Shown: one piece after another, positions 1 to 64,000 of the stretch
How positions within the stretch are numbered: the stretch's first letter is position 1
How the letters are laid out: every line of letters begins with the position of its first letter
Source of the DNA: Candidatus Moraniibacteriota bacterium
GTDB lineage: Bacteria > Patescibacteriota > Minisyncoccia > Moranbacterales > UBA1568
Assembly: GCA_049287005.1 (NCBI GenBank)
Contig: JBAQEZ010000003.1
Coordinates: forward strand, 693,143 to 757,142
DNA: 64,000 bases
Reading direction: 5' to 3'
Made by a program: the position numbers and the translations under genes
Notes under the pieces: model-generated
What the model saw: the letters and a program-made list of their open reading frames with translations, nothing else
The model's database searches: none
Told to the model about the DNA's origin: nothing

Positions 1-631
1 GGATAGCCGCGTTGAGCACCTGAGCTCCCTGGCTCCCGCCTAACACGAGAATGATCGGCTTCTCCAAAGAGAGACCGAACTGCTCTGCGAACCGTTCGGT
101 ATTGCCGAGCAGTAGTTCTTCACGAATAGGATTGCCGGTCAAAGCAGTCTTGTCAGCCGGAAAATAATTGTGCGCACTCGGATACGCAATCGCGATACGC
201 GACGCAAACCACGCCAGGAAACGATTGGCGCGTCCAGCCACCGCATCAGAATCATGAATGAGCACCGGGATACGATAGCACCAGGCTGCCAAAACGACCG
301 GCACCGAAGCCGATCCGCCTTTCGAAAAAACAGCGTCCGGCATAAAGACCAAAAGACGCCACAACGCCTGGATGAAACCGACGATGACCCTGAAGGGATC
401 GACGAGATTCTGCAACGAAAAATAGCGACGCCATTTTCCGGTCAAGACATACTGTGCCGGTATCCCTTCTTGTTCCATGGCATCGTTTTCAAAACTCCCT
501 CGCGAGCCGATGAAAAGCAATTCCACGTTTCCCGAAAACCTCTTGCGCAACGAACGGGCGACGGCCACGAGAGGAAACGTGTGCCCCCCTGAGATACCGC
601 CCGTCAGCACTATGCGAGGAATATCAGACAT
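1..631 (-). CDS. murG: MurG, undecaprenyl-PP-MurNAc-pentapeptide GlcNAc transferase (N-terminal ~210 aa; C-terminus lies outside the window)
   Basis: Reverse-strand translation from the ATG at 629-631 gives MSDIPRIVLTGGISGGHTFPLVAVARSL...KPIILVLGGSQGAQVLNAAI with no stop down to position 1. The GGxGGH N-terminal motif is typical of MurG. Confidence 0.8.
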   Translation of the reverse strand, partial: MSDIPRIVLTGGISGGHTFPLVAVARSLRKRFSGNVELLFIGSRGSFENDAMEQEGIPAQYVLTGKWRRYFSLQNLVDPFRVIVGFIQALWRLLVFMPDAVFSKGGSASVPVVLAAWCYRIPVLIHDSDAVAGRANRFLAWFASRIAIAYPSAHNYFPADKTALTGNPIREELLLGNTERFAEQFGLSLEKPIILVLGGSQGAQVLNAAI

Positions 632-724
632 AAGAAGAAGATAAAGAATAAGAGATGCATGACGCGAGATAAGGGATAAAAATCATGCACGACACATCAC
701 TTATCTCTTCTCATTCATCGGGTA

Positions 725-1843
725 TCATTTTGCATTTAGTGTAGAATGTTTGGAGATATTAAGCAAGATTCCTATCGATGCCAAAAGTACGGCCAAGGAT
801 GTTCCGCCAAAGCTGATAAATGGCAAAGGAATACCTGTGAGTGGTATCAGTCCGCTGATGGCTGACATATTGATAAACGCCTGAAAAACGACCCAGGACA
901 CGATACCGACGGCCACCAGCTTGCCGAATTCATCCGGTGCGAAACGGGCTATGCGGAGTCCTCTGTAGGCGACAAAAAGAAACAGGGAAACGATGACCGT
1001 CGTGCCGATCAGCCCCAGTTCCTCTCCCAGAATCGCGAATATAGAATCTGTCACCGGCTCAGGCAGATAGTTGAATTTCTGCCGGCTCTGTCCCAGCCCC
1101 GCGCCGAAAACTCCACCGGATCCGATAGCCAAGAGCGCCTGCGTCATCTGGTAGCCGAACCCTTGCGGATCATGTTCGGGATTCACGTAGACCAAAAAGC
1201 GCTGCAATCGATAAGGGGCCATTTTGATGAGAATGATCAGAAACGCGAAGCCCGTCAGGAAAAGGTACGCGATATGACGGATATTGGCTCCCGATGCGAA
1301 AAAAATTGAAAGAGCAATAAAAAAGATCAGTCCCAGAGTTCCGGTATCCGGCTGCTTGATGATGAGAAACCCCACGATGGAAAGAATGCCGAGAAAAGGT
1401 ACGAAGCCTTCGAAAAAATCAGCAGATTTGATCTTTCCCTTGCTCGAAAACCAAGCAGCCAAATACAAAATGATAGCCAGTTTCATCACTTCGGATGGCT
1501 GGAAAGAAACAGGTCCGATCTGCACCCAGCGTGCCGCCCCATAGACGGTCGTACCGAAGCCCGGGACAAACACGAGCACCAACAATCCCAAAGCCACAAA
1601 AAATATCGGCACCACGAACCGCTGCCATACCCGATAATGAATACGCTGAAAGACATAGAGCAGAACCAGTCCGACTCCCAATCCCAACAGCTGCTGCTTG
1701 AAAAAATAATACGCGTCGCCAAAGCGCGTGCGTCCGTACAGCACTCCGGCACTCGCAATCATCAGCAATCCGATACCCAGAAGTATCAAGATGGCTACAA
1801 GAAGCGGCCGATCGATAGTCCTCTCCCGATTATTCATAGACAT
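725..1843 (-). CDS. ftsW: SEDS-family peptidoglycan glycosyltransferase (FtsW/RodA); called FtsW because it sits immediately upstream of murG
   Basis: 374-aa polytopic ORF. The ORF-track start at 1849 is a GTG; the first ATG is at 1843. The ftsW-murG order matches the dcw cluster. Confidence 0.8.
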   Translation of the reverse strand: MSMNNRERTIDRPLLVAILILLGIGLLMIASAGVLYGRTRFGDAYYFFKQQLLGLGVGLVLLYVFQRIHYRVWQRFVVPIFFVALGLLVLVFVPGFGTTVYGAARWVQIGPVSFQPSEVMKLAIILYLAAWFSSKGKIKSADFFEGFVPFLGILSIVGFLIIKQPDTGTLGLIFFIALSIFFASGANIRHIAYLFLTGFAFLIILIKMAPYRLQRFLVYVNPEHDPQGFGYQMTQALLAIGSGGVFGAGLGQSRQKFNYLPEPVTDSIFAILGEELGLIGTTVIVSLFLFVAYRGLRIARFAPDEFGKLVAVGIVSWVVFQAFINMSAISGLIPLTGIPLPFISFGGTSLAVLLASIGILLNISKHSTLNAK

Positions 1844-1845
1844 AT

Positions 1846-2532
1846 TCACTGAGTGGAAATTTTTTTTGAGCGTTTCTGGCTTTCCTTTTTTGATTCTTCT
1901 TCACGCCACTTTTGAATATTATTATGATGTCCCGAAAGAAGCACTTCCGGCACTCGATGACCGCGAAACTCTTCCGGCTTTGTGTACTGAGGATATTCGA
2001 CCACATCTTCCGCCTCATGCGATTCTGTTTCCGCGCTTTCCGCGTTACCCAACACTCCGGGCAAGAGCCGCGCTACCGCATCTACCACTACCATGGAGGG
2101 AATCTCCCCTCCCGTCAGCACATATTCACCGATAGACAATTCCTCATCCGCGAAATTTTCTGCCACCCGTTCGTCAATGCCTTCATACCGGCCACAGATC
2201 AGAACTAAGCGCTCATATTGCGACAAACGCCGCGCGTCTGACTGTGTGAATTTCTTGCCCTTGGCAGAAAAAAGTATCGTGCGAGTTTTTTTCTCCGGCT
2301 TGAGCGCCTGGACGAACTCTATCGCCTCGGCCAGAGGTTCCACTTTCAATACCATGCCTGCCCCGCCACCGTATGGCGTATCATCGACTGTCTTATGCTT
2401 GTCATGAGTGAAATCACGCAGATTGTGCGTATGGATAGCGATCATCCTAGCTTCCTGGGCGCGTTTCAGAATAGACACGCCGAAATATGACGTGAAGCTT
2501 TCCGGAAAGAGTGAGATGATATCGAAACGCAT
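1846..2532 (-). CDS. trmD: tRNA (guanine37-N1)-methyltransferase TrmD
   Basis: MRFDIISLFPESF... N-terminus and SPOUT-type sequence. The ORF-track start at 2553 is TTG; the ATG is at 2530-2532. The gene overlaps ftsW by 4 nt. Confidence 0.85.
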   Translation of the reverse strand: MRFDIISLFPESFTSYFGVSILKRAQEARMIAIHTHNLRDFTHDKHKTVDDTPYGGGAGMVLKVEPLAEAIEFVQALKPEKKTRTILFSAKGKKFTQSDARRLSQYERLVLICGRYEGIDERVAENFADEELSIGEYVLTGGEIPSMVVVDAVARLLPGVLGNAESAETESHEAEDVVEYPQYTKPEEFRGHRVPEVLLSGHHNNIQKWREEESKKESQKRSKKISTQ

Positions 2533-2672
2533 TTTGAAGAAGATAAAAAACAAGAGATGCCAGATAAGTTATAAATAATGAAAGAAAAAAACAAATAAGA
2601 TATCATGCATCTCTTATCACTCATCACGCATCCTTTTCTCTAGTGTATCATAAAAAATATCCCTTACAAAAG

Positions 2673-2700
2673 CAAAAATGCCCAGGGTGGGCATTTTTGC
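2673..2700. terminator. Bidirectional intrinsic terminator (stems atgccca/tgggcat flanked by A and T runs) downstream of DUF4012 gene 1
   Basis: aaaaATGCCCAgggTGGGCATttttt; perfect 7-bp stem with a U-run on both strands. Confidence 0.6.
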
Positions 2701-2723
2701 AAAGAGCACACATGCAAACCATA

Positions 2724-4094
2724 TCATTTCATCTCACTCAACACGCTATCTCGATTGAGTACAAAACTCTTCTCTTCTCTGGATCCATCTGCCTTGATAA
2801 CCGTGACCGTGACCGGTACATCACTGAGTCCCGGCTGTTTTTGTATTTTCAGATCATACCACTGCCGCCTGAAGTCTTGCGGCAACGTATATTCGAACGT
2901 CACTGTCTTTTCCGTCAAAATCGGTACCTGTACCAATACGCCGAAATATTTCTTACCAAACGCTTCACCATACACAGGATCTTTGGCAGCAGACGTGACG
3001 TTACTCAGATAACTTCCACGCGGCACATACGCGCGAAGGAACACCTGATAATCTTTGGCGAACCAATCACGCGTCTTGGCAGTGTTCCGGTACGTCACGG
3101 CAAGCGTTGCCCGTGGCGCTGGAGCGGTAAGATCGATCGTATACGCATAGGAGCGCTTCATGAAATAATCGCTTTTGAAAGAATTGAGATTCGCGTCAAC
3201 CAGGAAGAGATAATCATTCTTCCAATGATCATCCACTGCGCCATCCCAGCCAGCAAGAGAAACTTGTGCCTGCAAAAGCTCGTCTTTGAAAAGCAATTGG
3301 ATATCTTTCTTGTGCAAATCATCCAGGACCGTTTTGAACAAATCATATTTTTTGGCCAGCGAGAGATCCTTCACGCGATGGAGAATCTCCAGCCCCAAGA
3401 TGCTCATGACCGATTTGCGTTCGCCGAAAGCGATATTCTGCTTGAGATACCCTTGTTCCACCTGATACTCGAGATCAAGAATGGCGTTATCCGCACCATA
3501 CGTTCCAGGGAAACCCTCAATGGCGACCGGACCGGTCACGCGGAGGAACGATGTCAGCACGTTCGTCGTCACCGCCACCACGCCGTCGAAATGCTCTGCC
3601 CCCTGTCCCATCTGATAGAACGTCTCTGCCCACTGCGCATTTTCCCCGAAATCCGGAGAATAGTTCGAATCACGCAGCTTCCACGAATCGATGCGGAGCG
3701 TCTCTTGCAGCGGATACGGCGGCTTGACGGTACTAGGAATACGTCCGTCGAAATTGCCGGTATCATGCACGGAGAAATCCACAATGCTGCCATCTCGTAC
3801 CTTCAAGATACCGAATGATCCGATGAAACCGCCGCCTGGGCGCAGTTCCAGATTATTCTGAAAAAGAATCAGGAAGGTTTTTTCCTTTCCGTCCGTGTGC
3901 AGTACCGCATCAGCCAGGGACATCACCGTTTCCAGATCAGTCTTCGTTTCTTGCGCCAGCGGCGCGAATCCGAGCAGCCGCTTGAGGCTCTCGAAGCCCT
4001 GGTTTTTTACTTCCCAATACACGAACCAGCCGGACAGAAAAAGAATCGATCCGATGATGAAGGTTGCCCAAAATTTTGTAGAATATTGTTTCAT
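2724..4094 (-). CDS. DUF4012-domain membrane-anchored protein (paralog 1), cell-surface polysaccharide associated
   Basis: N-terminal TM segment followed by the LILFQNNLELRPGGGFIGSFG motif characteristic of DUF4012. The ATG at 4092-4094 overlaps the stop of the upstream gene (TAATG). Confidence 0.7.
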   Translation of the reverse strand: MKQYSTKFWATFIIGSILFLSGWFVYWEVKNQGFESLKRLLGFAPLAQETKTDLETVMSLADAVLHTDGKEKTFLILFQNNLELRPGGGFIGSFGILKVRDGSIVDFSVHDTGNFDGRIPSTVKPPYPLQETLRIDSWKLRDSNYSPDFGENAQWAETFYQMGQGAEHFDGVVAVTTNVLTSFLRVTGPVAIEGFPGTYGADNAILDLEYQVEQGYLKQNIAFGERKSVMSILGLEILHRVKDLSLAKKYDLFKTVLDDLHKKDIQLLFKDELLQAQVSLAGWDGAVDDHWKNDYLFLVDANLNSFKSDYFMKRSYAYTIDLTAPAPRATLAVTYRNTAKTRDWFAKDYQVFLRAYVPRGSYLSNVTSAAKDPVYGEAFGKKYFGVLVQVPILTEKTVTFEYTLPQDFRRQWYDLKIQKQPGLSDVPVTVTVIKADGSREEKSFVLNRDSVLSEMK

Positions 4095-5197
4095 TACTTT
4101 CCTACATTGGCCAATAATTCATTCAAGCGACGCTTGTATGCCTCCTGTGTCGGTTCGCTCTGCTCTCGTTCTGCCGATAGAGCGGGTGATGCTGCTTCCG
4201 GAAAAAAAGCCGAAGAATCCTCTCGTGACTGTGCTAAAGACATGTCCGTTTCCTCCGACGCTGTCTCAAATTCGAAGGGCAAAGATGTTTCATCGGCCAC
4301 AGGCAGATCCGTCTCATCAGGCGCGGTAGGCAAGTTGGCCGGAGCCTGAGAATGTTTCACGGCGTGCTCTCCATAGATGCGAGGAGCCACAACGGTTTCT
4401 GGGAATTGACCTTCGAAAGGAAGTGTGTGCGGTTTTTCAGGAATAAATTTTTTCGGATCGATCCACAGCGCCGTATCACTGACACCGAATTCAGGATAAG
4501 CACGTCGCGCGAGAGCTTCATCAATATTGGACTTTTCTGACTCAGCAAAAACGTCCGAAAAAGAGATGAGTTTGCTTTTTATACCGATCAATTCAGGCAC
4601 TGCGCGCAAGAGAAAGAAAAAGAGCATTGTCACAGCAAGACCGGAGAAGAGAACCGTTCCGCCATATAACCATGGTGTTCGGATAGCATAAGAGACGATC
4701 GGTCCGTCGACCATACGCATATCGGCATCCGTTCTCACGTTATAATAGAAACTCGCGATCGCAAACATCGATTGCGCCGTCTGTAGCGCCAATCGCCTGA
4801 CCTTCTCCGGCGTATCTCCGTTCGCCCGAATGATGAGTACGCCGCTTCCGTCTTGTTTCGTTACGGATACCGTGTTATTCCATTGTACCTTGCGTTTATC
4901 CGGGGTATATCCGTCAAAATCATCGTCGATGAGATCATTCTCAGAAAGGACACGATTATAAAATGAGAGTGTCTGTGTCAGCTCTGCCATATTGGCTGCT
5001 ACCTCACCGGAGGTCTCTGTCGTACCGGATCTGGCAACGACCAGCACGATCACCTCCGCGTTATAGCCACGAAAATAATCCAGCCAAAACAATCCGGCTG
5101 CCAACGTGACAAAAACCAATGTCACCATGAAGGCGCGGCCGAAGGGAGAGGCGATAAATTTATTTCGTACGATATGAGGCATAGTGTTCTTTGACAT
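4094..5197 (-). CDS. Polysaccharide co-polymerase (Wzz/CpsC-like) membrane protein with an acidic C-terminal tail
   Basis: Two TM segments flank an extracytoplasmic domain, followed by an acidic Pro/Glu-rich tail. The start is uncertain (ATGs at 5197, 5182 and 5254) and overlaps the 3' end of the GT4 gene. Confidence 0.5.
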   Translation of the reverse strand: MSKNTMPHIVRNKFIASPFGRAFMVTLVFVTLAAGLFWLDYFRGYNAEVIVLVVARSGTTETSGEVAANMAELTQTLSFYNRVLSENDLIDDDFDGYTPDKRKVQWNNTVSVTKQDGSGVLIIRANGDTPEKVRRLALQTAQSMFAIASFYYNVRTDADMRMVDGPIVSYAIRTPWLYGGTVLFSGLAVTMLFFFLLRAVPELIGIKSKLISFSDVFAESEKSNIDEALARRAYPEFGVSDTALWIDPKKFIPEKPHTLPFEGQFPETVVAPRIYGEHAVKHSQAPANLPTAPDETDLPVADETSLPFEFETASEETDMSLAQSREDSSAFFPEAASPALSAEREQSEPTQEAYKRRLNELLANVGK

Positions 5198-6332
5198 TAC
5201 TGTACTGACGCAGGGCATCTTCATACACTTCGAGCGTCTTTTGCGCGATGGCATCCCAGCTATATTCCTGTTCTGCCCGCTCTTTGGCGATAGCGCCGAT
5301 CACGGCAGCCTCTTCTGGACGATTGATATAATAGGCCAGTTCTTTTTTCAAAGACTCCACATCCTTCACCGTGAAACTGATACCGCTGCCGTTCCGGATG
5401 GCTTCCATATTGGCAGGAATGTCACTCACGATGGGCAACAGGCCATATGCCATAGCTTCCAGCAGCGCCAGTGACAGTCCCTCCTCTTCCGATGGCTGAA
5501 CGAACAAGGACGCGTGAGAGAAAAAAACTGCCAGATCCTTACCGTGGAGCTCGCCGGTGAAGACGATGTTGCGAGCTCCTTCGCTCAAAACCCTGAGATA
5601 TTTCTCATACTCCTGCGTGTAGGCATGCGTACCCACGATGACCAGCTTGAAATTATTCGGCACTTTGTTCTGACGTTCCAATTCCCGGAAGGCCTTGATG
5701 AGATAATGTATCCCCTTGTGCTCGACCAGGCGGCTCACCGATAAGATATAGCGCTTCGGACGGATGCCCCACTGATTGAGCAGCGCGGCATCCGGCTCAT
5801 ATTCGACTTCCGCGCCGTTCGGAATAAAGGAAAAATTCTTCTTGTACGTCTTTTTCGCGTACGCCAAAAGCGTTTCGCTGATCACGATAGTCTTCTCCGG
5901 CACCACGCACGTGAGATATTCGGCGATACGCAGGCAAAGCCGCGCGAACCATCCCCATTTCTTATGAAAATAGTCCCTCGTATGGAACGTCGCCACGACG
6001 CGTATCCCCGGACGGAAAATCCGCGGCAGTATTGTAAAGACGCTGGGTCCGATAGAATGATAGTGTACGACATCGTAATTCTGAAACAGCATATGCGCCG
6101 TCGCAAACAACGCGTGGCTGATCGCTTCCAGGTGCTTGGTGCGGATGCTCGGTATATGGATCAGCTTCACGCCCGCATACTCAGTCAGGCTCGGATCGGT
6201 ATAATGCGAACGGACATAGACAAAAACCTCTTGGCCGGAAGCCGCCAAACGTGTCGCCAATTTCTCGACGTGCTTTTCAACGCCGCCGGAGAGACTGGGG
6301 ATTCCTTTTTGTCCGATGAAGGCGATCCTCAT
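5160..6332 (-). CDS. GT4 glycosyltransferase with DUF1972-type N-terminus (rhamnosyltransferase-like)
   Basis: MRIAFIGQKGIPSLSGGVEKHVEKL N-terminus plus a C-terminal EEGLSLALLEAMAYGLLPIVSD GT4 motif. Confidence 0.8.
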   Translation of the reverse strand: MRIAFIGQKGIPSLSGGVEKHVEKLATRLAASGQEVFVYVRSHYTDPSLTEYAGVKLIHIPSIRTKHLEAISHALFATAHMLFQNYDVVHYHSIGPSVFTILPRIFRPGIRVVATFHTRDYFHKKWGWFARLCLRIAEYLTCVVPEKTIVISETLLAYAKKTYKKNFSFIPNGAEVEYEPDAALLNQWGIRPKRYILSVSRLVEHKGIHYLIKAFRELERQNKVPNNFKLVIVGTHAYTQEYEKYLRVLSEGARNIVFTGELHGKDLAVFFSHASLFVQPSEEEGLSLALLEAMAYGLLPIVSDIPANMEAIRNGSGISFTVKDVESLKKELAYYINRPEEAAVIGAIAKERAEQEYSWDAIAQKTLEVYEDALRQYSNVKEHYASYRTK

Positions 6333-6367
6333 ACGAGATTGAATAGTGTAATGGAAAGTTACCGTGG

Positions 6368-7324
6368 TTAGAAACCGCGCACCACTCCGGAAATAGAACC
6401 CGAAGCATTTTGATCAATGCGGTTGTTGTTCACTCCGGTACCATAAATCAGTCCGCCGAAAGCATTGGATCCCGATACGGTGCGAGCGACGCGAGCGATA
6501 CCATAACGACCATTTTTGATGATCGTCGCCTTCTTGAAGCCGATGTTTCCAGCGGCACCATAAGAATTGATTTCCACTCCCTCGCGACCGTTATTGCGAA
6601 TAGTATTCTTCTTGCTCCAAATCTCAGAACCATCCAAGACCAATTTGGCGCCGCTTCCCCTGTTGCCGCTGAAACTGTTGTTTTCGAGCCATGCCTCGGT
6701 ACCCATGGCAAGATCCATGCCATCACCCTTATTGAGCGTGATAAAGCTATCGATCAGCACGATAAAACGCTTCTCCGCGAAAATACCAGCCCGATCATTT
6801 CGGGTAATTTCTACCGTATCCAACAACACCCGGTACCGCTTGTTCGTGGCGGCAGAATCGATATGGATGCCATCACGCTGGCTATCTTTAACGACGACAT
6901 TGAAAAGATGCGCCTTGGCATCTGACAGGATACGCACTCCGTGACGTCCGCCTTTGACCGTGACGTAGCTCAGCTCGGCCTCGTCTTTCATCGCTACGGT
7001 CGGTTTATCGTCGTTATCCGCCTTGATAATCACCTTATCGCGCTTTTCGCTATCACCCATCACTTTGACATTTTTCGGAATGGTAATATTTTCTTTATAC
7101 GTGCCGTTCTTGACGCGTACCTCCGTACCGCCCTTCACATGATCCAACGCCTGGGAAATACTGTGGTATGGATGAGCAGCCGTGCCATCTGCGGTGCCGC
7201 TCGCATCTTGATCGACGAACACCGTCTTGGACCCGCCAAAAACAACAACAGGCAAAGCCACGATGAGACCAAAAGCCAGGCCGATAAAAACCTCTTTGGA
7301 AAGCCAAAAACTTTGTTGTTGCAT
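6368..7324 (-). CDS. Membrane-anchored right-handed parallel beta-helix protein (DUF1565/pectate-lyase-fold-like)
   Basis: N-terminal TM then VDQDASGTADGTAAHPYHSISQAL and repeated NG/NN-rich beta-helix repeats. Confidence 0.65.
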   Translation of the reverse strand: MQQQSFWLSKEVFIGLAFGLIVALPVVVFGGSKTVFVDQDASGTADGTAAHPYHSISQALDHVKGGTEVRVKNGTYKENITIPKNVKVMGDSEKRDKVIIKADNDDKPTVAMKDEAELSYVTVKGGRHGVRILSDAKAHLFNVVVKDSQRDGIHIDSAATNKRYRVLLDTVEITRNDRAGIFAEKRFIVLIDSFITLNKGDGMDLAMGTEAWLENNSFSGNRGSGAKLVLDGSEIWSKKNTIRNNGREGVEINSYGAAGNIGFKKATIIKNGRYGIARVARTVSGSNAFGGLIYGTGVNNNRIDQNASGSISGVVRGF

Positions 7325-7354
7325 AGAAATGAAATATTAGGTCTTAAACGTTAT

Positions 7355-7383
7355 ATACTAGCAAAATTCCGGCTTTTTGTCAA
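7355..7383 (-). promoter_or_regulatory. Sigma70-like promoter for the beta-helix gene (TTGACA-17-TAGTAT)
   Basis: Reverse strand: TTGACAaaaagccggaattttgcTAGTATataacg, about 30 nt upstream of the ATG at 7324. Confidence 0.45.
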
Positions 7384-7474
7384 TAGTTCCCTTTTCCGTT
7401 ACAATAAGGGAGTTCATCAAGTATATAAAGCGCATCAAGTTCATAAAGTTCATTAAGTAAGGCTTATTTGTCCG

Positions 7475-7599
7475 CTTTATAAACTTTTTAACTTTACGAA
7501 TTTTCAAACTTCACAAACTCATTCACTTTTTACTTTCAAACTTTATAAACTCTTTCGCCTTTTAACTTTACAAATCTTCTAAATTTCAAACTCTTTTCT
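7475..7599 (+). repeat. AT-rich imperfect tandem repeat (units of about 66 and 59 bp) abutting the acs start codon
   Basis: CTTTATAAAC appears twice (7475, 7541), TAACTTTAC twice (7489, 7563) and TTTCAAACT three times (7502, 7534, 7584). There is no Shine-Dalgarno before the ATG at 7600. Confidence 0.6.
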
Positions 7600-9723
7600 A
7601 TGCACCTAAAAACCCTTTTTTCGCCGACATCCATCGCCATTATCGGTGCCTCAACCCAAGTAGAAAGCGTCGGATATACGCTCACGGAAAATCTCTTGCG
7701 CAATGGCTACGCCGGAAAAATATATCCGATCAATCCGAAAACCGATAGTTTGTTCGGGCTCCGTTGCTACGCGAAAATTTCGCTCATTCCGCATGATATC
7801 GATCTGGCTATCATTATCGTTCCGGCGGCTAGCGTCCCGCTGGTACTGCGTGAAGCAGGTGAAAAAGGCGTTCATGCCGCCATCGTCATTTCTTCCGGAT
7901 TCAAAGAGACCGGAGAAGGCGGGGCCAGGCTGGAAAAAGAAATCGCTGACATAGCGCGAGAATACGACATCGCCCTCCTCGGCCCCAACTGTCTCGGGTT
8001 TCTCCGTCCAGCGCTCAGTCTCAACGCTTCTTTCGCGAAGCTGCTGCCGCACGATGGCACGATCGCTTTTTTTTCGCAAAGCGGCGCGCTCTGCACCGCT
8101 ATCTTGGATCTGACCATCGATGCGCTCGGTTTCTCTCACTTTGTCAGCATCGGCAACAAAGCCGTCATTGATGAGAATGAGCTGCTCCGCTTTTTCGCAT
8201 CCGATACCGATGTCGCCGTCATCAGTTTTTATACCGAAGGATTGGTGGACAGCAAAAAAATTATCGAAACGGGACGAGCCGTGCTGGCGTGCTCCGAACC
8301 CAAACCGATTATCGCGCTCAAATCAGGCACGACGGCTGCCGGCACGCAGGCCTCGATCTCGCATACCGGAGCGCTCGCCGGCAGCGATGACGCCTATCAG
8401 GCTCTGTTCAAACAAGCGCGCATGGTGCGGGCGACGAGCCTGGCCAATCTCCTGGACTTGCTTTCCGTCTTTTCCTGCAATCCCCTGCCCGCGGACAATC
8501 GCATCGGCATCATCACCAATGCTGGCGGCTTGGGAGTCCTGGCTACCGATGCAGCCATCCAGAACGGACTGTGCATGGCTCCATTCGCAGAAGCAACCAA
8601 AAAGAAGCTGCGCGCTATCCTGCCGGCTGCCGCCAGCGTCAATAATCCCGTCGATGTCCTCGGGGACGCGCTGGCGCTCCGCTATCGTTTCGCCCTGGAA
8701 ATCGTTGCGGCAGACGAAGGGACAGATATGCTCCTGGTCATCGTCACGCCGCAGACCATGACCCAGGCGCTGGGAACAGCCGAAGCTATCATAGATATCA
8801 AGAAACAATACCAGAAGCCGATCGTCGCCGTTTTTGCGGGACATGAGTCTTTTTCCGAAGGCACCGCTCTTTTACAAAAAAATCATATCAGCACGCTGAC
8901 CTATCCGGAATCCAGCGTTCAGGCGCTCTCGGCATTGGCTCGGGTAGCACAATGGCGCGTGCAGAAAACTATAGCGCCCATTGTTCTCCGCAATATTGAT
9001 AAAGAAAAAGCAGCTGCCATTATCGCAAACGCGCAAAAGGCTGGCCGTACGGCGCTCACCGAAAAAGAAGCCAGCGATACTCTCCAAGCCTACGGTTTCC
9101 CGTTTTTTACGACGCATGCGGTACAAAACAAGGAAGGAGCTCTGACGGCCGCTCACGCAATCGGTAAAAAAGTGGCTCTCAAAATTATTTCCCCTGATAT
9201 CATCCACAAGTCCGATGCTGGAGGAGTCATCCTCGATGTCGATCCGGCGGATGCGGACGCAGCCTACGAAAAACTTCTCAGAAACGTGCGGAAGCATATG
9301 CCGACCGCGCAAATCGATGGCGCACTCGTCGTGGAAATGGCCGAAAAGGGTGGCAAGGAACTCCTGCTCGGGCTCAAAAAGGAACCCAGCCTCGGCACGC
9401 TCCTCGTGTTCGGCTTGGGCGGCATTTATGTCGAAATGTTCAAGGACGTTACGATGCGTTTCGTCCCGCTTGAGGGAGCGGATATCGATGAAATGGTGCG
9501 CGAAATAAAAAGCGCTGCCTTGCTCACAGGAGTACGCGGTGAAGCCGGCATCGATGTCTTGTATCTGAAAGAACTCCTGGCACGCCTGGCGCAGTTCGCC
9601 CTGGATTTCCCCGCCGTAGAAGAGCTGGATATCAATCCGCTCCTCGCCTTTCCCAAAAGCCAAAACTTCCGCGTGCTCGACGCACGGATACGGATCGGAA
9701 GAAACGAGGGTGCCAAGAAGTGA
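7600..9723 (+). CDS. Acetate--CoA ligase (ADP-forming), fused alpha and beta subunits (NDP-forming acyl-CoA synthetase)
   Basis: 707 aa with a CoA-binding N-terminus (IAIIGAS...GYTL), a succinyl-CoA-synthetase-like alpha domain, and a C-terminal ATP-grasp domain (GFPFFTTHAV...KIISPDIIHKSDAGGV). Confidence 0.85.
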   Translation: MHLKTLFSPTSIAIIGASTQVESVGYTLTENLLRNGYAGKIYPINPKTDSLFGLRCYAKISLIPHDIDLAIIIVPAASVPLVLREAGEKGVHAAIVISSGFKETGEGGARLEKEIADIAREYDIALLGPNCLGFLRPALSLNASFAKLLPHDGTIAFFSQSGALCTAILDLTIDALGFSHFVSIGNKAVIDENELLRFFASDTDVAVISFYTEGLVDSKKIIETGRAVLACSEPKPIIALKSGTTAAGTQASISHTGALAGSDDAYQALFKQARMVRATSLANLLDLLSVFSCNPLPADNRIGIITNAGGLGVLATDAAIQNGLCMAPFAEATKKKLRAILPAAASVNNPVDVLGDALALRYRFALEIVAADEGTDMLLVIVTPQTMTQALGTAEAIIDIKKQYQKPIVAVFAGHESFSEGTALLQKNHISTLTYPESSVQALSALARVAQWRVQKTIAPIVLRNIDKEKAAAIIANAQKAGRTALTEKEASDTLQAYGFPFFTTHAVQNKEGALTAAHAIGKKVALKIISPDIIHKSDAGGVILDVDPADADAAYEKLLRNVRKHMPTAQIDGALVVEMAEKGGKELLLGLKKEPSLGTLLVFGLGGIYVEMFKDVTMRFVPLEGADIDEMVREIKSAALLTGVRGEAGIDVLYLKELLARLAQFALDFPAVEELDINPLLAFPKSQNFRVLDARIRIGRNEGAKK

Positions 9724-9762
9724 AAACGGGCGCAGAAGAAGATTCTCTCACGCGCCCGCTCT
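9722..9762. terminator. Possible convergent terminator hairpin (gggcgc...gcgccc with an 18-nt loop) between acs and the GT4 gene
   Basis: Stem gggcgc/gcgccc directly after the acs stop codon; weak U-tract on the minus strand. Confidence 0.3.
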
Positions 9763-9846
9763 GTTGCCAGCCTCACTCAAAGCACACGAGACATCACCCC
9801 CGACCAATGGTATTTCTTCCGTCGCTCGTTTGTCTTGGGTGCCGCA

Positions 9847-11037
9847 TTATTGCCTTTTTTTGCGCTCTCCCAGATGACGAAAAAGACTTTCGATCGCCTG
9901 CAGATACCGCGCCTCACCGAAACGTTCATACGTATCACGTTGAATGTTCCCCGCATCGAAGGATATTTTCCCAGAGAAAAAATCTGCTATATATTTTTTG
10001 AGCGCCTCTGTACTTTCTCCCAAATAGCCGTCGCGTCCATTCGTGATAATTTCCGGAAAAGCCCCGCTGCGCAGACCAAAGAATGGCTTGCCATAAGCAT
10101 GAGCTTCAAGAACGAGAAGACCGAATGTTTCAGGCAGCGGGGAAGCGCTGACCACACAGGCGGCTTGCCGCATGAGATCTGCGAGAGCTTCTTTGGATTG
10201 CTGTCCGACTACCGTCACATACCGACTTGATAACACGTGAAAATTATCCGCTCTCGTTCCCGCGAGAGTAAGCGGCAGCCGGAGGGTATCGAATATTGCT
10301 ACCAGATCATTGACGTGTTTTTCTTCTGATACGCTCCCGCAATAGAGTGCGAATGGCCTTTCGGTACCGCGCATCTCTCGCAGCGCCTGGCTCTCTCCGG
10401 CAATGAAATGCGGCACGACCGTGATTTTTGCTTCCGGCATGCCGGCGCGAACCAAAACGTTTTTGACATACACGCTCGGTGCGATATAGTGATCGATGTT
10501 TTTTTCATAAAATCCCATCCACTCTTCCCAATATTTTTTCAACACCAAAAGAATGCGTTTTCCCAAGCTATATTTTTTCACGAAAAGAAACTTGAAGTAG
10601 TGTTTTCCGACCTCCGGATAATACGCATCCTTATCGGGTGAAATCAGGTTATAATCGTGAACCGTCATCACGAGAGGCACCCGCAATTCCTTCAAGGGGC
10701 CGAGGATAGCCGGCGACAGCTGATGATACATATTGTGGATATGCACTATATCCGGCTGAAACGTTTCCAACAGCGCGGTCATTTTTTTTCTTGCCTCAAA
10801 CGACCAGAAGAGTCTGCCTATCCCCTTCAGTCGTTGCCATGCTGTCGAGTCATCATCATTATATCCGACATACCTCACAAAGTATTTTTCATATTCGCGC
10901 GAGACATTCCGTTTGTCGTCCATGGCAAAAACAGCCACCTTGTGGCCACTGTTTCGGAACAATGCGATGACGTCCAAAAAGTGCCGCTCAGCGCCACGGT
11001 GCAGGTAATAGTACTTGTTGACTTCGAGAATGTTCAT
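9847..11037 (-). CDS. GT4 glycosyltransferase
   Basis: MNILEVNKYYYLHRGAERHF N-terminus and C-terminal ETFGLLVLEAHAYGKP motif. The ORF-track start at 11070 is TTG; the ATG is at 11035-11037. Confidence 0.8.
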   Translation of the reverse strand: MNILEVNKYYYLHRGAERHFLDVIALFRNSGHKVAVFAMDDKRNVSREYEKYFVRYVGYNDDDSTAWQRLKGIGRLFWSFEARKKMTALLETFQPDIVHIHNMYHQLSPAILGPLKELRVPLVMTVHDYNLISPDKDAYYPEVGKHYFKFLFVKKYSLGKRILLVLKKYWEEWMGFYEKNIDHYIAPSVYVKNVLVRAGMPEAKITVVPHFIAGESQALREMRGTERPFALYCGSVSEEKHVNDLVAIFDTLRLPLTLAGTRADNFHVLSSRYVTVVGQQSKEALADLMRQAACVVSASPLPETFGLLVLEAHAYGKPFFGLRSGAFPEIITNGRDGYLGESTEALKKYIADFFSGKISFDAGNIQRDTYERFGEARYLQAIESLFRHLGERKKRQ

Positions 11038-11038
11038 A

Positions 11039-12514
11039 TTATACGTGTTCGAGAGAAGATTTCTCCGCAAGCGAGCAGAGGGTATGCATCAGCCCCAGCG
11101 TCAACCAAAAAAATACACCCGTCAGATTCGTCTCCAGGTACGGCTGCGCAAACAACACGATGCCCTGATAGACGAAGAGGGTCAGCAAAGCGACGCGGAG
11201 GGCGCCAAGAAACCTCGCTTCCGGGCGGGTGCGTAACACTCTCCAAACAAGCAAGCCAAGTGAAAAAGCAAGCGTCACAAATCCTATCATCCCCATCTGG
11301 ACGAGAAGCGCCAGCCAGGAATTATGAATATTCCTGATCTCAACGAAATCCCGATAGTCGCCTTGTTCGACGGGTATATGAGCACCGAAGCCTGATCCGA
11401 AAAAAGGATTGTGGGAAAGTTCTGAGAAGGCGCTCTGCCAGGTCGATCCGCGCCACGCGATACTTTCATCGTAAGCATTGCTCATGGAAGTGACGCGCAT
11501 GACAACCGTTTGCCCGACGTTTTGGAACGCATGCCCTGCCGTACTGGTCGGAAAAAGCAAAGAGACAAACAGCCAGAATGAGAGGATGAGCGTACCAAAA
11601 GCAAGGCCGATCACGATCATCTTTCTCGTTGTTTGACGCGTCGCTCGATTCAGCAGAAAGACCCACGCCACCCCTATGGCCACAGCCATGCCGATCCACA
11701 TATGGCGCATGAGCGATCCCAAGATACCGAACAGCCACAATGCAAGCACGATCCAGAGAAGGGCACGATATCTGTTCCTTGCCCAATATTCCGCCGTCAC
11801 GAACATCCCGAGGAAGGCCAGTGAAAAATAGAAGGCATGCGGGAAGGCAAGCAGACGGACGCCGGCAGTCGAAAGCGGCGTAAACTCTGTCCACAATCCT
11901 TCGCCCCGCACCACGCCAATGACAAGAAAGAGAATTCCGATGCTCGCTGCGGCCAGGAAATATTTCACTATCTTCCGCACATCAGATTCATTTTCCACAA
12001 GGAGCGGTACCGCAAAGAAGAGGGCTCCATAAAAAACATAATTTTTCCACGTACTGAAGGCCACGGCCAGATCCTGATTACCGAAGCCGATGAAACTCGC
12101 CACGCAGTAGAGAGATGCCACAAAAAAGAAAATGAGCAGCCATACATCCGCTGGCTTGAGAGTCAAACGGGTTTTCGCGTACAACATGCGTGCCAGCACT
12201 CCTCCGTAGACTCCGAGCAGCACAATATCGAGCGAATAAAGCTTGATGGCTTCCCGTCCGAATTGCAGCGCTTCCAGCGTAAAGAAGCGTTCGAACAAAA
12301 CGGTCAGGAAAATAATTCCATAGAGACCCGCCTTCGGATAGAGCAGAGAGACATAGAACATGGGAAGCATGACGATCAGCAGGTACCAAGGGATAAAACC
12401 CAAGAATATCCGTGCAAAACCGAGAATAAGAAAACATCCGATAATAAGCAATGCTGCTTTGTCATCGGCAGAAAACTTCTCTTTGATTTTCTGAAAAGCA
12501 AGAGGCGACTCCAT
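11039..12514 (-). CDS. O-antigen ligase / Wzy_C-family polytopic membrane protein (polysaccharide polymerase or ligase)
   Basis: About 12 TM segments. The IHNSWLALLVQMGMIGF motif is typical of the WaaL/Wzy_C family. Its stop lies 1 nt from the GT4 start codon. Confidence 0.7.
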   Translation of the reverse strand: MESPLAFQKIKEKFSADDKAALLIIGCFLILGFARIFLGFIPWYLLIVMLPMFYVSLLYPKAGLYGIIFLTVLFERFFTLEALQFGREAIKLYSLDIVLLGVYGGVLARMLYAKTRLTLKPADVWLLIFFFVASLYCVASFIGFGNQDLAVAFSTWKNYVFYGALFFAVPLLVENESDVRKIVKYFLAAASIGILFLVIGVVRGEGLWTEFTPLSTAGVRLLAFPHAFYFSLAFLGMFVTAEYWARNRYRALLWIVLALWLFGILGSLMRHMWIGMAVAIGVAWVFLLNRATRQTTRKMIVIGLAFGTLILSFWLFVSLLFPTSTAGHAFQNVGQTVVMRVTSMSNAYDESIAWRGSTWQSAFSELSHNPFFGSGFGAHIPVEQGDYRDFVEIRNIHNSWLALLVQMGMIGFVTLAFSLGLLVWRVLRTRPEARFLGALRVALLTLFVYQGIVLFAQPYLETNLTGVFFWLTLGLMHTLCSLAEKSSLEHV

Positions 12515-12567
12515 AAGTATGTATAGTATAGCGTATCTGCTCTGCTTATTCTAAAAAATATATCGAA

Positions 12568-12617
12568 GTATGGAAAAAATGCGACGCGGATTTTCCTGAC
12601 GTTCCAGGAAAATCCGC
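12568..12617 (-). terminator. Intrinsic terminator for the lipoprotein gene (13-bp perfect stem gcggattttcctg/caggaaaatccgc plus U-run)
   Basis: Minus-strand reading: gcgcggattttcctggaacgtcaggaaaatccgcgtcgcattttttcc. Confidence 0.7.
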
Positions 12618-12624
12618 GCTTGCT

Positions 12625-13518
12625 TCAGTATTTCACCTTCTGCTTTGCTCCGCAGAACATCCCCTGCCGGAGCGCCGCCTCGTACTGAGCCTTGATGACA
12701 CGGGCGATCATCCCCTGATACCCCCGCTTGAGTTCGGACTGCTCGTCCCAACCCTTGTCGGAGGCATTCAGAGCGACCAAGACGTCGGTCGCCGCACTCA
12801 TGGCCGTCGAGAACCAACTCAGGCTCACTCCGAACTGGCCGTTACCCGTGAGCTTCTCAGAAAAATTGAGTTCATTGTTTTCGCGTGCCACACTGCGCAC
12901 GTACTTTTCCGCAAGCGGCGTACGGATAGCATACGGAAGCGCCTTTGTTCGCACCGTGTTCCAATCCGAGAACACTGCCTGTAGACCTTTTATCCCGGCT
13001 ACAGGAACACCTTTCAGCTTACGCGTTTCGGTGCCACCGGATAGAACCACCTCCTTGCGATACATCACATCGGAAGCCAGCTTCTCCGGCGTCTTCACGA
13101 AAATTTCTTCTCCGTAAAGATTGAATAGCCGAGTAAAACGGGTGTTGGCGAATACTCCGACGATCGGCTCGTCGATATTTCCTTCGACGATGAACACCAA
13201 TCGCAAGGCACATTCTGCAAACCCAACATATATCGCTTGGGCTGCGTATTCCTTGCCGGTGTTTGTTCCGTATGCCACGGCATGATAACGGAGCCGGAGC
13301 GGGTGCATTTCCGAAAACAGTTCATCGGGAAAGCTTCCCAGAACCGCAACGAAATTGCCACTGCTGATTGCGGGAGTTTCTTGTACTCCGATAAAGCCGA
13401 TCGGATCGATCGTGACTTCTTGTTTGCCTGCCTCGGTCGTGACCGACATGGTGTTGCCACCAAGCGTCGCACAACCAGCAAGCAATAATACAAGCAACAA
13501 TGCTATAAGCGTGCGCAT
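12625..13518 (-). CDS. Lipoprotein of unknown function (LAGC lipobox)
   Basis: MRTLIALLLVLLLAGCAT signal peptide with lipobox; AGGAGG Shine-Dalgarno 7 nt upstream; no recognisable family. Confidence 0.6.
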   Translation of the reverse strand: MRTLIALLLVLLLAGCATLGGNTMSVTTEAGKQEVTIDPIGFIGVQETPAISSGNFVAVLGSFPDELFSEMHPLRLRYHAVAYGTNTGKEYAAQAIYVGFAECALRLVFIVEGNIDEPIVGVFANTRFTRLFNLYGEEIFVKTPEKLASDVMYRKEVVLSGGTETRKLKGVPVAGIKGLQAVFSDWNTVRTKALPYAIRTPLAEKYVRSVARENNELNFSEKLTGNGQFGVSLSWFSTAMSAATDVLVALNASDKGWDEQSELKRGYQGMIARVIKAQYEAALRQGMFCGAKQKVKY

Positions 13519-13575
13519 GGCAGCCTCCTATGGAAAATTGGTTAGGTACTGAATCTTTCGGAGCCATTTCTGGTA

Positions 13576-13615
13576 CCGCGGGCAGAATAATGAATGATCA
13601 CCATTCCGCCCGCGG
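13576..13615 (-). promoter_or_regulatory. Long inverted repeat (12 of 13 bp stem, 14-nt loop) inside the predicted 5' leader of the lipoprotein mRNA
   Basis: ccgcgggcagaat-N14-attccgcccgcgg, about 58 nt upstream of the ATG and downstream of the predicted promoter. Confidence 0.4.
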
Positions 13616-13645
13616 GGTCACAAATAGACACTCTGTAAACATCAA

Positions 13646-13674
13646 ATTATACTCCATTTTCATAGAAAAGTCAA
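13646..13674 (-). promoter_or_regulatory. Near-consensus sigma70 promoter (TTGACT-17-TATAAT) for the lipoprotein gene, abutting the P1 terminator hairpin
   Basis: Reverse strand: TTGACTtttctatgaaaatggagTATAATttgatg. Confidence 0.6.
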
Positions 13675-13725
13675 GAGCCCCTCATCATACAGACTGAGGG
13701 GCTCAGGTTTGGCGATGTTCCGCCG
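13673..13725 (-). repeat. Conserved 3' element copy 1: terminator hairpin (gagcccctca/tgaggggctc) plus an exact 27-mer shared with copy 2
   Basis: 27-mer gggctcaggtttggcgatgttccgccg at 13698-13725, 5 nt past the P1 stop codon. The hairpin is followed by a U-rich tract on the minus strand. Confidence 0.7.
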
Positions 13726-13730
13726 TTTGT

Positions 13731-14213
13731 CTATCGGATTGTACTGCGTAGCATGCCGGTACAGGTCATGGAGGCGCCGGGTCCACCGATGCCGCCAGCC
13801 TGTTTGTCGGGAATGACACTCACGCCGACAAGCGGACTTGCTGCGGATACCGCGGCCGCAGTGTTGAAGATCTTCGCCACCTGCGCCAATTCGCCATCAT
13901 CGACGAGCATGAAAGCATTGCCGCCTCGTCCCTTGAACTGGAAGTTGAAGGTGGCGCACGCCGGAAGCTTGTACGGACCCGGGCCAGCAAGAACCGACCT
14001 CGCCTGTACGACTTCACATGGCGGATGGTGATAGACTTCGAAGTTCACCACCTGTGCACCAGTCACTGAGACTGTGCCTGTGCCATCACCGTTCATGACA
14101 CAGGCGACCTGACCACCAGCCGGCAGAGACTCCGGCGGAGGAGGAGCAGCATAGCTGATTCCGATAACGCCGAACGATGCTACAATTGAAACGAACTTCA
14201 GTAGTGTGCGCAT
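13731..14213 (-). CDS. Small secreted protein P1 (signal peptide, Pro-rich N-terminus, 5 Cys), unknown function
   Basis: MRTLLKFVSIVASFGVIGISYA/APPPP signal peptide; TAGGAGG Shine-Dalgarno; own promoter region and terminator. Confidence 0.55.
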   Translation of the reverse strand: MRTLLKFVSIVASFGVIGISYAAPPPPESLPAGGQVACVMNGDGTGTVSVTGAQVVNFEVYHHPPCEVVQARSVLAGPGPYKLPACATFNFQFKGRGGNAFMLVDDGELAQVAKIFNTAAAVSAASPLVGVSVIPDKQAGGIGGPGASMTCTGMLRSTIR

Positions 14214-14240
14214 GATAACCTCCTAAGGTAAGCGCTAGAC

Positions 14241-14265
14241 GATGCCGTTGATACAATCTCAGGCG
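14241..14265 (-). repeat. Conserved 5'-leader motif copy 1 (mRNA sense cgcctgagattgtatcaacggcatc), 28 nt upstream of the P1 ATG
   Basis: About 24 of 28 positions identical to copy 2 at 14864-14889. Confidence 0.55.
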
Positions 14266-14274
14266 GCTATATAT

Positions 14275-14318
14275 TACAAAAAACCAGAGGGGGTACCATT
14301 TCACTTTTGAATGGTGCC
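14275..14318 (-). terminator. Second hairpin plus U7 tract (ggcaccatt/aatggtacc) between the P2 terminator and the P1 start; a backup terminator or insulator
   Basis: Minus strand: ggcaccattcaaaagtgaaatggtacccctctggttttttt. Confidence 0.4.
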
Positions 14319-14379
14319 TTAGATATATACCAAAACCTTTCTCCTGTCAAGTGTCGGAAAATATAAAGTATATAAAGTA

Positions 14380-14434
14380 AAGAGCCCACAAAATCCGTAG
14401 ATAATGTGGGCTCAGGTTTGGCGATGTTCCGCCG
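14380..14434 (-). repeat. Conserved 3' element copy 2: terminator hairpin (gagcccaca/tgtgggctc) plus the same exact 27-mer
   Basis: 27-mer at 14408-14434, 8 nt past the P2 stop. Both copies also share the prefix aagagccc. Confidence 0.7.
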
Positions 14435-14442
14435 ATGATGGG

Positions 14443-14832
14443 CTAGCTTTTGGAGTATTTCACCTCCAATGCGCAGCCTTCCTTGGATTTCTTGCACTCC
14501 TGCGTGACGCCGGTCATCTTGAAGGCGTTGCCGGACGGAGTGACGAGGAGCCATTTGCCGGAAGCGTCCTTGAGCTGGAAGCGGGTACCCTGTTCCGATA
14601 CCTGCGACAGTGCCCCGCTGCCATCTTGCATCGGGATGCTGACAATGCCTCCCTTCTTCTGGAAGTGCACCAGCGTGACGGCCGGGAACTCGCTCGTGAC
14701 CGTAATGGTCACGTTGTCACCCGACTTGACTGCCTGAACAGTGCCACCGGCAACCGCGAAGGTTTCGGCGCTGGCCAGACCAGATGCTGCTGCCAGCAAG
14801 ACTGCTACGATACTATACGCAAAGAACTTCAT
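14443..14832 (-). CDS. Small secreted protein P2 (signal peptide, 2 Cys near the C-terminus), unknown function
   Basis: MKFFAYSIVAVLLAAASGLASA/ETF signal peptide; GGAGAA Shine-Dalgarno. Confidence 0.55.
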   Translation of the reverse strand: MKFFAYSIVAVLLAAASGLASAETFAVAGGTVQAVKSGDNVTITVTSEFPAVTLVHFQKKGGIVSIPMQDGSGALSQVSEQGTRFQLKDASGKWLLVTPSGNAFKMTGVTQECKKSKEGCALEVKYSKS

Positions 14833-14863
14833 GCTTTTCTCCTTCCGAGAAAAAACTTACGAC

Positions 14864-14889
14864 GGATGCCTTTGATGTTATCTCAGGCG
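14864..14889 (-). repeat. Conserved 5'-leader motif copy 2 (mRNA sense cgcctgagataacatcaaaggcatcc), 32 nt upstream of the P2 ATG
   Basis: Shares ATCTCAGGCG and flanking positions with copy 1. Confidence 0.55.
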
Positions 14890-14943
14890 CTTTAAGGTAC
14901 TGCCAAAGAAACCTGTGTCACCACACTCTTTCGATGACTTTAC

Positions 14944-14972
14944 ATCTTACATCAAAAATCGTTTTTTGTCAA
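14944..14972 (-). promoter_or_regulatory. Sigma70-like promoter for P2 (TTGACA-17-TAAGAT)
   Basis: Reverse strand: TTGACAaaaaacgatttttgatgTAAGATgtaaag. Confidence 0.5.
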
Positions 14973-15044
14973 CCCCGTTAGAAAACGCTACGCCTCTGGC
15001 GTGACTTCAGTCGTTTACAGCGACTTTTCCTAACGGGGTCAATA
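14967..15044. promoter_or_regulatory. Inverted repeat (10-bp perfect core accccgttag/ctaacggggt, 48-nt spacer) whose left arm overlaps the -35 box of the P2 promoter
   Basis: Both arms contain TTGAC. Candidate operator or DNA-looping site. Confidence 0.35.
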
Positions 15045-15057
15045 GCTAAAAATGGCT

Positions 15058-15105
15058 TATGTAAAAGATGAAAGGGACGTCGCGCGTAAGCACAAACGTC
15101 CCTTT
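15058..15105 (-). terminator. Intrinsic terminator for the LysM-protein gene (10-bp perfect stem aaagggacgt/acgtcccttt plus U-tract)
   Basis: Minus strand: aaagggacgtttgtgcttacgcgcgacgtccctttcatctttt. Confidence 0.6.
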
Positions 15106-15209
15106 GAAAGTATTTCGAAGCAAGTTCTTTCCGTATGCCAGGCCGCCATCGTCAATGCGATAGCCTTTTTATACACCTTGGATCAGAGGAAAGCTCTTGC
15201 CAAACCGCC

Positions 15210-16952
15210 TTATTTAGGAGGCGTGGCTGCTTCTGCCGGGATGAACTCGACTTGAGCTTCCCGACTCTTTGCATCATTTTCACGGACCTTCTTACCGAGC
15301 TCGACACGAACGAACGCGCCGACGGTTGTCAGGTCACGAGCGGAGAGCGGCTTATTGAGATCACTCACGCCAATCGGCAGAGTGACTTGCGGGCCGAACA
15401 TCAGCCACTCGTTGTAACGGATCTCATACGTACCACGGAGCCAATCTTGCTTGTCCCAATTGGTACGCGCCCATCCGCCGATCACTCGCTGACGCCACGC
15501 GTTGTCCTGCGAGAGTTTCGTCTCGTAGAACCCGGAGAGGCTCATCGAACCGCGATCTTGCACCGGCTGTGCTGTCCAGGTCGAGCTGACTGTCTGTCCA
15601 TAGGACTTCCAGTATTCACCGATCACTCCAGCCAGGTCGCCCTCGCTATTGAGCTTTTCGGTATAGCCGACGTAGGCGCCGACCTTTTGACCCTTTTGCG
15701 TGAAAGAGTAGCCGGAATCTGGATTTTCGCCCCACGACTTGTCGCGGAGCCACCTGAGTTTCAGATCAAGCGTCGAGAGACGGTTCCGATCATTCACCCA
15801 GTTGCGCTGCGCACCGACCTGCACTCCGACACCATATTCTTGGTTACGGAACGCGGTACCAATGGATTCGCCGCTGCCATACATCCCGTAGAGACCGGGG
15901 CCAGCTTGCCATGCGCCGTCTTTCCAGACATAGCAGATGGCTTCACCGTACACCCAATTCCCCTCGTACATACGGTTGCCATACAATCCGGCACCCGCCT
16001 GCACTTCGCAGCGTGGCTTGCCAGCGGCTTCTTCCGGCGTTACATGGAACGGAGGGACCATGACTTCCGGTTCTTCCGGTGGCGGGACAGGTTGCGGTTC
16101 CACTGGTGGTTCCTCAACCTTTGGCGGCGGTGTTACTATTGGTGGTGGTTGCGGTGTGCGTGGCGCGACTTCCGTGAGGTTGTCACACTTGTCCAGAATA
16201 ACGACATTCCTGCCGCTCTGCAATTGACACACAAGTCCTGCTTCCGGCTGTTTCCAGACGGCTGTCAGATTCTTGAGCACACTTCCCCTGCCGAAAGCCA
16301 TCCAAGGAAACTTCGTACCGCGAGAAAATTCCTCACGAACGCATTTCCCCTGGTCACGGAGACTGAGGTATTCATCAATCTCGGCCACTGTATAGCCTTG
16401 CCCCGATAAGATCTTGCGATCCTTTTCGGGAGTACGGTACTTGGCATACGGAGCGACTCCCAATCTTGCGATCGGAAGCGACCCGTCGGCTAGACGCCGC
16501 ACCGGCGTGTGAACAATGGTTTTGGCCTCGACACCGAGAGGAACGATGAGTTCCTGTCCGACTCGGACGAGATTACAGTTCTTGAGACTATTCGCCTCGC
16601 ATACTGCTTTCGCTTCCTTGCCGAAAACTCCTTCAAGCGTATCGCCACTGCTGACGACATACTTGCTGATCTCCGGCTTAGAGGGAGCTGCTTCAGCTAT
16701 TTCAGCCTTCTCAGTAGCGACCTTTTCGCTCTCAAGGGATGGCCCTGACACTGGCGATGAGGCCGGTGCCGCTGAAGCGAGTTGCGTAATAGTGGGAATC
16801 GGTGGCGCGAGCGGAGTCGCCGCTGGGTCCTTTTCCTGGGACGAGTAGTCACCAAGAAGAAGAATGCTACCGATAATAAGGAAGAGAACAACCATGGCAA
16901 TAATATACTGCCACCATGGCCGTCTCTTCTTCCATGCTTTAACCTTGGTCAT
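15210..16952 (-). CDS. Membrane-anchored LysM-domain protein with a Pro-rich linker and a C-terminal W/Y/G-rich beta-type domain
   Basis: The ATG at 16950-16952 has a GGAGA Shine-Dalgarno; the ORF-track start at 16985 is a GTG without one. Domain order: TM, LysM-like segment (YVVSSGDTLEGV...VRVGQELIVP), PPPIVTPPPKVEEPPVEPQPVPPPEEPE linker, then an aromatic-rich domain of about 270 aa. Confidence 0.6.
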   Translation of the reverse strand: MTKVKAWKKRRPWWQYIIAMVVLFLIIGSILLLGDYSSQEKDPAATPLAPPIPTITQLASAAPASSPVSGPSLESEKVATEKAEIAEAAPSKPEISKYVVSSGDTLEGVFGKEAKAVCEANSLKNCNLVRVGQELIVPLGVEAKTIVHTPVRRLADGSLPIARLGVAPYAKYRTPEKDRKILSGQGYTVAEIDEYLSLRDQGKCVREEFSRGTKFPWMAFGRGSVLKNLTAVWKQPEAGLVCQLQSGRNVVILDKCDNLTEVAPRTPQPPPIVTPPPKVEEPPVEPQPVPPPEEPEVMVPPFHVTPEEAAGKPRCEVQAGAGLYGNRMYEGNWVYGEAICYVWKDGAWQAGPGLYGMYGSGESIGTAFRNQEYGVGVQVGAQRNWVNDRNRLSTLDLKLRWLRDKSWGENPDSGYSFTQKGQKVGAYVGYTEKLNSEGDLAGVIGEYWKSYGQTVSSTWTAQPVQDRGSMSLSGFYETKLSQDNAWRQRVIGGWARTNWDKQDWLRGTYEIRYNEWLMFGPQVTLPIGVSDLNKPLSARDLTTVGAFVRVELGKKVRENDAKSREAQVEFIPAEAATPPK

Positions 16953-17163
16953 GGTGTTCTCCGGTTGAGTTTTCGAATGGGTCACCGCAAAGCGACCCGG
17001 ATTGAGTTTGCTTCACGATTTCCTCCTACAGCTTGGTTGAAAACCGGCCCTACGAAAGAGCCTCTTGAAAACGTACTTATTGTTAATGATCTTGATGATC
17101 CGAATGGGTCATCTCAACCGCTCTCGACTACAACTATCTCAAGAGCGGGATGACATATCCCAT

Positions 17164-17802
17164 TTATGCTGCGAAAAAACTGGATCGGAATTCTTCTCGT
17201 ACCAAACGCCATGTGAAAATCAAGAAAAATCCCAATATCAGTCCGGCTAGCACGATCAAAGAAAGTTCTGAAGCGGACGGACTTCCCTCGATAATCGGAC
17301 CGGATAGCAACCGCACGCTGACCTTGTCGCCGCCGCTTCCGAACAGCGCGCCGCTCTTTTCATTCAAAACAACAGCTACCGCCTGCGCGATCTTGGACAC
17401 TTCACGTTCGCTCGTCCCAGACAGAGAGACATTGATAAAACCGAGCTCCGGATTTTTTTTCACCTCCAGCATCTTGGACCACTTCTCGAGACGATCTTTC
17501 TTGTCACGCGGCAAAAAATTAACATCCACGCCTCCCGTCTCGACGACTGCACTGATGAAGCTTTCGCTATAGAGGATTTCGCCAAGCACCCGACTCATAT
17601 ATTCAGCCGAACGCGTCGCCGTGTAATAATCCTGCCCCTCTTGCGTGGACGAAATCATGAAATCAGCACTCGCCTTGTATGGCGCCTGCAAAGTAAAAGC
17701 GCCCACGATGCCGATCACTGCGATCACGATGCCGAAAACCAGGCCATGAGACACGCTTTCTTTGACAATACTCCAAAATCCCTTTTTGCGAGCAAAATTC
17801 AT
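17164..17802 (-). CDS. Polysaccharide co-polymerase (Wzz/CpsC-like) protein, paralog 2
   Basis: N-terminal and C-terminal TM segments flank an extracytoplasmic domain. The ATG at 17800-17802 (MNFARKKGFW) is preferred over the far upstream ORF-track start. Confidence 0.55.
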   Translation of the reverse strand: MNFARKKGFWSIVKESVSHGLVFGIVIAVIGIVGAFTLQAPYKASADFMISSTQEGQDYYTATRSAEYMSRVLGEILYSESFISAVVETGGVDVNFLPRDKKDRLEKWSKMLEVKKNPELGFINVSLSGTSEREVSKIAQAVAVVLNEKSGALFGSGGDKVSVRLLSGPIIEGSPSASELSLIVLAGLILGFFLIFTWRLVREEFRSSFFAA

Positions 17803-17910
17803 AGATACGCTATTACAAATAGAAAGAGAGTTGCAGCAACCTTCAAACATGCCACTCTACCAAAAAATGAGGAAAATGTCAACCCCAGTCAATACCCTGG
17901 CAGCGAAAGA

Positions 17911-17940
17911 CAATAAAACCCCTCATGCAAGGGGCTTTAT
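17911..17940 (-). terminator. Intrinsic terminator downstream of rseP
   Basis: Minus strand: aaagccccttgcatgaggggttttattg. Confidence 0.55.
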
Positions 17941-17968
17941 TATCAATTCATCTCAGGAACAATCACCT

Positions 17969-19297
17969 TCAGGAGAAGAAACCACCGATTTTTTGGAGGA
18001 TGCGGAAATGGGAGAAATCCCGTACCGTGATGAACAGCATCAGCAGAAGGAGCAAGATGAATCCCACCTGATGGATCAATCCTTCCGTTCTGCGGCTGAC
18101 CGGGGAGCCCTTCAATTTTTCGATCAGGATGAACAGTATCCGTCCACCGTCGAGCGCGGGAATAGGGAGGATGTTGATGATGCCGAGATTGATCGAGAGG
18201 AGAGCGGCGAACTGCAGGAGATAGACGATACCCAGATCGCTCATCTGCTTGGTCAGATAGACGATGCCCACCGGTCCCGTGATATCGACTGGAGCGCCGG
18301 TCTGCGCTCCGAAGAGGCCGGCGATCATTTTCCCGAAAGCCTGGAGAATCGCGATCGTGATGTTGTACGTCGCTTCGGCGCCATGATAGATCGCTTCATA
18401 CCACGGATAAGAAACGACCGCCGTCTCTGAGAAAGAAATACCCAGAGACCCCTCATTGGGCGGATACTCTGTGCGCGGCACTCCCGAGAGTGTCATGTCC
18501 GTGCCGAGGCGGTTGATCCGTATCTCCAGATTTTTCCCCTTGTGGGCAAAAATGGTATCGGTCACCTGTTTCAGGGAAGTGATCCGCTCTCCGGCTATCA
18601 TCAGCACCTCATCGCCGAGCTGCAATCCCATCTGCTCGGCCGGCGTTCCCTTTTTTACCTCGAGAATCTGTATTTTCGCGTTCGAATACTGCACTCGCTG
18701 ACTTGGATCGATCGGCTGCGGCAAGCCCAGGGTAAATACGATCGATATGAGCACCCATGCGAAAAGAAAATTCATAAACACGCCAGCAGCAAGCACCTTC
18801 ACGCGAATCCAGGCGGATTTCCCTCCGAAGCTGTCCGCTTCCTGATTCTGGCCATCTTCACCCTTAATTTTCACAAAACCACCGAGAGGGAGCCAATTGA
18901 GAGAATAGACCGTTCCGCCAAGAAACTCCTTTTTATGCGCTTCATGCAAATCCTGTTTTTCATTTTCATCATCACCGTCTTCATTGCCCCAAATGATCCT
19001 CCATTTTCTGACTGGCACTGTCTTTTCGGTGATATGTATCTTTTCAGTGATTGTTTCCTCGATAATTTCATCTCCTCCTATTTTTATATCCAGAGTTTTT
19101 ACCTGGATACTTTCAACCTCTGAAACTTTTTCTTTTTCCTTGCCTTGCATGAATTGAATCCCTACGATCCGCGGCGGAAAACCGAAGCCGAATTCATCCG
19201 CTTTGATACCATTGCGGCGTGCCATCAGAAAATGCCCGAGTTCATGCACCAATACCAGCAATCCGAGCAGAACCAGAAAAATAAGGACCGTCAACAT
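17969..19297 (-). CDS. rseP: RseP / site-2 zinc metalloprotease with PDZ domain
   Basis: HELGHFLMAR (HExxH) near the N-terminus, an internal PDZ-like segment, and C-terminal TM segments with LDGG. Confidence 0.85.
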   Translation of the reverse strand: MLTVLIFLVLLGLLVLVHELGHFLMARRNGIKADEFGFGFPPRIVGIQFMQGKEKEKVSEVESIQVKTLDIKIGGDEIIEETITEKIHITEKTVPVRKWRIIWGNEDGDDENEKQDLHEAHKKEFLGGTVYSLNWLPLGGFVKIKGEDGQNQEADSFGGKSAWIRVKVLAAGVFMNFLFAWVLISIVFTLGLPQPIDPSQRVQYSNAKIQILEVKKGTPAEQMGLQLGDEVLMIAGERITSLKQVTDTIFAHKGKNLEIRINRLGTDMTLSGVPRTEYPPNEGSLGISFSETAVVSYPWYEAIYHGAEATYNITIAILQAFGKMIAGLFGAQTGAPVDITGPVGIVYLTKQMSDLGIVYLLQFAALLSINLGIINILPIPALDGGRILFILIEKLKGSPVSRRTEGLIHQVGFILLLLLMLFITVRDFSHFRILQKIGGFFS

Positions 19298-19406
19298 AAT
19301 GGGTAAAATAAGAGATAAATGGTAAGGGATACAGGATGGCTCATGAATACAAGATTGGGATTATTTTTTTATCAATCATCTCTCATCATGTATCATACAT
19401 CTTCTT

Positions 19407-19964
19407 CTACACGGTGAGGATTTCCTCTTCTTTCTTCTTGCGTACTGCTTCTAGCTTCTGGTTGTAGTCATCCACCACTTTCTGCAACTCATCTTTGCCA
19501 AGAAATTTGTCGTCCTCAGAAATCTCACCCGCGCGTTCTTTGTCCTGGATATCTTTCCAGATGCCTTCGCGAATGGTTCGGATAGCGATGCGGCTCTCTT
19601 CGGCCCTGCTGTTGAGCGCCTTCACCAGGTCGCGGCGGCGATCTTCGGTCAATGATGGCAAAATGATACGGATCGCCAGCCCGTCATTGCCCGGATTCAG
19701 CCCCAGGTCAGACTCGCGAATGGCAGCTTCGATCTGAACCAAGCTCCCTTTGTCCCACGGCTGAATGACAATCTGACGTGCTTCCGGTATGGCGATGCTG
19801 GCAATCTGCTTGAGCGGCGTTTTGGTACCGTAATAATCCACGATAAGTCCCTCTACCAACCCCGGATTGGCTCGTCCGGTACGGATCTTGGCAGCTTCGC
19901 TTGCGAAATGTTCCACGGCGTTTGCGAAACTCGACAACTTCTCGGTAATCAATGCTTTTATCAT
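19407..19964 (-). CDS. frr: Ribosome recycling factor
   Basis: MIKALITEKL...AIPEARQIVIQPWDK...LTEDRRRDLVK. The ATG at 19962-19964 lies just past the stop of the upstream gene. Confidence 0.85.
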   Translation of the reverse strand: MIKALITEKLSSFANAVEHFASEAAKIRTGRANPGLVEGLIVDYYGTKTPLKQIASIAIPEARQIVIQPWDKGSLVQIEAAIRESDLGLNPGNDGLAIRIILPSLTEDRRRDLVKALNSRAEESRIAIRTIREGIWKDIQDKERAGEISEDDKFLGKDELQKVVDDYNQKLEAVRKKKEEEILTV

Positions 19965-20025
19965 AGGTGTGTAAATAATAATATTACGAAAGAAATAATG
20001 CGGAAACTTGCCCCCCCTCAGTCCC

Positions 20026-21243
20026 TTACTTGAAAGTCCGGAGTCCAATAAACAGGTATTTCGGATCAAACGGATCATACATGACAAATGATGCCCCGCG
20101 ATCCACATTCAGCCCTGTCGTCATCCAGGTCACCCCCCCATCGAGAGACTTATAAAATGCTTTGCCCGAGACGAACACTATTTCCTGCGAGTCTTTGGGA
20201 TTGACCGCTATCGAACGGATAGGAAATTTTTTCGCGCTCTCAATAATGTTTATCTCATCCCAATATTTCCCGGAATCCACGCTTCTGAAAAATCCCGCGT
20301 TCGTTCCCGCGTAGATGATTCCTGATCGGCTCGGGTCGCTCAGGATAGAGACGATACCTCCCGGCATCTTGTTCTTCTGATTACGTTCACTCAAGTTCTC
20401 GGCCTGTTTCTGCAGCCGCTTCGCCTCGCTTTCGTTGCCTTTCGTTGCCGCTCTAGCAGCTCTGTCCTGAATGGCAATGACTTCCTGTTGTTTGGCTTCC
20501 TCCCAGTCGATCCAGCGCATGCCCCCGTCCGGAGAATAATACAGCTTCTGGTTGAAGACGAGCAAATACGTAGCGAGGCTCTGCGTGGAGTCGAAAGCGA
20601 TATCCGCTACGATACCATCGATTTTATTGCCGATATTCTTCCATGTATTGCCGCTATCGACGCTTTTCACGACTGTCCCCGCGGCCGTACCGGAAAAAAT
20701 GACGTTCCGATCGCGAAAATGCTGCGCGAGCGCCGTGATGGGGGTTTTCTGCCCCGGTTCCGTATACACATCGCTCCACGTCTGGCCACCGTCGTCCGTA
20801 CGGAATATTTTTCCCCAATCGTTCACTATCCCGGCAGCGAACATGCGGTTATCCGGATCGTTCTTATCAAGGATGAAACTGTATATCTTCTTCGGAGGGA
20901 AAGGGATCGGCGTCCACTGTTCACCGCCATTTTCTGTTTTGAAAATCCCGTCATTCACTGAGCCGACATATATTGTCTCCGATTTCTGCGGATGGTACGC
21001 GATGGAAAGGATATCCGCTTTTGTAATGCTCGACTTCTCATCAACTCGTGATTTCACCGCAAAGGTTTTTCCGCCATCCGCGGTTTTCCAGAGACTCCCG
21101 GGCTCTGCTTTGATGGCGAAGGCGCCCGTTTCCGGAGAGGCGACATTTGTCTGACCACCGGAAAACGGCACATTCACCCCTCCCAAGGAACAACCCGAAA
21201 GCAGCAAGGATCCGGCGAGCACTCCGAAAAATTTTTTATTCAT
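20026..21243 (-). CDS. BNR/Asp-box repeat lipoprotein (Ycf48/sortilin-like beta-propeller)
   Basis: MNKKFFGVLAGSLLLSGCS lipobox and at least six S-x-D-x-G-x-T-W repeats. Confidence 0.65.
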   Translation of the reverse strand: MNKKFFGVLAGSLLLSGCSLGGVNVPFSGGQTNVASPETGAFAIKAEPGSLWKTADGGKTFAVKSRVDEKSSITKADILSIAYHPQKSETIYVGSVNDGIFKTENGGEQWTPIPFPPKKIYSFILDKNDPDNRMFAAGIVNDWGKIFRTDDGGQTWSDVYTEPGQKTPITALAQHFRDRNVIFSGTAAGTVVKSVDSGNTWKNIGNKIDGIVADIAFDSTQSLATYLLVFNQKLYYSPDGGMRWIDWEEAKQQEVIAIQDRAARAATKGNESEAKRLQKQAENLSERNQKNKMPGGIVSILSDPSRSGIIYAGTNAGFFRSVDSGKYWDEINIIESAKKFPIRSIAVNPKDSQEIVFVSGKAFYKSLDGGVTWMTTGLNVDRGASFVMYDPFDPKYLFIGLRTFK

Positions 21244-21322
21244 AGAGAAAGAGAAATATATACCTTTCTCACATTCTATCATATTTTGGCAAGAGACGCC
21301 CTTTTTCGTCCAATTCCTCACC

Positions 21323-21359
21323 CCCTACAAAAAGAGTGTCCCTAAGAAGGACGCTCTTT
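21323..21359 (-). terminator. Intrinsic terminator downstream of tRNA-Lys
   Basis: Minus strand: aaagagcgtcccttcttagggacactctttttgt. Confidence 0.55.
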
Positions 21360-21367
21360 CATTACTG

Positions 21368-21440
21368 TGGGTGCGGGGGGAATCGAACCCTCGACCGTTG
21401 GCTTAAAAGGCCACTGCTCTACCGACTGAGCTACGCACCC
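21368..21440 (-). tRNA. tRNA-Lys (anticodon UUU), 73 nt, no encoded CCA
   Basis: GGGTGCGTAGCTCAGTCGGTAGAGCAGTGGCCTTTTAAGCCAACGGTCGAGGGTTCGATTCCCCCCGCACCCA. The 7-bp acceptor stem, D-arm and T-arm are standard; the anticodon loop is CTTTTAA. Confidence 0.85.
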
Positions 21441-21538
21441 GAATATTGTAGACAAAAAAACAAAAGCGTTTTTCAGAATTCAAAACGCGTTGTGATTGTA
21501 ACAAAAAAGTCTTTTATCGTCAATAAAAGCAAAAGCGC

Positions 21539-22855
21539 CTATTTTTTCTTCACTTCTATCAGATCCTTGCCGACAAACGGACGAAGGGCTTCAGGAATAA
21601 CCACGCTCCCATCAGCCCGCTGATAATTCTCAAGAATCGCGATCATGGTTCTGCCAGCAAAAGCTGTCGCATCATTCATGTGGACAAATTCAGCCTGGCC
21701 ATTTCCACGCTTCACTTTTGTGTTCAGCCGCCGCGATTGATAGTCTGTCATCAGATCAGATGTGTGGGTCTCGCGATATTTATCTTGTCCCGGTAGCCAA
21801 GACTCGATATCGATCTGGCGAGCGTCTGGGATTCCCATATCCCCCGTACAAATCTGTACTACCTGATAGGGTATACCGAGCGCCCCTACTAAATATTCCT
21901 GTAACGCCACAAAAAAATCCTGCTCTTGCCGCGACTTTTCTGGCAAAGAAAACGATTCCATTTCCAATTTATCAAACTGATGCACGCGCAAAATCCCTTT
22001 CATATCCTTTCCATATGTTCCAGCCTCTCTTCGAAAAGCTGTCGAAAAGCCAACATACCGCACAGGCAATTCACTTTCTTGAAAAACTTCATCCATATGC
22101 ATCGCACCGAGCGTATGCTCCGCGCTACCGACAAGATACGAATCATCTTCAGAAAAATAGTATCGCTCTTCCTTCGGCTCGATACGCGCCATTTTTTCGA
22201 ATGGCTCTGATTTGATAAATACGGGCGGTATGACAGGAATAAACGGCGTTGGTAAAACATCAAGATTATTTTTCTTGATAATTTCCTCTAATTTTTCTCT
22301 GTTCGTCAGGACGGAAAAAGCAAACTGCATCAAAGCGAATTCCAGAAGCACCAAATCACCCTTTAGATAAGCAAAACGTGAACCGCTTACCTTGGTAGCG
22401 CGTACAGTATCGATGATGTCAAGATCTTCTCCGATCTGAAAATGTTCTTTCGGCTGAAATTCGAACTGGGGTTTGGTTCCAACTTGCCGCACGACGATAT
22501 TCTCGCTTTCATCTTTCCCGATAGGCGTGTCTTCAGACGGGATATTGGGCACCTGTGCCATCAGCGCGTTATATTCATGTTTCACGGCTTCGAGGAAAGG
22601 CTCTCTCTCCTCCAATTTCGTTTTGATTTCTTTCCCCTTGGCAATGATCTCCGCCCGCTCTTCTTCCGTCTTGGCTTGGTGGATCAGATCGTTGATATCG
22701 TTCTTGAGCGACTTGAGCTCCTCGATTTCCTGCAATATCACGCGGCGCTCTTCATCTTTTTTCAAGAGTACCTCAATATCCAAAGCGATATTTTTGTCCA
22801 CGACAGCTTTGACTACTGCGTCTTTATTGTCCCGAATGAATTGGATGTCTAACAT
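21539..22855 (-). CDS. serS: Seryl-tRNA synthetase
   Basis: N-terminal coiled-coil followed by a class II core (FRREAGTYGKDMKGILRVHQF, GRTMIAILENY). Confidence 0.9.
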   Translation of the reverse strand: MLDIQFIRDNKDAVVKAVVDKNIALDIEVLLKKDEERRVILQEIEELKSLKNDINDLIHQAKTEEERAEIIAKGKEIKTKLEEREPFLEAVKHEYNALMAQVPNIPSEDTPIGKDESENIVVRQVGTKPQFEFQPKEHFQIGEDLDIIDTVRATKVSGSRFAYLKGDLVLLEFALMQFAFSVLTNREKLEEIIKKNNLDVLPTPFIPVIPPVFIKSEPFEKMARIEPKEERYYFSEDDSYLVGSAEHTLGAMHMDEVFQESELPVRYVGFSTAFRREAGTYGKDMKGILRVHQFDKLEMESFSLPEKSRQEQDFFVALQEYLVGALGIPYQVVQICTGDMGIPDARQIDIESWLPGQDKYRETHTSDLMTDYQSRRLNTKVKRGNGQAEFVHMNDATAFAGRTMIAILENYQRADGSVVIPEALRPFVGKDLIEVKKK

Positions 22856-22919
22856 AAGAACAGCGTTTAGCGATTAGCTTTGGGTGTGAAATGGTGCGAG
22901 CAAGGAACCAGAGACCTTG

Positions 22920-22993
22920 TGGATGATAGTGGACTCGAACCACTGACCCTTGCAATGTGAATGCAATGCTCTAACCAACTGAGCTAATCATCC
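22920..22993 (-). tRNA. tRNA-Val (anticodon CAC), 74 nt, no encoded CCA
   Basis: GGATGATTAGCTCAGTTGGTTAGAGCATTGCATTCACATTGCAAGGGTCAGTGGTTCGAGTCCACTATCATCCA. The 5' end lies 1 nt after the lysS stop codon. Confidence 0.8.
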
Positions 22994-22994
22994 C

Positions 22995-24458
22995 CTATAC
23001 TTCTTTCATTTTCACTGGTGGGAAAATAACCGTTTCCCGTACCGAACGATTCGTCAAGATCGCGAAGAGGCGTTCGCTCAAACCGAATCCGCACGCCGGC
23101 GGCATGCCGTATTCCAATGCTTGCAAGAAATCTTCATCGAGCATCATGCCTTCGACATCACCCTCTGCGCGCAGCCGCATCTGTTCCTCAAACCGCTGGC
23201 GTTGATCCATCGGGTCATTAAGTTCCGCAAAGCCATTCCCCAATTCGCTTCTGGCCGCGACCGGCTGAAAACGGAGTGTCTTGTGGGCATCACGAGGATC
23301 CCCTTTGGCGAGCGGCGATACTTCCAAGGGAAGCCCCACCAAGAAACAGGGCTGGATCAATTTCTGCCGCACGGTTTTCTTGTACAACGTATCGATCATG
23401 CGACCTTTGCCGGCGGCAGTCTCATATTTGATGCCGAGTTCGTCGGCCTTCTTTTTCAATTCAGCAACGCTGATATCCAGGGACAAATCAATGCCTGTTT
23501 CCTTCTGAAATTCCGTAAAATAATCCACGCGCGGAAACGGCTTGCTCCAATCAAGCGTGTCATCCTCATACTGCGATTGCATCGCATCTCCGACCACGGC
23601 ACGGACGACATCTTTGTAGAGCTTTTCCGTCAGTTCCATCCCCTGTTCCATATTCATATACGCGGCATAGAATTCCATATGGTCGAATTCCTGCAAATGC
23701 TCGCGATCGATGCCTTCGTTGCGGAACACGCGCCCAATTTCGAACACCCGTTCATACCCGCCGACGAGCAAGCGCTTGAGGGACAATTCCAGCGAGATAC
23801 GCAGATAAAAATCCTGATCCAGCGCGTTATGATGCGTCCTAAACGGCTCGGCTTCCGCTCCACCCGGGACATGCTCCAGTACCGGTGTCTGCACTTCCAG
23901 AAAGTTTTCGGCTGTCAGCGTGGCGCGAATCGTCTGCCAAAAAAGATTCTTCTTCACGAAGAGCTCGCGTGTTTCCAGGTTCATCAAAAGATCAAGATAG
24001 CGCCGGCGGAGCAGCTCTTCCTCATCTTTCAGACCGTAGAATTCCGTCGGGATAGGAAGCAGGGATTTCGACAATATTACCCATTTCTCTACACGAATAC
24101 TTTTTTCATCCTGTTTCGTCAAAAATACCGTTCCGGTCATAGAAAGAAAATCGCCCAACTCTATCGTTTCCTTGAACAACGCAAAGGCTGCGTCGCCGAG
24201 CGTTTCCAAAGAAAAAAATCCCTGAATTTTCCCCGCTCCATCCTCGAGATGACAAAACGCGATTTTCCCCATCACGCGGAGCGAACGCACGCGTCCAACG
24301 ACCGACACCTGTTGTTCCGTATCGCTCAAACGCTCAAACTGATCGAGGATCTCCTGGCTCGTATGCGTTCGCAGGGCTGATTCCGGATAGGCTGTACCGA
24401 ACGCCGTCGTCAATTTGGCGAGTTTCTCTTTTTTGGTTGCAATAATATCTTCGCGCAT
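22995..24458 (-). CDS. lysS: Lysyl-tRNA synthetase (class II)
   Basis: 487 aa with an OB-fold N-terminus and a class II core (FRNEGIDREHLQEFDHMEFY, GFGLSERLFAIL). Confidence 0.9.
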   Translation of the reverse strand: MREDIIATKKEKLAKLTTAFGTAYPESALRTHTSQEILDQFERLSDTEQQVSVVGRVRSLRVMGKIAFCHLEDGAGKIQGFFSLETLGDAAFALFKETIELGDFLSMTGTVFLTKQDEKSIRVEKWVILSKSLLPIPTEFYGLKDEEELLRRRYLDLLMNLETRELFVKKNLFWQTIRATLTAENFLEVQTPVLEHVPGGAEAEPFRTHHNALDQDFYLRISLELSLKRLLVGGYERVFEIGRVFRNEGIDREHLQEFDHMEFYAAYMNMEQGMELTEKLYKDVVRAVVGDAMQSQYEDDTLDWSKPFPRVDYFTEFQKETGIDLSLDISVAELKKKADELGIKYETAAGKGRMIDTLYKKTVRQKLIQPCFLVGLPLEVSPLAKGDPRDAHKTLRFQPVAARSELGNGFAELNDPMDQRQRFEEQMRLRAEGDVEGMMLDEDFLQALEYGMPPACGFGLSERLFAILTNRSVRETVIFPPVKMKEV

Positions 24459-24493
24459 ATGGCTTTATGATAGCGTTATTCGAGCATAAAGGC

Positions 24494-24531
24494 AAGAAAG
24501 AAAAACAAAATCCCGAGCTTACACCCGGGAT
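24494..24531 (-). terminator. Intrinsic terminator downstream of greA
   Basis: Minus strand: atcccgggtgtaagctcgggattttgtttttctttc. Confidence 0.5.
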
Positions 24532-24565
24532 CATCGCATTATGCATGAAATGTCGTCGCAGACTC

Positions 24566-25021
24566 CTATTGGATGGAAACGATTTCATATTTGATAGTAC
24601 CGGCAGGAGCGCTCACCGCTACTTTATCTCCCTTGCTCTTTCCGATGAATTCCTTGCCGAGGGGAGACTCGTTGGAAATTTTCCCCTGAGCCGGATCCAC
24701 TTCATTCGAACCGACAATTTCGAAATGCATCTCCTTACCGCTTACCTTGACCGCAAGCTTGGAGCCCATCCCGACCACCGAAGAGCTTTTCTGTTTGGCA
24801 GCGACGACAGAATCCTTCAGCATGCCTTCGAGCTCCGCAATGCGGGACTCGTTCTCGTTCTGATGACGCTTGGCTTCGCTGTATTCCGCATTTTCAGAAA
24901 GATCGCCTTGCTCTTTGGCTTCTTTGATGGCTGCGGCAATCTCATGACGAATTTTCATTCTGCGCTCATCCAGCTCAGTATTCAATTTCTTCAGACCTTC
25001 TTCGGTAAAAATTCTCGCCAT
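24566..25021 (-). CDS. greA: Transcription elongation factor GreA
   Basis: MARIFTEEGLKKLNTELDER...DLSENAEYSEAK. The ATG is at 25019-25021. Confidence 0.85.
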   Translation of the reverse strand: MARIFTEEGLKKLNTELDERRMKIRHEIAAAIKEAKEQGDLSENAEYSEAKRHQNENESRIAELEGMLKDSVVAAKQKSSSVVGMGSKLAVKVSGKEMHFEIVGSNEVDPAQGKISNESPLGKEFIGKSKGDKVAVSAPAGTIKYEIVSIQ

Positions 25022-25281
25022 GGCATTACAGTTAAAATGAATAATTTCTTTTTTATCGAATTTATCAAACAAAAACTTCTTTCCTGAAGGAGAGAAGATG
25101 CCACAAAGTTTCCCTCATAGTATCAAAAGCAGCCTAAATGTCAATCCCACGCTGATTTTGCCTTATATTAAGAGCAAATAATCACTATGCGTGCTTTGTA
25201 TTACGCAATACTACCCATGCCTCTTATTTTTATTTTAAAGAAAATGGAGCAAGATGAGTACGAGATCACCCCCGTTCTCCT

Positions 25282-27180
25282 TTATTTTTGCAAGGCATTG
25301 CCCTGAGAAAAATACCAGTTGTAGACATCCCGAGTGACTGGCACAGCATTGTAGCCCTCCGCGCCCTGACCTTCCACCAGGACAATGATCGCCAGGCTGG
25401 GACTTTCGTAAGGCGCGAAAGAGACGAACCACCCGTGTGTTTTCTTATCATTACCGAATTGAGCCGTACCCGTTTTCCCAGCCACCGCTACCGAGAGAGC
25501 CTTCAACGGTTGCGCCGTACCTTCCGTCACCGTTTCCCGCATCCCTTCCCGCACGATGCGCAAAATATTCGGATCCATGAAATCTTTCCTGATAATTTCC
25601 GCTGGTACCGGAGTCACCACGCCGCTGGACGAGCGAATCTGGGATACGACCTTGGGAACATAGAGCGTCCCGCCGTTGGCGATGGCTGCCACGGCATTGA
25701 GAATCTGCAGCGGCGTCGCCGTGACAAATCCCTGTCCGATGGCCGCATGATAATCATCGCCGATGTACCAACGTTCTCCGAGCGTCTCTTTCTTCCACTG
25801 CGGGTCGGGGATAAACCCATTCGCTTCTCCCGGAACATCGATACCAGTCGTGTTGCCATACCCGAACAGGTTTTCGTATTTTTTCATCCGATCCATACCG
25901 AGTCCCGCGATACCGCCATATCCTCCGCCGATGGAATAAAAGAATACGTCGCTGGAAACGGCGAGAGCTCGCCTGATGTCCGTGAAACCATTCACTCTCC
26001 AGTCACCGAAGAAAAAATTTCCGACACTGATTCCGCCGCGACTTTCGATCTGAGTATTTTCATTCACGACATTTTCTGCCAACGCAGCGCAAGCCAGCAC
26101 CGGTTTGATCGTCGAACCAGGAGGATACTCGCCGGAAAGCGCTCGGTTGAAAAGCGGCAGCGTCGGATCCTGCACGAGTACCTGATAATCCTTCGATGAA
26201 ATCCCTCCGACGAAAAGATTGTTATCAAAACTCGGCAAACTCACCATGGCACGCACAGCCCCGTTTCTCGGATCAATCGCGATGGCTGCCGCCTGCTTCA
26301 AGTTTTCCTTCTCCAAGAGCGCCTGTAAGCTGTCAAAAAGCTTTTTCTGCAGATCGGCATCAATATTGAGTATCAGATCACTGCCCGGCACGGGCGGCAC
26401 GACACCGAGCTCCTTTTTGACATGACCCAGAGCATCCACTTCCGCTTGCCGAAAACCGTGCGTGCCTCTGAGCGATGATTCATAGCTTTTCTCTATTCCC
26501 TGCTTACCGATAGAATCGGTCAGAAGATAGTCCGGATGCGACACAAGTTCCTCTTTGCGGATTTTTCCCTCATACCCGAGCAGATGAGAAAAGATCAGGC
26601 CATCCGCGTACCGTCTTTGCGTCGTATTATAGAGACTCACTCCTGGCAGTTCCTGACTCCGGCTCAAAAACAGGAGTGTCTCCTCCTGACTCACCCGCTC
26701 TTTGAGCAGGATGGGTTGAAGCGAGCGCTGATCGAGCTTTTGGAAGATTTCGTCCAACGCGTCCTGGTTCAAGGAAAAAGTCGAGAGCAGCAGGCGTTTG
26801 ATAGCGTCCTGTTTTTCTTGTTCTTTCGGGAGATCGATCGGTATCATGACGGCATCCATGCTCGGTGCGTTGGCAACCAATTCCTTGCCAAAACGGTCAT
26901 AGATCATGCCGCGCGGAGCCGGCATCACAATCTCACGTAAACTGTTGCGCTGCGCTATCTCTTGATACTCCGCTCCCTTCATCATATTCAGATATATGAC
27001 ACGAGAAAAAAGCCCGAGAAACATGGCAATGATCAGCCACCAAAAAAAACGCATCACGAAGCGACTGAGGGGCCATTCAATCTTAGCAGCATCGCTTTCG
27101 GTCACCGTCAACACGGCGTCATCGATTTCCATGCCGCGCTTTTCTATCGTATATTGATTTTTTTTGATGAAAAGTGCCAT
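25282..27180 (-). CDS. mrdA: Penicillin-binding protein 2 (elongasome D,D-transpeptidase)
   Basis: N-terminal TM, dimerisation domain, transpeptidase motifs (STIKP, SSD, KTGTA); located downstream of mreBCD. Confidence 0.85.
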   Translation of the reverse strand: MALFIKKNQYTIEKRGMEIDDAVLTVTESDAAKIEWPLSRFVMRFFWWLIIAMFLGLFSRVIYLNMMKGAEYQEIAQRNSLREIVMPAPRGMIYDRFGKELVANAPSMDAVMIPIDLPKEQEKQDAIKRLLLSTFSLNQDALDEIFQKLDQRSLQPILLKERVSQEETLLFLSRSQELPGVSLYNTTQRRYADGLIFSHLLGYEGKIRKEELVSHPDYLLTDSIGKQGIEKSYESSLRGTHGFRQAEVDALGHVKKELGVVPPVPGSDLILNIDADLQKKLFDSLQALLEKENLKQAAAIAIDPRNGAVRAMVSLPSFDNNLFVGGISSKDYQVLVQDPTLPLFNRALSGEYPPGSTIKPVLACAALAENVVNENTQIESRGGISVGNFFFGDWRVNGFTDIRRALAVSSDVFFYSIGGGYGGIAGLGMDRMKKYENLFGYGNTTGIDVPGEANGFIPDPQWKKETLGERWYIGDDYHAAIGQGFVTATPLQILNAVAAIANGGTLYVPKVVSQIRSSSGVVTPVPAEIIRKDFMDPNILRIVREGMRETVTEGTAQPLKALSVAVAGKTGTAQFGNDKKTHGWFVSFAPYESPSLAIIVLVEGQGAEGYNAVPVTRDVYNWYFSQGNALQK

Positions 27181-27204
27181 CTGGATAGCATGATCCTGAG
27201 CAAA

Positions 27205-27756
27205 TTATCTCATCTTCAAGGCTTCTCCCTGCGCGATATACTGCATATATGCCTCGAATCGTCTGATTATTACATACGCGAGAAGAAACAGAGGCATACA
27301 GAGGAGCAGTGAGAGAGAGAAGTTCTGAAAGGATACCAGAGGAGGAAATGGAGCGAACATTTCCTTGGTCCAGGAGAATGGATTGCCTCGAGAAAAAATA
27401 AACTCAAAAACGGCGAATCCCATAACACCGACAGCTGAAACAAGGGCATAGAGCAGCAGACCGACACCCCGATGTTCCAGCAGGAAACGCCGCGAGAAAA
27501 AACTCATCGTATACGCCAGAAGCACCGCGTACAGAGTCAGTGTGCCCGGCGTGCCGATAGCAACAATATCAGAAAAAAGCGTCAAAGGAATAGTCATGAA
27601 CAACACGCGGGGGAAACTCATAAGAAGCGACCAGGCTACGACGGCGCTCATGATGACAAGCGGAGCCGCAACCCATGGGAACAGCACATCAAAAAAAGAA
27701 AATTCAAAACAGACGAAGACAAAAATAAAAATCAAACGCGAAATGAATATTTTCAT
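27205..27756 (-). CDS. mreD: Rod shape-determining protein MreD
   Basis: 183-aa polytopic membrane protein positioned between mreC and mrdA. Confidence 0.7.
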   Translation of the reverse strand: MKIFISRLIFIFVFVCFEFSFFDVLFPWVAAPLVIMSAVVAWSLLMSFPRVLFMTIPLTLFSDIVAIGTPGTLTLYAVLLAYTMSFFSRRFLLEHRGVGLLLYALVSAVGVMGFAVFEFIFSRGNPFSWTKEMFAPFPPLVSFQNFSLSLLLCMPLFLLAYVIIRRFEAYMQYIAQGEALKMR

Positions 27757-27884
27757 ACCCGGTAGGACACTTCCGAATAAATACGATAAGATACGCCAAC
27801 TTTTCTCAACCTTCTTACTTTATACATATTCCCCATCATTGCGAAGTTTATTCATTACTTTCGAAATTGTCCCACCGAACACGA

Positions 27885-28703
27885 CTAGAGGGTGTTTTGT
27901 ATGACGAAGACATACCGGATGCGATCAATACTGACAGGAGAAACAAGGGCTGCCTGCTGAAAGAGGCGATCGCTGGACAAATGCGGGTCCTGCAGCGTCC
28001 CGATCAGCAGCCCCTTGGGCACATCACCGCCCAATCCCGATGTCACGATGGAATCTCCGGATTTCAACGTATCGGCCTGCGGCACCATATCAAACAGCAG
28101 TCCCAAACCGTATTCCCCTTTGACGATGCCCTGCGCTCCCGTATCCAGGGCTGTCCCGCTCACGAGACTTTCCGGGTTTGAGAGAAGCATCACGCGAGAC
28201 GCGGCAGGAAACACCTCTATGACTTTCCCTATCAGCACACCCTTGTCCACGATCACGGACATCCCTTTGGCAACTCCCGCAAACGATCCCTGATCGATAG
28301 AAATCCAATTCCCCAATCCGGAAACATCCCGGCCGATCACCGTAGCCGATCTGAGTGAAAACATATCCCTTGGCAAAAGTCCGATCGCTCGGTGCAGTTC
28401 CTCATTTTCCTTGCTCATATCGGAACATCGGGCGTTTGCGACCAGCAATCGTATCCGTTCCTTTTCTAACCGTTCATTCTCGCTCTTGAGTTCACCGATA
28501 GACGTAAAAAAGCGAAAGGCATCATTCAATTCAAACGCCAGCACGGAAAAAATTTTCTGCACCGGAAACATCACTGTCATCACTGTTGTCCGCACGGGCG
28601 AGATCAGCCACGCCGGGCTGAATGATATGAAAAGCCACAGCGCGAAAAAGATAATCAGTGCGCGAAAAAGTTTGGTCTGAATAAATTTCCTCCGTACAGC
28701 CAT
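27885..28703 (-). CDS. mreC: Rod shape-determining protein MreC
   Basis: TM segment, coiled-coil and MreC beta-domain. The ORF-track start at 28709 is TTG; the ATG is at 28701-28703. Confidence 0.8.
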   Translation of the reverse strand: MAVRRKFIQTKLFRALIIFFALWLFISFSPAWLISPVRTTVMTVMFPVQKIFSVLAFELNDAFRFFTSIGELKSENERLEKERIRLLVANARCSDMSKENEELHRAIGLLPRDMFSLRSATVIGRDVSGLGNWISIDQGSFAGVAKGMSVIVDKGVLIGKVIEVFPAASRVMLLSNPESLVSGTALDTGAQGIVKGEYGLGLLFDMVPQADTLKSGDSIVTSGLGGDVPKGLLIGTLQDPHLSSDRLFQQAALVSPVSIDRIRYVFVIQNTL

Positions 28704-28794
28704 AACCAAAATATCAAAATTTAAATGCCGAATATCAAATCACATCCTCAATCCCAATGAATAAATACGGGCATTTTTTATTTGAGCTTTGACA

Positions 28795-29889
28795 TCAGCC
28801 GAGCGGTCTTCTCTCCTCTTCTGCGATCAGCACCTCTTTCAGGGTTTCCATATCATCGAGCACAATCCCCGTCCCGCGCACCACCGCTGTCAAAGGATCT
28901 TCCATCATACGCACCGGAATACCCGTCTGATTGGCAATCAATTTATCCAAACCTCTGATCAGACTGCCTCCACCGGCCAATATGATACCCCGATGCATGA
29001 TGTCCGCCAGAAGTTCCGGCGGGGTTTCCTCGACAATCGTTTTGATACTGTTGACGATGATACGCGTCGAACGCGAAAGCGCCTCACGAATATGTTCATC
29101 CGTAGCGATCACTTCTTTCGGCAAACCGGAAACCAGATCACGGCCGCGAAGCGGAAACGTCAATCGCTCTCGCTGCGGGTAGGCACTGCCGATAGCAATT
29201 TTGGCCTCTTCCGCCGTCTTTTCACCGATCAAGATGTTGAATTCATCACGGCTATAGCGCACGATGTCTTCGTTCATCTCATCGCCGGCGATACGCAAAC
29301 TCCGCGACAGGACGACCCCTCCCAAGGAAATGACGGCGATCTCGGTAGTACCGCCACCGATATCCACCACCATGTTGCCCGTGGCATCGATAACCGGCAA
29401 ACGGGCACCGATGGCGGCCGCCATCGGTTCGTCGATCAGGAACACCTGACGCGCGCCAGCGTTGAGCGCTGCCTCGATCACGGCGCGCTTCTCTACTTCC
29501 GTCACGCCGGATGGGATGCCGATGAGAACGCGCGGCCGACGCAAAAACGCGAAATTCTCCTGGGTCACTTTGTTGATGAAATACCGGAGCATCTGCTGAG
29601 TCACTTCGAAATCGCTTACTACGCCATCCACGAGCGGGCGCGTCGCGACGATATGGCTCGGTGTTTTGCCGACCATTTTTTTGGCCTCCCGTCCGATAGC
29701 CAAAATCTGCCCCGTCCGCTGATTCACCGCGACGACGGAAGGCTCATTGATGACGATCCCCTTGCCCTTCACATAGACGAGGATGTTGGCCGTCCCCAAA
29801 TCGATACCGATATCTTGGGTCAGATGCCCGAAAAACCGCTCAATGATGGTTTTTTGGAAACTTTTGACAAAACGCTGGAGTTGAGACAT
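28795..29889 (-). CDS. mreB: Rod shape-determining protein MreB (actin homolog)
   Basis: DIGIDLGTANILVYVKGKGIVINEPSVVA...VVDIGGGTTEIAVISLGG. Confidence 0.9.
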   Translation of the reverse strand: MSQLQRFVKSFQKTIIERFFGHLTQDIGIDLGTANILVYVKGKGIVINEPSVVAVNQRTGQILAIGREAKKMVGKTPSHIVATRPLVDGVVSDFEVTQQMLRYFINKVTQENFAFLRRPRVLIGIPSGVTEVEKRAVIEAALNAGARQVFLIDEPMAAAIGARLPVIDATGNMVVDIGGGTTEIAVISLGGVVLSRSLRIAGDEMNEDIVRYSRDEFNILIGEKTAEEAKIAIGSAYPQRERLTFPLRGRDLVSGLPKEVIATDEHIREALSRSTRIIVNSIKTIVEETPPELLADIMHRGIILAGGGSLIRGLDKLIANQTGIPVRMMEDPLTAVVRGTGIVLDDMETLKEVLIAEEERRPLG

Positions 29890-29991
29890 AGAAAAGATGA
29901 AAAAAACAAGCGGAAAAACAGGATATCCCCCATTCTATCCCATTTCTTCGAAATACTCCAGCTCTGACCGAAAAGGGTCAATTTTTTCAAA

Positions 29992-30447
29992 CTATGCTCG
30001 TATTTTTCTTGCCAGTGACGCTAATTTTGTGTCATCTTCTCGCTTATAATCATGCGAGGAAATATAGCCGGCGTACTGATCGAAGTATGTTGCCACTTTG
30101 GATTCAATCGGCTTCCACTCTGCCATATTTTTCGTTCCGTGCATCGGAAAAAGCTTGGCATGGATATGATCTACGCCGAATCCCTCGAACACCATAGCCG
30201 TCCTCCCGACGTTTTCCAGCTTGGCATCGAGCAGCTTGGCTACTTTTTTTGTTGCCAAGATAAGCTCCGTCAATACTTCATCGGGCAGATCAAAAGCGTA
30301 ACTCGTGTAATGCACCTTGGAGATAACTACCGTCACCCCTTCGGTGTTCGGAAAGATAGACAAGAAGGCCAGATGTTTTTCATCTTCCCACACTTGATAT
30401 GAGGGCGCTTCTCCTGTGACGATCTTACAGAATATGCAGTCTGCCAT
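29992..30447 (-). CDS. HIT-family (histidine triad) nucleotide hydrolase
   Basis: MADCIFCKIV... plus the histidine-triad motif VDHIHAKLFP. Confidence 0.75.
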   Translation of the reverse strand: MADCIFCKIVTGEAPSYQVWEDEKHLAFLSIFPNTEGVTVVISKVHYTSYAFDLPDEVLTELILATKKVAKLLDAKLENVGRTAMVFEGFGVDHIHAKLFPMHGTKNMAEWKPIESKVATYFDQYAGYISSHDYKREDDTKLASLARKIRA

Positions 30448-30462
30448 AACGAGACATGATTA

Positions 30463-31869
30463 CTAATCTTTTTTCTCTACCGCTGAAATATTCAGTCCGA
30501 GTTCTTGCAGCTGTTTCAGAGAAGTCGGTGATGGAGCGTTCATCATGAGGTCACGACCCTCTCCGGTTTTCGGGAAAGCGATCACTTCGCGGATGTTGGG
30601 TTCACCCGCCATCAACATAACGATGCGGTCGATACCAGGAGCGAATCCTCCGTGTGGCGGAGCGCCGAACGTAAAAGCCTCCAACATATGACCGAATTTT
30701 TCTTTCTGTTCCTCTTCGGAAATATTAAGCAACTTGAATACTTGTCTCTGCATCTCTCTCTTGTGAATCCGGATACTGCCTGAACTCAACTCATACCCAT
30801 TGAGCACCAGATCATATGAATTGGCTCGGATACTGAGCAGATCTTCTCCCTGCATGAATTTTTCGACATCTTCATCCTTGATAGAACAGAAAGGATGGTG
30901 CGCGGCTTGGAGAGTGCCATCGTCCATCTTCTCGAACATCGGAAAATCCACTACCCACACAAAAGCCAATTCGTTCGGATCATTCTTATCTTTCCGCATG
31001 TCTGGTTTGTCACAGCCGTATTTTTCCATCGACTCCTTGTACGTGATACGCGGAAAAGGCGCTTGCGAAATATGTTTCTCGGGGAACAATCCCTGTACCA
31101 TCTCCAGAAACATCTTTTCGGTAAACTGCAGAATATCTTCCTGCGTGACAAAGGACATCTCATAGTCGAGCTGCGTGAATTCCGGCTGACGATCGCCGCG
31201 CAGATCTTCATCGCGCATACAGCGAGCAATCTGAAAATATTTCTCGAACCCCGCCACCATGCACAACTGCTTGTACTGCTGCGGCGATTGCGGCAAGGCA
31301 TAAAACTTCCCTTTTTCGATACGGGATGGCACGAGGTATTCTCGCGATCCTTCCGGCGTACCCTTCATCAGAAGCGGTGTCTCTATTTCCACGAAATCCG
31401 CTCCGTGCATGTATTCGCGGAAAAAAGTGATCACTTTGTCTCTCATCCTGATATTCTTCTGCATCCGGGCGCGGCGCAGATCCAAATAGCGGTATTTGAG
31501 ACGGATTTCTTCATTGATTTCTTTCCCGTCTGAAGCAATATCAAAAGGCGGCGTTTCCGCTTCATTCAGGACGTTGATAGACAGCACCTCTATTTCGATA
31601 GCCCCGTTTGGCTGTTCAGCATTGACGAGTTTTTCCGAACGAGGATTCACGTTACCTACCACCTCTATCACCCATTCGGATCGGAGAGCCTGGGCAGCAG
31701 CCTGAGCCTCGGGATGATGGGGTAGTACCACCATCTGCACTTTGCCGCTCATATCACGCAAATCAAGAAAAATGAGCTTGCCATGGTCTCTCCGTACATC
31801 TACCCAGCCAGACAGCTTTACGGTCTCGCCTATATGCCCCAGGGTTTCGGATATCAGGACGCGTTTCAT
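30463..31869 (-). CDS. aspS: Aspartyl-tRNA synthetase, short form without the GAD insertion domain
   Basis: Class IIb motifs (FRDE-like MRDEDLRGDRQPEFTQLD, GGFAPGIDRIVMLM). Three in-frame ATGs (31890, 31878, 31869); 31869 has a GGAAG Shine-Dalgarno. Confidence 0.85.
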   Translation of the reverse strand: MKRVLISETLGHIGETVKLSGWVDVRRDHGKLIFLDLRDMSGKVQMVVLPHHPEAQAAAQALRSEWVIEVVGNVNPRSEKLVNAEQPNGAIEIEVLSINVLNEAETPPFDIASDGKEINEEIRLKYRYLDLRRARMQKNIRMRDKVITFFREYMHGADFVEIETPLLMKGTPEGSREYLVPSRIEKGKFYALPQSPQQYKQLCMVAGFEKYFQIARCMRDEDLRGDRQPEFTQLDYEMSFVTQEDILQFTEKMFLEMVQGLFPEKHISQAPFPRITYKESMEKYGCDKPDMRKDKNDPNELAFVWVVDFPMFEKMDDGTLQAAHHPFCSIKDEDVEKFMQGEDLLSIRANSYDLVLNGYELSSGSIRIHKREMQRQVFKLLNISEEEQKEKFGHMLEAFTFGAPPHGGFAPGIDRIVMLMAGEPNIREVIAFPKTGEGRDLMMNAPSPTSLKQLQELGLNISAVEKKD

Positions 31870-31956
31870 TGCTTCCATACCTATAATCATAATGGCTTAA
31901 ACAATGCCCCTATCATACCAAAAAGCAATGACCGAAACAAGGGGGCACTTGCCCCT

Positions 31957-33738
31957 CTATTCAATAAACCCGTCAGTTTGTTGTTGCCAGAAATTGTGGT
32001 AATGCCCTTGCTTCAGGAGCAGTTCTTTGTGTGAACCATGTTCTACGATAATGCCATCTTCGATAACGATGATCCGATCCATTTTCTGCACGGTACTGAG
32101 TCGATGCGCTACGACCAGCGTCGTCTTATCCTGCATCAGCTGATCCAAAGCTTCGCGAATCAGATTCTCACTTTCGGAATCCAGAGAACTGGTGGCTTCA
32201 TCCAAAACCAAAATCGGTGCGTTTTTCAAGATAGCCCGAGCGATAGCAATACGTTGGCGCTCACCGCCAGACAATTTCACTCCCCGTTCACCAACGAGTG
32301 TCTCATACTTGAGAGGCGAACGCATAATGAATTCGTGAGCCCGCGCCTGTTTGGCTGCGGCTATGACGGCTTCTTCTGTCGCGTCCGGATTACCATAAGC
32401 GATATTCTCACGCAAGGTCCGGTGAAACAGTCCTGGCTCCTGGGGAACATAGGCGATACTGGAACGCAAATCATCTTGAGTGATATGACGGATATCCTGA
32501 CCATCGATACGGATTGCCCCGCCGCCAACATCGACGAAACGCAGCAAAAGCTTGACGATGGTCGTCTTGCCTGCCCCCGAATGACCGACAATGCCGATTT
32601 TTTCTCCCGGTTTGATAGAAAGCGAAAAATTCTGAAACACGGCTGCTCCCCCGCCATACGCGAAGTCCACCCGCTCAAACTGCACTGCTCCGCGTCCGAT
32701 ACGGCATGATTCCGAATGCACCGGGTCTGGGATATCCGGATCCGTATCGAGAATATCCACCATTTCATCAGCGTCCGTCAGAGCCTGGATAATTTTCGCG
32801 AAAGATCGTCCCAAACCGAACAACTGGCCGAAAATACTCGTCATGTACACCTGAACCAGCACCACGGTACCGGCAGACACTTCGCCCCGGAGCCAGAGCC
32901 GCACGACGAAATACATCCCCACCACCTCCAATACTCCCAAAAAAATCGACTGCACGAGAAATTGCATGTTCTGAAAATTCCATGCTCGGCGCCTGGCCCG
33001 CTCTTCTTTCGTTGTAGCAGCCTGAAAATGAGTGATCTCCCGACGTTTGGCGGCAAACGCCTTGATATTCACGATGTTGGAAAGCACGTCCGAAAGAACC
33101 GCCGTCACATGGGAGTCCTCAGCAGCTCGCGCGAGATCCAGCGGCATTTTCTTTTTGATGAAAAAATAGATGCACACTATATACAAGATGCACCACAAGA
33201 TAAAACTCGCCCCGAGGAGCGGTACCGTTACGACGAGCACCGAAAAAATACCTACCAACTTCAAAGCCCCGAACCACAGCATAAAAACACTCTCATCCTG
33301 CAGCGTCATAAACGCGTTGACGAACCGCTTGGACTTGGCAACCAGCGAACCGGAAAAATTTTCCGTAAAAAATCTGTACGAATGGGCGTGAAAATTGATG
33401 AACGCCGCATCGGCAATATCTTTCAGGAGATGGCTCTGAGAAAACATCAGGAAAAAATCTCCCAACCGATACAAAATGCTGTACCCGATGACCACCGCCC
33501 CCAAGATATACACCCAATAGAGCGTATTCGCGCTCGCCAGAGGCGCTGTCGCGCCCCTGCTGATCACATCGATCAATCCTTTGTACACGATCGGCGTCAC
33601 GATATCTGACAAAATAACTGCCACACCATACAGAAAAAAATAAATCCCGATGATGATTCGGTACTTCTTGATATGCGGCCAGTAATACTTGAATATCCGC
33701 CGAACACCAAAAGATGCCGGCCGTTTTGTATCCTTCAT
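31957..33738 (-). CDS. ABC exporter, fused permease and ATPase (MsbA-like)
   Basis: Six TM segments followed by Walker A (GHSGAGKTT), signature (LSGGERQRIAIARA) and Walker B (ILVLDEATS). Confidence 0.85.
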   Translation of the reverse strand: MKDTKRPASFGVRRIFKYYWPHIKKYRIIIGIYFFLYGVAVILSDIVTPIVYKGLIDVISRGATAPLASANTLYWVYILGAVVIGYSILYRLGDFFLMFSQSHLLKDIADAAFINFHAHSYRFFTENFSGSLVAKSKRFVNAFMTLQDESVFMLWFGALKLVGIFSVLVVTVPLLGASFILWCILYIVCIYFFIKKKMPLDLARAAEDSHVTAVLSDVLSNIVNIKAFAAKRREITHFQAATTKEERARRRAWNFQNMQFLVQSIFLGVLEVVGMYFVVRLWLRGEVSAGTVVLVQVYMTSIFGQLFGLGRSFAKIIQALTDADEMVDILDTDPDIPDPVHSESCRIGRGAVQFERVDFAYGGGAAVFQNFSLSIKPGEKIGIVGHSGAGKTTIVKLLLRFVDVGGGAIRIDGQDIRHITQDDLRSSIAYVPQEPGLFHRTLRENIAYGNPDATEEAVIAAAKQARAHEFIMRSPLKYETLVGERGVKLSGGERQRIAIARAILKNAPILVLDEATSSLDSESENLIREALDQLMQDKTTLVVAHRLSTVQKMDRIIVIEDGIIVEHGSHKELLLKQGHYHNFWQQQTDGFIE

Positions 33739-33774
33739 ACGATCGAAATTGTTTTCTTACTCACGCAAAAAAAG

Positions 33775-34596
33775 TCAAAGGATGCTCTTCCTTTGTTCCT
33801 TGAAAAAATCATTGACGGCGTAGGTGAGTTCGCTCGGCGTGATTTGCGTTTTCAAGAAAGATTTATTGCCCAAACCCGAATCGGTCAGCTCTTTCAGATG
33901 GGCATCTTCCAACGATGCCGAGAGAAAAAAGACCGGTACCGACTCTTTGCCCTCAATCTCTTTCAGGCGACGAATAACTTCACGACCATCGATACCCGGC
34001 ATCAGCACGTCGGAAATGATCATATCAAAATGCTCCTTCGCTGCCGTATCCAGACCAGCAATACCGTCTCTCTCGGCCACCACTTCATAGCCTTCATCGC
34101 GGAGCCGCTTGCTGAACATCTCGACAAACACCGCCTCATCCTCGATAAGCAGTATCCTCTTCCCCAGCTTCGCTTGTTCTGCCGGACCTGCTTCCTCACG
34201 AGCGAGGTTTTTTGTCTGTTCGTTGAACTGGCCGAGGAAACGGTTGACTTCAACCACCACTTCCGAAGGAGAAAACTCGGTCTTAGAAATAAAGCCGTTC
34301 GCACCGAGCTTCAAACACTCCTCGCGATCTTCCGTCGAACTGAGATTACTGAAAACAACGATCTTCAGATCCGGATCATAGTCCGGGTTATGGCGCAACT
34401 CACGCAACACTTCCATCCCGCCCATTTCCGGAATAACCAAATCCAGCAGAAGTAAATCGAATTTTTGCGCCAACGCTTCTTTCAGTACGGCCTTGCCGGT
34501 CACCACATTCAACACATCGAAACCGGAACTTTCGAATTTCTTCTTATAAATTTCCGCGATAAACGGATCATCTTCGACGTACAGGATTCTTGGCAT
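33775..34596 (-). CDS. Response regulator with two tandem receiver (REC) domains and no output domain
   Basis: REC1 RILYVEDD...LLLLDLVIPEMGG and REC2 RILLIEDE...MIISDVLMPGIDG. Confidence 0.75.
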   Translation of the reverse strand: MPRILYVEDDPFIAEIYKKKFESSGFDVLNVVTGKAVLKEALAQKFDLLLLDLVIPEMGGMEVLRELRHNPDYDPDLKIVVFSNLSSTEDREECLKLGANGFISKTEFSPSEVVVEVNRFLGQFNEQTKNLAREEAGPAEQAKLGKRILLIEDEAVFVEMFSKRLRDEGYEVVAERDGIAGLDTAAKEHFDMIISDVLMPGIDGREVIRRLKEIEGKESVPVFFLSASLEDAHLKELTDSGLGNKSFLKTQITPSELTYAVNDFFKEQRKSIL

Positions 34597-34695
34597 CGGA
34601 TTGCTTCAGTCATTTATGCACGAACCCCTCTCGCGACAGGCTCTGACGACAGGATACTCGAAAAAAGCCAAAAAATCAAGAAGAATGCGTTTGAA

Positions 34696-36384
34696 CTACG
34701 CTTTTTCCACAGAAGAAGGCTGATTGAATGTCCCAACGTGAATTTCCGGATTTTTGAGCGGCAGTTCGATGATGAAGCGCGAGCCCTTGTCCGGTCCGTC
34801 GGATTCGGCCCAGATCTTGCCGCCATGGGCTTCGATGAAGTTCTTGCCGACATACAGACCCAAGCCCGCCCCGGAAACCACCATCTTGGTCGTTTCCTTG
34901 CTCCGGAGAAATTTCTGGAACAGATTCTTCTTATCCTCCGGATGGATGCCGATACCCGTGTCGGAAACGATGATCCGTGCCACACTTGAAGTTCCTTCGA
35001 GCGATACCGTCACGCTCCCCTCTTTGGTATATTTCAGAGCGTTGTCGATCAGGTTGGACAGTACTTCTTTGATCTTGTTCGGATCGATAATCAATTGAGG
35101 GAGCGGGGTCTTCGACAACTTCATCTCCAGGAGCAGGTTCTTATCTTTTGCCGTGGGCCGAAACATATCCACCAGCTCCGCGATAAGAGGCTCCAATTGC
35201 GTCGATGCGAAACCGTACTGGATACGTCCTGCTTCGATGCGCGAGACGTTGAGGAGGTCTTCTACCAATTGTACTAGCCGACTATTCACCGTATACACTT
35301 TGTTCAGAATATCCTGAATGGCAGCAGGCACTTTGCCATACGACCCCTCGAGCAACAGCGAAATATATCCCTTGATGGCGGTAAGCGGTGTCCGAAGCTG
35401 GTGCGATGCGATAGAAATAAACTCCGATTTGGTCGCGTCGAGTTCTTTCAGCCGCTGATTGGCGATAGACAACGCATCCGAAATCTTCTGTAGCTCTTCT
35501 TTGCGCTCTACTTCTTTGCGCACAGATCGTATGAGAATCCAACCTGCCACAAGAGTCATGATGAGAGTTAGTCCCACTAAAATGTAATTCGTCACGCTCG
35601 TGACAACCGTAAGCATCGAACCGATCAGAACAAATTGTGCCACCACCAACGTCTGTGCCCCAATCAGCTTGATATCAAACGCCTTATAACGAACGATCAG
35701 ATATGCTAAAAATCCAGCAAATATGGGGGCGCTAAACAAACCATACTGAAGGATATCCCATTTCTCAGTAATACTTGCTATGATATTTGTCCCCGAAAAG
35801 GAAAAAAGGAAAAGAATGGCACCGAGAGAAAATATCAATACCCGCTTCCTATCCTCCCTAGACGCGCTAAATATTTTTTTTAATAAATACCCGAGCAACC
35901 AAAGCGAAAAGAGCGATTCAAGAAAATAAAAATAATAAATAGCCGGTCCCTGCTGAGCTTCACAAGAGGCCATGGTAAAACCTTCTATATTAAAAGATGT
36001 AGGAATCAAAAATACAAACGGAATCAATAACAAAAGAATAAACAACTTCAATCGCCAAGAAGTATCTTTTCGCTCCAAAAAAACATAGGAAAAATATAAT
36101 ACACCGATTGAGGTAAGCAATTCAAATAAATTTATTATTGACCAAAAAAACATTATAAACCTACCGTCAACACTTACCCATAAAATAAGGTCCGAGATGA
36201 CCCAAAAGGAAAAAATCACAGCAATAAAAAAAAGTATTTTGCTTGCCAAAAAATTCTTATTTTTAAAGAACACGAGTGCGCCTACAAGAAAAACTGCTAA
36301 CGCCGTTGGAATATGGGAGTAGTAGAGAAATTTCGGCAAATCAACTACACAAGTTTCAACATGAGAAATAAAATCAAAGTCCAT
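34696..36384 (-). CDS. Sensor histidine kinase with a multi-pass N-terminal membrane domain
   Basis: H-box SIASHQLRTPL plus N, G1 and G2 boxes (NLIDNALKYT, SDTGIGI, GAGLGL). The ORF-track start at 36417 is TTG; the ATG is at 36382-36384. Confidence 0.8.
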   Translation of the reverse strand: MDFDFISHVETCVVDLPKFLYYSHIPTALAVFLVGALVFFKNKNFLASKILFFIAVIFSFWVISDLILWVSVDGRFIMFFWSIINLFELLTSIGVLYFSYVFLERKDTSWRLKLFILLLLIPFVFLIPTSFNIEGFTMASCEAQQGPAIYYFYFLESLFSLWLLGYLLKKIFSASREDRKRVLIFSLGAILFLFSFSGTNIIASITEKWDILQYGLFSAPIFAGFLAYLIVRYKAFDIKLIGAQTLVVAQFVLIGSMLTVVTSVTNYILVGLTLIMTLVAGWILIRSVRKEVERKEELQKISDALSIANQRLKELDATKSEFISIASHQLRTPLTAIKGYISLLLEGSYGKVPAAIQDILNKVYTVNSRLVQLVEDLLNVSRIEAGRIQYGFASTQLEPLIAELVDMFRPTAKDKNLLLEMKLSKTPLPQLIIDPNKIKEVLSNLIDNALKYTKEGSVTVSLEGTSSVARIIVSDTGIGIHPEDKKNLFQKFLRSKETTKMVVSGAGLGLYVGKNFIEAHGGKIWAESDGPDKGSRFIIELPLKNPEIHVGTFNQPSSVEKA

Positions 36385-36401
36385 AAATTTTTTATTTTTG
36401 A

Positions 36402-37703
36402 TTAAATCCAACCCCAAGAAAGCAGATCTTCTTTATTCTTTTTAACAAACTCATCGCCTATATCGGTTCTATACATCATTTTTGGAACAACCATCTTTTT
36501 AACTAGAGAATAAGCCTGTTCTTGAGCAAACTCAACGCTCTTTCCAACTCCGCCAACAAATGCTGCGTAACCTATATTTTTTGTCATCACATATTGCGAG
36601 CTACCATTCGGCTCCATCTCCAATGAAACACCCTCAAAATGAATCCTCTCTTTCTCATCTTGTGAAAGATCGCCAGAGAACAAGACTCTCATTCCTTCAG
36701 CGGAAAAATTATTTATTCCATCCTCGTTACCATATGGAAATGGCGGCACTGCGATTGTTAAAATAATACCATATCCATCCTGAACTTTTAAATCAAAATC
36801 CTTCCCGTCCGCAACAGCACCAAGAAAATCTGACCAATTTGAAAGATGCATATCAGACTGAAGATGAATAATAGGACAACCAAAACGTGCAGTTGCTTCT
36901 ATCGGATACACATTCTCGTGATCCACAAAACAATTAATATCGATTGTTCCTTTAAAACCACACTCCTGAAGATATGGCTTCAAACGGCTGAGAGTTTCAT
37001 CAAAAAGCTTATTCTCTCTATCCTGAACATACCATACCAAAGTTCCCATCTCCCCTGTCTTTGGACCGATATTTCCATTCATAAAACTCTTGTGCTCGAT
37101 ATTGATTTCTGCAGGACCAACCCAATCTGCTCCATTAAAAAAGCGTCCTACTGCTATTTCAATGCCATTCAACTTTCTTTGCAACGAAAGATTGGTGATA
37201 CCTAATATCCGATAATTCTCCAAAACCCCCAGCACATCACTTCCATCATCCAACATACCGACGTAATTAAGAGCGCTTTGATGATCATTTTGCTTTATCA
37301 CCCAGCTGCCACCTTGATCCATTATAAATTTAGCTGCCTCATCGGCAGTTTCAAAATTAAAAATCGGAACAACGTTCATTCCGCTTTGAGAAAAAATCTT
37401 CTGTCCAAATTCCCGGTCCTGTTCAAGTTTATCCCCGCCTTCGCTTCCGCCTACAACACGGTACCCCTCCTTTCGGAGATCGTCCTGGATTTTTCCGTAT
37501 CCGACATCATCAAAAACAATCAGACCGTCCTTACCGACCCAATCAAGCTCTTTTTTCCAATCATCAGTCTTGTCGACGAAACCATCCAAACAATGCTTTT
37601 GTTCTGAATGTTCAACAAAGAGTTTGACATCGCATCCTTCGAGCTTGAGACGATATGCGAGATCACCGGCGATCAATTCTCCTGAAACAAAAAGTACCCT
37701 CAT
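36402..37703 (-). CDS. ATP-grasp enzyme, phosphoribosylamine--glycine ligase (PurD)-like
   Basis: 433 aa; PurD-like length and N-domain (MRVLFVSGELIAGDLAYRLKLEG) with an ATP-grasp central part. The exact substrate is not assignable. Confidence 0.5.
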   Translation of the reverse strand: MRVLFVSGELIAGDLAYRLKLEGCDVKLFVEHSEQKHCLDGFVDKTDDWKKELDWVGKDGLIVFDDVGYGKIQDDLRKEGYRVVGGSEGGDKLEQDREFGQKIFSQSGMNVVPIFNFETADEAAKFIMDQGGSWVIKQNDHQSALNYVGMLDDGSDVLGVLENYRILGITNLSLQRKLNGIEIAVGRFFNGADWVGPAEINIEHKSFMNGNIGPKTGEMGTLVWYVQDRENKLFDETLSRLKPYLQECGFKGTIDINCFVDHENVYPIEATARFGCPIIHLQSDMHLSNWSDFLGAVADGKDFDLKVQDGYGIILTIAVPPFPYGNEDGINNFSAEGMRVLFSGDLSQDEKERIHFEGVSLEMEPNGSSQYVMTKNIGYAAFVGGVGKSVEFAQEQAYSLVKKMVVPKMMYRTDIGDEFVKKNKEDLLSWGWI

Positions 37704-37784
37704 AGAATTTTTTACACTCCCTTACACATTTATTTCAAAAATTGTGTCTCCTGATTGGCACTATCATTATAACACTCAAATTTT

Positions 37785-38729
37785 CTAACTAATCATATAA
37801 ATACTCCATCCGATAATGATACTTGCTCCGACTTTGATTCCCAACCCGCTCAACTGATCCTGGTACAGCATCTGCATCGTTTTCTTGCGGGTCCAATAAA
37901 AAATTCCTACCAAAAGCAAGCTGACAAGCATCACGAATACCGGTACGAGACTTTCAATGACAGCCACGAAAGACACGGACGGACTCAAGTCGATCGCTCG
38001 CTGAGAAGTCAGCGTTCCGATAACCGAAAGACTTTCCGCCAAAATGAAAATCGGCAGGTATTGGCTGCCTAGCTTACCGATATGTCGCAAGCGATCGATC
38101 GCTTTTTTCGTATCCAGAAAAAACAATAAGCCTGCGGCACTCGCCGCGCCGGTGGAAAAAAGGAGGAAAACGCTCCAAAAATCATCTCCGGTTAAACGAT
38201 AGGCCTTGCCTTCCGCCACCATACTCAGAGAAAGCATAATAACGGCGCAAAGCATCATCAGTACCGTCCGAGAGAACCCCTCTTTGGTACTGAGCGTTTT
38301 GTCCAAAGAAAGGAGCATGGCGCCAGCAAAGGCGATACCGACAGCCACATAATGAATCAGATCAAGCCTCTCTCTCAGGATCAGCCAAGAAAAAAATGGC
38401 ACGAGTAGGATCGTCAGATTCCAAATCACCTGCGTAATGGCCACATCGTTGGTGGCAAACAGCGCTTTAAAATAAAAGAAAAAAGAAAAGAGGAAAAGCG
38501 TTCCGCCGAACCAGGCAACCACGGCAGCCGCATGACCGGGATACACAAAAGAAACCACTCCAAAAAATACCAAAAGCCAAGGGGCAAGCTGAAATACGCC
38601 TGAAATCAAGGCACCGTCGAAAGCATCTTCATACGCCTCTTCAACGAAATAAACATCCAAAAGGCTGACCAGCGCCCAGAGGAACGGAGCAATAAACGCA
38701 ATCAGCAACCAATGATTCCATATCTCCAT
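37785..38729 (-). CDS. EamA/DMT-superfamily transporter (10 TM)
   Basis: 314 aa built from two 5-TM halves. Confidence 0.6.
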   Translation of the reverse strand: MEIWNHWLLIAFIAPFLWALVSLLDVYFVEEAYEDAFDGALISGVFQLAPWLLVFFGVVSFVYPGHAAAVVAWFGGTLFLFSFFFYFKALFATNDVAITQVIWNLTILLVPFFSWLILRERLDLIHYVAVGIAFAGAMLLSLDKTLSTKEGFSRTVLMMLCAVIMLSLSMVAEGKAYRLTGDDFWSVFLLFSTGAASAAGLLFFLDTKKAIDRLRHIGKLGSQYLPIFILAESLSVIGTLTSQRAIDLSPSVSFVAVIESLVPVFVMLVSLLLVGIFYWTRKKTMQMLYQDQLSGLGIKVGASIIIGWSIYMIS

Positions 38730-38806
38730 AGTACGACAATCCGAATACCTCTTGCTTATTACGATTATTTTTCAGCGGCCCACAGGACGTACATACTCAA
38801 CATATT

Positions 38807-39196
38807 TCAAACGACAATATTTTCTTGAGGATATTTCGTCCCCCGTTCGATGAAATTCACTTCGGTCTCCTGCAAATCAAACTGCTGCGTGAAGTAGTTG
38901 ATAATATGATCTTTTTGCAAGCCATTCTTACACGTATACACATCGATACTCACAAACCCGCGAGTTGAGAAAGTATGGATACTGATATGGCTTTCTTCGA
39001 TCACCACGATACCGGACCAGCCGCCCGGGTCTTTCTTCCCGTTTCCCGGAGCGGCATATACGATCGGGTCGGCTAAAGCATGCATATCAAGCATATCGGG
39101 CAATTCTCTCAGACAGCTGAGGACAAGCTCTTTGTTATTCAGCTTTTCGAACGATCCGCCATACCCGTCGATCATCAAATGCTCTCCAAAATGCAT
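38807..39196 (-). CDS. speH: S-adenosylmethionine decarboxylase proenzyme, small bacterial class
   Basis: 129 aa with an IEESHISIHTF self-cleavage (E-S) motif. Confidence 0.75.
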   Translation of the reverse strand: MHFGEHLMIDGYGGSFEKLNNKELVLSCLRELPDMLDMHALADPIVYAAPGNGKKDPGGWSGIVVIEESHISIHTFSTRGFVSIDVYTCKNGLQKDHIINYFTQQFDLQETEVNFIERGTKYPQENIVV

Positions 39197-39354
39197 ATTT
39201 AAAATGTGAGTTGAATTAGACCTGTCTCTACTTTACACCTAAACCGAGAATTACTCAAAAAACGAAATGAAAAAATGCTGAGATACGCTGAAAACATATC
39301 TCTTCATCTGGACACTCTCCGTCAAATTTATTTTTTTCCGGATATCCGTCAATG

Positions 39355-39885
39355 CTAGGGGGTAGCCTCTCCGGCAGGGACAGGTTCTCCGATAACATCG
39401 CTGTTCCCATCTTGCGAAGTATCCAGGCTCTCATCCACAGTCCCCGCATCGCCGTCCGTACCGTCCGCAGCTGCCGCATCCTCTGATTCCAACGGGTTGT
39501 CCTCCGCATAGGCAGCCGGATCATTGCAAACTTCGCCATCTTTGGCTGTGGTTGCGTCACAAAGCGTCAAGGCGCATTCTGCCTCGCCGAGCGGACAGAT
39601 CAAGGCATCGCAACCCTCTGCTGACGGATCACAGGAGGGGATGTTCTTGGCATTGCGCTGGATGAGCTTGTAATACGAGGTATCCTCCGCCGGATCACCG
39701 GTACATTCCTCCCCTGCCTCCGGATTGCAGACATACACGAAACATGTCTCCGTGTACGGGTCGCAATCAACCTCGGCCTGGATGATATAGTCACGCTGTA
39801 TCATTATCTTGTAGTACGTTGCCGCGACCGATCCGGCGATCAGAAGAAAAAATACCGCAAAAAATATTTTTGATTTTTTGTCCAT
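39355..39885 (-). CDS. Membrane-anchored Cys-rich extracytoplasmic protein with an acidic C-terminal tail
   Basis: The ORF-track start at 39942 is TTG; the ATG at 39883-39885 gives MDKKSKIFFAVFFLLIAGSVAA (anchor). The ectodomain carries 11 Cys and ends in a D/E/T-rich tail. Confidence 0.5.
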   Translation of the reverse strand: MDKKSKIFFAVFFLLIAGSVAATYYKIMIQRDYIIQAEVDCDPYTETCFVYVCNPEAGEECTGDPAEDTSYYKLIQRNAKNIPSCDPSAEGCDALICPLGEAECALTLCDATTAKDGEVCNDPAAYAEDNPLESEDAAAADGTDGDAGTVDESLDTSQDGNSDVIGEPVPAGEATP

Positions 39886-39966
39886 AAATATATGGTTAAA
39901 ATACCATGAAAGAGCAAGAAAGGAAAGAAAAAACGGCCTCAAGCGGCGGGGAGTCCGTTCTCCTGG

Positions 39967-40725
39967 TTATTCCTCCAATTCCGCAGCCGCCCCACGGTAG
40001 GCGCAGTAATCGCAGTCAGTACTCGCTACAGGGATATCGTCGTCCCTCATCAGACAGTCATGGGCGGCGATGAGCGTAGCGGACACCCACGAGTCGTCGC
40101 CCGTGTAGGGCAGCAGCATGACAGTGAACTCCAGTTTGCCATCGAACGCCTGGCGATCGGTCTGGCCGTTGCAGTAGACGAAGTAGCCGGTTGCGGAAAC
40201 CCGAAAATCGTTCTTGCGGAACAGCCACTGATACATTTCCATCTGGCGCTTGTAGCCATCCTGCCACTGTGCGTCCAGATTGACTTCTCCATCCTTGGCA
40301 GTCGCTTTGTAATCGACGATAATCAGCTCCCCTTGCGGATCCACCCACACATCATCCACTCCCCCGGTAAACAAGAATTTCGTCTGCGGGTGCAGATAGG
40401 TGATACCGCGATGGAGCGAATCACGCCATTCTTCCATCTTCTCATGCGGGTAAGGTACCGCATCGAGACCATAGGCCCGCATCAGCGGATGCGCCGTGCC
40501 CGAAGCGCGATGGATATCGAATTCTTTTTTCAGCAATGCATCGACGGCCGAGTTGAGAGAAAAAGGATATCCGGGTGGGCGTCCCACGCCGAGCCGCCTG
40601 TCCAGGTAAAAACAGCGCGGACAATTCATAAAAAGCTCCAGCTTGCTCCGGCTCAGGCGGAAAGGTTCCTCTGACTGCGGACTAAAAAGATTTCTGGTAC
40701 GCTTGGCATGATAATATTGGGACAT
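39967..40725 (-). CDS. PD-(D/E)XK nuclease with 4-Cys Fe-S signature (Cas4/RecB-nuclease-domain-like), stand-alone
   Basis: N-terminal CPRC; motifs GGVDDVWVD, IIVDYKATAK and QMEMYQWL (QhxxY); C-terminal C-x14-C-x2-C. The ORF-track start is TTG; the ATG is at 40723-40725. Confidence 0.65.
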   Translation of the reverse strand: MSQYYHAKRTRNLFSPQSEEPFRLSRSKLELFMNCPRCFYLDRRLGVGRPPGYPFSLNSAVDALLKKEFDIHRASGTAHPLMRAYGLDAVPYPHEKMEEWRDSLHRGITYLHPQTKFLFTGGVDDVWVDPQGELIIVDYKATAKDGEVNLDAQWQDGYKRQMEMYQWLFRKNDFRVSATGYFVYCNGQTDRQAFDGKLEFTVMLLPYTGDDSWVSATLIAAHDCLMRDDDIPVASTDCDYCAYRGAAAELEE

Positions 40726-40823
40726 GATGGCGAGACACAACGTATTACTCCTCTCATTCTACCATAAGAAAATCCCCCTCCGCCCATAAGCGAAGAGGAA
40801 TGTTTCTTCAGTTCTGCTCTCGC

Positions 40824-42203
40824 TTAGCGAAAGAATGAGATAAGTTTCCCGAAGAGGCTGAACTGATTGCCCTCTGCGGCAATATAGGACTGCAACTTGG
40901 CGGCTTCGTCGCGCAGGGCCGTCACCCGATCTACCAGGATTTTCTTGATTTCCGGATCAGCGATCTGAGCCGACGCTGATTCCAAGGCGGTGGCACGAAT
41001 ATTCATAGCCGCAATCTCGGCATTCAGGCTATCCAGAGCGCTGAAATCAGGACCGAAGAGCGCCCGCGTCACTCCATCGCGTCCCTGGATATTCTTCAAA
41101 CTCTCCGCGATAGCCTGTACGGCGGCTTTGTGTTCCGCTGCCACTCTCCTCACTTTTCCAGAAACGCCATTGTCATCACCATCCTCGATGTCAGCCACAT
41201 CCTTCAGATCTTCAACGAGGTCATCTGAATCTTGTTCATGATCCGCGGACAGATCATCATCTTCCGTGCCGCCAAGAGCGAAGATAGACTGCTCCACCAG
41301 GCTCTTCAGACGTTTCACTTTGTTTTCAAAAGCCCTGACCGTGTCTCGCGTCATAGTATCGGGCGCAGTTGCAGCAGCAGCCTGAAGCACGGCGAAATCT
41401 TGTTCCAATGAGGCGAGCGCTGTCTTGAAAGCCGTAGCATCGCCGCCCAGCGTTTCCAGTTCGGCAATTTTTTTATCTATCTGTCCGAATCGTTTCGTGA
41501 CCTTCGCTACCGCTTCAGAAGCTTTCTTGGCAAACTCGAGATCCTTCTCGGTAAAATGAGCTTCCTTTTTGATTTCCTTCGCGAGCGCTTTGGCCGTTTC
41601 AAAATCATTGGTATCAAACGAAGCGTTGACTTGGAACAACTTCGCCTTCGCAAGAGCCAGGCGCGCCAACGCCGTAGCGACATTCTCTCCCTCTGCCTGT
41701 TTCTCGAGAATATACTTCGCAGCCTCATCCAGCTTCTCATTTAGCTTGGCCAATGTCTTGTTCTGATCCTTGAACATACCGTTAGCCTCTCCGTTTTCAT
41801 TTTCATCCGCACCTTCCGCTTTGGCTCCATCCTCATCCTCCTCATCCTTTATTTGATCAGAATCCCCAGTGGAACCATCCTTAACGCCAAAACTTTTGTT
41901 CGAGCGTTCAAGCTGTTTCTTCGCATCTTCCCGCTGCCGTTCCGCTTGCTTCTTGGCAGTTTCGCCACTCTTTTCGTCCTTGTCGCCATCATCATTCTGA
42001 TCTTCGTCCTTGCTTTCGTCTTCATCGCCATTGTTATCATCGCTCTGGCTATCTTCTTCACCGTCTTTCGCCAAGCTCAGAGGCGTAAAAAGCGAGTGAT
42101 CCTTGGCAACAACCGCCGCCATCGACGCAAAGGCGCCAAAAGACAAAATGGCTATGAATAACGCTGAAGCTGTCCCCATCTTTTTTGTGTTTGTTTTTTG
42201 CAT
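40824..42203 (-). CDS. Secreted or anchored protein with an acidic low-complexity region and coiled-coils, unknown function
   Basis: Signal/anchor MGTASALFIAILSFGAFASMAAVVA, then a D/E/N-rich stretch of about 120 aa, then A/K/E coiled-coil segments. Confidence 0.5.
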   Translation of the reverse strand: MQKTNTKKMGTASALFIAILSFGAFASMAAVVAKDHSLFTPLSLAKDGEEDSQSDDNNGDEDESKDEDQNDDGDKDEKSGETAKKQAERQREDAKKQLERSNKSFGVKDGSTGDSDQIKDEEDEDGAKAEGADENENGEANGMFKDQNKTLAKLNEKLDEAAKYILEKQAEGENVATALARLALAKAKLFQVNASFDTNDFETAKALAKEIKKEAHFTEKDLEFAKKASEAVAKVTKRFGQIDKKIAELETLGGDATAFKTALASLEQDFAVLQAAAATAPDTMTRDTVRAFENKVKRLKSLVEQSIFALGGTEDDDLSADHEQDSDDLVEDLKDVADIEDGDDNGVSGKVRRVAAEHKAAVQAIAESLKNIQGRDGVTRALFGPDFSALDSLNAEIAAMNIRATALESASAQIADPEIKKILVDRVTALRDEAAKLQSYIAAEGNQFSLFGKLISFFR

Positions 42204-42390
42204 ACACTTTTTTTACCCAATTAAAAACTAAACGTAACTTTTTTTCTTTTCACGGTAATCGCCGCTTCGGAATCTTTATCCTGATTCCTCGGCGGTGCGC
42301 GTACGATCGTAGTATACATCACTATCAGCACACAGCACACTCCCTGCGACAGAGCGTCACTCTCTTTTGCCGCTTGTTTGCAGATACATC

Positions 42391-43545
42391 TCAGACAAGC
42401 GAGCGAAAAAGGTCTCTCGTTTCCCGAACAGTTTTCTCCCATGCGAAATGCTTTGCCCGCTCCTCACTTTTCTGGCGGAGAGTATCGATGAGCTCTTGAT
42501 CAGTAAGCACCTGTTTCAATGTCTGGAATATTTCATCGGGCTGATACGGATCTATGAGGATACCGGCAGTGCCGACTATTTCCGGAAGCGATGAGGAATG
42601 CGAAACGATGACCGGAACGCCGCATGCCATCGCTTCGAGCGGCGGAAAACCGAAACCCTCGTACAGGGATGGGTAGACGAAGATACTGGCGAGATTGTAG
42701 AGAACCGCCTTATCCCCATCGGCAATGAATCCGGGCAGAAGAATCCTGTCTTTATACGGAGAACGGGCAATGGCCGCAAAAATTTCCTCGTATTTCCATC
42801 CTCGCGTACCCGCGATCACCAGCGCGTATCTGTTCAAGACGGGATGATCGAGGCGCATCAAGGCTTCGTAGGCGGCGATGAGGGCCAGGATATTCTTGCG
42901 CGGCTCAAAGGTAGCAAGCGAGAGGATGAATTTATAGGGCAGGCGATATTTCTCCTGTACCCGGACAAGATTCGTATCATTGCGGCTCATCGCATGAAAC
43001 TGCTCCCCTATGCCGCTATGGATGGCGACGATCTTCTTTTCCGGCACGCCATAATAATCAATGAGATCCTGCTTGGTCGATTCCGAGACGGCGATCACCC
43101 GATCGGCGGACAACACCAGGCGCCTGAAATGGATGAAAAAATGCCAGATCCGACGCTTCCAGGAAAACGTTTCCGGAAATATCTCGAACGAGAGGTCGTG
43201 CGCTGTCACGACGAGTTTTGTTTTTCGAGAAACGGCAGAAAAGTTCAGGTTGGGAAGGAAAAAAATGTCGGTACCGCCCACCAGCCTGTCCAGTTTCGGG
43301 GAACGCAAGTACCAGAGCGCCAGATTGAGTAACTTATTGGGGAAACGGAAGGTTTTCAGCGTCACATTGGGATATATCGTCGCCCACGAAAAATCCAACG
43401 CGCTCTTTTTCCACGCGTTGAAAAAAAGAATGTACTCGTTCTGGGGGTCATGCTCGAAAAGACCCCGAAGAAGAGCCATCGTATATTCTTCCACCCCAGT
43501 GTGTTTCCCCTCCGCCAGACACCGTATATCAATCCCTATGCGCAT
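42391..43545 (-). CDS. GT4 glycosyltransferase (MRIGIDxR class)
   Basis: [10 protein letters not shown]... and [18 protein letters not shown]. The ORF-track start at 43572 is TTG; the ATG is at 43543-43545. Paralog of the GT4 at 54658. Confidence 0.8.
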
Positions 43546-43625
43546 ACGCAGTAATCCATCAACAGTGAACAATCGACAAAAAACGGGGCTTCTGCGGCTC
43601 CCACGCTATTTATTTTTCTTTTTTG

Positions 43626-44249
43626 CTACCGGCTCTTTTTATCGTCTGTCAAATAATGCCTGATCAGTCCGGTCCAGAATCCGATAAAGACGCCGCAAGC
43701 CAATCCGATGGCCAAAGCTAGAGGAGCGGAGATACGCGCGTCACGGATCACCGGGTCGCTCCCAATCACGACGAACCACGTGGTTCCCTTGTTTTCCGTA
43801 TTCAGACTCTCCGCATACCGATTCAGTGTCGCGACAGCTGCCACGGAGATTTTTAGCAGAACTTTTTCATCGGTATGACCGTACGTCACTTCGATCATTT
43901 GCGAAGACAAACGCTTCGCTCCAAAGATATTCTGCAGCGTACGCGTGCCCATATTGCCCGCATCCAGGCCGGCAGTCGTATAGATATCTTCTACTACACG
44001 CGGAGAACCGAGCCAGCGCACGACCGTATCAGCGAATCGTTCATCTGCCTGCAAACGATAAAAATCATCATAGGTATAGTCCTGTGTATTTTGCACGCCC
44101 GAACGACCGATATTGAGCAAGAGGGTTGCCTGGGAGTTTTGCGGCTGACTCTTCTGCCACGCGACCGCCGCCAGAGTGCACAGCAACACTACCGCCCAGA
44201 ACACTTTTGCCTGCTTCTTGAAAATATCCATGTAGTCTTTGCATTCCAT
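43626..44249 (-). CDS. Polysaccharide co-polymerase (Wzz/CpsC-like) protein, paralog 3
   Basis: N-terminal and C-terminal TM segments. The ORF-track start is GTG; ATGs lie at 44249 and 44231. Confidence 0.55.
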   Translation of the reverse strand: MECKDYMDIFKKQAKVFWAVVLLCTLAAVAWQKSQPQNSQATLLLNIGRSGVQNTQDYTYDDFYRLQADERFADTVVRWLGSPRVVEDIYTTAGLDAGNMGTRTLQNIFGAKRLSSQMIEVTYGHTDEKVLLKISVAAVATLNRYAESLNTENKGTTWFVVIGSDPVIRDARISAPLALAIGLACGVFIGFWTGLIRHYLTDDKKSR

Positions 44250-44312
44250 ATTTTGTAGATAATACACGATGATTGATACGGGATATTTGAGACATCTGCC
44301 TGCGTGAACCTT

Positions 44313-45416
44313 TTATCTCTGCTTGAGATGTTCTTCCAGCGCGTTCTCAACGCAGTCTTTCATTGTAGCCTTAAACCGCTCTTTGTCAAAAGGCATAGCC
44401 TTGCTTCTGATATACTCGGCATCGTAGTCGGTATCACGAAAATGTTCCACGGCGCGTACGATAGCCTCAGGCGTCTGTTCATCAAAGAATACTCCCATCC
44501 GCCCCTCTTCCAGATGTTCGACGATATCTCCTGACCGATACGCGATGAGCGGCCGACCGGATGCCATCGCCTCGATAGCCACGATACCGAAATCTTCCTC
44601 TTGCGGAAAAACAAAGCCGCGACACTTGGCATAATATCCAGGCAGATCCTCTTCGGGTACCCGACCGAGAAATTCGATGGTCGGTCCGGCTATTTTGCGC
44701 AATCGTTCGATTTCCGGTCCGCGCCCGATGATTTTGAGCGGCAAGCGCAGACGGTTGAAGGCTTCGATGGCGATATCATGCCGCTTGTACGCGATGAGAC
44801 GGCCGACGATGAGAAAATAATCCTCCCGCTCTTGTGAGATATGAAAACGTTCGACATTGACTGGCGGATGGATCACGCGCGCTTCTTTGCCATAATATTT
44901 TTTGATGCGCTTGGCGACAAAATGCGAGTTCGTCAAGAAATGATCGATCCGATCGGCGCTCGCCCTATCCCAGAGACGGATCGGGCTCATGAAAAACGGC
45001 ACCAGCTTCTTGATCATCTGAGGGAAGCCGAAGTCTTGGGTATATTTCTGACAATCGTCCCACGCGTAACGCATCGGCGTGTGCATGTAGCAAATATGAA
45101 GCGTTTCGGGCCGCGTGATGATGCCCTTGGCATAACTCGACGAATCCGACAGGACAATATCATATTTACTGAAATCGAATTGCTCGATGGCCAGCGGCAT
45201 GAGCGGAGGGAAAAAACGATGGCGTTTGCGCGAGAAGGGCAGGTTTTGGAGAAACGACGTATAAATCCGCTTGTTTTCGAATATGCCGTGCATCGCTTCC
45301 TGGTCATGAATCAGGGTATAGATCGGCGCATAGGGAAAAAGTTCGGTGAAGGCTTCGAGCACGCGCTCCGCTCCCCCGTACTGCACCAAATAATCATGCA
45401 CCAATGCGATTTTCAT
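44313..45416 (-). CDS. GT4 glycosyltransferase
   Basis: MKIALVHDYLVQYGGAERV N-terminus and EDFGIVAIEAMASGRPLIA. Confidence 0.8.
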   Translation of the reverse strand: MKIALVHDYLVQYGGAERVLEAFTELFPYAPIYTLIHDQEAMHGIFENKRIYTSFLQNLPFSRKRHRFFPPLMPLAIEQFDFSKYDIVLSDSSSYAKGIITRPETLHICYMHTPMRYAWDDCQKYTQDFGFPQMIKKLVPFFMSPIRLWDRASADRIDHFLTNSHFVAKRIKKYYGKEARVIHPPVNVERFHISQEREDYFLIVGRLIAYKRHDIAIEAFNRLRLPLKIIGRGPEIERLRKIAGPTIEFLGRVPEEDLPGYYAKCRGFVFPQEEDFGIVAIEAMASGRPLIAYRSGDIVEHLEEGRMGVFFDEQTPEAIVRAVEHFRDTDYDAEYIRSKAMPFDKERFKATMKDCVENALEEHLKQR

Positions 45417-45439
45417 TCCAGTAGAGCACCGTCTGTATT

Positions 45440-46453
45440 TTACAATCCGTAGAGATTTTTGTTTTTCACGTGCTCTTCATACGTGACAGAAAAAATAGTC
45501 CCCCCTGTTTTCGGATCACTCAAGAAATAAAAATAAGGATTGCTCTGCGGAGCCAGAGTTGCCTCGAGAGATACTATCCCCGGATTGCCGATCGGCCCCG
45601 GCGGCAATCCCGCATTCATATAGGTATTATACGGTGATGGCGTCCGCGTTTCCGCATACGAATATTGCGTTTTGTCAACGCCGAGAATATATTGGAGCGT
45701 AGCGCAACTCTGCAGAGCCTGACCGATAGCCAGCCGCCGGAGAAAAATATCCGCTACTATTTTCCGATCTGTCGCTGACTTCACCTCATTTTCTACGATA
45801 CTGGCCAGCGTCACCGCTTCATACAGGTTATGCTGCCGTTCTCTGGCTTTCACGCGGAGCCGTACGTCAACCTTCATACCGAAATTTGTCAGCATTTTTT
45901 CGATAATCACTTCAGCAGAGGTTTGCGGGTTGAAAAAATACGTATCAGGGAAAAGGAAGCCCTCCAGTGATGCGGTGGCCGGCAGATCAGCCAAGAAATC
46001 GAATTTTTGTCTCCACTCCGGTTTTGGTTTTTGTACCAGAGCCAGAAAGGCTGCTCCAGGAAGACTATTCGCCGTCAACCGCTCCGCCATTTTCTCGCTG
46101 TTCCACCCCTCCGGAAAGGTGATACGCAGGTCGCGAGGCACCGTCTTGCCTTCCGTCATCATGAAAACGATGTCCGCTATGGTCAGGTTCCCGCTCAGAC
46201 CGTATGTGCCGGCCACGAGCATATGTATCTTTCCTTCGCGTGCCAACTGCCACAGAAAAACATACCGCGTCGTGATCAGCCCGGAGTCCTCGAGGTGTTT
46301 CGCTACGCTGAAACTATTCTCTCCTTGTCCCACTTCGAAACGCTGCTCTTGCCTCTCCCTCCCATGAGAATGATCCACAGCATAAGAAAGGTAAAAAAAC
46401 GCCACACCCGTGAGAAGAGAAAAAAACACGGCGACCGTTAGAAAAAGACGCAT
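45440..46453 (-). CDS. mltG: Endolytic murein transglycosylase MltG (YceG family)
   Basis: TM segment then a YceG domain (TFPEGW, LASIVENE). The ORF-track start is TTG; the ATG is at 46451-46453. Confidence 0.75.
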   Translation of the reverse strand: MRLFLTVAVFFSLLTGVAFFYLSYAVDHSHGRERQEQRFEVGQGENSFSVAKHLEDSGLITTRYVFLWQLAREGKIHMLVAGTYGLSGNLTIADIVFMMTEGKTVPRDLRITFPEGWNSEKMAERLTANSLPGAAFLALVQKPKPEWRQKFDFLADLPATASLEGFLFPDTYFFNPQTSAEVIIEKMLTNFGMKVDVRLRVKARERQHNLYEAVTLASIVENEVKSATDRKIVADIFLRRLAIGQALQSCATLQYILGVDKTQYSYAETRTPSPYNTYMNAGLPPGPIGNPGIVSLEATLAPQSNPYFYFLSDPKTGGTIFSVTYEEHVKNKNLYGL

Positions 46454-46464
46454 AGACAGAGCAG

Positions 46465-47091
46465 TTACAATGACTTTTGAATCAATGGCACGAATACGAA
46501 TCCCGGAAATTCCTCTTTGTGCCAATCGTTTTCTCCACGCTTCTCGAGATATACGAGATGGTTGTGCACCGGAATGACCAGCTTGCCTCCGATCACCAGC
46601 TGTTCCTTGAGCGCTGCCGGCACGGCTTCAGCCGCGGCAGAAACCAGTATCCGGTCATACGGACGCAACGGCTCATATCCCTGATTCCCATCCCCAAAAA
46701 TACAGGTGACGAGACCAGAACTTACAAAACCGAATTTTTCTACATTGTACTTGGTCATCTCATGCAATTCCGGAAGCACTTCGATGGCCGCAACCGCGCC
46801 CGTGCTGCCGACGATGTGCGCCAGCATCGCGCTGGTCCACCCGGAGCCGCTACCGACATCCAAGATCTTGTGACCCGCTTGCGGATCCAGGAGCTCGAAC
46901 ATGATAGCCACGGTCGATGGCTGGCTGATCGTCTGTCCGTAGCCGATCGGAAGCGGTATATCGACTTCCGCTTGCGGTTCGAACTCCGACGGGACGAACT
47001 CAGCTCGTGTCACCTCGCTGAATGCCTGAATAACCGCTTCCGATTTGAGATACCCGTTGCGAATAAGAATTTCCACCAGTCCACTACGCAT
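46465..47091 (-). CDS. pcm: Protein-L-isoaspartate O-methyltransferase
   Basis: QTISQPSTVAIMFELL, ILDVGSGSGWTSAMLA (SAM motif I). Confidence 0.85.
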   Translation of the reverse strand: MRSGLVEILIRNGYLKSEAVIQAFSEVTRAEFVPSEFEPQAEVDIPLPIGYGQTISQPSTVAIMFELLDPQAGHKILDVGSGSGWTSAMLAHIVGSTGAVAAIEVLPELHEMTKYNVEKFGFVSSGLVTCIFGDGNQGYEPLRPYDRILVSAAAEAVPAALKEQLVIGGKLVIPVHNHLVYLEKRGENDWHKEEFPGFVFVPLIQKSL

Positions 47092-47108
47092 AGAAAATAT
47101 GAGAAAAA

Positions 47109-47549
47109 CTACAATCCGATTACCTGAATGAAAACATCGCGCTTGCGGGAACCATCGAACTCTACGGCGAAGATACTCTGTCGTTCAGTCAAAAACAGCT
47201 TTCCTTTTTCCACGGGGATCGTTTCGCTGTTTCCCAAGAGGATAGCCTTGCAATGCGAGTGGCCGTTGCTGCGTCCGTCGGAGCCAGATTCGCGCCGGAG
47301 CTCGAAAAGATCGTGAGAATAATGATCATCTACCGGCACCGCCTTATACAAGATACGCATGAAGTCCTGGATCAGCATCGATTCGTTATGATTGATAGCG
47401 ACACCCATGGTCGTGTGCGGTACATAGACCAAGACTTGTCCCTCCCGGATACCGGAACGATCGACGATTTCCTGCACCTTATCCGTGATATCCATAAACT
47501 CGATCTGAGTCTTGCTCGTCAAATCGATTCTTTCCTTGTGAATTTTCAT
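47109..47549 (-). CDS. YjbQ/UPF0047 family protein
   Basis: LVYVPHTTMGVAINHNE...GHSHCKAIL. The ORF-track start is GTG; the ATG is at 47547-47549. Confidence 0.7.
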   Translation of the reverse strand: MKIHKERIDLTSKTQIEFMDITDKVQEIVDRSGIREGQVLVYVPHTTMGVAINHNESMLIQDFMRILYKAVPVDDHYSHDLFELRRESGSDGRSNGHSHCKAILLGNSETIPVEKGKLFLTERQSIFAVEFDGSRKRDVFIQVIGL

Positions 47550-47577
47550 ATGATGTTCGTTTTTAGCGGCTAAAGAA

Positions 47578-47907
47578 TCATATCGCGGCAGGGAGATGCT
47601 CCAGTTCGCTCTTGAGCTTGTCTTTCCCCTGGACACCGATAAGTTCTTTGACTACCTGACCGCTCTTGAATACTTTGATGGTCGGGATAGACATGATGCC
47701 ATAAGCTGCCGCGGTAGCCGGATTTTCATCAACGTTGACCTTGCCAATCTTGACCGTTGTCATCTCCTCTGCCAACTCATCGATAACCGGCCCCATCAAC
47801 TGGCACGGACCGCACCACGGCGCCCAAAAATCAACCAGCACAGGCTTATCGCTCTTCAGGACTTCTTGCTCGAAATTCGCGTCAGTAAATTCCATTGCCA
47901 TAAACAT
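47578..47907 (-). CDS. trxA: Thioredoxin
   Basis: WAPWCGPCQ active site. Several in-frame ATGs lie between 47895 and 47907. Confidence 0.9.
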
Positions 47908-48034
47908 ATTTTTTTAAAAAATTACGCATAAAGTGCTTCTAGTATACCGAGAAAGGGAGAAAAAGGCAAAAAAACAGCGGCCGAGAGAATCTCTCCTGCC
48001 GCCACCCTCCCGCAGTCGGCGCATCGCTGCCGAG

Positions 48035-48229
48035 TCAATCCGTTTGATGGTTTTTCTCGACAATGTGGCCCATTTCCACCATTTGACGATTCAGCTGCCG
48101 CTGAAAAGCAATAGCGTCTTGCGTTAGCGGAACCACGCCCCGATGCGGCGGTGAAAGGGTTATGCGGACCAAATCCATTTCCAAACCGCTGATCGGATGT
48201 CCGTCTTCGCTGATAGTCTGGCTCATCAT
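48035..48229 (-). CDS. Small hypothetical protein (about 64 aa)
   Basis: A GGGGAG Shine-Dalgarno sits 4 nt before ATGATG at 48229; the gene lies between lepA and trxA; no family recognised. Confidence 0.35.
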   Translation of the reverse strand: MMSQTISEDGHPISGLEMDLVRITLSPPHRGVVPLTQDAIAFQRQLNRQMVEMGHIVEKNHQTD

Positions 48230-48288
48230 TTGTCTCCCCAGAAAGAACCACCTGTAAAAAGGCAACGTTGCACCATAGCACGTCCTGC

Positions 48289-50100
48289 TTATTTTTTCAA
48301 GACCGCGAGAAAGGCGCTGCTTGGGATGGAAACCTTACCGATATCACGCATTTTTTTCTTGCCCTTCTTCTGCTTCTCGAGCAGTTTCTTTTTGCGGGAA
48401 AAATCACCGCCGTACAGACCCCCTGTCACGTCTTTGCGAAAGGCGGCGATAGTCTCGCGCGCAATGACCTTGCCGCCGATGGCGGCCTGGATGGCGACCG
48501 CGAAATTCTGCTTCGGGATCACTTCTTTCAATTTTTCCACGACCCGCTTGCCCTCGCCATAGGCATCACGCCGCGGAATCATGCGCGCAAATGCATCGAC
48601 GGGCTCATTGGCTACCAGGATTTCCAGTTTAACCACATCACTGGCACGATATTCGATCGGCTCATAATTCATCGACGCATAGCCCGAAGAGGCGCTTTTC
48701 AATTCATCATGGAAGCTCACGATCACATCCATGAGCGGCGCCTCGAAAGATAGCAACACGCGTTCCTCGTCGATATACTCGGTATTCTTGTACTCCGCCC
48801 GGATAGACTGCGTCAGGCTGATCACGTTACCCAGATATTCGCTCGGCGTCACGATAGACAGCGCGACATAGGGCTCGTATATTTTCTCGATACTCGCCGG
48901 ATCAGGAAGATTCGTCGGAGAGTAGAGAGGGATGCGTTCGGCTGATCCGCGCAGCTCGATCTCGTACACGACCGATGGCGTCGTGATCGTCGGACTAAGA
49001 CTGAATTCGCGTTCCAGACGCGCCTGGATAATCTCCAGATGCAGCAGACCCAAAAAACCGCAACGGAAGCCTCGTCCCAACGCCTGATTGCTCTCCGGTT
49101 CGAACGTAAATGCCGCGTCATTGAGTTTCAGTTTATCGAGCGCGTCACGCATCAATGTATAATCATCACCATCGACAGGATAAAAGCTCGCATAGACCGC
49201 CGGTTTTATTTCCTTGTATCCCGACAAGCGTTCGACGAGCACCTTCTCTCGCTCTTTGGGCTTCCATGTCACCGTATCGCCGACACGACAGTGTCCGACT
49301 TCTTTCAAACCAGTTGCGACATAACCGATATCGCCTGCCCGCAGAATATCTGTCGGTGCAAGAAAAGGTTTGAATAATCCGACTTCTACAGTCACTCCTT
49401 CTTTTTCAGTCCCCAGCATATGGAGCATATCGTCGCGCTTCACGGAGCCGTCCACCACCTTCACGTACGCCACCACGCCTTTGTATGTATTATAAACGGA
49501 ATCGAAAATGAGGGCGCGCAGAGGCTTGTTCTCATCTCCGTTCGGTGCGGGAACCATCTCGATCACACGCTCCAGTACCGCCTGTACGCCGATACCCGTC
49601 TTGCCGGAAGCGAGCAATATCTCCTCTTCTGCGCAACCGAGAATATGGACGATTTCTTTCTTGGTTTTTGCCGTTTCCGCATTCGGCAGATCGATCTTGT
49701 TCACGACCGGAATGATGGTTAACCCCTGCTCGACGGCCAGATATAAGTTGGCCAATGTCTGAGCCTGCACACCCTTGGTCGCATCCACGAGGAGGATTGC
49801 CCCTTCGACAGCCGCCAGCGAGCGCGAAACTTCGTAATGAAAATCCACGTGTCCCGGAGTGTCGATCAGATTGAGCATGTATTCCGTACCCTGGTGGACA
49901 TAGTGCATCTGCACCGGCTGAAGCTTGATCGTGATCCCGCGCTCCCGCTCAAGATCCATCTGATCCAGGAGCTGCTCTTTCATCTTGCGCACTTCTACCG
50001 TTTTGGTAAGCTCAAGCAAACGGTCAGCCAACGTGGACTTACCATGATCGATATGGGCTATGATGCAAAAATTGCGAATGTTTTTTTGACGTGGAGACAT
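48289..50100 (-). CDS. lepA: Elongation factor 4 (LepA)
   Basis: NFCIIAHIDHGKSTLADRLL G1 motif and the LepA C-terminal domain. The ORF-track start is TTG; the ATG is at 50098-50100. Confidence 0.9.
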   Translation of the reverse strand: MSPRQKNIRNFCIIAHIDHGKSTLADRLLELTKTVEVRKMKEQLLDQMDLERERGITIKLQPVQMHYVHQGTEYMLNLIDTPGHVDFHYEVSRSLAAVEGAILLVDATKGVQAQTLANLYLAVEQGLTIIPVVNKIDLPNAETAKTKKEIVHILGCAEEEILLASGKTGIGVQAVLERVIEMVPAPNGDENKPLRALIFDSVYNTYKGVVAYVKVVDGSVKRDDMLHMLGTEKEGVTVEVGLFKPFLAPTDILRAGDIGYVATGLKEVGHCRVGDTVTWKPKEREKVLVERLSGYKEIKPAVYASFYPVDGDDYTLMRDALDKLKLNDAAFTFEPESNQALGRGFRCGFLGLLHLEIIQARLEREFSLSPTITTPSVVYEIELRGSAERIPLYSPTNLPDPASIEKIYEPYVALSIVTPSEYLGNVISLTQSIRAEYKNTEYIDEERVLLSFEAPLMDVIVSFHDELKSASSGYASMNYEPIEYRASDVVKLEILVANEPVDAFARMIPRRDAYGEGKRVVEKLKEVIPKQNFAVAIQAAIGGKVIARETIAAFRKDVTGGLYGGDFSRKKKLLEKQKKGKKKMRDIGKVSIPSSAFLAVLKK

Positions 50101-50148
50101 ATATGTTACGGTAGAGGAAAAACCGCCCAAAAGCAAGGATCATCCGTC

Positions 50149-50175
50149 TTGACAAATAGAAAGGAATTTTATACT
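50149..50175 (+). promoter_or_regulatory. Sigma70-like promoter (TTGACA-15-TATACT) divergent from lepA, driving a short plus-strand transcript
   Basis: cTTGACAaatagaaaggaatttTATACTgtacattcATG; the ATG at 50184 would be essentially leaderless. Confidence 0.4.
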
Positions 50176-50282
50176 GTACATTCATGAAACAGCGATTATC
50201 ATCATTCTTTTTTTGGTTTTACTTTACCGGTTCTCCGGTGAAGAGTTGATTTTTGTCTTGTAGCTCGAAAGATTACAAAATG

Positions 50283-50312
50283 AAAACCGACTCTCCACCG
50301 AGCCGGTTTTTT
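50283..50312 (+). terminator. Intrinsic terminator (aaaaccgactc/gagccggtttt plus U-run) about 130 nt downstream of that promoter
   Basis: aaaaccgactctccaccgagccggtttttt. Confidence 0.55.
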
Positions 50313-50349
50313 GCTTCTCCACCTCTTTACCAATTGAATAAAGGAAAAG

Positions 50350-50553
50350 ATGATGATTGATTGTCCGCAATGTTCAGAGCCGATGTCTCTGAAGTACGAT
50401 ACCCTGTGCACGCTTCTGACGCAGCGAGTGACAAGAACCTTTCGCGTGTTCCACCACTCGAAATACCACAGCCGGTGCCCATACCAACATTTCGTCCCGA
50501 TTGCCACGATGCCTCTCTCGGAGCTGAACCTCCCGTGCGCAATCAGCAACTGA
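50350..50553 (+). CDS. Small Cys-containing hypothetical protein (67 aa), a plus-strand gene in the lepA-murJ gap
   Basis: AAGGAAAAG Shine-Dalgarno before ATGATG; CPQC near the N-terminus; ends just before a double-hairpin terminator. Confidence 0.35.
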   Translation: MMIDCPQCSEPMSLKYDTLCTLLTQRVTRTFRVFHHSKYHSRCPYQHFVPIATMPLSELNLPCAISN

Positions 50554-50609
50554 GGCGGGCAACGTCCGCCAAACACCCCCATCGCCCGCAAGGCATGGGG
50601 GCTTTTCTT
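50554..50609 (+). terminator. Tandem hairpins (ggcgg/ccgcc and cccccat/atggggg) plus U-tract
   Basis: ggcgggcaacgtccgcc...cccccatcgcccgcaaggcatgggggcttttctt. Confidence 0.55.
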
Positions 50610-52263
50610 ACCAATCCCCGCGCTCGGGGTGATCTTCAGCGAGGGCGGCCGTTTCCGGCTGACGCAAAACCTTGCACAAAACAAAGCGTTTCACCATCTG
50701 CAATTCATCTACCCGAAGCCAGTGACACACCATGACAAAAGACACGCCCCCGATGATCAGACCGGTCACAAGCTGCAAGAACACCTTGACGAAAGTGTCG
50801 AGTTCGCTGATGGTCAGAGCGAAGACCTGCTTGGAGATCTGCGCGATCAGCGAGGCACAGAGCGTCGCAAAAAGAATTTTTATCATGGGAGAAAAGAATT
50901 CCCGATCATTCCAAAAGGACAATTTTTTACGCAACGCCACATAGAGCAGGGCAAAATTGAAAATACTGCTCACCGAGAAAGCGATGGCCAGACCGAGAAC
51001 GGCATACCGCGGCAACAGTATCGGGATCAGGACAATCTGCAATGCCGCACTCCAGAGAGCGATGTAAAACGGCGTTTTGGTGTTCTGCAAAGCGAAGAAT
51101 GCTCGCGCGAAGAGAGGTATCAGACTCTGCGCGAACAAGCTGATCGAAAGAAACTTCAAAACATCAAAAGTACGGATGGTGTCTTCCCAATCGAAATGTC
51201 CCGTCCCGAGAATGACGCGCACAAGCTGCGCGCGAAAGATGATCATGAACAAAGAAAGCGGCAACACAAAAAAGAGGATGCGTCGTGACGTCTGTGTCAG
51301 TATTTCGAAGAAATCCTGATCTCGTTTCTTGGCCGCGAAAAAGGAGAGCGACGGAAACACCGCTACGGCAAACGCGATGCCGAACAAACCCAGTGGCACG
51401 CTTTGGATATTGTTCGCCAGAGTGAACACGGCCAAGCTCCCGGAAGCCAGCATCGATGCGAATATCGTCACGGCGAACAAACCGACCTGACTGATCGCCA
51501 AACCAAGCGAGCGCGGGATCATCAGTTTGATGACTTTGCGAACGGTAGCGTCCCTCCAGATATTCATGGAATGCAGTCTGAAACGAAACCCGGAACGTTT
51601 GAGCGATGGATACTGGATCAGCATATGCAAGAACGATCCGAGCACCACGCCCCACGCCAAACCTACCGGACCCATGAATGGAACGAGAAAAAGCGCTCCG
51701 CATATGATGCCCACGTTATAAAAAATCGGCGCCAACGAATACGCGACGAATTGCTTGAAAGAAACCAGTACCCCTCCGAACACGGCGCTGACCGCCAGAA
51801 AAATCGGGGAAAGAAACATCACCCGCGTCAGCATGACCACCATGGTCATTTTTTCCGGAGTGAATCCTGGCGTGATCAGCACGGTCAGCCACGGCGCGAA
51901 CAGCATACCCGCCAGCGAAAGTCCTCCGAGAAAAAGCATCAGGAGATACAGCGTCCCGGAAGTCAGCTTCCACGCCTCTTCTTCTTTTTTCTCAGCCAGA
52001 AATTCGGTGAATACCGGCACAAAAGCCGCGCTGAGCGCTCCCAAAACAAGCAGACTATACAACAGATCCGGAATACGAAAGGCGGCATAGTACGCGTCCA
52101 ACACGTCTCCCGCTCCGAATTGGGAGGCCAGGATACGGTCACGCAAAAATCCGAGAAAACGGCTGGCGATGCCGGCTATGGCGATCAGCAATGCCGCGCT
52201 GCCCACCGTTTTACTGGGCACGCTGGTCCATAAGGAAAAATTGTTGATCCATCGCTTGACCAT
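50608..52263 (-). CDS. murJ: Lipid II flippase MurJ (MviN)
   Basis: 14-TM MOP-family protein with ASRFLGFLRDRILASQFGAGDVLDAYYAAFRIPD. The ORF-track start is GTG; the ATG is at 52261-52263. Confidence 0.85.
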   Translation of the reverse strand: MVKRWINNFSLWTSVPSKTVGSAALLIAIAGIASRFLGFLRDRILASQFGAGDVLDAYYAAFRIPDLLYSLLVLGALSAAFVPVFTEFLAEKKEEEAWKLTSGTLYLLMLFLGGLSLAGMLFAPWLTVLITPGFTPEKMTMVVMLTRVMFLSPIFLAVSAVFGGVLVSFKQFVAYSLAPIFYNVGIICGALFLVPFMGPVGLAWGVVLGSFLHMLIQYPSLKRSGFRFRLHSMNIWRDATVRKVIKLMIPRSLGLAISQVGLFAVTIFASMLASGSLAVFTLANNIQSVPLGLFGIAFAVAVFPSLSFFAAKKRDQDFFEILTQTSRRILFFVLPLSLFMIIFRAQLVRVILGTGHFDWEDTIRTFDVLKFLSISLFAQSLIPLFARAFFALQNTKTPFYIALWSAALQIVLIPILLPRYAVLGLAIAFSVSSIFNFALLYVALRKKLSFWNDREFFSPMIKILFATLCASLIAQISKQVFALTISELDTFVKVFLQLVTGLIIGGVSFVMVCHWLRVDELQMVKRFVLCKVLRQPETAALAEDHPERGDW

Positions 52264-52399
52264 ACCCGGTGGCACTCCTTCAAATAATTATCATAAAATC
52301 GCTTCCCTCTTTTCCGGTCTTACCTCTGCTCCAATTTGTTTCCGATAAATACAGCTTCATTTTTTCTTTTGGCGTTGTCCCGCCGGGCGTAACTATTGG

Positions 52400-54577
52400 T
52401 TACTTGGTAGCGCCGAAAACCATCCCGGCAAAGACGTCGGTTCTAAGATCGGTGTCAAGATTCCACTGTCGACCGTACGGTAGCAGATTCCCGCTCGTCT
52501 GCCAAACCGTCCCGATGCCCTGGGGAAAAACTACGGAGGCCATGAGCTTGCTCCCCAAGGATCCGGATTGCTTCTGATACAGTACCGCATACGAGTCGGT
52601 CTCTCCTCGACGGATCTGGTCCATGTCGATCTTGAACGGCAAGCTGTAGCGATATTCGACCATCACCGACTCTTGCGGACTGACATAGACCCAGGCACCA
52701 AAAACGGTTTTTCCGGCATCCCGATAGACCCGCGTCCCGCTCTTCTCATCAATAACCAGAGAATGTTCTTCGCGATCCACATCAGCATCGGAGCGGAAAC
52801 CCAGCGCCTGATAATCGAGCGGCGCTGCCGGAAATTCCCATGTCGCTCCTTTGGCCGATAACAGCATAGAACCTTCCGGGACATAGACGCGCAGATAATC
52901 CGCGTTCACCCTGTTCCACCAATCATACTGGGTATGGCCGCCACGATGCGTACGCGTAATGGCTACCGTATCGATGATAGATCCATCCGCGCTGATTTCT
53001 GCCGTATGTTTGATAGCCTCATCAATCACGCCATCTGTTTTGTATCCGTTGATATTGGTATGGATGACACTCAGGTAATCCTTGAACGCCGGAAGGACTC
53101 GACCCGACCATCCTGCATCATCAATCAGCTTTTCTGTTGCCGGATGGCGCATATACAGGAGCATCTGTTTCTCATTCAATCCTTCCACCAGGGCGTTCGC
53201 CACCCGATAGAGCGCCGTCTTGTCCTGCAGCGCGAACGCTTTTTCCATCAACAGAGCCGTCAAGTCAGCTAATATCTTCTTAGGCTGGTTTTCTTCTTTG
53301 TCATAGTTCGTTTCCACTTGCTCTTGAATGACCGGAATGAAATTATCCGAGTCCACTACCAAGCCATACTGCGGCAGCGGAATCGGCCCAGTGACCGCGA
53401 GCAATTTCTGCATCACGGTCGGTGTCAGCGTGATCACGCCGTCTACTGTCGGGCCGCCCGTCTTTTCATAAAAGAATATCGCTTTTTCTGCCGATACGGG
53501 AAAATCAGGAAACCAATTGCTATCATGCAGACTCCAAGCCGCACTGACTTTCTGGATCGCTTTCGGTGGTACGATATTTTCTCTCAGCTGACCGTCGGGA
53601 TTGAAAATCCCATCGACAAAAAAACGTCGCACCGCGCCATTGTTCACGTCCATCAGAGCATAGCTGCCGATGAAACCCCCGGTGGCACGCATTTCTTGAT
53701 TATTCTGAAAAAGAAAAAGGTATTTGCGCGGCCCATTGCCCCCCAACAGTTCTTCGAAAAGCGTCTGGTGCTGATCGAAATTTTTGATCAATCCGATAAG
53801 CGTCGGGAGACTTTTGCGCACCAAAAGAAATTTCTCTCGCTGGTCGGAAGGAATGTGCGCGATATTGACATTTTCCAATGCCTGATTGCCAGCTTCCAAT
53901 TCGCCCACCGCTGCCCGCAGAGGAGCCCTGGTGCGAGCCAAAAAATCAAGTAATGAGATTTTTTCGCCTTGGGCATAAGCTTCCTTGGACGAAGCCAGAT
54001 CCGCTGCGATGTTCGCCAGTACCGTACCGGCCACGGCAAAATGCTTCCCCGCTTCCAAGGCGGATTTGCCTGACGCTATCTGAGAAAGTCCTGGCACGAA
54101 CCGAGTCACATCAAGCAGCGATCCGCCCCAAGCAGACAAACTCTCCGTGCCATGAGCAAATGCCTGAGAGGCATCATCAAACTGAGACACCGCTTCGCCG
54201 AAACGTTCAGCCTGGAGATTCCCTACCGCCAAGGCGAGATCCTGATAGCCGCGCTCCCCCTCTGCCACGGTCGTATTGCGTACCTCTTGAGCCACCTCTA
54301 CCAGCAACAATATCCCCGCGCCAACAACGGACACGGCAACGCCTATCAGCAACAAGCGTCGTTTTCCTGCAAAAAAAGACGCGTGCTGGTTCGTGCCATG
54401 CGATCTCGCTCTGAAAGGCACCTGCTCCGTATCGGGTGCGAGCACGCAGGGAACATCAGGCACCCGCCGCTCTTCTCTGTAGTCGCGTGCCGTATCCGGC
54501 TGCACGAAAACAGGCGATCGAGGAGCGGATCGGATATCAGAGATTTGCGAAGGCTGCCGTTTGAAAGGAGAAGACAT
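52400..54577 (-). CDS. DUF4012-domain membrane protein (paralog 2) with a cytoplasmic N-terminal extension of about 95 aa
   Basis: YLFLFQNNQEMRATGGFIGSYAL DUF4012 core after a TM segment and a coiled region. Confidence 0.7.
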   Translation of the reverse strand: MSSPFKRQPSQISDIRSAPRSPVFVQPDTARDYREERRVPDVPCVLAPDTEQVPFRARSHGTNQHASFFAGKRRLLLIGVAVSVVGAGILLLVEVAQEVRNTTVAEGERGYQDLALAVGNLQAERFGEAVSQFDDASQAFAHGTESLSAWGGSLLDVTRFVPGLSQIASGKSALEAGKHFAVAGTVLANIAADLASSKEAYAQGEKISLLDFLARTRAPLRAAVGELEAGNQALENVNIAHIPSDQREKFLLVRKSLPTLIGLIKNFDQHQTLFEELLGGNGPRKYLFLFQNNQEMRATGGFIGSYALMDVNNGAVRRFFVDGIFNPDGQLRENIVPPKAIQKVSAAWSLHDSNWFPDFPVSAEKAIFFYEKTGGPTVDGVITLTPTVMQKLLAVTGPIPLPQYGLVVDSDNFIPVIQEQVETNYDKEENQPKKILADLTALLMEKAFALQDKTALYRVANALVEGLNEKQMLLYMRHPATEKLIDDAGWSGRVLPAFKDYLSVIHTNINGYKTDGVIDEAIKHTAEISADGSIIDTVAITRTHRGGHTQYDWWNRVNADYLRVYVPEGSMLLSAKGATWEFPAAPLDYQALGFRSDADVDREEHSLVIDEKSGTRVYRDAGKTVFGAWVYVSPQESVMVEYRYSLPFKIDMDQIRRGETDSYAVLYQKQSGSLGSKLMASVVFPQGIGTVWQTSGNLLPYGRQWNLDTDLRTDVFAGMVFGATK

Positions 54578-54657
54578 AGTAGCTTATTGATTACCATAAC
54601 GAAGCGAGCGAAACGAAAATTACTTTCGTTTCCGAGCGCCGTGCCGGTAAAATCGGG

Positions 54658-55830
54658 TTATGCCTCGTTACTCTTTGCTTTTGATACTGCTCGCGTATAA
54701 AGCTTCAGCGTTTCGTCCGCCATACGCTCAAAGCTATAGCTATTGACCCGAGCGTACCCGCGCCGTGAAAATTCCTTGCGAGTTGTCTCTGAGCCCAGAA
54801 TGCCCGTGAGGGCTTTCTTCAATGATTCTACCTCATGGGCATCAAAATATGAAGCTGCTTCGCCCAGAATTTCCGGGAGCGATCCGCAAGCAGAAGAAAG
54901 TACCGGCACCCCGCGTGCCATCGCCTCGAGCGGTGGCAATCCGAATCCCTCATACAACGATGGGAACACATAGCACGTAGCGAAACGGTAGAGCGAACTT
55001 AATGCGGAATCATCGACAAACCCGGTAAAAATAATATTCCGGATGCCCTGAGCCGCTACCTCGTTTCTCAAACGCGCATAAAAATAGTCTTCTTTGCCGA
55101 CCAACATGAACGCATACGACGGAAATTGCGGGGCTATTTTCAAAAAAACTTCGAGATTTTTGTGCGGATAGGCGTTCCCTACATAGAGCAGATACGGCTT
55201 CAGTATATCATGCGCCGTGGTTTCTAGCGCATCCCGCAATAATCCGAACCGCTCGAAAAGCTGCCGTTCTTTCCCCGGAAGAGAAAACTGGCAGAAAGGA
55301 TCGGCGGCCTCATACGTCACTGATATTTTCCCTCGGGCGCTCGGATACTCGGACAATATATCCGCTTCGGTGAAATGCGAAACCGTGATGATATGCTCCG
55401 CGCGCCAGATGGCGCAAGCGACGATGAAGCGATAGAAAAAAAATTTCACTCCATAGAAAAGCCTCGAGTGCGTGGTATTTTGGAACGTCGGGTAATGCAG
55501 CAGTATCAGGTCGTGAATCGTCACCACGAATTTTTTCGGGTAAAGAAACGGAACATTGAAATGAGGGAAGTGGACAAGATCTAAACGGAAAAAAAGCAGC
55601 CGCAGCGGGAAAAAGATCTGTTCTGAAAACCCATACCACGCATACTGCGCCAATGCTTTTCTGAAGCGTCTGTTCCGCGGCACGTATTTATCATAATTTT
55701 CGCGCAACAAAAAAACAACGTATTCGTTTTCCGTATCCAAATTCTCCAAATGCTCGATGAGTTTTTCAGTGTATCGGCCGAGTCCCTTACCGATCGAACC
55801 ATAAAATCGAGCATCAATGCCTATGCGCAT
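54658..55830 (-). CDS. GT4 glycosyltransferase (MRIGIDxR class)
   Basis: [21 protein letters not shown] and [18 protein letters not shown]. Confidence 0.8.
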
Positions 55831-55862
55831 ATCTCAGTCAGTGAAAATTGTCTCGTCAGCAT

Positions 55863-56576
55863 TTATTTTTTGCCAGCAACGGGCGGGCGTTCCGTTCCTG
55901 AAAGCACATAGCGATCCACGCAGAACAATAACAGGGCCTGCGAAGCAAGAATTTTGAACATTTCCATGTCTTCTACCTGATTGGTCGCTTTGGAAAAAAT
56001 GATAAAAGCCACTATATTCTTCGCTTGCCGCGGGGAACGGGCGACCGCGCAGTCATGATTTTCCCAAAACACTTTTTTCGGAGCCAGCAGCGTTTCCGCG
56101 TCGAAAGCAACAAACCGCGTTCCGATATTCCCTTCTATGACTTTTTCGATCTTCTTCGTCTTGATATCCACAAAACGAAGCGAGACAAACTCCGCCTTGG
56201 AGAGCAGCTGCACCGCCTGGATGATCGATTGATACGTTTCTGGCTGCCGTTGCGCCAATGCATCCGCCGTATCTTTCGGAAGATGGAAAATGAGATCTTT
56301 CACGATATCGAATTTCCGATTCATCCCGCCGATATACGAATAGGAGTCCGACAAGTCTTTGGTGATAATATGCGTTTTTTTCTGCAGATGCAGTTTTTCT
56401 TGAAAGACCCGGAGCAGCGCTTTTTCTTTCACCAAATAGAGAAAAAAAGCGAAAACACCGAAAAAGAAAATCATCAGCGATTCCATGTCTTCTTCGCGCA
56501 AGAAAAAGACCCCGTCCTGAATGATTTTCGGGGTGAGAATGATGAGAACGAACAACATGAGATAGATCCAATACAT
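55863..56576 (-). CDS. Hypothetical membrane protein (2 N-terminal TM segments plus a cytoplasmic domain)
   Basis: 237-aa ORF between a GT4 gene and galU; no family recognised. Confidence 0.45.
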   Translation of the reverse strand: MYWIYLMLFVLIILTPKIIQDGVFFLREEDMESLMIFFFGVFAFFLYLVKEKALLRVFQEKLHLQKKTHIITKDLSDSYSYIGGMNRKFDIVKDLIFHLPKDTADALAQRQPETYQSIIQAVQLLSKAEFVSLRFVDIKTKKIEKVIEGNIGTRFVAFDAETLLAPKKVFWENHDCAVARSPRQAKNIVAFIIFSKATNQVEDMEMFKILASQALLLFCVDRYVLSGTERPPVAGKK

Positions 56577-56637
56577 AGCGCGCTGTCAAAGATCAAAAAA
56601 TATACCCGTACGCGGACGCTGCCTCTCCCCGCTGGCG

Positions 56638-57525
56638 CTAGAGAGAGAGCCCCTGCAGATAAGCGCGTAGCTTTGCTCCTATTTCTGGATGCTTCAATCC
56701 GAGATGGATAGTCGTCTTCAGAAAATTGAATTTGTCCCCGGTGTCGAGCCATTCCCCTTCGAGCATTCGACCGTGTATCGGCATTCCCTTTTCGAGCATG
56801 ATATCAAAGGCATCCGCCAGACGAATCTCGCCTGATTTTCCGGATTCCATGGTGGCCAACACCTCGAATACGGCACGGGTGATGATATATTTCCCCACCG
56901 CCACCGCCCGACTCGGCGCCTCCTCCGGTTTCGGTTTTTCTACGATGTGCGTCACTTTCCAATCACGCTCATTCACTTTCTCGCCGTCAATCACACCGAA
57001 CTTCGACACGTCTTCCAATGCCACTTCCGAAAGCCCGATAATCGGCGTCCGGTATTTTTCATAGGCCTCGATCAATTGGCGTGCTGCCGGCACTTCGCTG
57101 TCATAAATGCAATCACCGAAAATAATCAGCACCGATTCGTCATCATCCACGAGATGCGCTGCCTGCAGGATGGCGTGCCCGTCGCCGAGCGGCACCGGCT
57201 GGCGCACATAGGAAAACTTGGCGAGCGTCGATATTTTTTGGACGACTTCCAGGAGATCATGCTTGTTCTTTTCCACCAGCGTGTCCTCCAACTCATAAGA
57301 AACATCGAAGTGATCCTCGATAGCGCGCTTGCCACGACCCGTCACGAAAATAATCTCTTCAATGCCCGACGCTACCGCCTCCTCGACCAGATACTGCACG
57401 ACCGGTTTGTCGACGACCGGCAGCATTTCTTTCGGCTGAGCCTTGGTGGCCGGCAAAAAACGCGTTCCAAAACCAGCAACGGGAATGATGGCTTTTTTCA
57501 CTTTTTGATGCTTGTCCGTCTGCAT
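56638..57525 (-). CDS. galU: UTP--glucose-1-phosphate uridylyltransferase
   Basis: KAIIPVAGFGTRFLPATKAQPKEMLPVVDKP. Confidence 0.85.
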   Translation of the reverse strand: MQTDKHQKVKKAIIPVAGFGTRFLPATKAQPKEMLPVVDKPVVQYLVEEAVASGIEEIIFVTGRGKRAIEDHFDVSYELEDTLVEKNKHDLLEVVQKISTLAKFSYVRQPVPLGDGHAILQAAHLVDDDESVLIIFGDCIYDSEVPAARQLIEAYEKYRTPIIGLSEVALEDVSKFGVIDGEKVNERDWKVTHIVEKPKPEEAPSRAVAVGKYIITRAVFEVLATMESGKSGEIRLADAFDIMLEKGMPIHGRMLEGEWLDTGDKFNFLKTTIHLGLKHPEIGAKLRAYLQGLSL

Positions 57526-57544
57526 ACGCTTGAGTGCTGAAAAA

Positions 57545-58339
57545 TTACTTGTTAAGAGAAACCATTTTTTTATACTCGCTATCGAACTCCACGATAGCCT
57601 CGTTCACCATGGGATGGAAACGTTCGGCGAAATGATGTTCCTTGGCAAAAATACTCGCCGCCAGGAGAGAGTCGGGTGTTCCCGTATCGAACCACGCGCC
57701 GCTTATCATACGGACATCGAGCGCCTGTTTGTCCACGTAATACTTGTGCAGATCGGTGATTTCCAATTCGCCACGAGCGGAAACCTCTAGTTGCTTGGCC
57801 GCCTCGACAACGGTAGCATCAAAGATGTAGATACCAGGAATGGCGAAGTGACTTTTTGGCTGGGTCGGTTTCTCTTCGATAGACAACACCTGATGATCAC
57901 TACCGAATTCTACCACGCCGAAACGTTCCGGGTCGGCCACTTCCTTGGCAAAAATACGCCCGCCTCTCTCAAAGGTCTCGATCGCCTCGGTAAAATCATC
58001 CTCGAAAATATTATCCCCGAGCACCAACGTTGTCGGTTCGCCATCGATGAAATCTTCCGCCAAGATGAATGCTTCCGCCAGTCCGCGCGGCTGTTTCTGT
58101 ACCATAAAAGAAATCCGCACGCCGAATTTCTCGAACATCGATCCGAGCAGATTCAAAAAATGTCCCGAGTGATCCGGCGCGACGATGATGAGGATGTCCT
58201 TTATGCCCGCCTTGATGAGCGTATTGAGCGGATAGAATATCATCGGACGATCGTATACCGGCAAAAGCTGTTTTGACGTCACCGCCGTGAGTGGCAGCAG
58301 CCTGGTGCCGGTTCCTCCGGCGAGAATGATTCCTTTCAT
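57545..58339 (-). CDS. rfbA: Glucose-1-phosphate thymidylyltransferase (short form)
   Basis: MKGIILAGGTGTRLLPLT...LGDNIF. Confidence 0.8.
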   Translation of the reverse strand: MKGIILAGGTGTRLLPLTAVTSKQLLPVYDRPMIFYPLNTLIKAGIKDILIIVAPDHSGHFLNLLGSMFEKFGVRISFMVQKQPRGLAEAFILAEDFIDGEPTTLVLGDNIFEDDFTEAIETFERGGRIFAKEVADPERFGVVEFGSDHQVLSIEEKPTQPKSHFAIPGIYIFDATVVEAAKQLEVSARGELEITDLHKYYVDKQALDVRMISGAWFDTGTPDSLLAASIFAKEHHFAERFHPMVNEAIVEFDSEYKKMVSLNK

Positions 58340-58398
58340 AGTTGAGCTTCTTAGCTGGTAGCTTCATGAGCTTGTTGAACTCGTGAAGATAACGCGAA

Positions 58399-59640
58399 TT
58401 ACTTATACACGGGAAAGCGCGCGCACAGCACCTTCACTTCCTTGCGGATACTGGCGAGCACCTTCTTGTTCCCCTGCGAGCGAAAGGCTTCGTCGATCCA
58501 ACCGGCAATGATCTTCGTTTCTTTTTCTTTCAATCCGCGCGTGGTGATGGCTGGCACACCGATACGCACACCGCTGGGATCAAGTGGCCCGCGCGGATCA
58601 TCCGGGATGACATTCTTATTGATCGTGATGCCCGCTTCGTCCAACCAGTGCTCCGCGTCCTTCCCGGTAATCCCGTAGCTCTTCATGGTATCAATGACGA
58701 TCATGTGATTCTCCGTGCCACCGAACAGGATCTCTGCCCCGCGCTTCGTCAATTCCTTCTCGAGCGTTTTCGCGTTCTTGAGAATCTGTTTGGCATATTT
58801 TTTGAAATCCGGCCGGAGCGCTTCGCCGAAGGCTACCGCCTTGGCAGCGATGACATGCATATGTGGGCCACCCTGCGTGCCCGGGAACACCGCCTTGTCA
58901 ATGGCTTGCGCGAAACCCTTGCGACACAAGATGAGACCACCGCGAGGACCACGGAGCGTTTTGTGGGTTGTCGCCGTCACGATATCGAAATATGCTACCG
59001 GATTGGGCAGCGCTTTGCCGGCGACCAGGCCGGCGATGTGCGCCATATCCATCATCGTCAGAGCGCCAACTTTTTTGGCAATCGCCACGAATTTCACGTA
59101 ATCGATCTGCCGCGTATACGAAGAAAATCCCGCCAACATCAGCTTCGGCCTTTCTTTTTTCGCCAAGGTTTCCAGTTTTTTGTAATCGATCATCCCATCC
59201 GCTTCCGTCTTATAGCGCACGAAGTTATAGATCTTGGCCGGCAAGGTCACCGGATGCCCATGCGTCAGATGTCCACCATGCGACAAATCCATGCCGAGTA
59301 CCGTGTCACCCGGCACAAGCAGCGCCGCATAGACCGCGAGGTTGGCCTGCGCGCCCGAGTGCGGCTGGACATTGGCGTGTTCTGCACCGAATAATTTCTT
59401 CACCCGCTCGATGGCCAATGTTTCAACGACATCCGTCCATTCCTGACCACCGTAATAGCGCCGACCCGGATACCCTTCGGAATATTTGTTCGTGAACACC
59501 GTCCCGAGCGCCTCAAGCACCGCCCTGGAAACATAGTTCTCTGACGCGATCATCTCAAGTCCTTCTTCCTGGCGCTTCTCCTCTCCTTGCACGGCAGCAA
59601 ACACCGCCCTATCTGACTTTTTCAGCAGATCCTGTTTCAT
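58399..59640 (-). CDS. glyA: Serine hydroxymethyltransferase
   Basis: [12 protein letters not shown] site [12 protein letters not shown]. Confidence 0.9.
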
Positions 59641-59755
59641 AATGAAGTATGGTTAGAATATTTCTATCGTACCAGAAAATCACCCTTTCCGCACCATTGA
59701 CAAAAACATGAAAAAGGTGTATAATGGCGATTGTGTTTCAATCGGAAAACCATCC

Positions 59756-60706
59756 CTAGCGGATGGTTTTTTCTTTCTGCAAAAACTCTTCCAGAGCCTC
59801 CGTATAGGGACGGAGCGCGCTCCGTTTGGTATTCACAAGAATGGAACAATGCGGACGTTGAGCGAGTCTCGGAAACGTATCACCGCTCACTGGTTTGACC
59901 ACGATATCTTTCTTTGCCAAACGAAACAGTTCTCGCGCTGCTACATACCACGTCACCCCGCCGCTATTCGCCAAATGATAGATGCCATACGGAGCGCTCT
60001 CTTCCAAGAGCGTTTTCGTCGCCTGCGCCAGATCTGGCGCGTAGGTGAAACAGCTTTGTTCATCATCCACAACCGAAACTTCTTTTTGTCCTTCTGCCGC
60101 TTCCAACATTTTCTCGAAAAAACTTTTTTTGGCCGCTGCGCTCGTTGCCGCCTTACCGAAAAGCTTCGAGAGACGGATCAGGTAATATTTTTCAGCCTCT
60201 CTACGCACGCCCTGCTCTCCCTGATATTTGCTCATCCCATACCGCGAAAGCGGGTTCGGGAGAGACTCCTCATCATAGCCCTGTTCCGCCCCGCCATGAC
60301 AGTTGCCTCCGCAGCAACTCCCTGAAGCGCAACCGCCTGATTCTTTGTTTTCTGCTTCCAAAACACCATCAAAAACATAATCCGTCGAATAGTGGACCAG
60401 CACCGCGCCCAGCGCTTTCGCCACGCACGCCAGAAACTTCGGCACTTCCGTATTGAGGAGGAGGGCTTTCTCATATTCCTCATCATTCTCCTCGCAGGCG
60501 TCTACTGCATTGTAGGCGACGGCATTCAAAAGAATCTGAGGCTTATAGGCTCGGATCTTCTCTTCGGCGGCCACAAAATCCGTCACATCGATATCTTCAA
60601 AATCCCATCCTGTTACTGTATATTGTTCATCTGAAGAAAAAGCTCTGACGAGCTCCTGTCCCAGCATCCCCTCTGCCCCCAAAATCAACACTTTCTTTTT
60701 TTCCAT
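59756..60706 (-). CDS. rfbD: dTDP-4-dehydrorhamnose reductase carrying a Cys/Gly-rich insertion of about 30 aa
   Basis: KVLILGAEGMLG Rossmann N-terminus and YSTDYVFDG...PNPLSRYGMSK, interrupted by ESGGCASGSCCGGNCHGGAEQGYDEES. Confidence 0.75.
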   Translation of the reverse strand: MEKKKVLILGAEGMLGQELVRAFSSDEQYTVTGWDFEDIDVTDFVAAEEKIRAYKPQILLNAVAYNAVDACEENDEEYEKALLLNTEVPKFLACVAKALGAVLVHYSTDYVFDGVLEAENKESGGCASGSCCGGNCHGGAEQGYDEESLPNPLSRYGMSKYQGEQGVRREAEKYYLIRLSKLFGKAATSAAAKKSFFEKMLEAAEGQKEVSVVDDEQSCFTYAPDLAQATKTLLEESAPYGIYHLANSGGVTWYVAARELFRLAKKDIVVKPVSGDTFPRLAQRPHCSILVNTKRSALRPYTEALEEFLQKEKTIR

Positions 60707-60770
60707 ACTTTCAACATTTAAAATAGCAGATCAAGAAGTTCCCTCATTACTATACCTATATCAATATCAA

Positions 60771-60799
60771 TTGACAATCGGGCTTTAAATTGATAAAAG
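60771..60799 (+). promoter_or_regulatory. Candidate promoter (TTGACA-17-TAAAAG) for the small plus-strand membrane ORF
   Basis: aTTGACAatcgggctttaaattgaTAAAAGgaagg. Confidence 0.35.
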
Positions 60800-60829
60800 G
60801 AAGGAAACAACCACCAAGGAGGAACCCTC

Positions 60830-61069
60830 ATGCTTGGATATTTCAATCGCAACACCACGGTTCTCGCAATCCCCATGAAGCGCTGGCAGATTCCTTTCCT
60901 CTGGGGTTTTTCCGCTGTTCTTTACCTCATCGCCGTTGCCATTGCCATCATCTTCATAATCGTTGCCATCATCACGATCCTTCCCCTGCTCGTTTTCAGC
61001 CCCCGCTTCAGAAGGTGGCTGCGCGACGGCGATATCGTGGATGGCATCTCCAATGCTCTTGGGTGGTAA
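60830..61069 (+). CDS. Small membrane protein (79 aa, 2 TM), antisense-embedded between rfbD and rfbB
   Basis: Perfect AAGGAGG Shine-Dalgarno 7 nt upstream; strongly hydrophobic core; intrinsic terminator downstream. Confidence 0.55.
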   Translation: MLGYFNRNTTVLAIPMKRWQIPFLWGFSAVLYLIAVAIAIIFIIVAIITILPLLVFSPRFRRWLRDGDIVDGISNALGW

Positions 61070-61091
61070 GAAACACCCATGCGACAGAAAG

Positions 61092-61122
61092 GCCCTCGAC
61101 GCAACGCGATTGAGGGCTTTTT
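61092..61122 (+). terminator. Intrinsic terminator (gccctc/gagggc plus U5)
   Basis: ggccctcgacgcaacgcgattgagggcttttt. Confidence 0.55.
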
Positions 61123-61131
61123 CATACCTCA

Positions 61132-62136
61132 TCACCGTTTTCCATACTGCTTGGCATAATATTTTTGATATGCTCCAGACTTCACATTTTTCCACCAAGC
61201 TTCATTTTCTTTAAACCACTCAACGGTTTTTTGCAGACCTTCCTCAAGCGTCACTTCCAGCTTCCAGCCGAGCTCGCGCTCAATTTTGGAATAATTAATG
61301 GCATAGCGGCGGTCATGACCAGCCCGATCCTTCACGTATTCGATCATGCTCTCATCTTTTCCAAGCAGCGTGAGAATTTTCTTCACGATCCAGATATTTT
61401 CCCGTTCGCTCCCTCCGCCGATGCAATAGGTCTCCCCCAGCTTGCCCTGATGCAGAATAAGGTCGATAGCTTTACAATGATCTTCGACATACAGCCAATC
61501 GCGCACTTGCAGCCCGTCGCCATAGACCGGGACTTTTTTTCCTTCCAGCAGGTTCGTAATCGCAAGCGGAATGAGTTTTTCCGGAAAATGATAGGGTCCG
61601 TAATTATTGGAACAATTGGAAATAGTGATAGGCAGTCCATAGGTATGGAAATACGCGCGCACCAAATGATCAGAGGCTGCCTTCGAAGCGCTGTAGGGAC
61701 TGCGCGGATCATACGGCGTCGCTTCATCAAACGGAGCGTCATCGGCACCGAGCGCACCGAACACTTCGTCCGTCGAAATATGATGGAAACGCTTGCCGTG
61801 CTTGCGCGCTGCCTCGAGCAACACGAACGTCCCCCGAATATTGGTATCGATAAAAACATCCGGTTCCGCGATAGAGCGATCGACATGCGATTCGGCCGCG
61901 AAATGCACCACTATATCGGATGCTGCCACGAGGGGTTCGGCCAAGGCGGCGTCCGTCACGCTCCCTTTGACGAAACGATAGCGCGCATCGCTTTCCCATG
62001 CCTGCAGATTTTCCAGATTTCCGGCGTACGTCAAAGCGTCCAGATTGACCACTTGATAATCAGGATATTTCTTTAGGATATGGCGGATGAAATTCGACCC
62101 GATAAATCCCGCCCCGCCTGTGACCAATAGCTTCAT
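61132..62136 (-). CDS. rfbB: dTDP-glucose 4,6-dehydratase
   Basis: [16 protein letters not shown]..., [15 protein letters not shown] (YxxxK). Confidence 0.9.
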
Positions 62137-62231
62137 AAGAACTATGAATTTTAAATTATGAATTTTGAATCAATTTCGAATTTTAGAATTTGCGATTTTT
62201 TAAACGTTCACTCAAAATTCAAACTTCAAAA

Positions 62232-62792
62232 TTAAGAATTGGAGCGAGATTCCTCAGTGATCTTCGCAAGCAATGGATGTTTTTGATCTTTTTCTGAAAC
62301 AATCGGGCTTTCTACTTTCCAATCGATATCCAGAGCCGGATCATTCCACAAGACGCCCCGTTCGTGTTCCTGGGAATAGACATGTGTGCATTTGTAGGAA
62401 AACAATGCGCTGTCACTCAGTACCGCAAAGCCATGTGCGAAACCGACCGGAATAAAAAGCTGCTTATGATTCTCTGCTGAGAGCTCTACCGCCACGTGCT
62501 GACCGAAAGTCGGTGATCCGAAGCGGATATCCACTGCCACATCCAGTACCTTGCCCTGGAGTACCTGCACCAGCTTGGCCTGGCCGAAGGGCGACGCCTG
62601 ATAATGTAGGCCGCGCAACACGCCTTTTTTTGACCAAGAAAGATTGTCCTGCACGAAACGCTCCGCCGCCAGGCCCAGCAACTCCTGATAGCGCTGCTCC
62701 CGGAATGTCTCCATGAACAACCCGCGCTCATCCGTGAACACGTCCGGCTCGATAATCATCACTCCCTCCAAAATGGTTTTTCCTGTATGCAT
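62232..62792 (-). CDS. rfbC: dTDP-4-dehydrorhamnose 3,5-epimerase
   Basis: ILEGVMIIEPDVFTDERGLFMETF, GLHYQ. The ATG at 62790-62792 (MHTGK) avoids an overlap with the KH gene. Confidence 0.85.
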   Translation of the reverse strand: MHTGKTILEGVMIIEPDVFTDERGLFMETFREQRYQELLGLAAERFVQDNLSWSKKGVLRGLHYQASPFGQAKLVQVLQGKVLDVAVDIRFGSPTFGQHVAVELSAENHKQLFIPVGFAHGFAVLSDSALFSYKCTHVYSQEHERGVLWNDPALDIDWKVESPIVSEKDQKHPLLAKITEESRSNS

Positions 62793-62871
62793 ACATTCCA
62801 TTGTAAAATATCCTCGCAATAAAAGCAAAAACCACCCAAGAGACGGGCGGCTTTTTGATTTCACAGGATGG

Positions 62872-63252
62872 CTAGATTTGAATATCATTCATCACGTCGT
62901 CGAGCGTCTTCTTCTCTTCCGGTGCGGCAGGGGCGCTCTCATGGACTTCGCGTACCACTTCACGTGATTCGCGAGGCTCACGCGGCGGCCGTTCCGAACC
63001 TTCCGGTTCATTGATTTTCAGATTGACTCGGGCATTGTTGCGAGCCCCGATCACCCGCAGCAGCGTGCGGAGAGCCTTGGCGGTCATGCCTTCGCGACCG
63101 ATCACCATCCCCATATCTTTGGGATTCACATCCAGCGTAATGAGTACCCCCATCTCATCGATCTTTCTTTCCACCTTCACATCGTCCGGATTATCCACGA
63201 GCATCTTCACGGCATACTCGATGAAATCCCTATCCTTCACATTGTCTGTCAT
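62872..63252 (-). CDS. KH-domain RNA-binding protein (KhpA-like) with a charged, disordered C-terminal tail
   Basis: MGMVIGREGMTAKALRTLLRVIG KH motif; the tail is rich in R/E/P. Confidence 0.65.
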   Translation of the reverse strand: MTDNVKDRDFIEYAVKMLVDNPDDVKVERKIDEMGVLITLDVNPKDMGMVIGREGMTAKALRTLLRVIGARNNARVNLKINEPEGSERPPREPRESREVVREVHESAPAAPEEKKTLDDVMNDIQI

Positions 63253-63355
63253 AAGCCTTGCATTGTACGGATTACACTTTACCAGGAAGACTACCGCTTC
63301 CCTTTCTCCATAATAATAGCGTTTTTTCTTCAGGCGCGCAAGCCCTGTCTCTCAC

Positions 63356-64000
63356 CTATTCAGTCCACTCTGCTGGCGGAATGAACGGGCGATTCCTCCA
63401 TTCCGGAGACTGGCAACACAGGAGATCTCTCGCCTCATTCGGATGCACGAGCAAGGCTTCAGTGATTTTTTCCATCCGCATGCTGCGCGAACCCTTGATC
63501 AGAATCAGATCTTCGGAACGGACGATATGCCGCAAATTTTCCAGCACGGGAGACGGATCGGGAAACCAGTATGTCTGCCGCTTCGAAAAACCCGCCGAGA
63601 GCAACGCCTCATGCAAAGAGCGCATATGCTGCCCAACGGTCACGACAATGTGCGCGCCAGAAGCTCTGACATGTTCCCTGAGTGCCATATGCTCCTCCGT
63701 CGCGTCCGCGCCCAGTTCCAGCATATCACCCAAAATCACTACTTTGCGTGGTGCCATTAACTCCTTCAGGGTTTCCAGGGCAGCCATAGTCGACGCCGGG
63801 GAAGCGTTATACGTATCGTCCAACAGTATCATGCTTTCTTTCCCCGGCAACAAGCGCAAACGTCCGGGCAATGGTTCGAAATCTTCCAGTGCTTCCGCAA
63901 TTTCCACGAGATTCATCTTGAGCGCTACTCCCACGGCCGCGGCTGCCAAAGCTCCGGCGATATGATGCAGAGCCACGATTTTCGGCAAACGTACAGGGAT
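63356..64000 (-). CDS. murF: UDP-MurNAc-tripeptide--D-Ala-D-Ala ligase MurF (C-terminal part; the N-terminus lies beyond the window end)
   Basis: ILLDDTYNASPASTMAALETL, KVVILGDMLELG, ILIKGSRSMRME. Confidence 0.8.
   Translation of the reverse strand: MPVRLPKIVALHHIAGALAAAAVGVALKMNLVEIAEALEDFEPLPGRLRLLPGKESMILLDDTYNASPASTMAALETLKELMAPRKVVILGDMLELGADATEEHMALREHVRASGAHIVVTVGQHMRSLHEALLSAGFSKRQTYWFPDPSPVLENLRHIVRSEDLILIKGSRSMRMEKITEALLVHPNEARDLLCCQSPEWRNRPFIPPAEWTE

Follow-up and report, generated by a model that had tools for sequence, protein, structure and literature searches.

The four-gene region studied here, on the minus strand of a 64-kb stretch of DNA (the window), is a vertically inherited, lineage-specific core envelope module of a Moranbacteria (CPR) clade rather than an acquired island. 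This conclusion follows from its synteny, its unchanging flanks and the recurrence of its core in a distant lineage. The gene order frr-rseP-PCP-LysM-(P2 or P1)-lipoprotein-Wzy-GT4 is identical in 15/15 Moranbacteria loci that span the block, with the housekeeping genes frr (Frr is 68-83% identical across these loci) and rseP constant on one side and Wzy_C, GT4 and acetyl-CoA synthetase genes on the other, while the core (PCP-like gene, barrel, lipoprotein domain and P2-like protein) is found again in a distant lineage of 40% GC. The original prediction had described a compact island of four secreted-protein genes, possibly of an episymbiotic or small-genome organism. All four reading frames are present, and the organism is a small-genome CPR bacterium, a 100% identical protein being annotated in a Candidatus Moraniibacteriota MAG. 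However, the block is not compact, since about 20% of it is non-coding with strongly conserved spacers of 110-377 nt, and it is not an island: its GC content (0.52-0.53) is ordinary beside a window value of about 0.50, its synteny is fully conserved, and the recurrence of the same order and flanks in every related genome carrying the block goes most of the way against that description.

As had been proposed, the four genes specify exported proteins and lie amid surface-glycan genes, such as the adjoining Wzy_C and GT4 (Table 1); all four products belong to the cell envelope. We consider it an even call that the module specifies a highly expressed, wall-tethered barrel/lipoprotein envelope complex working with the Wzy-type glycan genes. 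The module comprises a CpsC/Wzz-like inner-membrane protein; a Sec-exported protein in which LysM would hold peptidoglycan and a Pro-rich linker would lead to a predicted 12-stranded amphipathic barrel; a partner lipoprotein; and, from a variable slot, P2, P1 or both as small secreted subunits. The gene for the PCP-like protein and that for the barrel probably share a single operon with a structured leader. Each of the small genes and the lipoprotein gene is a high-output unit in its own right, running from a near-consensus promoter through a 5' stem-loop and a GGAGG ribosome-binding site to a strong terminator. Barrel, lipoprotein and P1/P2 most likely form a complex in the outermost layer of the envelope. 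This complex would anchor surface glycan, serve as its conduit, or do both, the glycan being made by the products of the adjoining Wzy-type polymerase/ligase and GT4 genes, a link that the gene neighbourhood suggests.

Table 1. Genes and regulatory elements of the envelope module and its neighbours, by position in the window.
Feature	Positions	Strand	Basis or details
GT4 glycosyltransferase	9847-11070	minus	Pfam; synteny; constant downstream neighbour
Wzy_C (O-antigen polymerase/ligase-type) membrane protein	11039-12514	minus	Pfam; synteny; constant downstream neighbour
Lipoprotein terminator	12574-12619	minus	16-bp stem, then T-tract; -26.5 kcal/mol
Lipoprotein gene	12625-13518	minus	297 aa
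Long hairpin in lipoprotein mRNA 5' untranslated leader	13574-13615	minus	-33.4 kcal/mol, z -7.3
P1 3' module, overlapping lipoprotein promoter	13646-13725	minus	small hairpin; terminator stem 13704-13675
P1 gene	13731-14213	minus	160 aa
Weak candidate P1 promoter, TTGACA-17-TATATC	14322-14350	minus	10/12; lacks conserved final T
P2 3' module	14372-14434	minus	small hairpin GGCGGAACATCGCC, then terminator stem 14413-14382
P2 gene	14443-14832	minus	129 aa
P2 promoter, TTGACA-17-TAAGAT	14944-14972	minus	promoter scan
Inverted repeat CCCCGTTAGGAAAA ... TTTTCTAACGGGG	14973-15038	minus	abuts -35 box of P2 promoter
Conserved ~145-nt RNA element directly after LysM stop codon	15062-15209	minus	15-locus alignment, consensus fold
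LysM/beta-barrel gene	15210-16952	minus	580 aa
Conserved structured leader of LysM-barrel gene	16953-17163	minus	compensatory changes in hairpin A
Wzz/CpsC-like polysaccharide co-polymerase (PCP) gene	17164-17850	minus	228 aa, two TM helices
Promoter-like site TTGACA-17-TAGAGT, TG before -10 box	17854-17882	minus	10/12; upstream of PCP-like gene

In all loci the PCP-like gene directly precedes the barrel gene, as does a homologue of 32% identity in the distant locus L029. Its product matches the NCBIfam CpsC family (TIGR01006) at E 7.7e-6 over profile positions 28-197 of 226, with a score of 25.5 bits that is far below the curated cutoff of 296 bits, and Pfam GNVR at E 0.016. Gram-positive CpsC/CapA-type PCP-2b proteins resemble it in their two transmembrane helices and in being encoded with Wzy_C and GT4, but differ in score, in having an adjacent CpsD-type kinase and in not being paired with a barrel protein. 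Gram-negative capsule systems combine sets of small protein, lipoprotein and barrel with PCP and Wzy genes (GfcABCD/YjbEFGH; composite OPX/beta-barrel translocons). A possible though doubtful alternative is a dedicated polysaccharide export or anchoring translocon that would work in a similar way, with the PCP-like protein, the barrel, the lipoprotein and a small secreted protein as its parts. The constant pairing of PCP-like and barrel genes, the Wzy_C and GT4 genes directly downstream, the wealth of glycan genes in the window (five GT4, rmlA-like, rmlD and two DUF4012) and the presence of the polysaccharide porins PgaA and AlgE among the Foldseek structural matches of the barrel all favor this alternative. 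It sits less well with the lack of matches to Pfam YjbH, YjbF, GfcC, Poly_export and SLBB in the four proteins and 89 family members, with a 12-strand pore that is narrow next to 16-18-stranded polysaccharide porins, and with the fact that neither a tyrosine kinase nor a flippase is seen beside the PCP-like gene. The available part of L029 shows no Wzy gene, its contig stopping before one could appear.

The remaining three products carry the export signals first read from the sequence. The lipoprotein has an LLAG↓C lipobox whose Cys is nearly invariant in 38 homologues, and P1 and P2 have AxA-type signal peptides (ISYA↓APPPP and GLASA↓ETF, respectively). The family of the lipoprotein is an orphan one in which Cys103 and Cys289 are conserved (39 clusters, 57-77% identity, all named matches from Moranbacteria), and the AlphaFold2 model of the lipoprotein (pTM 0.70) has no fold match in the PDB (best E 0.26). 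P2, in which a C-terminal CxxxxxxC is conserved, has orthologues 52-68% identical in the same slot in 15 loci, whereas those of P1 are 35-44% identical and are the sole slot occupants in L005, L023 and L028. Profile comparison of P1 with P2 (hhalign probability 85.6%, E 5.6e-6) indicates that they are probably distant paralogues in one variable slot, whose occupancy by P2, by P1 or by the two together is patchy within subclades. Neither Pfam or PDB relatives of P2 nor a recognisable fold or family for P1 were found, so the roles given to P1, P2 and the lipoprotein are guesses. Their functional linkage with the barrel follows from P0141, a distant barrel-family member in which a lipoprotein-family domain is fused to the barrel (BLASTP 1e-20; hhalign 98.9%) and whose gene still lies beside a PCP-like one (E 7e-32) and beside another that encodes a P2-like N-terminus (hhalign 94%).

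The variable slot is the only feature that points toward the host-interaction role originally suggested. Under that reading, which we regard as unlikely, the proteins would act at a symbiont-host interface, with the barrel inserting spontaneously into the host membrane or LysM gripping host peptidoglycan and P1/P2 as exposed, diversifying contact subunits. Many CPR members are epibionts, a barrel placed in the host would explain why the cell lacks an outer membrane of its own, and a recombination mosaic is seen, in which L011 and L023 share 92% identity in the lipoprotein segment but only 79% in the flanks. However, the block is strictly syntenic amid housekeeping and wall-synthesis genes, the lipoprotein is highly conserved, unlike typical interface proteins, adhesin-like passenger or repeat domains are absent, and the lineage has no known host.

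The LysM protein is the largest of the four products. Its gene starts at an ATG preceded by GGAG (a longer GTG reading frame reaches 16985), and the product consists of an N-terminal transmembrane helix or signal, LysM (~96-137), an alpha/beta domain (175-262), a Pro-rich linker (269-304), 12 beta-strands (314-551) and a short C-terminal tail. The export signal or anchor attributed to it is a helix at residues 13-37, in place of which a cleavable signal peptide (ANA↓EV) is found in many homologues. LysM, which would bind peptidoglycan, gives a borderline Pfam match (E 6e-4) in this protein and is present in 60/89 barrel-family members; an exhaustive profile search places the family at 116 clusters, mostly of 450-650 aa with the barrel C-terminal. 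The view that none of the four proteins has a known family accordingly stands for the lipoprotein, P1 and P2 but not for this one, whose predicted fold is also recognisable. The structure prediction called for in the original prediction yields an outer-membrane-type barrel: AlphaFold2 models 12 long strands of 11-19 residues with block-mean pLDDT of ~73-95, from an alignment of only 16 sequences and with a whole-chain pTM of 0.46, and the top 50 Foldseek matches in the PDB are all outer-membrane barrels. In 20 diverse members, the strands follow a dyad pattern, with 3-5 consecutive hydrophobic outward-facing positions, modest mean outward hydrophobicity (+0.65) and polar or charged inward-facing positions, and the barrel consists of 13% glycine and 14% aromatics. 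We predict on this basis that the C-terminal half is a 12-stranded amphipathic outer-membrane-type beta-barrel with a hydrophobic belt. The protein has no sequence match to outer-membrane-protein Pfam families or PDB chains, the barrel end lacks a C-terminal aromatic residue and is followed by a 30-aa tail, and no confident pore-filling helix is predicted.

A protein that unites a LysM domain with a predicted outer-membrane-type barrel is surprising in a phylum considered to have a single membrane. CPR bacteria are viewed as monoderms that have lost porins and outer-membrane tethers (10.1101/2021.05.31.446380; PMC8871954), so there is no obvious membrane for the barrel, and the window contains no outer-membrane biogenesis genes. 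We think it improbable that these are instead four abundant wall-associated proteins of a monoderm, such as LysM-anchored wall-remodelling or surface-layer-like components, with a C-terminal domain that is soluble, wall-buried or misleadingly modelled: the description of the phylum (PMC8871954; 10.1101/2025.01.22.634366), the commonness of LysM in wall proteins, the shallow alignment, the low pTM and the modest hydrophobicity agree with it, but the 12 strands are precisely where the model is confident, their wide lumen must be polar, a polar interior with a central hydrophobic belt outside is the signature of a membrane barrel, the structural neighbours are all integral outer-membrane barrels, and no enzymatic domain is present.

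Several known envelope proteins resemble the LysM/barrel protein in part. Inverse autotransporters have a signal, a LysM that binds peptidoglycan in the periplasm and a 12-stranded barrel in N-to-C order (PMC5595812). These type Ve proteins (intimin, invasin, YeeJ, FdeC) share that order, the predicted strand number and a monomeric barrel with our protein, which however does not match their barrel family PF11924, replaces the Ig-like/lectin passenger with a mere 30-60-aa tail, has an extra alpha/beta domain and Pro-rich linker between LysM and barrel, is accompanied by lipoprotein, PCP-like and small secreted partners of its own, and occurs in a phylum without a known outer membrane or BAM machinery. 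Classical (type Va) autotransporter beta-domains (Hbp, EspP, AIDA-I, BrkA, NalP) rank first among the structural matches (Foldseek E 7e-7 to 3e-4; TM-score relative to target 0.44-0.57) and likewise have 12 strands in a C-terminal barrel after a linker; PF03797 is unmatched, and a wall-binding N-terminal module takes the place of the secreted passenger. OmpM (SLH plus porin barrel) and OmpA, which are abundant structural envelope proteins, also join a peptidoglycan-binding domain, a linker and an integral barrel in one chain, but bind the wall through SLH or OmpA_C rather than LysM and differ in strand number. OmpM is the typical tether of diderm Terrabacteria, to which CPR are assigned, and both porins and SLH domains are reported lost from CPR (10.1101/2021.05.31.446380).

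Each of the four genes had been thought monocistronic, with its own promoter and a strong intrinsic terminator. The assignment of separate units is borne out for the lipoprotein, P1 and P2 genes and fails for the LysM gene, which probably forms one operon with the PCP-like gene, as the spacer between them has no sigma-70-like promoter in 16/16 loci scanned (best 7-9/12) and no canonical terminator follows the PCP-like gene in the window. The promoter-like site upstream of the latter recurs in L005, L015 and L022 (10-11/12) and is absent from the remaining loci scanned. The spacer is instead a structured leader, without an Rfam match, in which hairpin A (17148-17118) shows compensatory changes in all 7 pairs and which also contains the motif TTGAGATGACCCATTCGGATCATC at 17117-17094 (GTCGAGATGTCCGATTCGA in most relatives), a short upstream reading frame (GTG 17016 to TAA 16939, MKQTQSG...) and a hairpin GGGTCGC/GTGACCC.

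Consensus promoters are present exactly as proposed for the lipoprotein (TTGACT-17-TATAAT, 13674-13646; -35 box 13674-13669, -10 box 13651-13646) and P2, while that of P1 is weaker. In most loci examined, a TTGACA-17-TA..AT site precedes the small gene, be it of P1 or P2 type, at this same position, except that the best match in L006 is at a different site. The candidate P1 promoter is confined to the window, which is the one locus with a second small gene. The four terminators are all strong, at -21.8 (LysM), -28.7 (P2), -28.4 (P1) and -26.5 (lipoprotein) kcal/mol (z-scores between -4.5 and -7; 0/200 shuffles fold as well); that of the lipoprotein is strong in 20/22 loci scanned, with weak hairpins only in L017 and L021. 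The reported abutment also holds, as the P1 terminator stem ends at 13675, directly before the lipoprotein -35 box, and this overlap is kept in at least nine loci (L002, L004, L005, L006, L007, L013, L019, L022 and L012). Counts of promoter-like (13 against 10.2 +/- 3.2 in shuffles) and terminator-like sites (16 against 13.3 +/- 3.9) are not above chance, so it is the conservation of their positions across the orthologous loci examined, with few exceptions (L006; L017, L021), that argues for their reality. The major envelope genes lpp and ompA of E. coli are monocistronic, with strong promoters, mRNA-stabilising 5' stem-loops and strong intrinsic terminators. The small-gene and lipoprotein units resemble them, but here the terminator of one unit forms the upstream edge of the next promoter (-35 box in the U-tract), and the RNAs of the leaders and 3' element are specific to the lineage.

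The region also has several conserved non-coding RNA structures that Rfam lacks. The ~145-nt element behind the LysM gene, itself without an Rfam match, ends in an intrinsic terminator (stem 15105-15071); its covariance model finds one match per locus, and L010 carries a copy, at 100% identity and with sharp borders, amid different genes. The hairpin in the lipoprotein leader has 21 consensus pairs, 11 of them with compensatory changes (12 sequences), and the inverted repeat beside the P2 -35 box has the same arrangement in L011. The P2 and P1 3' modules share a 27-nt exact repeat, and that of P2 ends with a lipoprotein-promoter copy that has decayed to TTTACT and no longer has its -10 box.

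The four genes under study, which encode a 580-residue LysM protein, two small secreted proteins (P2 and P1) and a lipoprotein, had been read as an island that might serve as a cell-cell or host-interaction module. Loci were traced from the contigs that encode LysM-protein homologues (16 clusters) and lipoprotein homologues (39 clusters, 57-77% identity, in which all named homologues are Moranbacteria). The order and orientation frr, rseP, PCP-like (a gene for a Wzz/CpsC-like polysaccharide co-polymerase), LysM, small gene, lipoprotein, Wzy_C, GT4 recur in all 15 loci that span the region, usually followed on the opposite strand by an ADP-forming acetyl-CoA synthetase gene. Since their Frr proteins are 68-83% identical, these loci come from different species or genera. 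The block has a GC content of 0.52-0.53, no different from the rest of the window, and no mobility genes were found at it; together with the identical order and flanks in 15 of 15 loci, these observations argue against a genomic island. Conserved synteny, which the original prediction had named as grounds for its own rejection, is seen within the clade and, via a distant locus (L029) described below, beyond it. Overall, the facts of the original prediction were largely right, while its host-interaction island is only partly supported.

The best-supported reading of the locus is a core envelope module within a Wzy-type glycan locus, in which a wall-anchored barrel protein would act with a lipoprotein partner, a variable small subunit and the PCP-like membrane protein. 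Downstream of the lipoprotein gene, Pfam identifies a Wzy_C membrane protein and then a GT4 glycosyltransferase. The rest of the window is typical CPR core genome, rich in wall genes (RodA, PBP2, MreBC, MurJ, MltG/YceG) and glycan genes (five GT4, rmlA-like, rmlD), with two DUF4012 proteins; the whole 64 kb is an envelope/glycan supercluster. Read 5' to 3' along the minus strand, the spacers from the PCP-like gene to Wzy_C are rather long, given the small genome (211, 377, 229, 212 and 110 nt). The LysM gene could also be read as a longer ORF with a GTG start at 16985. A Candidatus Moraniibacteriota MAG has an annotated protein 100% identical to the LysM protein; despite this identical NCBI protein, an exact sequence look-up of the GTG-start and ATG-start versions returned no match.

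Features of the locus and its surroundings (window positions unless a related locus is named)
Feature	Position	Strand	Details
PCP-like gene promoter-like site	17882-17854		TTGACA-17-TAGAGT
PCP-like gene	17850-17164	minus	
LysM leader	16953-17163	minus	hairpin, near-invariant 19-mer, short upstream ORF, second hairpin
LysM protein gene	16952-15210	minus	ATG start, GGAG six bases upstream
3' RNA element, about 145 nt	15062-15209	minus	directly after LysM stop codon, ends in terminator
3' RNA element in relatives, among others	L002:11503-11695, L005:5960-6136, L010:836-1028		
Inverted repeat, 13-14 nt	14973-15038	minus	CCCCGTTAGGAAAA / TTTTCTAACGGGG, encloses about 40 nt
P2 promoter	14972-14944		TTGACA-17-TAAGAT
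P2 gene	14832-14443	minus	
P1 gene	14213-13731	minus	
Direct repeat, exact, 27 nt	13699-13725 and 14408-14434		after P1 and P2 stop codons
Lipoprotein promoter	13674-13646		TTGACT-17-TATAAT
Lipoprotein leader hairpin	13574-13615	minus	-33.4 kcal/mol, z -7.3
Lipoprotein gene	13518-12625	minus	
Wzy_C protein gene	11039-12514	minus	
DUF4012 proteins	2724-4094 and 52400-54577	minus	

An AlphaFold2 model of the LysM protein, built on a 16-sequence alignment, begins with a helix at residues 13-37, which corresponds to a cleavable signal peptide in many homologues. This is followed by a LysM-like beta-alpha-beta unit at 96-137 (strand 96-99, helix 106-120, strand 134-137), a confidently modelled alpha/beta domain (175-262), a disordered proline-rich linker (269-304), and twelve long strands between 314 and 551 (block-mean pLDDT about 73-95) ahead of a short tail. 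The LysM-like unit is very probably a true LysM domain, a fold that is beta-alpha-alpha-beta over about 44 residues: it aligns with the whole PF01476 profile (1-43 of 43) and scores 20.1 bits, where the cutoff is 20.9 (E 6e-4), and 60 of 89 members of the barrel family match LysM, with a best E of 8.7e-17. In an exhaustive profile search, the family defined by the barrel domain came to 116 clusters when grouped at 50% identity; most members have 450-650 residues and a C-terminal barrel. A further homology search with a barrel-only profile returned 3 proteins.

In a Foldseek search of the PDB, the top 50 matches to the model were all integral outer-membrane barrels. The best were 12-stranded autotransporter beta-domains (Hbp 3aeh, E 7e-7, then AIDA-I, EspP, BrkA and NalP), with a TM-score relative to the target of 0.44-0.57. 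The membrane-barrel signature was also checked on the sequences of 20 diverse family members. In each predicted strand, 3-5 successive alternate residues at the centre are hydrophobic (for example V-A-A-L, V-V-V-A, L-L-L-W or L-F-P-V-L-I), and the opposite face consists of polar, charged or glycine residues; hydropathy averages +0.65 for the outward face and -1.03 for the inward one, and the composition includes 13% glycine and 14% aromatic residues. The predicted domain has the general properties of an outer-membrane barrel, namely an even strand number and a dyad repeat that is hydrophobic outside and polar inside. The C-terminal aromatic beta-signal is absent, the last strand ending in GAFVRVEL before a 29-residue tail; about 30 residues follow the last strand, or up to about 60, with a repeated GQLEFVP motif, in some homologues. 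No sequence similarity was found between the barrel of the window protein and outer-membrane-protein families or PDB chains, nor, in Pfam, for the 89 family members.

Among known systems, the inverse autotransporters (type Ve) have the order signal, LysM and 12-stranded barrel, with LysM binding peptidoglycan in the periplasm (PMC5595812). The LysM protein shares this order, its barrel being predicted. However, the inverse autotransporter barrel family PF11924 matched neither the window protein (E<=0.1) nor the 89 family members (E<=0.01), and the LysM protein lacks a C-terminal extracellular passenger with Big or lectin domains. The likeness to classical autotransporters (type Va) is structural only; PF03797 is unmatched in the LysM protein and its family. 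The locus also differs from the Gfc/Yjb group-4-capsule proteins and from Wza-type OPX proteins, since YjbH, YjbF, Caps_synth_GfcC, Poly_export and SLBB are absent, by Pfam, from the four proteins and from the 89 barrel-family members.

The lipoprotein signal described in the original prediction was confirmed: a lipobox of the form [LVI][ASTG][GA]C is present (MRTLIALLLVLLLAG followed by C, LLAGC), its cysteine nearly invariant in 38 homologues. Cys103 and Cys289 are also conserved. The structural model is moderately confident (pTM 0.70); the lipoprotein has no sequence relative in the PDB, and a Foldseek search with the model gave nothing below E 0.26. The PCP-like protein matches the CpsC family TIGR01006 at E 7.7e-6, but at 25.5 bits against a curated cutoff of 296; GNVR was matched at E 0.016, PF02706 was not reported, and a two-TM topology was read from the sequence. 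PDB sequence searches with the barrel, PCP, P2 and lipoprotein profiles gave zero matches.

Evidence linking these proteins comes from P0141, a distant barrel-family member of 812 residues on the L029 contig (40% GC). P0141 starts with a lipoprotein signal and carries, ahead of its barrel, a domain that is 31% identical to the window lipoprotein (BLASTP 1e-20, hhalign 98.9%). Immediately upstream lies a PCP-like gene (32% identity, E 7e-32), and immediately downstream a gene for a secreted protein with an N-terminal match to the P2 profile (hhalign 94%, E 1e-7, a score that includes a contribution from the signal peptide). The fusion, together with a neighbourhood conserved at this evolutionary distance, is good evidence that the PCP-like protein, the barrel, the lipoprotein domain and a P-type protein work together.

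CPR bacteria have been described as monoderm, with porins and tethers lost (PMC8871954; 10.1101/2021.05.31.446380), and as having a monoderm-type type IV secretion system (10.1101/2025.01.22.634366). No outer-membrane biogenesis genes, BamA/Omp85 included, were found within the 64-kb window or the short related loci. The prediction may mislead, the clade may possess an unseen outer lipid layer, or the barrel may insert elsewhere, for example into a host cell. We consider it rather unlikely that the model depicts a genuine membrane-embedded barrel of the outer-membrane type in a CPR clade, tethered by LysM and served by a dedicated lipoprotein, with an unseen outer layer or insertion elsewhere. 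If it does, an unseen outer lipid layer might be either a remnant of a diderm envelope or its reinvention, or, alternatively, the barrel would insert without BAM into another membrane, such as that of a host cell; in that event Patescibacteria would have their first described outer-membrane-protein system, made up of the barrel family, its partners and their private RNA leaders. Should the barrel prediction prove wrong, what remains is a tidy, ordinary lineage-specific wall-protein cluster.

What is new here is the combination of a wall-binding domain, a predicted outer-membrane-type barrel and a lipoprotein partner in an unexpected phylum, together with three orphan protein families with clear genomic linkage. 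Envelope building and cell contact in CPR/Patescibacteria are poorly understood, and evolutionary scenarios assume complete loss of the outer membrane. A conserved, apparently highly expressed protein with a wall anchor and a predicted outer-membrane-type barrel offers a testable handle on this question, to which the fused or co-inherited lipoprotein, PCP-like and small secreted partners add others; it raises the question of where the barrel is located and what inserts it.

The Wzy_C protein could, we presume, be a PglL-like O-oligosaccharyltransferase rather than a polymerase. Enzymes of this type glycosylate Ala/Pro/Ser-rich stretches of the kind present in P1 and in the LysM protein (residues about 40-90).

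One or both small secreted-protein genes fill a slot that separates the LysM gene from the lipoprotein gene. As had been proposed, P1 and P2 are real genes of this type, with AxA signal peptides and GGAGG ribosome-binding sites. Their profiles align at 85.6% probability (E 5.6e-6, signal peptides included in the comparison), and for this reason they are probably distant paralogues, a relationship suggested only by profile-profile comparison, as direct BLASTP gave an insignificant result. Most loci carry P2, three (L005, L023 and L028) carry P1 alone, and only the window carries both; within subclades, P1 carriers are interleaved with P2 carriers. Comparison of L011 (P2) with L023 (P1) shows flanks that are about 79% identical and a terminator-plus-lipoprotein segment that is 92% identical, a mosaic that points to recombination within the locus. 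The slot would vary either because members of an ancestral tandem pair were lost or because cassettes were exchanged between the conserved flanks.

The exact 27-nt direct repeat belongs to a duplicated module of small hairpin, terminator and promoter, of which the copy after P2 lacks a -10 box. An integron attC-like or other recombination site was considered and dropped; relatives have the module once per locus and the promoter of the P2 copy has decayed, so the repeat is a scar of the addition of a second cassette. The P1 and P2 leaders also have in common a 25-nt motif (14241-14265 and 14865-14889, 84% identical).

The lipoprotein and P2 promoters were found exactly as first described. All four units end, as reported, in strong hairpins (-21.8, -28.7, -28.4 and -26.5 kcal/mol; z -4.5 to -7) with the features of intrinsic (Rho-independent) terminators, and these are kept in orthologous loci. 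The reported abutment of the P1 terminator and the lipoprotein -35 box also held, the stem ending at 13675 and the box starting at 13674; the U-tract after P1 is UUGACUUUU, and the -35 box of the next gene lies inside it. Since counts of promoter and terminator patterns are no higher than in shuffled sequence, the evidential weight comes from orthologous loci. The lipoprotein gene has a TTGAC(T/A)-17-TATA(A/C)T promoter (11-12/12) in every locus examined; in most, TTGACA-17-TA..AT precedes the small gene, and hairpins of -19 to -35 kcal/mol with T-runs end the LysM, small-gene and lipoprotein units. The overlap itself (stem CTC, then directly TTGACTTTT) recurs in L002, L004, L005, L006, L007, L012, L013, L019 and L022. 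In these loci, the terminator U-tract of one gene is the -35 region of the next promoter, making the locus a natural example of this arrangement.

The claim that each gene has its own promoter stood for the lipoprotein and P2, was weakly borne out for P1 (TTGACA-17-TATATC) and failed for the LysM gene. The spacer between the PCP-like and LysM genes lacks a sigma-70-type promoter in every locus (best 7-9/12) and, in the window, a canonical terminator, and the LysM gene is for this reason probably co-transcribed with the PCP-like gene. Strong promoters, 5' stem-loops, ribosome-binding sites and terminators are as expected of abundant structural envelope proteins. A separate observation concerns the inverted repeat, which directly abuts the -35 box of the small-gene promoter; it is also found at L011:6150-6235, with TTGAC in both arms, and may be an operator or insulator hairpin.

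An Rfam 15 search of 12300-17400 gave only a chance mir-73 match (E 0.24), with the leaders and the 3' element unmatched. These Rfam-absent structures could reveal how envelope proteins are regulated in a minimal genome. Of the 21 consensus pairs in the lipoprotein leader hairpin, 11 show compensatory changes across relatives. At its position, L017 and L020 have unrelated sequence that folds, and L012, L013 and L019 a different hairpin (judged by eye). As no U-tract follows, it would be a stabiliser or regulatory structure and not a terminator.

The first hairpin of the LysM leader, directly 3' of the PCP stop codon, shows compensatory changes in 7 of 7 pairs. A near-invariant 19-mer, GTCGAGATGTCCGATTCGA in most relatives, is followed by an upstream ORF that starts (G/A)TG-AAG-CAR-CTC (MKQ...), has its own GGAGG and overlaps the main start; in several relatives a T-run follows the second hairpin. 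The leader may serve in attenuation or translational coupling. The 19-mer was also considered as a sigma-70 or an obvious ECF promoter, a reading dropped because acceptable hexamers were not found.

The 3' element comprises AGGT..TAAAAAGG, a GTATC...GATAC stem, GGCC and then the terminator, with one covariance-model match per locus. The L010 copy, 100% identical to that of L015 and sharply bordered, has a different secreted-protein gene in front of it. A small RNA derived from the 3' UTR and a stability module are possible roles for the element. Three other roles fared less well. A P-gene riboswitch was dropped because the P promoter lies downstream of the element's terminator, and an independently transcribed small RNA because the sequence ahead of the element lacks a conserved -35/-10. 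Antisense regulation of P2 would use a 15-nt complementarity to codons 2-6 that is present in the window but not conserved in relatives, and pairing as good arises elsewhere in the region by chance.

Several minor observations concern individual loci. In one MAG, L010:515-2606 is rearranged: the LysM-barrel gene is missing at the site, a gene for an unrelated 108-residue secreted protein lies ahead of the 3' RNA element, and P2 is preceded by an inserted pyruvate kinase gene. At L004:13337-13613, a 108-nt tandem repeat (2.6 copies, 93% matches) separates the lipoprotein terminator from the Wzy gene. L012 (CAZOKB010000001.1), titled 'uncultured Bdellovibrionales bacterium', has the complete Moranbacteria-type gene order, proteins 47-71% identical to those of the window and an N-run inside P2, and is probably a mislabelled or contaminated MAG. 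Elsewhere in the window, the ORFs at 4094-5254 and 40824-42203 have no family match. The segment 36001-38000 has a low GC content (0.387 against about 0.50) and contains a 433-residue ORF without a Pfam family (36402-37703), which adjoins an EamA transporter and sits downstream of a histidine kinase/response regulator pair; this segment may be acquired DNA.

Follow-up and report, generated by a model that had tools for sequence, protein, structure and literature searches.

Organisation of the locus

The window analysed here, a 64-kb stretch of DNA from a Candidatus Moraniibacteriota bacterium, contains two small genes in tandem on the minus strand. They occupy a slot bounded upstream by the gene for a LysM-domain protein (591 aa; 15210..16985, minus strand) and downstream by a lipoprotein gene (297 aa; 12625..13518, minus strand). 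The first gene of the pair, P2 (14443..14832, minus strand), encodes 129 aa, with a Sec-type signal peptide, a beta-sandwich domain and, at the C-terminus, a pair of Cys residues, while the second, P1 (13731..14213, minus strand), encodes 160 aa, with a Sec-type signal peptide (MRTLLKFVSI...), a beta-sandwich domain and a C-terminal part that is poorly modelled. An earlier sequence-only reading of this DNA had given the right coordinates and strand for both. The candidate signal peptides read as MRTLLKFVSIVASFGVIGISYA-AP in P1 and MKFFAYSIVAVLLAAASGLASA-ET in P2, the ASA-ETF junction being invariant in the P2 family, and both products are predicted to be Sec-type secreted proteins. Other genes in the neighbourhood encode GT4 glycosyltransferases, Wzy_C, an M50 protease, RRF and tRNA synthetases, and the GC3 of the locus gives it no foreign look. 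Since an independent Logan assembly from another run (L030, SRR28062879) carries the P2-P1 tandem with 100% identity over window positions 12979-15377, the arrangement is not an assembly artefact.

Each unit has a strong Shine-Dalgarno site and its own promoter. That of P2 (14944..14972, minus strand) comprises TTGACA, a 17-nt spacer and TAAGAT, a 10/12 match in the promoter scan, and the corresponding promoters of P2-type and P1-type relatives can all be aligned with it (TTGACAAAA...TGTAGTAT). The probable promoter of P1 (14322..14350, minus strand; TTGACA, a 17-nt spacer and TATATC) was recognised by eye and aligns to the P2 promoter (TTTTCYRAC..TTGACA..TTTTGRT); it is the weaker of the two and was not called by the scan. 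An inverted repeat upstream of the P2 promoter was considered as a sign of an invertible promoter, and this was rejected, as the promoter lies outside the repeat arms.

The two units share short stretches of sequence outside their coding regions. An exact 27-mer, GGGCTCAGGTTTGGCGATGTTCCGCCG, is present on the plus strand at 13699-13725 and 14408-14434, and allowing up to three mismatches these are the only two matches in the window, against 0.00 expected from shuffled sequences. Read on the coding (minus) strand it begins 5 nt past the P1 stop codon and 8 nt past that of P2. The sequence-only reading had reported both the exact match and these distances correctly but had set the start of the first copy one base off, at 13698. 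A leader motif, CGCCTGAGATNNNATCAANGGCATC, occurs on the minus strand at 14241-14265 (P1 copy, CGCCTGAGATTGTATCAACGGCATC) and 14865-14889 (P2 copy, CGCCTGAGATAACATCAAAGGCATC), with no other copy in the window and none expected by chance. As had been claimed, it precedes both start codons: the copies are identical at 21/25 positions and their 3' ends lie 27 nt (P1) and 32 nt (P2) before the ATG. A third element, AAAGTMAAGAGCCC, had been described as an aagagccc prefix of the 27-mer; it is real, is identical at 13/14 positions between the copies, and represents the second arm of each terminator hairpin together with the subsequent TTGAC/TTTAC. Base pairing between the 27-mer and the leader motif was dismissed on inspection, because both carry CCUGAG in the same sense and so are not complementary. 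A plus-strand role for the 27-mer was also discarded; the scan gave a weak terminator-like site at 13710-13725 (plus strand), but no plus-strand gene converges there.

Nature of the flanking elements

Three parts make up the 27-mer, namely a small GGCG/CGCC hairpin, then a spacer (AAACCU), then the 5' arm of the predicted intrinsic terminator. The hairpin arms lie at 13721-13724 (GGCG) and 13711-13714 (CGCC) in the P1 copy and at 14430-14433 and 14420-14423 in the P2 copy, and in each case the spacer leads into the terminator stem, of which the first 6 nt (GAGCCC in P2) still belong to the 27-mer. The P1 terminator (13646..13704, minus strand) has a 10-bp perfect stem, GAGCCCCTCA/TGAGGGGCTC, at 13675-13704 with a loop designated type B, and a folding energy of -28.4 kcal/mol for a 74-nt region (z -3.7). 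That of P2 (14373..14413, minus strand) has a 9-bp stem, GAGCCCACA/TGTGGGCTC, with a type A loop, followed by UUUACUUUAU (-28.7 kcal/mol, z -6.0); in both stem and loop it agrees with the terminators of the related P2-type loci L001, L005, L007 and L011. The U-rich tracts after the stems, UUGACUUUU in P1 and UUUACUUUA in P2, each contain at least 5 T in 9 nt and are both interrupted. With these stem-loops and U-tracts both structures are predicted to be intrinsic (Rho-independent) terminators; a stricter terminator scan did not list them because of its 8-nt loop limit. The combination of small hairpin and strong terminator is found at both 3' regions in the window and also in L001, L006, L007 and L025 (z -3.7 to -9.4). 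In addition, the U-tract of the P1 terminator serves at the same time as the -35 element for the lipoprotein-gene promoter (TTGACT at 13669-13674, a 17-nt spacer and TATAAT at 13646-13651; an 11/12 match in the promoter scan), and the same fusion of terminator and promoter is present in relatives.

The leader motif, for its part, is best read as the local form of hairpin 2 in the 5'-UTR of relatives. The P2 copy forms a small hairpin with an internal loop, ((((..(((...)))..)))), and a MAFFT alignment places it on hairpin 2, for which RNAalifold on a six-sequence subset gave two compensatory pairs among six relatives; the same program found no consensus for all 11 leaders, whose alignment was poor. 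The folds of the motif itself are not significant (z -1.1 and 0.1; 0.12 for the P1 copy). A search of the whole window against Rfam 15 at gathering score returned only two tRNAs, and a search of 13400-15300 at E up to 10 gave three noise matches far below threshold and nothing relevant. The flanks had been proposed to be recombination signals or an RNA control element; they turn out to be ordinary expression signals, namely a 5'-UTR hairpin, a 3' hairpin and a terminator abutting the next promoter, and correspond neither to a specialised recombination site nor to any known family of RNA.

A GGCG..CGCCAAAC-plus-terminator module is present a third time in the 64 kb, at 50554-50601, the pattern having four matches in total against 0.05 expected. 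As this copy lies 3' of an unrelated small ORF, the small hairpin may have a general role that is sufficient to constrain it. It could be argued from this that the flanks serve purely for post-transcriptional control, as a tag that is bound by a protein or sRNA or that sets RNA stability, and that purifying selection alone, without recombination, keeps them alike so that the two secreted proteins are co-regulated. However the ORF next to the third copy is Cys-rich and non-secreted, the Rfam search gave no match even at E up to 10, and no conserved sequence corresponding to the leader motif is seen in relatives. On these and further grounds given below, we regard a control tag of this kind as distinctly improbable.

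Relationship between P1 and P2

The two ORFs had been described as unrelated, and this description is not supported. A direct BLASTP comparison of P1 and P2 gave E values of only 0.04-0.16. A cross-type match with an E value of 6.6e-4 covers the signal peptide and about 30 mature residues. Furthermore the units are collinear, sharing in the same order the promoter, the leader patch, the signal-peptide codons, an AGGxVxxVxxGD patch, the FQxKG codons (14/17 nt) and the 3' end; the repeated patches (leader, signal-peptide codons, FQxKG codons, 27-mer and the 13/14 terminator arm) are spaced 624-721 nt apart. AlphaFold models of the two proteins, which are moderately confident (pLDDT 73 and 64), both match the same FN3/CBM56-type beta-sandwich chains, a fold class that is very widespread. 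A profile comparison that included the signal peptides gave a probability of 91%, owed mostly to those peptides; hhalign of the mature parts alone gave 4.5% (E 0.009). Homology of the mature domains is therefore not claimed here as proven, and is best described as weakly supported.

P1 is also not without relatives of its own. It was suggested to be an orphan by a k-mer protein search, and this was overturned by an exhaustive HMMER search, which found P1-type homologs at 33-43% identity in at least four other lineages, including two loci where a P1-type gene is alone in the slot. Since the P1 type is thus an old family, the identity of the flanks is not left over from a recent duplication. The idea that P1 arose by recent local duplication of P2, with extremely fast divergence of the coding sequence afterwards and flanks too young to have diverged, would suit the tandem genes, the exact 27-mer and the collinearity, but it is already contradicted by these homologs, and the copies have also diverged strongly in the promoter, the terminator loop and the greater part of the leader; we consider it very improbable.

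The slot in related genomes

The locus is syntenic in all relatives, and orthologs of the lipoprotein gene were identified in L001, L005-L007, L014 and L025. Between the LysM-protein gene and the lipoprotein gene, at least 12 loci have a P2-type gene only and two, L025 and L014, have a P1-type gene only; none of these single-type loci retains a remnant of the other type. Both types are found in both clades, and the tandem was seen in one population only. The sister genomes L006 (P2-type) and L025 (P1-type) are particularly informative. Their flanking proteins are 81-88% identical and the flanking DNA 80-87%, and their 3' flanks agree at 76/79 positions from just past the stop codon, whereas their mature coding regions align at noise level. 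Their lipoprotein leaders match at about 97%, and the UTRs of the locus are more conserved than the coding DNA. The cassette-like pattern proposed earlier, with flanks far better conserved than the coding regions, is thus seen at this one slot, which in nearly the same surroundings holds either a P2-type or a P1-type ORF. The higher conservation of the UTRs would also be in keeping with a control tag.

The elements themselves differ in how widely they are found. The 3' element is present at the orthologous loci of relatives, where it agrees with the window at 17-23/27 positions, while the exact sequence of the leader motif was found in the source genome only. Had both been confined to this genome, a trivial recent local duplication would have been indicated according to the sequence-only reading; the 3' element speaks against that outcome and the leader motif alone behaves in the manner foreseen. 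As to a dispersed repeat of the REP or MITE kind, the 64 kb of the window contain two copies of the 27-mer, and a relaxed form of it had no match among 185,579 GTDB representative genomes, which do not include the source genome. A 19-nt core had four matches in viral contigs, without terminator context and in unrelated sequence, and these were taken as chance.

Different ORFs between similar flanks, each with an imperfect palindrome directly 3' of it, recall the attC cassettes of integrons, and it could be supposed that P1 and P2 are mobile cassettes moved by site-specific recombination after the manner of an integron or shufflon, the exchange taking place at the 27-mer hairpin. Such a system is hardly credible here. 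When 15 proteins (about 5.2-24.5 kb of the window) were scanned against Pfam, no domain of an integrase, recombinase or transposase turned up in the roughly 10 kb to the left and right of the pair. Neither P1 nor P2 lacks a promoter or a Shine-Dalgarno site of its own, and the synteny is fixed in a housekeeping and envelope region. The hairpins, unlike attC, are a terminator and a 4-5 bp stem, around which no RYYYAAC/GTTRRRY core sites could be read, and there are two copies in the window and none in the GTDB representatives, the viral matches being attributable to chance.

It is conceivable, though on balance unlikely, that there was a single ancestral slot with two long-lived alleles, swapped between strains by homologous recombination in the conserved flanks, and that the tandem is a recent capture by unequal crossing-over, the identical flanks being the footprints of the crossovers and not a product of continuing gene conversion. 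Sister genomes that differ in type on nearly identical flanks, the presence of both types in both clades with a single population in the tandem state, and the lack of remnants at single-gene loci all fit this reading. However, the promoter of the P1 unit is its own and has diverged, its first leader hairpin is of another kind, and the sequence that joins it to the P2 terminator is unique. This counts against capture, because a recent acquisition from a strain with the same slot should have brought a normal upstream region. The units moreover share patches of identity and not long identical arms.

Variation of the flanks and origin of the arrangement

The 27-nt segment groups by genome and not by the type of ORF that it follows. 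The two copies in the window are identical at 27/27 positions and those of L006 and L025 at 26/27, although in each pair one follows a P1-type and the other a P2-type gene. Among relatives 22/27 columns vary, and each of these differs from the window in at least one case, yet the small hairpin persists in spite of changes in its loop and upper stem. Retention of the structure might be expected of a control tag, but selection for structure does not require an exact sequence, as is clear from the relatives that keep the hairpin and differ at these 22 positions, and grouping by genome instead of gene type is likewise difficult to reconcile with a tag maintained by purifying selection alone.

Mosaic copies were also found. 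In the window, P2 combines a loop-A terminator, as found in the P2-type relatives, with the 27-mer of P1, and L006 has a P2-type ORF with a loop-B terminator otherwise found with P1-type genes (P1 of the window, L025 and L013). Along the 3' region of the window copies identity is patchy, at 27/27, then about half in the terminator loop and then 13/14. Because the segment groups by genome and 22/27 of its positions are free to vary, we infer that the likeness of the flanks is maintained by recombination between the copies. Judged from the two copies in the window and about ten related loci, their near-identity would be best explained by gene conversion, leading to concerted evolution, on top of selection for expression signals. 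Selection on separate functional pieces would also produce the same patchy identity.

Taken together, we favour, with a probability of roughly 0.6, the view that P1 and P2 are anciently diverged versions of one small transcription unit, which here stand in tandem and whose flanks have been homogenised by recombination. Transcribed from a sigma-70-type promoter, the unit would have a 5'-UTR of about 110 nt containing two stem-loops, a strong Shine-Dalgarno site, an ORF for a beta-sandwich protein with a Sec signal peptide and, 3' of the ORF, a small GC hairpin followed by an intrinsic terminator. Both versions would lie between the genes for the LysM protein and the lipoprotein, in a cell-envelope locus that is conserved. 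Homologous recombination between them, in the form of gene conversion, may keep the flanks near-identical, and the repeated flanks plausibly act as homology arms for deletion or exchange of copies. If they do, the occurrence in relatives of P2-type genes only, of P1-type genes only, or of a P2-type ORF with a P1-like terminator would be explained. Gene conversion and deletion are the mechanisms that the pattern suggests, and the tandem state may be either ancestral or derived. The proteins may bind surface or carbohydrate ligands and be under diversifying pressure.

A more far-reaching proposal would be that the locus is a UTR-anchored exchange system, its conserved arms being the promoter, leader and signal-peptide region at one end and the small hairpin with the terminator at the other, by which Moraniibacteriota populations swap, duplicate or delete alternative secreted beta-sandwich proteins at one slot under pressure from hosts or phages, and that the GGCG-loop-CGCC-AAAC module before terminators is in addition a 3'-end RNA signal specific to CPR bacteria and read by a factor. 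We consider this decidedly speculative and improbable.

Comparison with known systems

CPR bacteria, the Moraniibacteriota among them, have very small genomes, have not been brought into culture and probably live attached to host cells. To our knowledge almost nothing is known about the surface proteins and gene regulation of CPR bacteria, and a literature search found nothing specific on secreted or surface proteins of Moranbacteria. The locus appears to be a variable slot for secreted proteins within a conserved cell-envelope cluster, in which the UTR signals evolve more slowly than the proteins and seem to be homogenised by recombination. If this is confirmed, the proteins would be candidates for interaction with hosts or phages, and UTR hairpins would be strongly constrained in reduced genomes. 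The mechanism proposed is not new, as concerted evolution and allele replacement operate in the surface-protein genes of pathogens.

The closest parallel is with babA/babB of Helicobacter pylori, and with homA/homB and sabA/sabB, which are paralogous surface-protein genes with extensive 5' and 3' homology around a divergent middle (PMC3960876). Within a strain the 3' segments resemble each other more closely than those of different strains do, an effect attributed to RecA-dependent intragenomic gene conversion, and a locus may be occupied by one paralog or another (PMC3960876). The window resembles them in that the 27-nt 3' segment groups by genome and the occupancy of the slot varies. It differs in that the arms are not coding ends but are mostly non-coding (promoter, UTR hairpins and terminator) with the signal peptide in addition, and in that the genes are adjacent in tandem and not at distant loci. 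Moreover nearly the whole of the mature protein has diverged beyond reliable sequence homology, and in this uncultured CPR bacterium conversion is deduced from sequence.

A second parallel is offered by the pilA groups of Pseudomonas aeruginosa and by flagellin H-antigen alleles, in which a fixed slot holds genes with a conserved N-terminal part for secretion or assembly, conserved flanks and an otherwise divergent sequence, the alleles being exchanged by recombination in the flanks. A conserved chromosomal slot with sharply different secreted or surface alleles is common to these systems and the window. Here, in contrast, the two families are about as distant as unrelated proteins, and one genome has both in tandem. 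At the level of the expression signals, the GC-rich hairpin whose U-rich tract forms the -35 box TTGACT is similar to what is found in compact genomes where a Rho-independent terminator runs into the next promoter, but unlike such ordinary fusions the terminator at this locus is preceded by an extra conserved GGCG-loop-CGCC hairpin and an AAAC-type spacer.

Two secreted-protein genes with repeated flanks

P1 (13731-14213, minus strand, 160 aa) and P2 (14443-14832, minus strand, 129 aa) are neighbouring small secreted-protein genes in the slot between a LysM-protein gene (15210-16985, minus strand) and a lipoprotein gene (12625-13518, minus strand). Two hypothetical proteins of a Moraniibacteriota MAG, WAV46_04615 and WAV46_04620, match them at 100%. 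The flank repeats described in the sequence-only reading are real: an exact 27-mer lies 3' of both stop codons (13699-13725 and 14408-14434) and a 25-nt leader motif, 21/25 identical, upstream of both ATGs (14241-14265 and 14865-14889), and with up to three mismatches allowed the window contains two copies of each and shuffles none. Their offsets, 5 and 8 nt from the stop codon and 27 and 32 nt from the start codon, are also as that reading gave them. The same sequence, 100% identical over P1 and P2, recurs in L030, a Logan assembly made independently from another run, so the tandem arrangement is not an assembly artefact. The GC3 of P1 (60.9) is in line with that of neighbouring genes. That of P2 is 73.8%, against 55-61% for P1 and its neighbours and a mean of 56.4 (maximum 67.6) for 19 long ORFs of the window, and may reflect the codon bias of a highly expressed gene.

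Both genes have the same 3' layout on the coding strand: stop codon, a spacer of 5-8 nt, a small hairpin (GGCG-GAACAU-CGCC) and its AAACCU spacer, a predicted terminator hairpin that is strong and GC-rich (GAGCCCCUCA/UGAGGGGCUC in P1, GAGCCCACA/UGUGGGCUC in P2), and a U-rich tract. By RNAfold, P1, P2 and the related loci L001, L006, L007 and L025 share this two-hairpin structure, with z of -3.7 to -9.4, and the 27-mer thus covers the small hairpin, the spacer and six bases at the start of the terminator stem. According to a promoter scan, the P1 terminator U-tract doubles as the -35 box in the promoter of the lipoprotein gene (TTGACT, 17-nt spacer, TATAAT; 11/12 match), a fusion common to all relatives. 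The equivalent box after P2 is TTTACT, and about 30 nt past it lies a weaker, putative P1 promoter (TTGACA, 17-nt spacer, TATATC), read from the sequence, which aligns with the P2 promoter found by the scan (TTGACA, 17-nt spacer, TAAGAT). A third copy of the 3' module at 50554-50601 (plus strand; GGCGG-loop-CCGCC, AAACA, terminator hairpin, U-tract) follows an unrelated Cys-rich ORF of about 66 aa (~50346-50548), and the pattern GGCGN{3,9}CGCCAAAC matches four times in the window where 0.05 matches are expected. This makes it possible that the small hairpin belongs to a general two-hairpin 3'-end design of this genome and is not a tag for P1 and P2.

On alignment, the leader motif takes the position of the second of two 5'-UTR hairpins in the relatives. 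Both hairpins are structurally conserved among six relatives, the second with two compensatory pairs; in the window the motif gives a weak and non-significant fold, a 3+3 bp stem interrupted by an internal loop. No Rfam family matches the leader or 3' elements, even at E up to 10. The P1 5'-UTR opens with a hairpin of its own at 14292-14318 (minus strand; GGCACCAUU..AAUGGUACC, then CCCUCUGGUUUUUUG), with no sequence relationship to the first hairpin in the leaders of P2 and the relatives; it could be an attenuator-like structure.

Occupancy of the slot in relatives

Gene order is constant in all relatives: M50 protease, 212-aa protein, LysM protein, small gene, lipoprotein, Wzy_C and GT4. A single P2-type gene was found in every locus reached through P2 homologs, and in every locus from a metagenome scan for the terminator-promoter junction. 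The slot of L025, another Moraniibacteriota MAG, holds a single P1-type gene, and in the related locus L014 a P1-type gene lies between the structured element following the LysM gene and the lipoprotein ortholog. None of the single-gene loci contains a remnant of the other type.

Within this set L006 (P2-type) and L025 (P1-type) are mutual closest relatives, with 81% identity in the lipoprotein, 88% in the Wzy protein and 80-87% in flanking DNA. Their global alignment shows recognisable homology in the promoter, leader and signal-peptide region, mature coding regions at noise level, and then a 3' flank matching at 76/79 positions from just past the stop codon. As the flanks match while the mature coding regions do not, the cassette-like pattern first noticed within one genome extends to a comparison between genomes.

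Relationship of P1 and P2

Direct BLASTP between P1 and P2 is insignificant and neither contains a Pfam domain. A word-indexed search suggested that P1 was an orphan, which was overturned by exhaustive HMMER matches to the proteins P0013 (43%), P0014 (33%), P0015 (39%) and, more weakly, P0019; a GTDB genome scan found the P1-type gene of L025 to be 43% identical. For P2, ten homologs other than itself share 54-68% identity. The earlier description of the two ORFs as unrelated does not hold well. The units are collinear, with repeat-patch spacings of 624 nt (leader), 631 (signal-peptide codons), 721 (FQxKG codons, sharing 14/17 nt), 709 (27-mer) and 707 (terminator arm), and the P2-type protein of L006 matches the P1-type gene of L025 over the signal peptide and about 30 mature residues (39%, E 6.6e-4). 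Both observations argue for a distant common origin, although a profile-profile comparison of the families, with a probability of 91% when signal peptides are included, falls to 4.5% (E 0.009) without them. These sequence comparisons make P1 and P2 probable paralogs of great age, less certainly so in the mature domains.

P0014 (P1-type) is encoded on a short contig, L013 (1-1416), with the family promoter, leader hairpin, two-hairpin 3' end and type-B terminator loop. The fragment 3' of it resembles a LysR substrate-binding domain, an odd neighbour for a CPR genome, and the contig could be from a different lineage or chimeric.

Probable recombination between copies

The L025 P1-type gene differs from that of the window at 57% of residues and the L006 P2-type gene at 43%. 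Both gene types are old, and paralogous flanks are therefore expected to diverge at least as far as orthologous ones. Instead the 27-nt segment groups by genome: the two window copies agree at 27/27 positions and L006 and L025 at 26/27, while the window agrees with other loci at 17-23/27. In 22 of the 27 columns at least one relative is unlike the window, and selection on the hairpin would not require the exact 27-mer sequence. Of the two forms of terminator loop, type A is that of the window's P2 copy and of the P2-type genes of L001, L005, L007 and L011, and type B that of the window's P1 copy, L025, L013 and also L006. The window's P2 copy is thus a mosaic (type-A terminator, P1-like 27-mer), as is L006 (P2-type ORF, type-B terminator). 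We infer from the mosaics and the clustering by genome a signature of recombination between copies, which could have proceeded by gene conversion, or by deletion through unequal crossing-over in the repeated flanks. That the P1 unit has a promoter, first hairpin and junction of its own mildly favours an old tandem pair, which may be ancestral and have been lost repeatedly. Exchange of alleles between strains, with both captured by this genome, would be somewhat less likely. The finding is more than a trivial recent duplication.

No recombinase or transposase lies within ~10 kb of P1 and P2; neighbours include glycosyltransferases, a beta-helix protein, Wzy_C, an M50 protease, RRF and tRNA synthetases. 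Integron-type cassettes were excluded by the features tested. The locus is a known kind of phenomenon. Pilins and flagellins, with allele groups at a fixed locus, offer one parallel. The closest known one is found in H. pylori, where babA/babB and homA/homB undergo concerted evolution; these genes have homologous 5' and 3' parts around a divergent middle, 3' segments that are closer within one strain than across strains, and variable locus occupancy (PMC3960876). Unlike these systems, P1 and P2 lie side by side in a CPR bacterium, and their conserved arms consist mostly of non-coding expression signals together with the signal peptide. The interest of the locus is modest: mainly, it marks a secreted-protein slot that varies in Moraniibacteriota and UTR structures that are under strong constraint there.

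Other structured elements at the locus

An inverted repeat abuts the -35 box of the P2-type promoter on its upstream side in the window (14972-14986/15025-15039; ACCCCGTTAGRAAA, 38 nt between arms) and in L006 (2834-2859/2930-2955; 26 nt, 92% complementary, 70 nt between arms), bracketed in both by a direct TTGAC repeat. L025, the sister genome of L006, is without it. The repeat may have arisen as a small MITE-like insertion, or may form an upstream hairpin.

Directly 3' of the LysM-protein stop codon is a conserved, structured element of ~130-150 nt (window ~15050-15200, minus strand; L001 2655-2812, L005 2625-2772, L006 2620-2765, L025 4592-4735). It consists of an outer stem, CCA.GGU/GCCUGG, around a hairpin, an A-rich linker with a conserved UGCUUCGAAA, a terminator hairpin and a U-run. 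RNAalifold, applied to 10 loci, predicts 26 pairs, of which 15 show compensatory double changes, and Rfam gives no match at E up to 10; the element is a candidate new sRNA or structured 3'-UTR in Moraniibacteriota.

The lipoprotein-gene 5'-UTR (window ~13519-13645, minus strand) includes a long hairpin, GGUAUGGCGGGCGGAAU...AUUCUGCCCGCGGUACC, and after it a stretch CAGAAAUGG...UCAGUACCUA, both conserved. Its counterparts in L006 (3607-3700) and L025 (5685-5780) are ~97% identical, against ~80% in coding DNA. In the related loci L010 and L020 the stem at this position has an entirely different sequence, which suggests that the hairpin is conserved as a structure.
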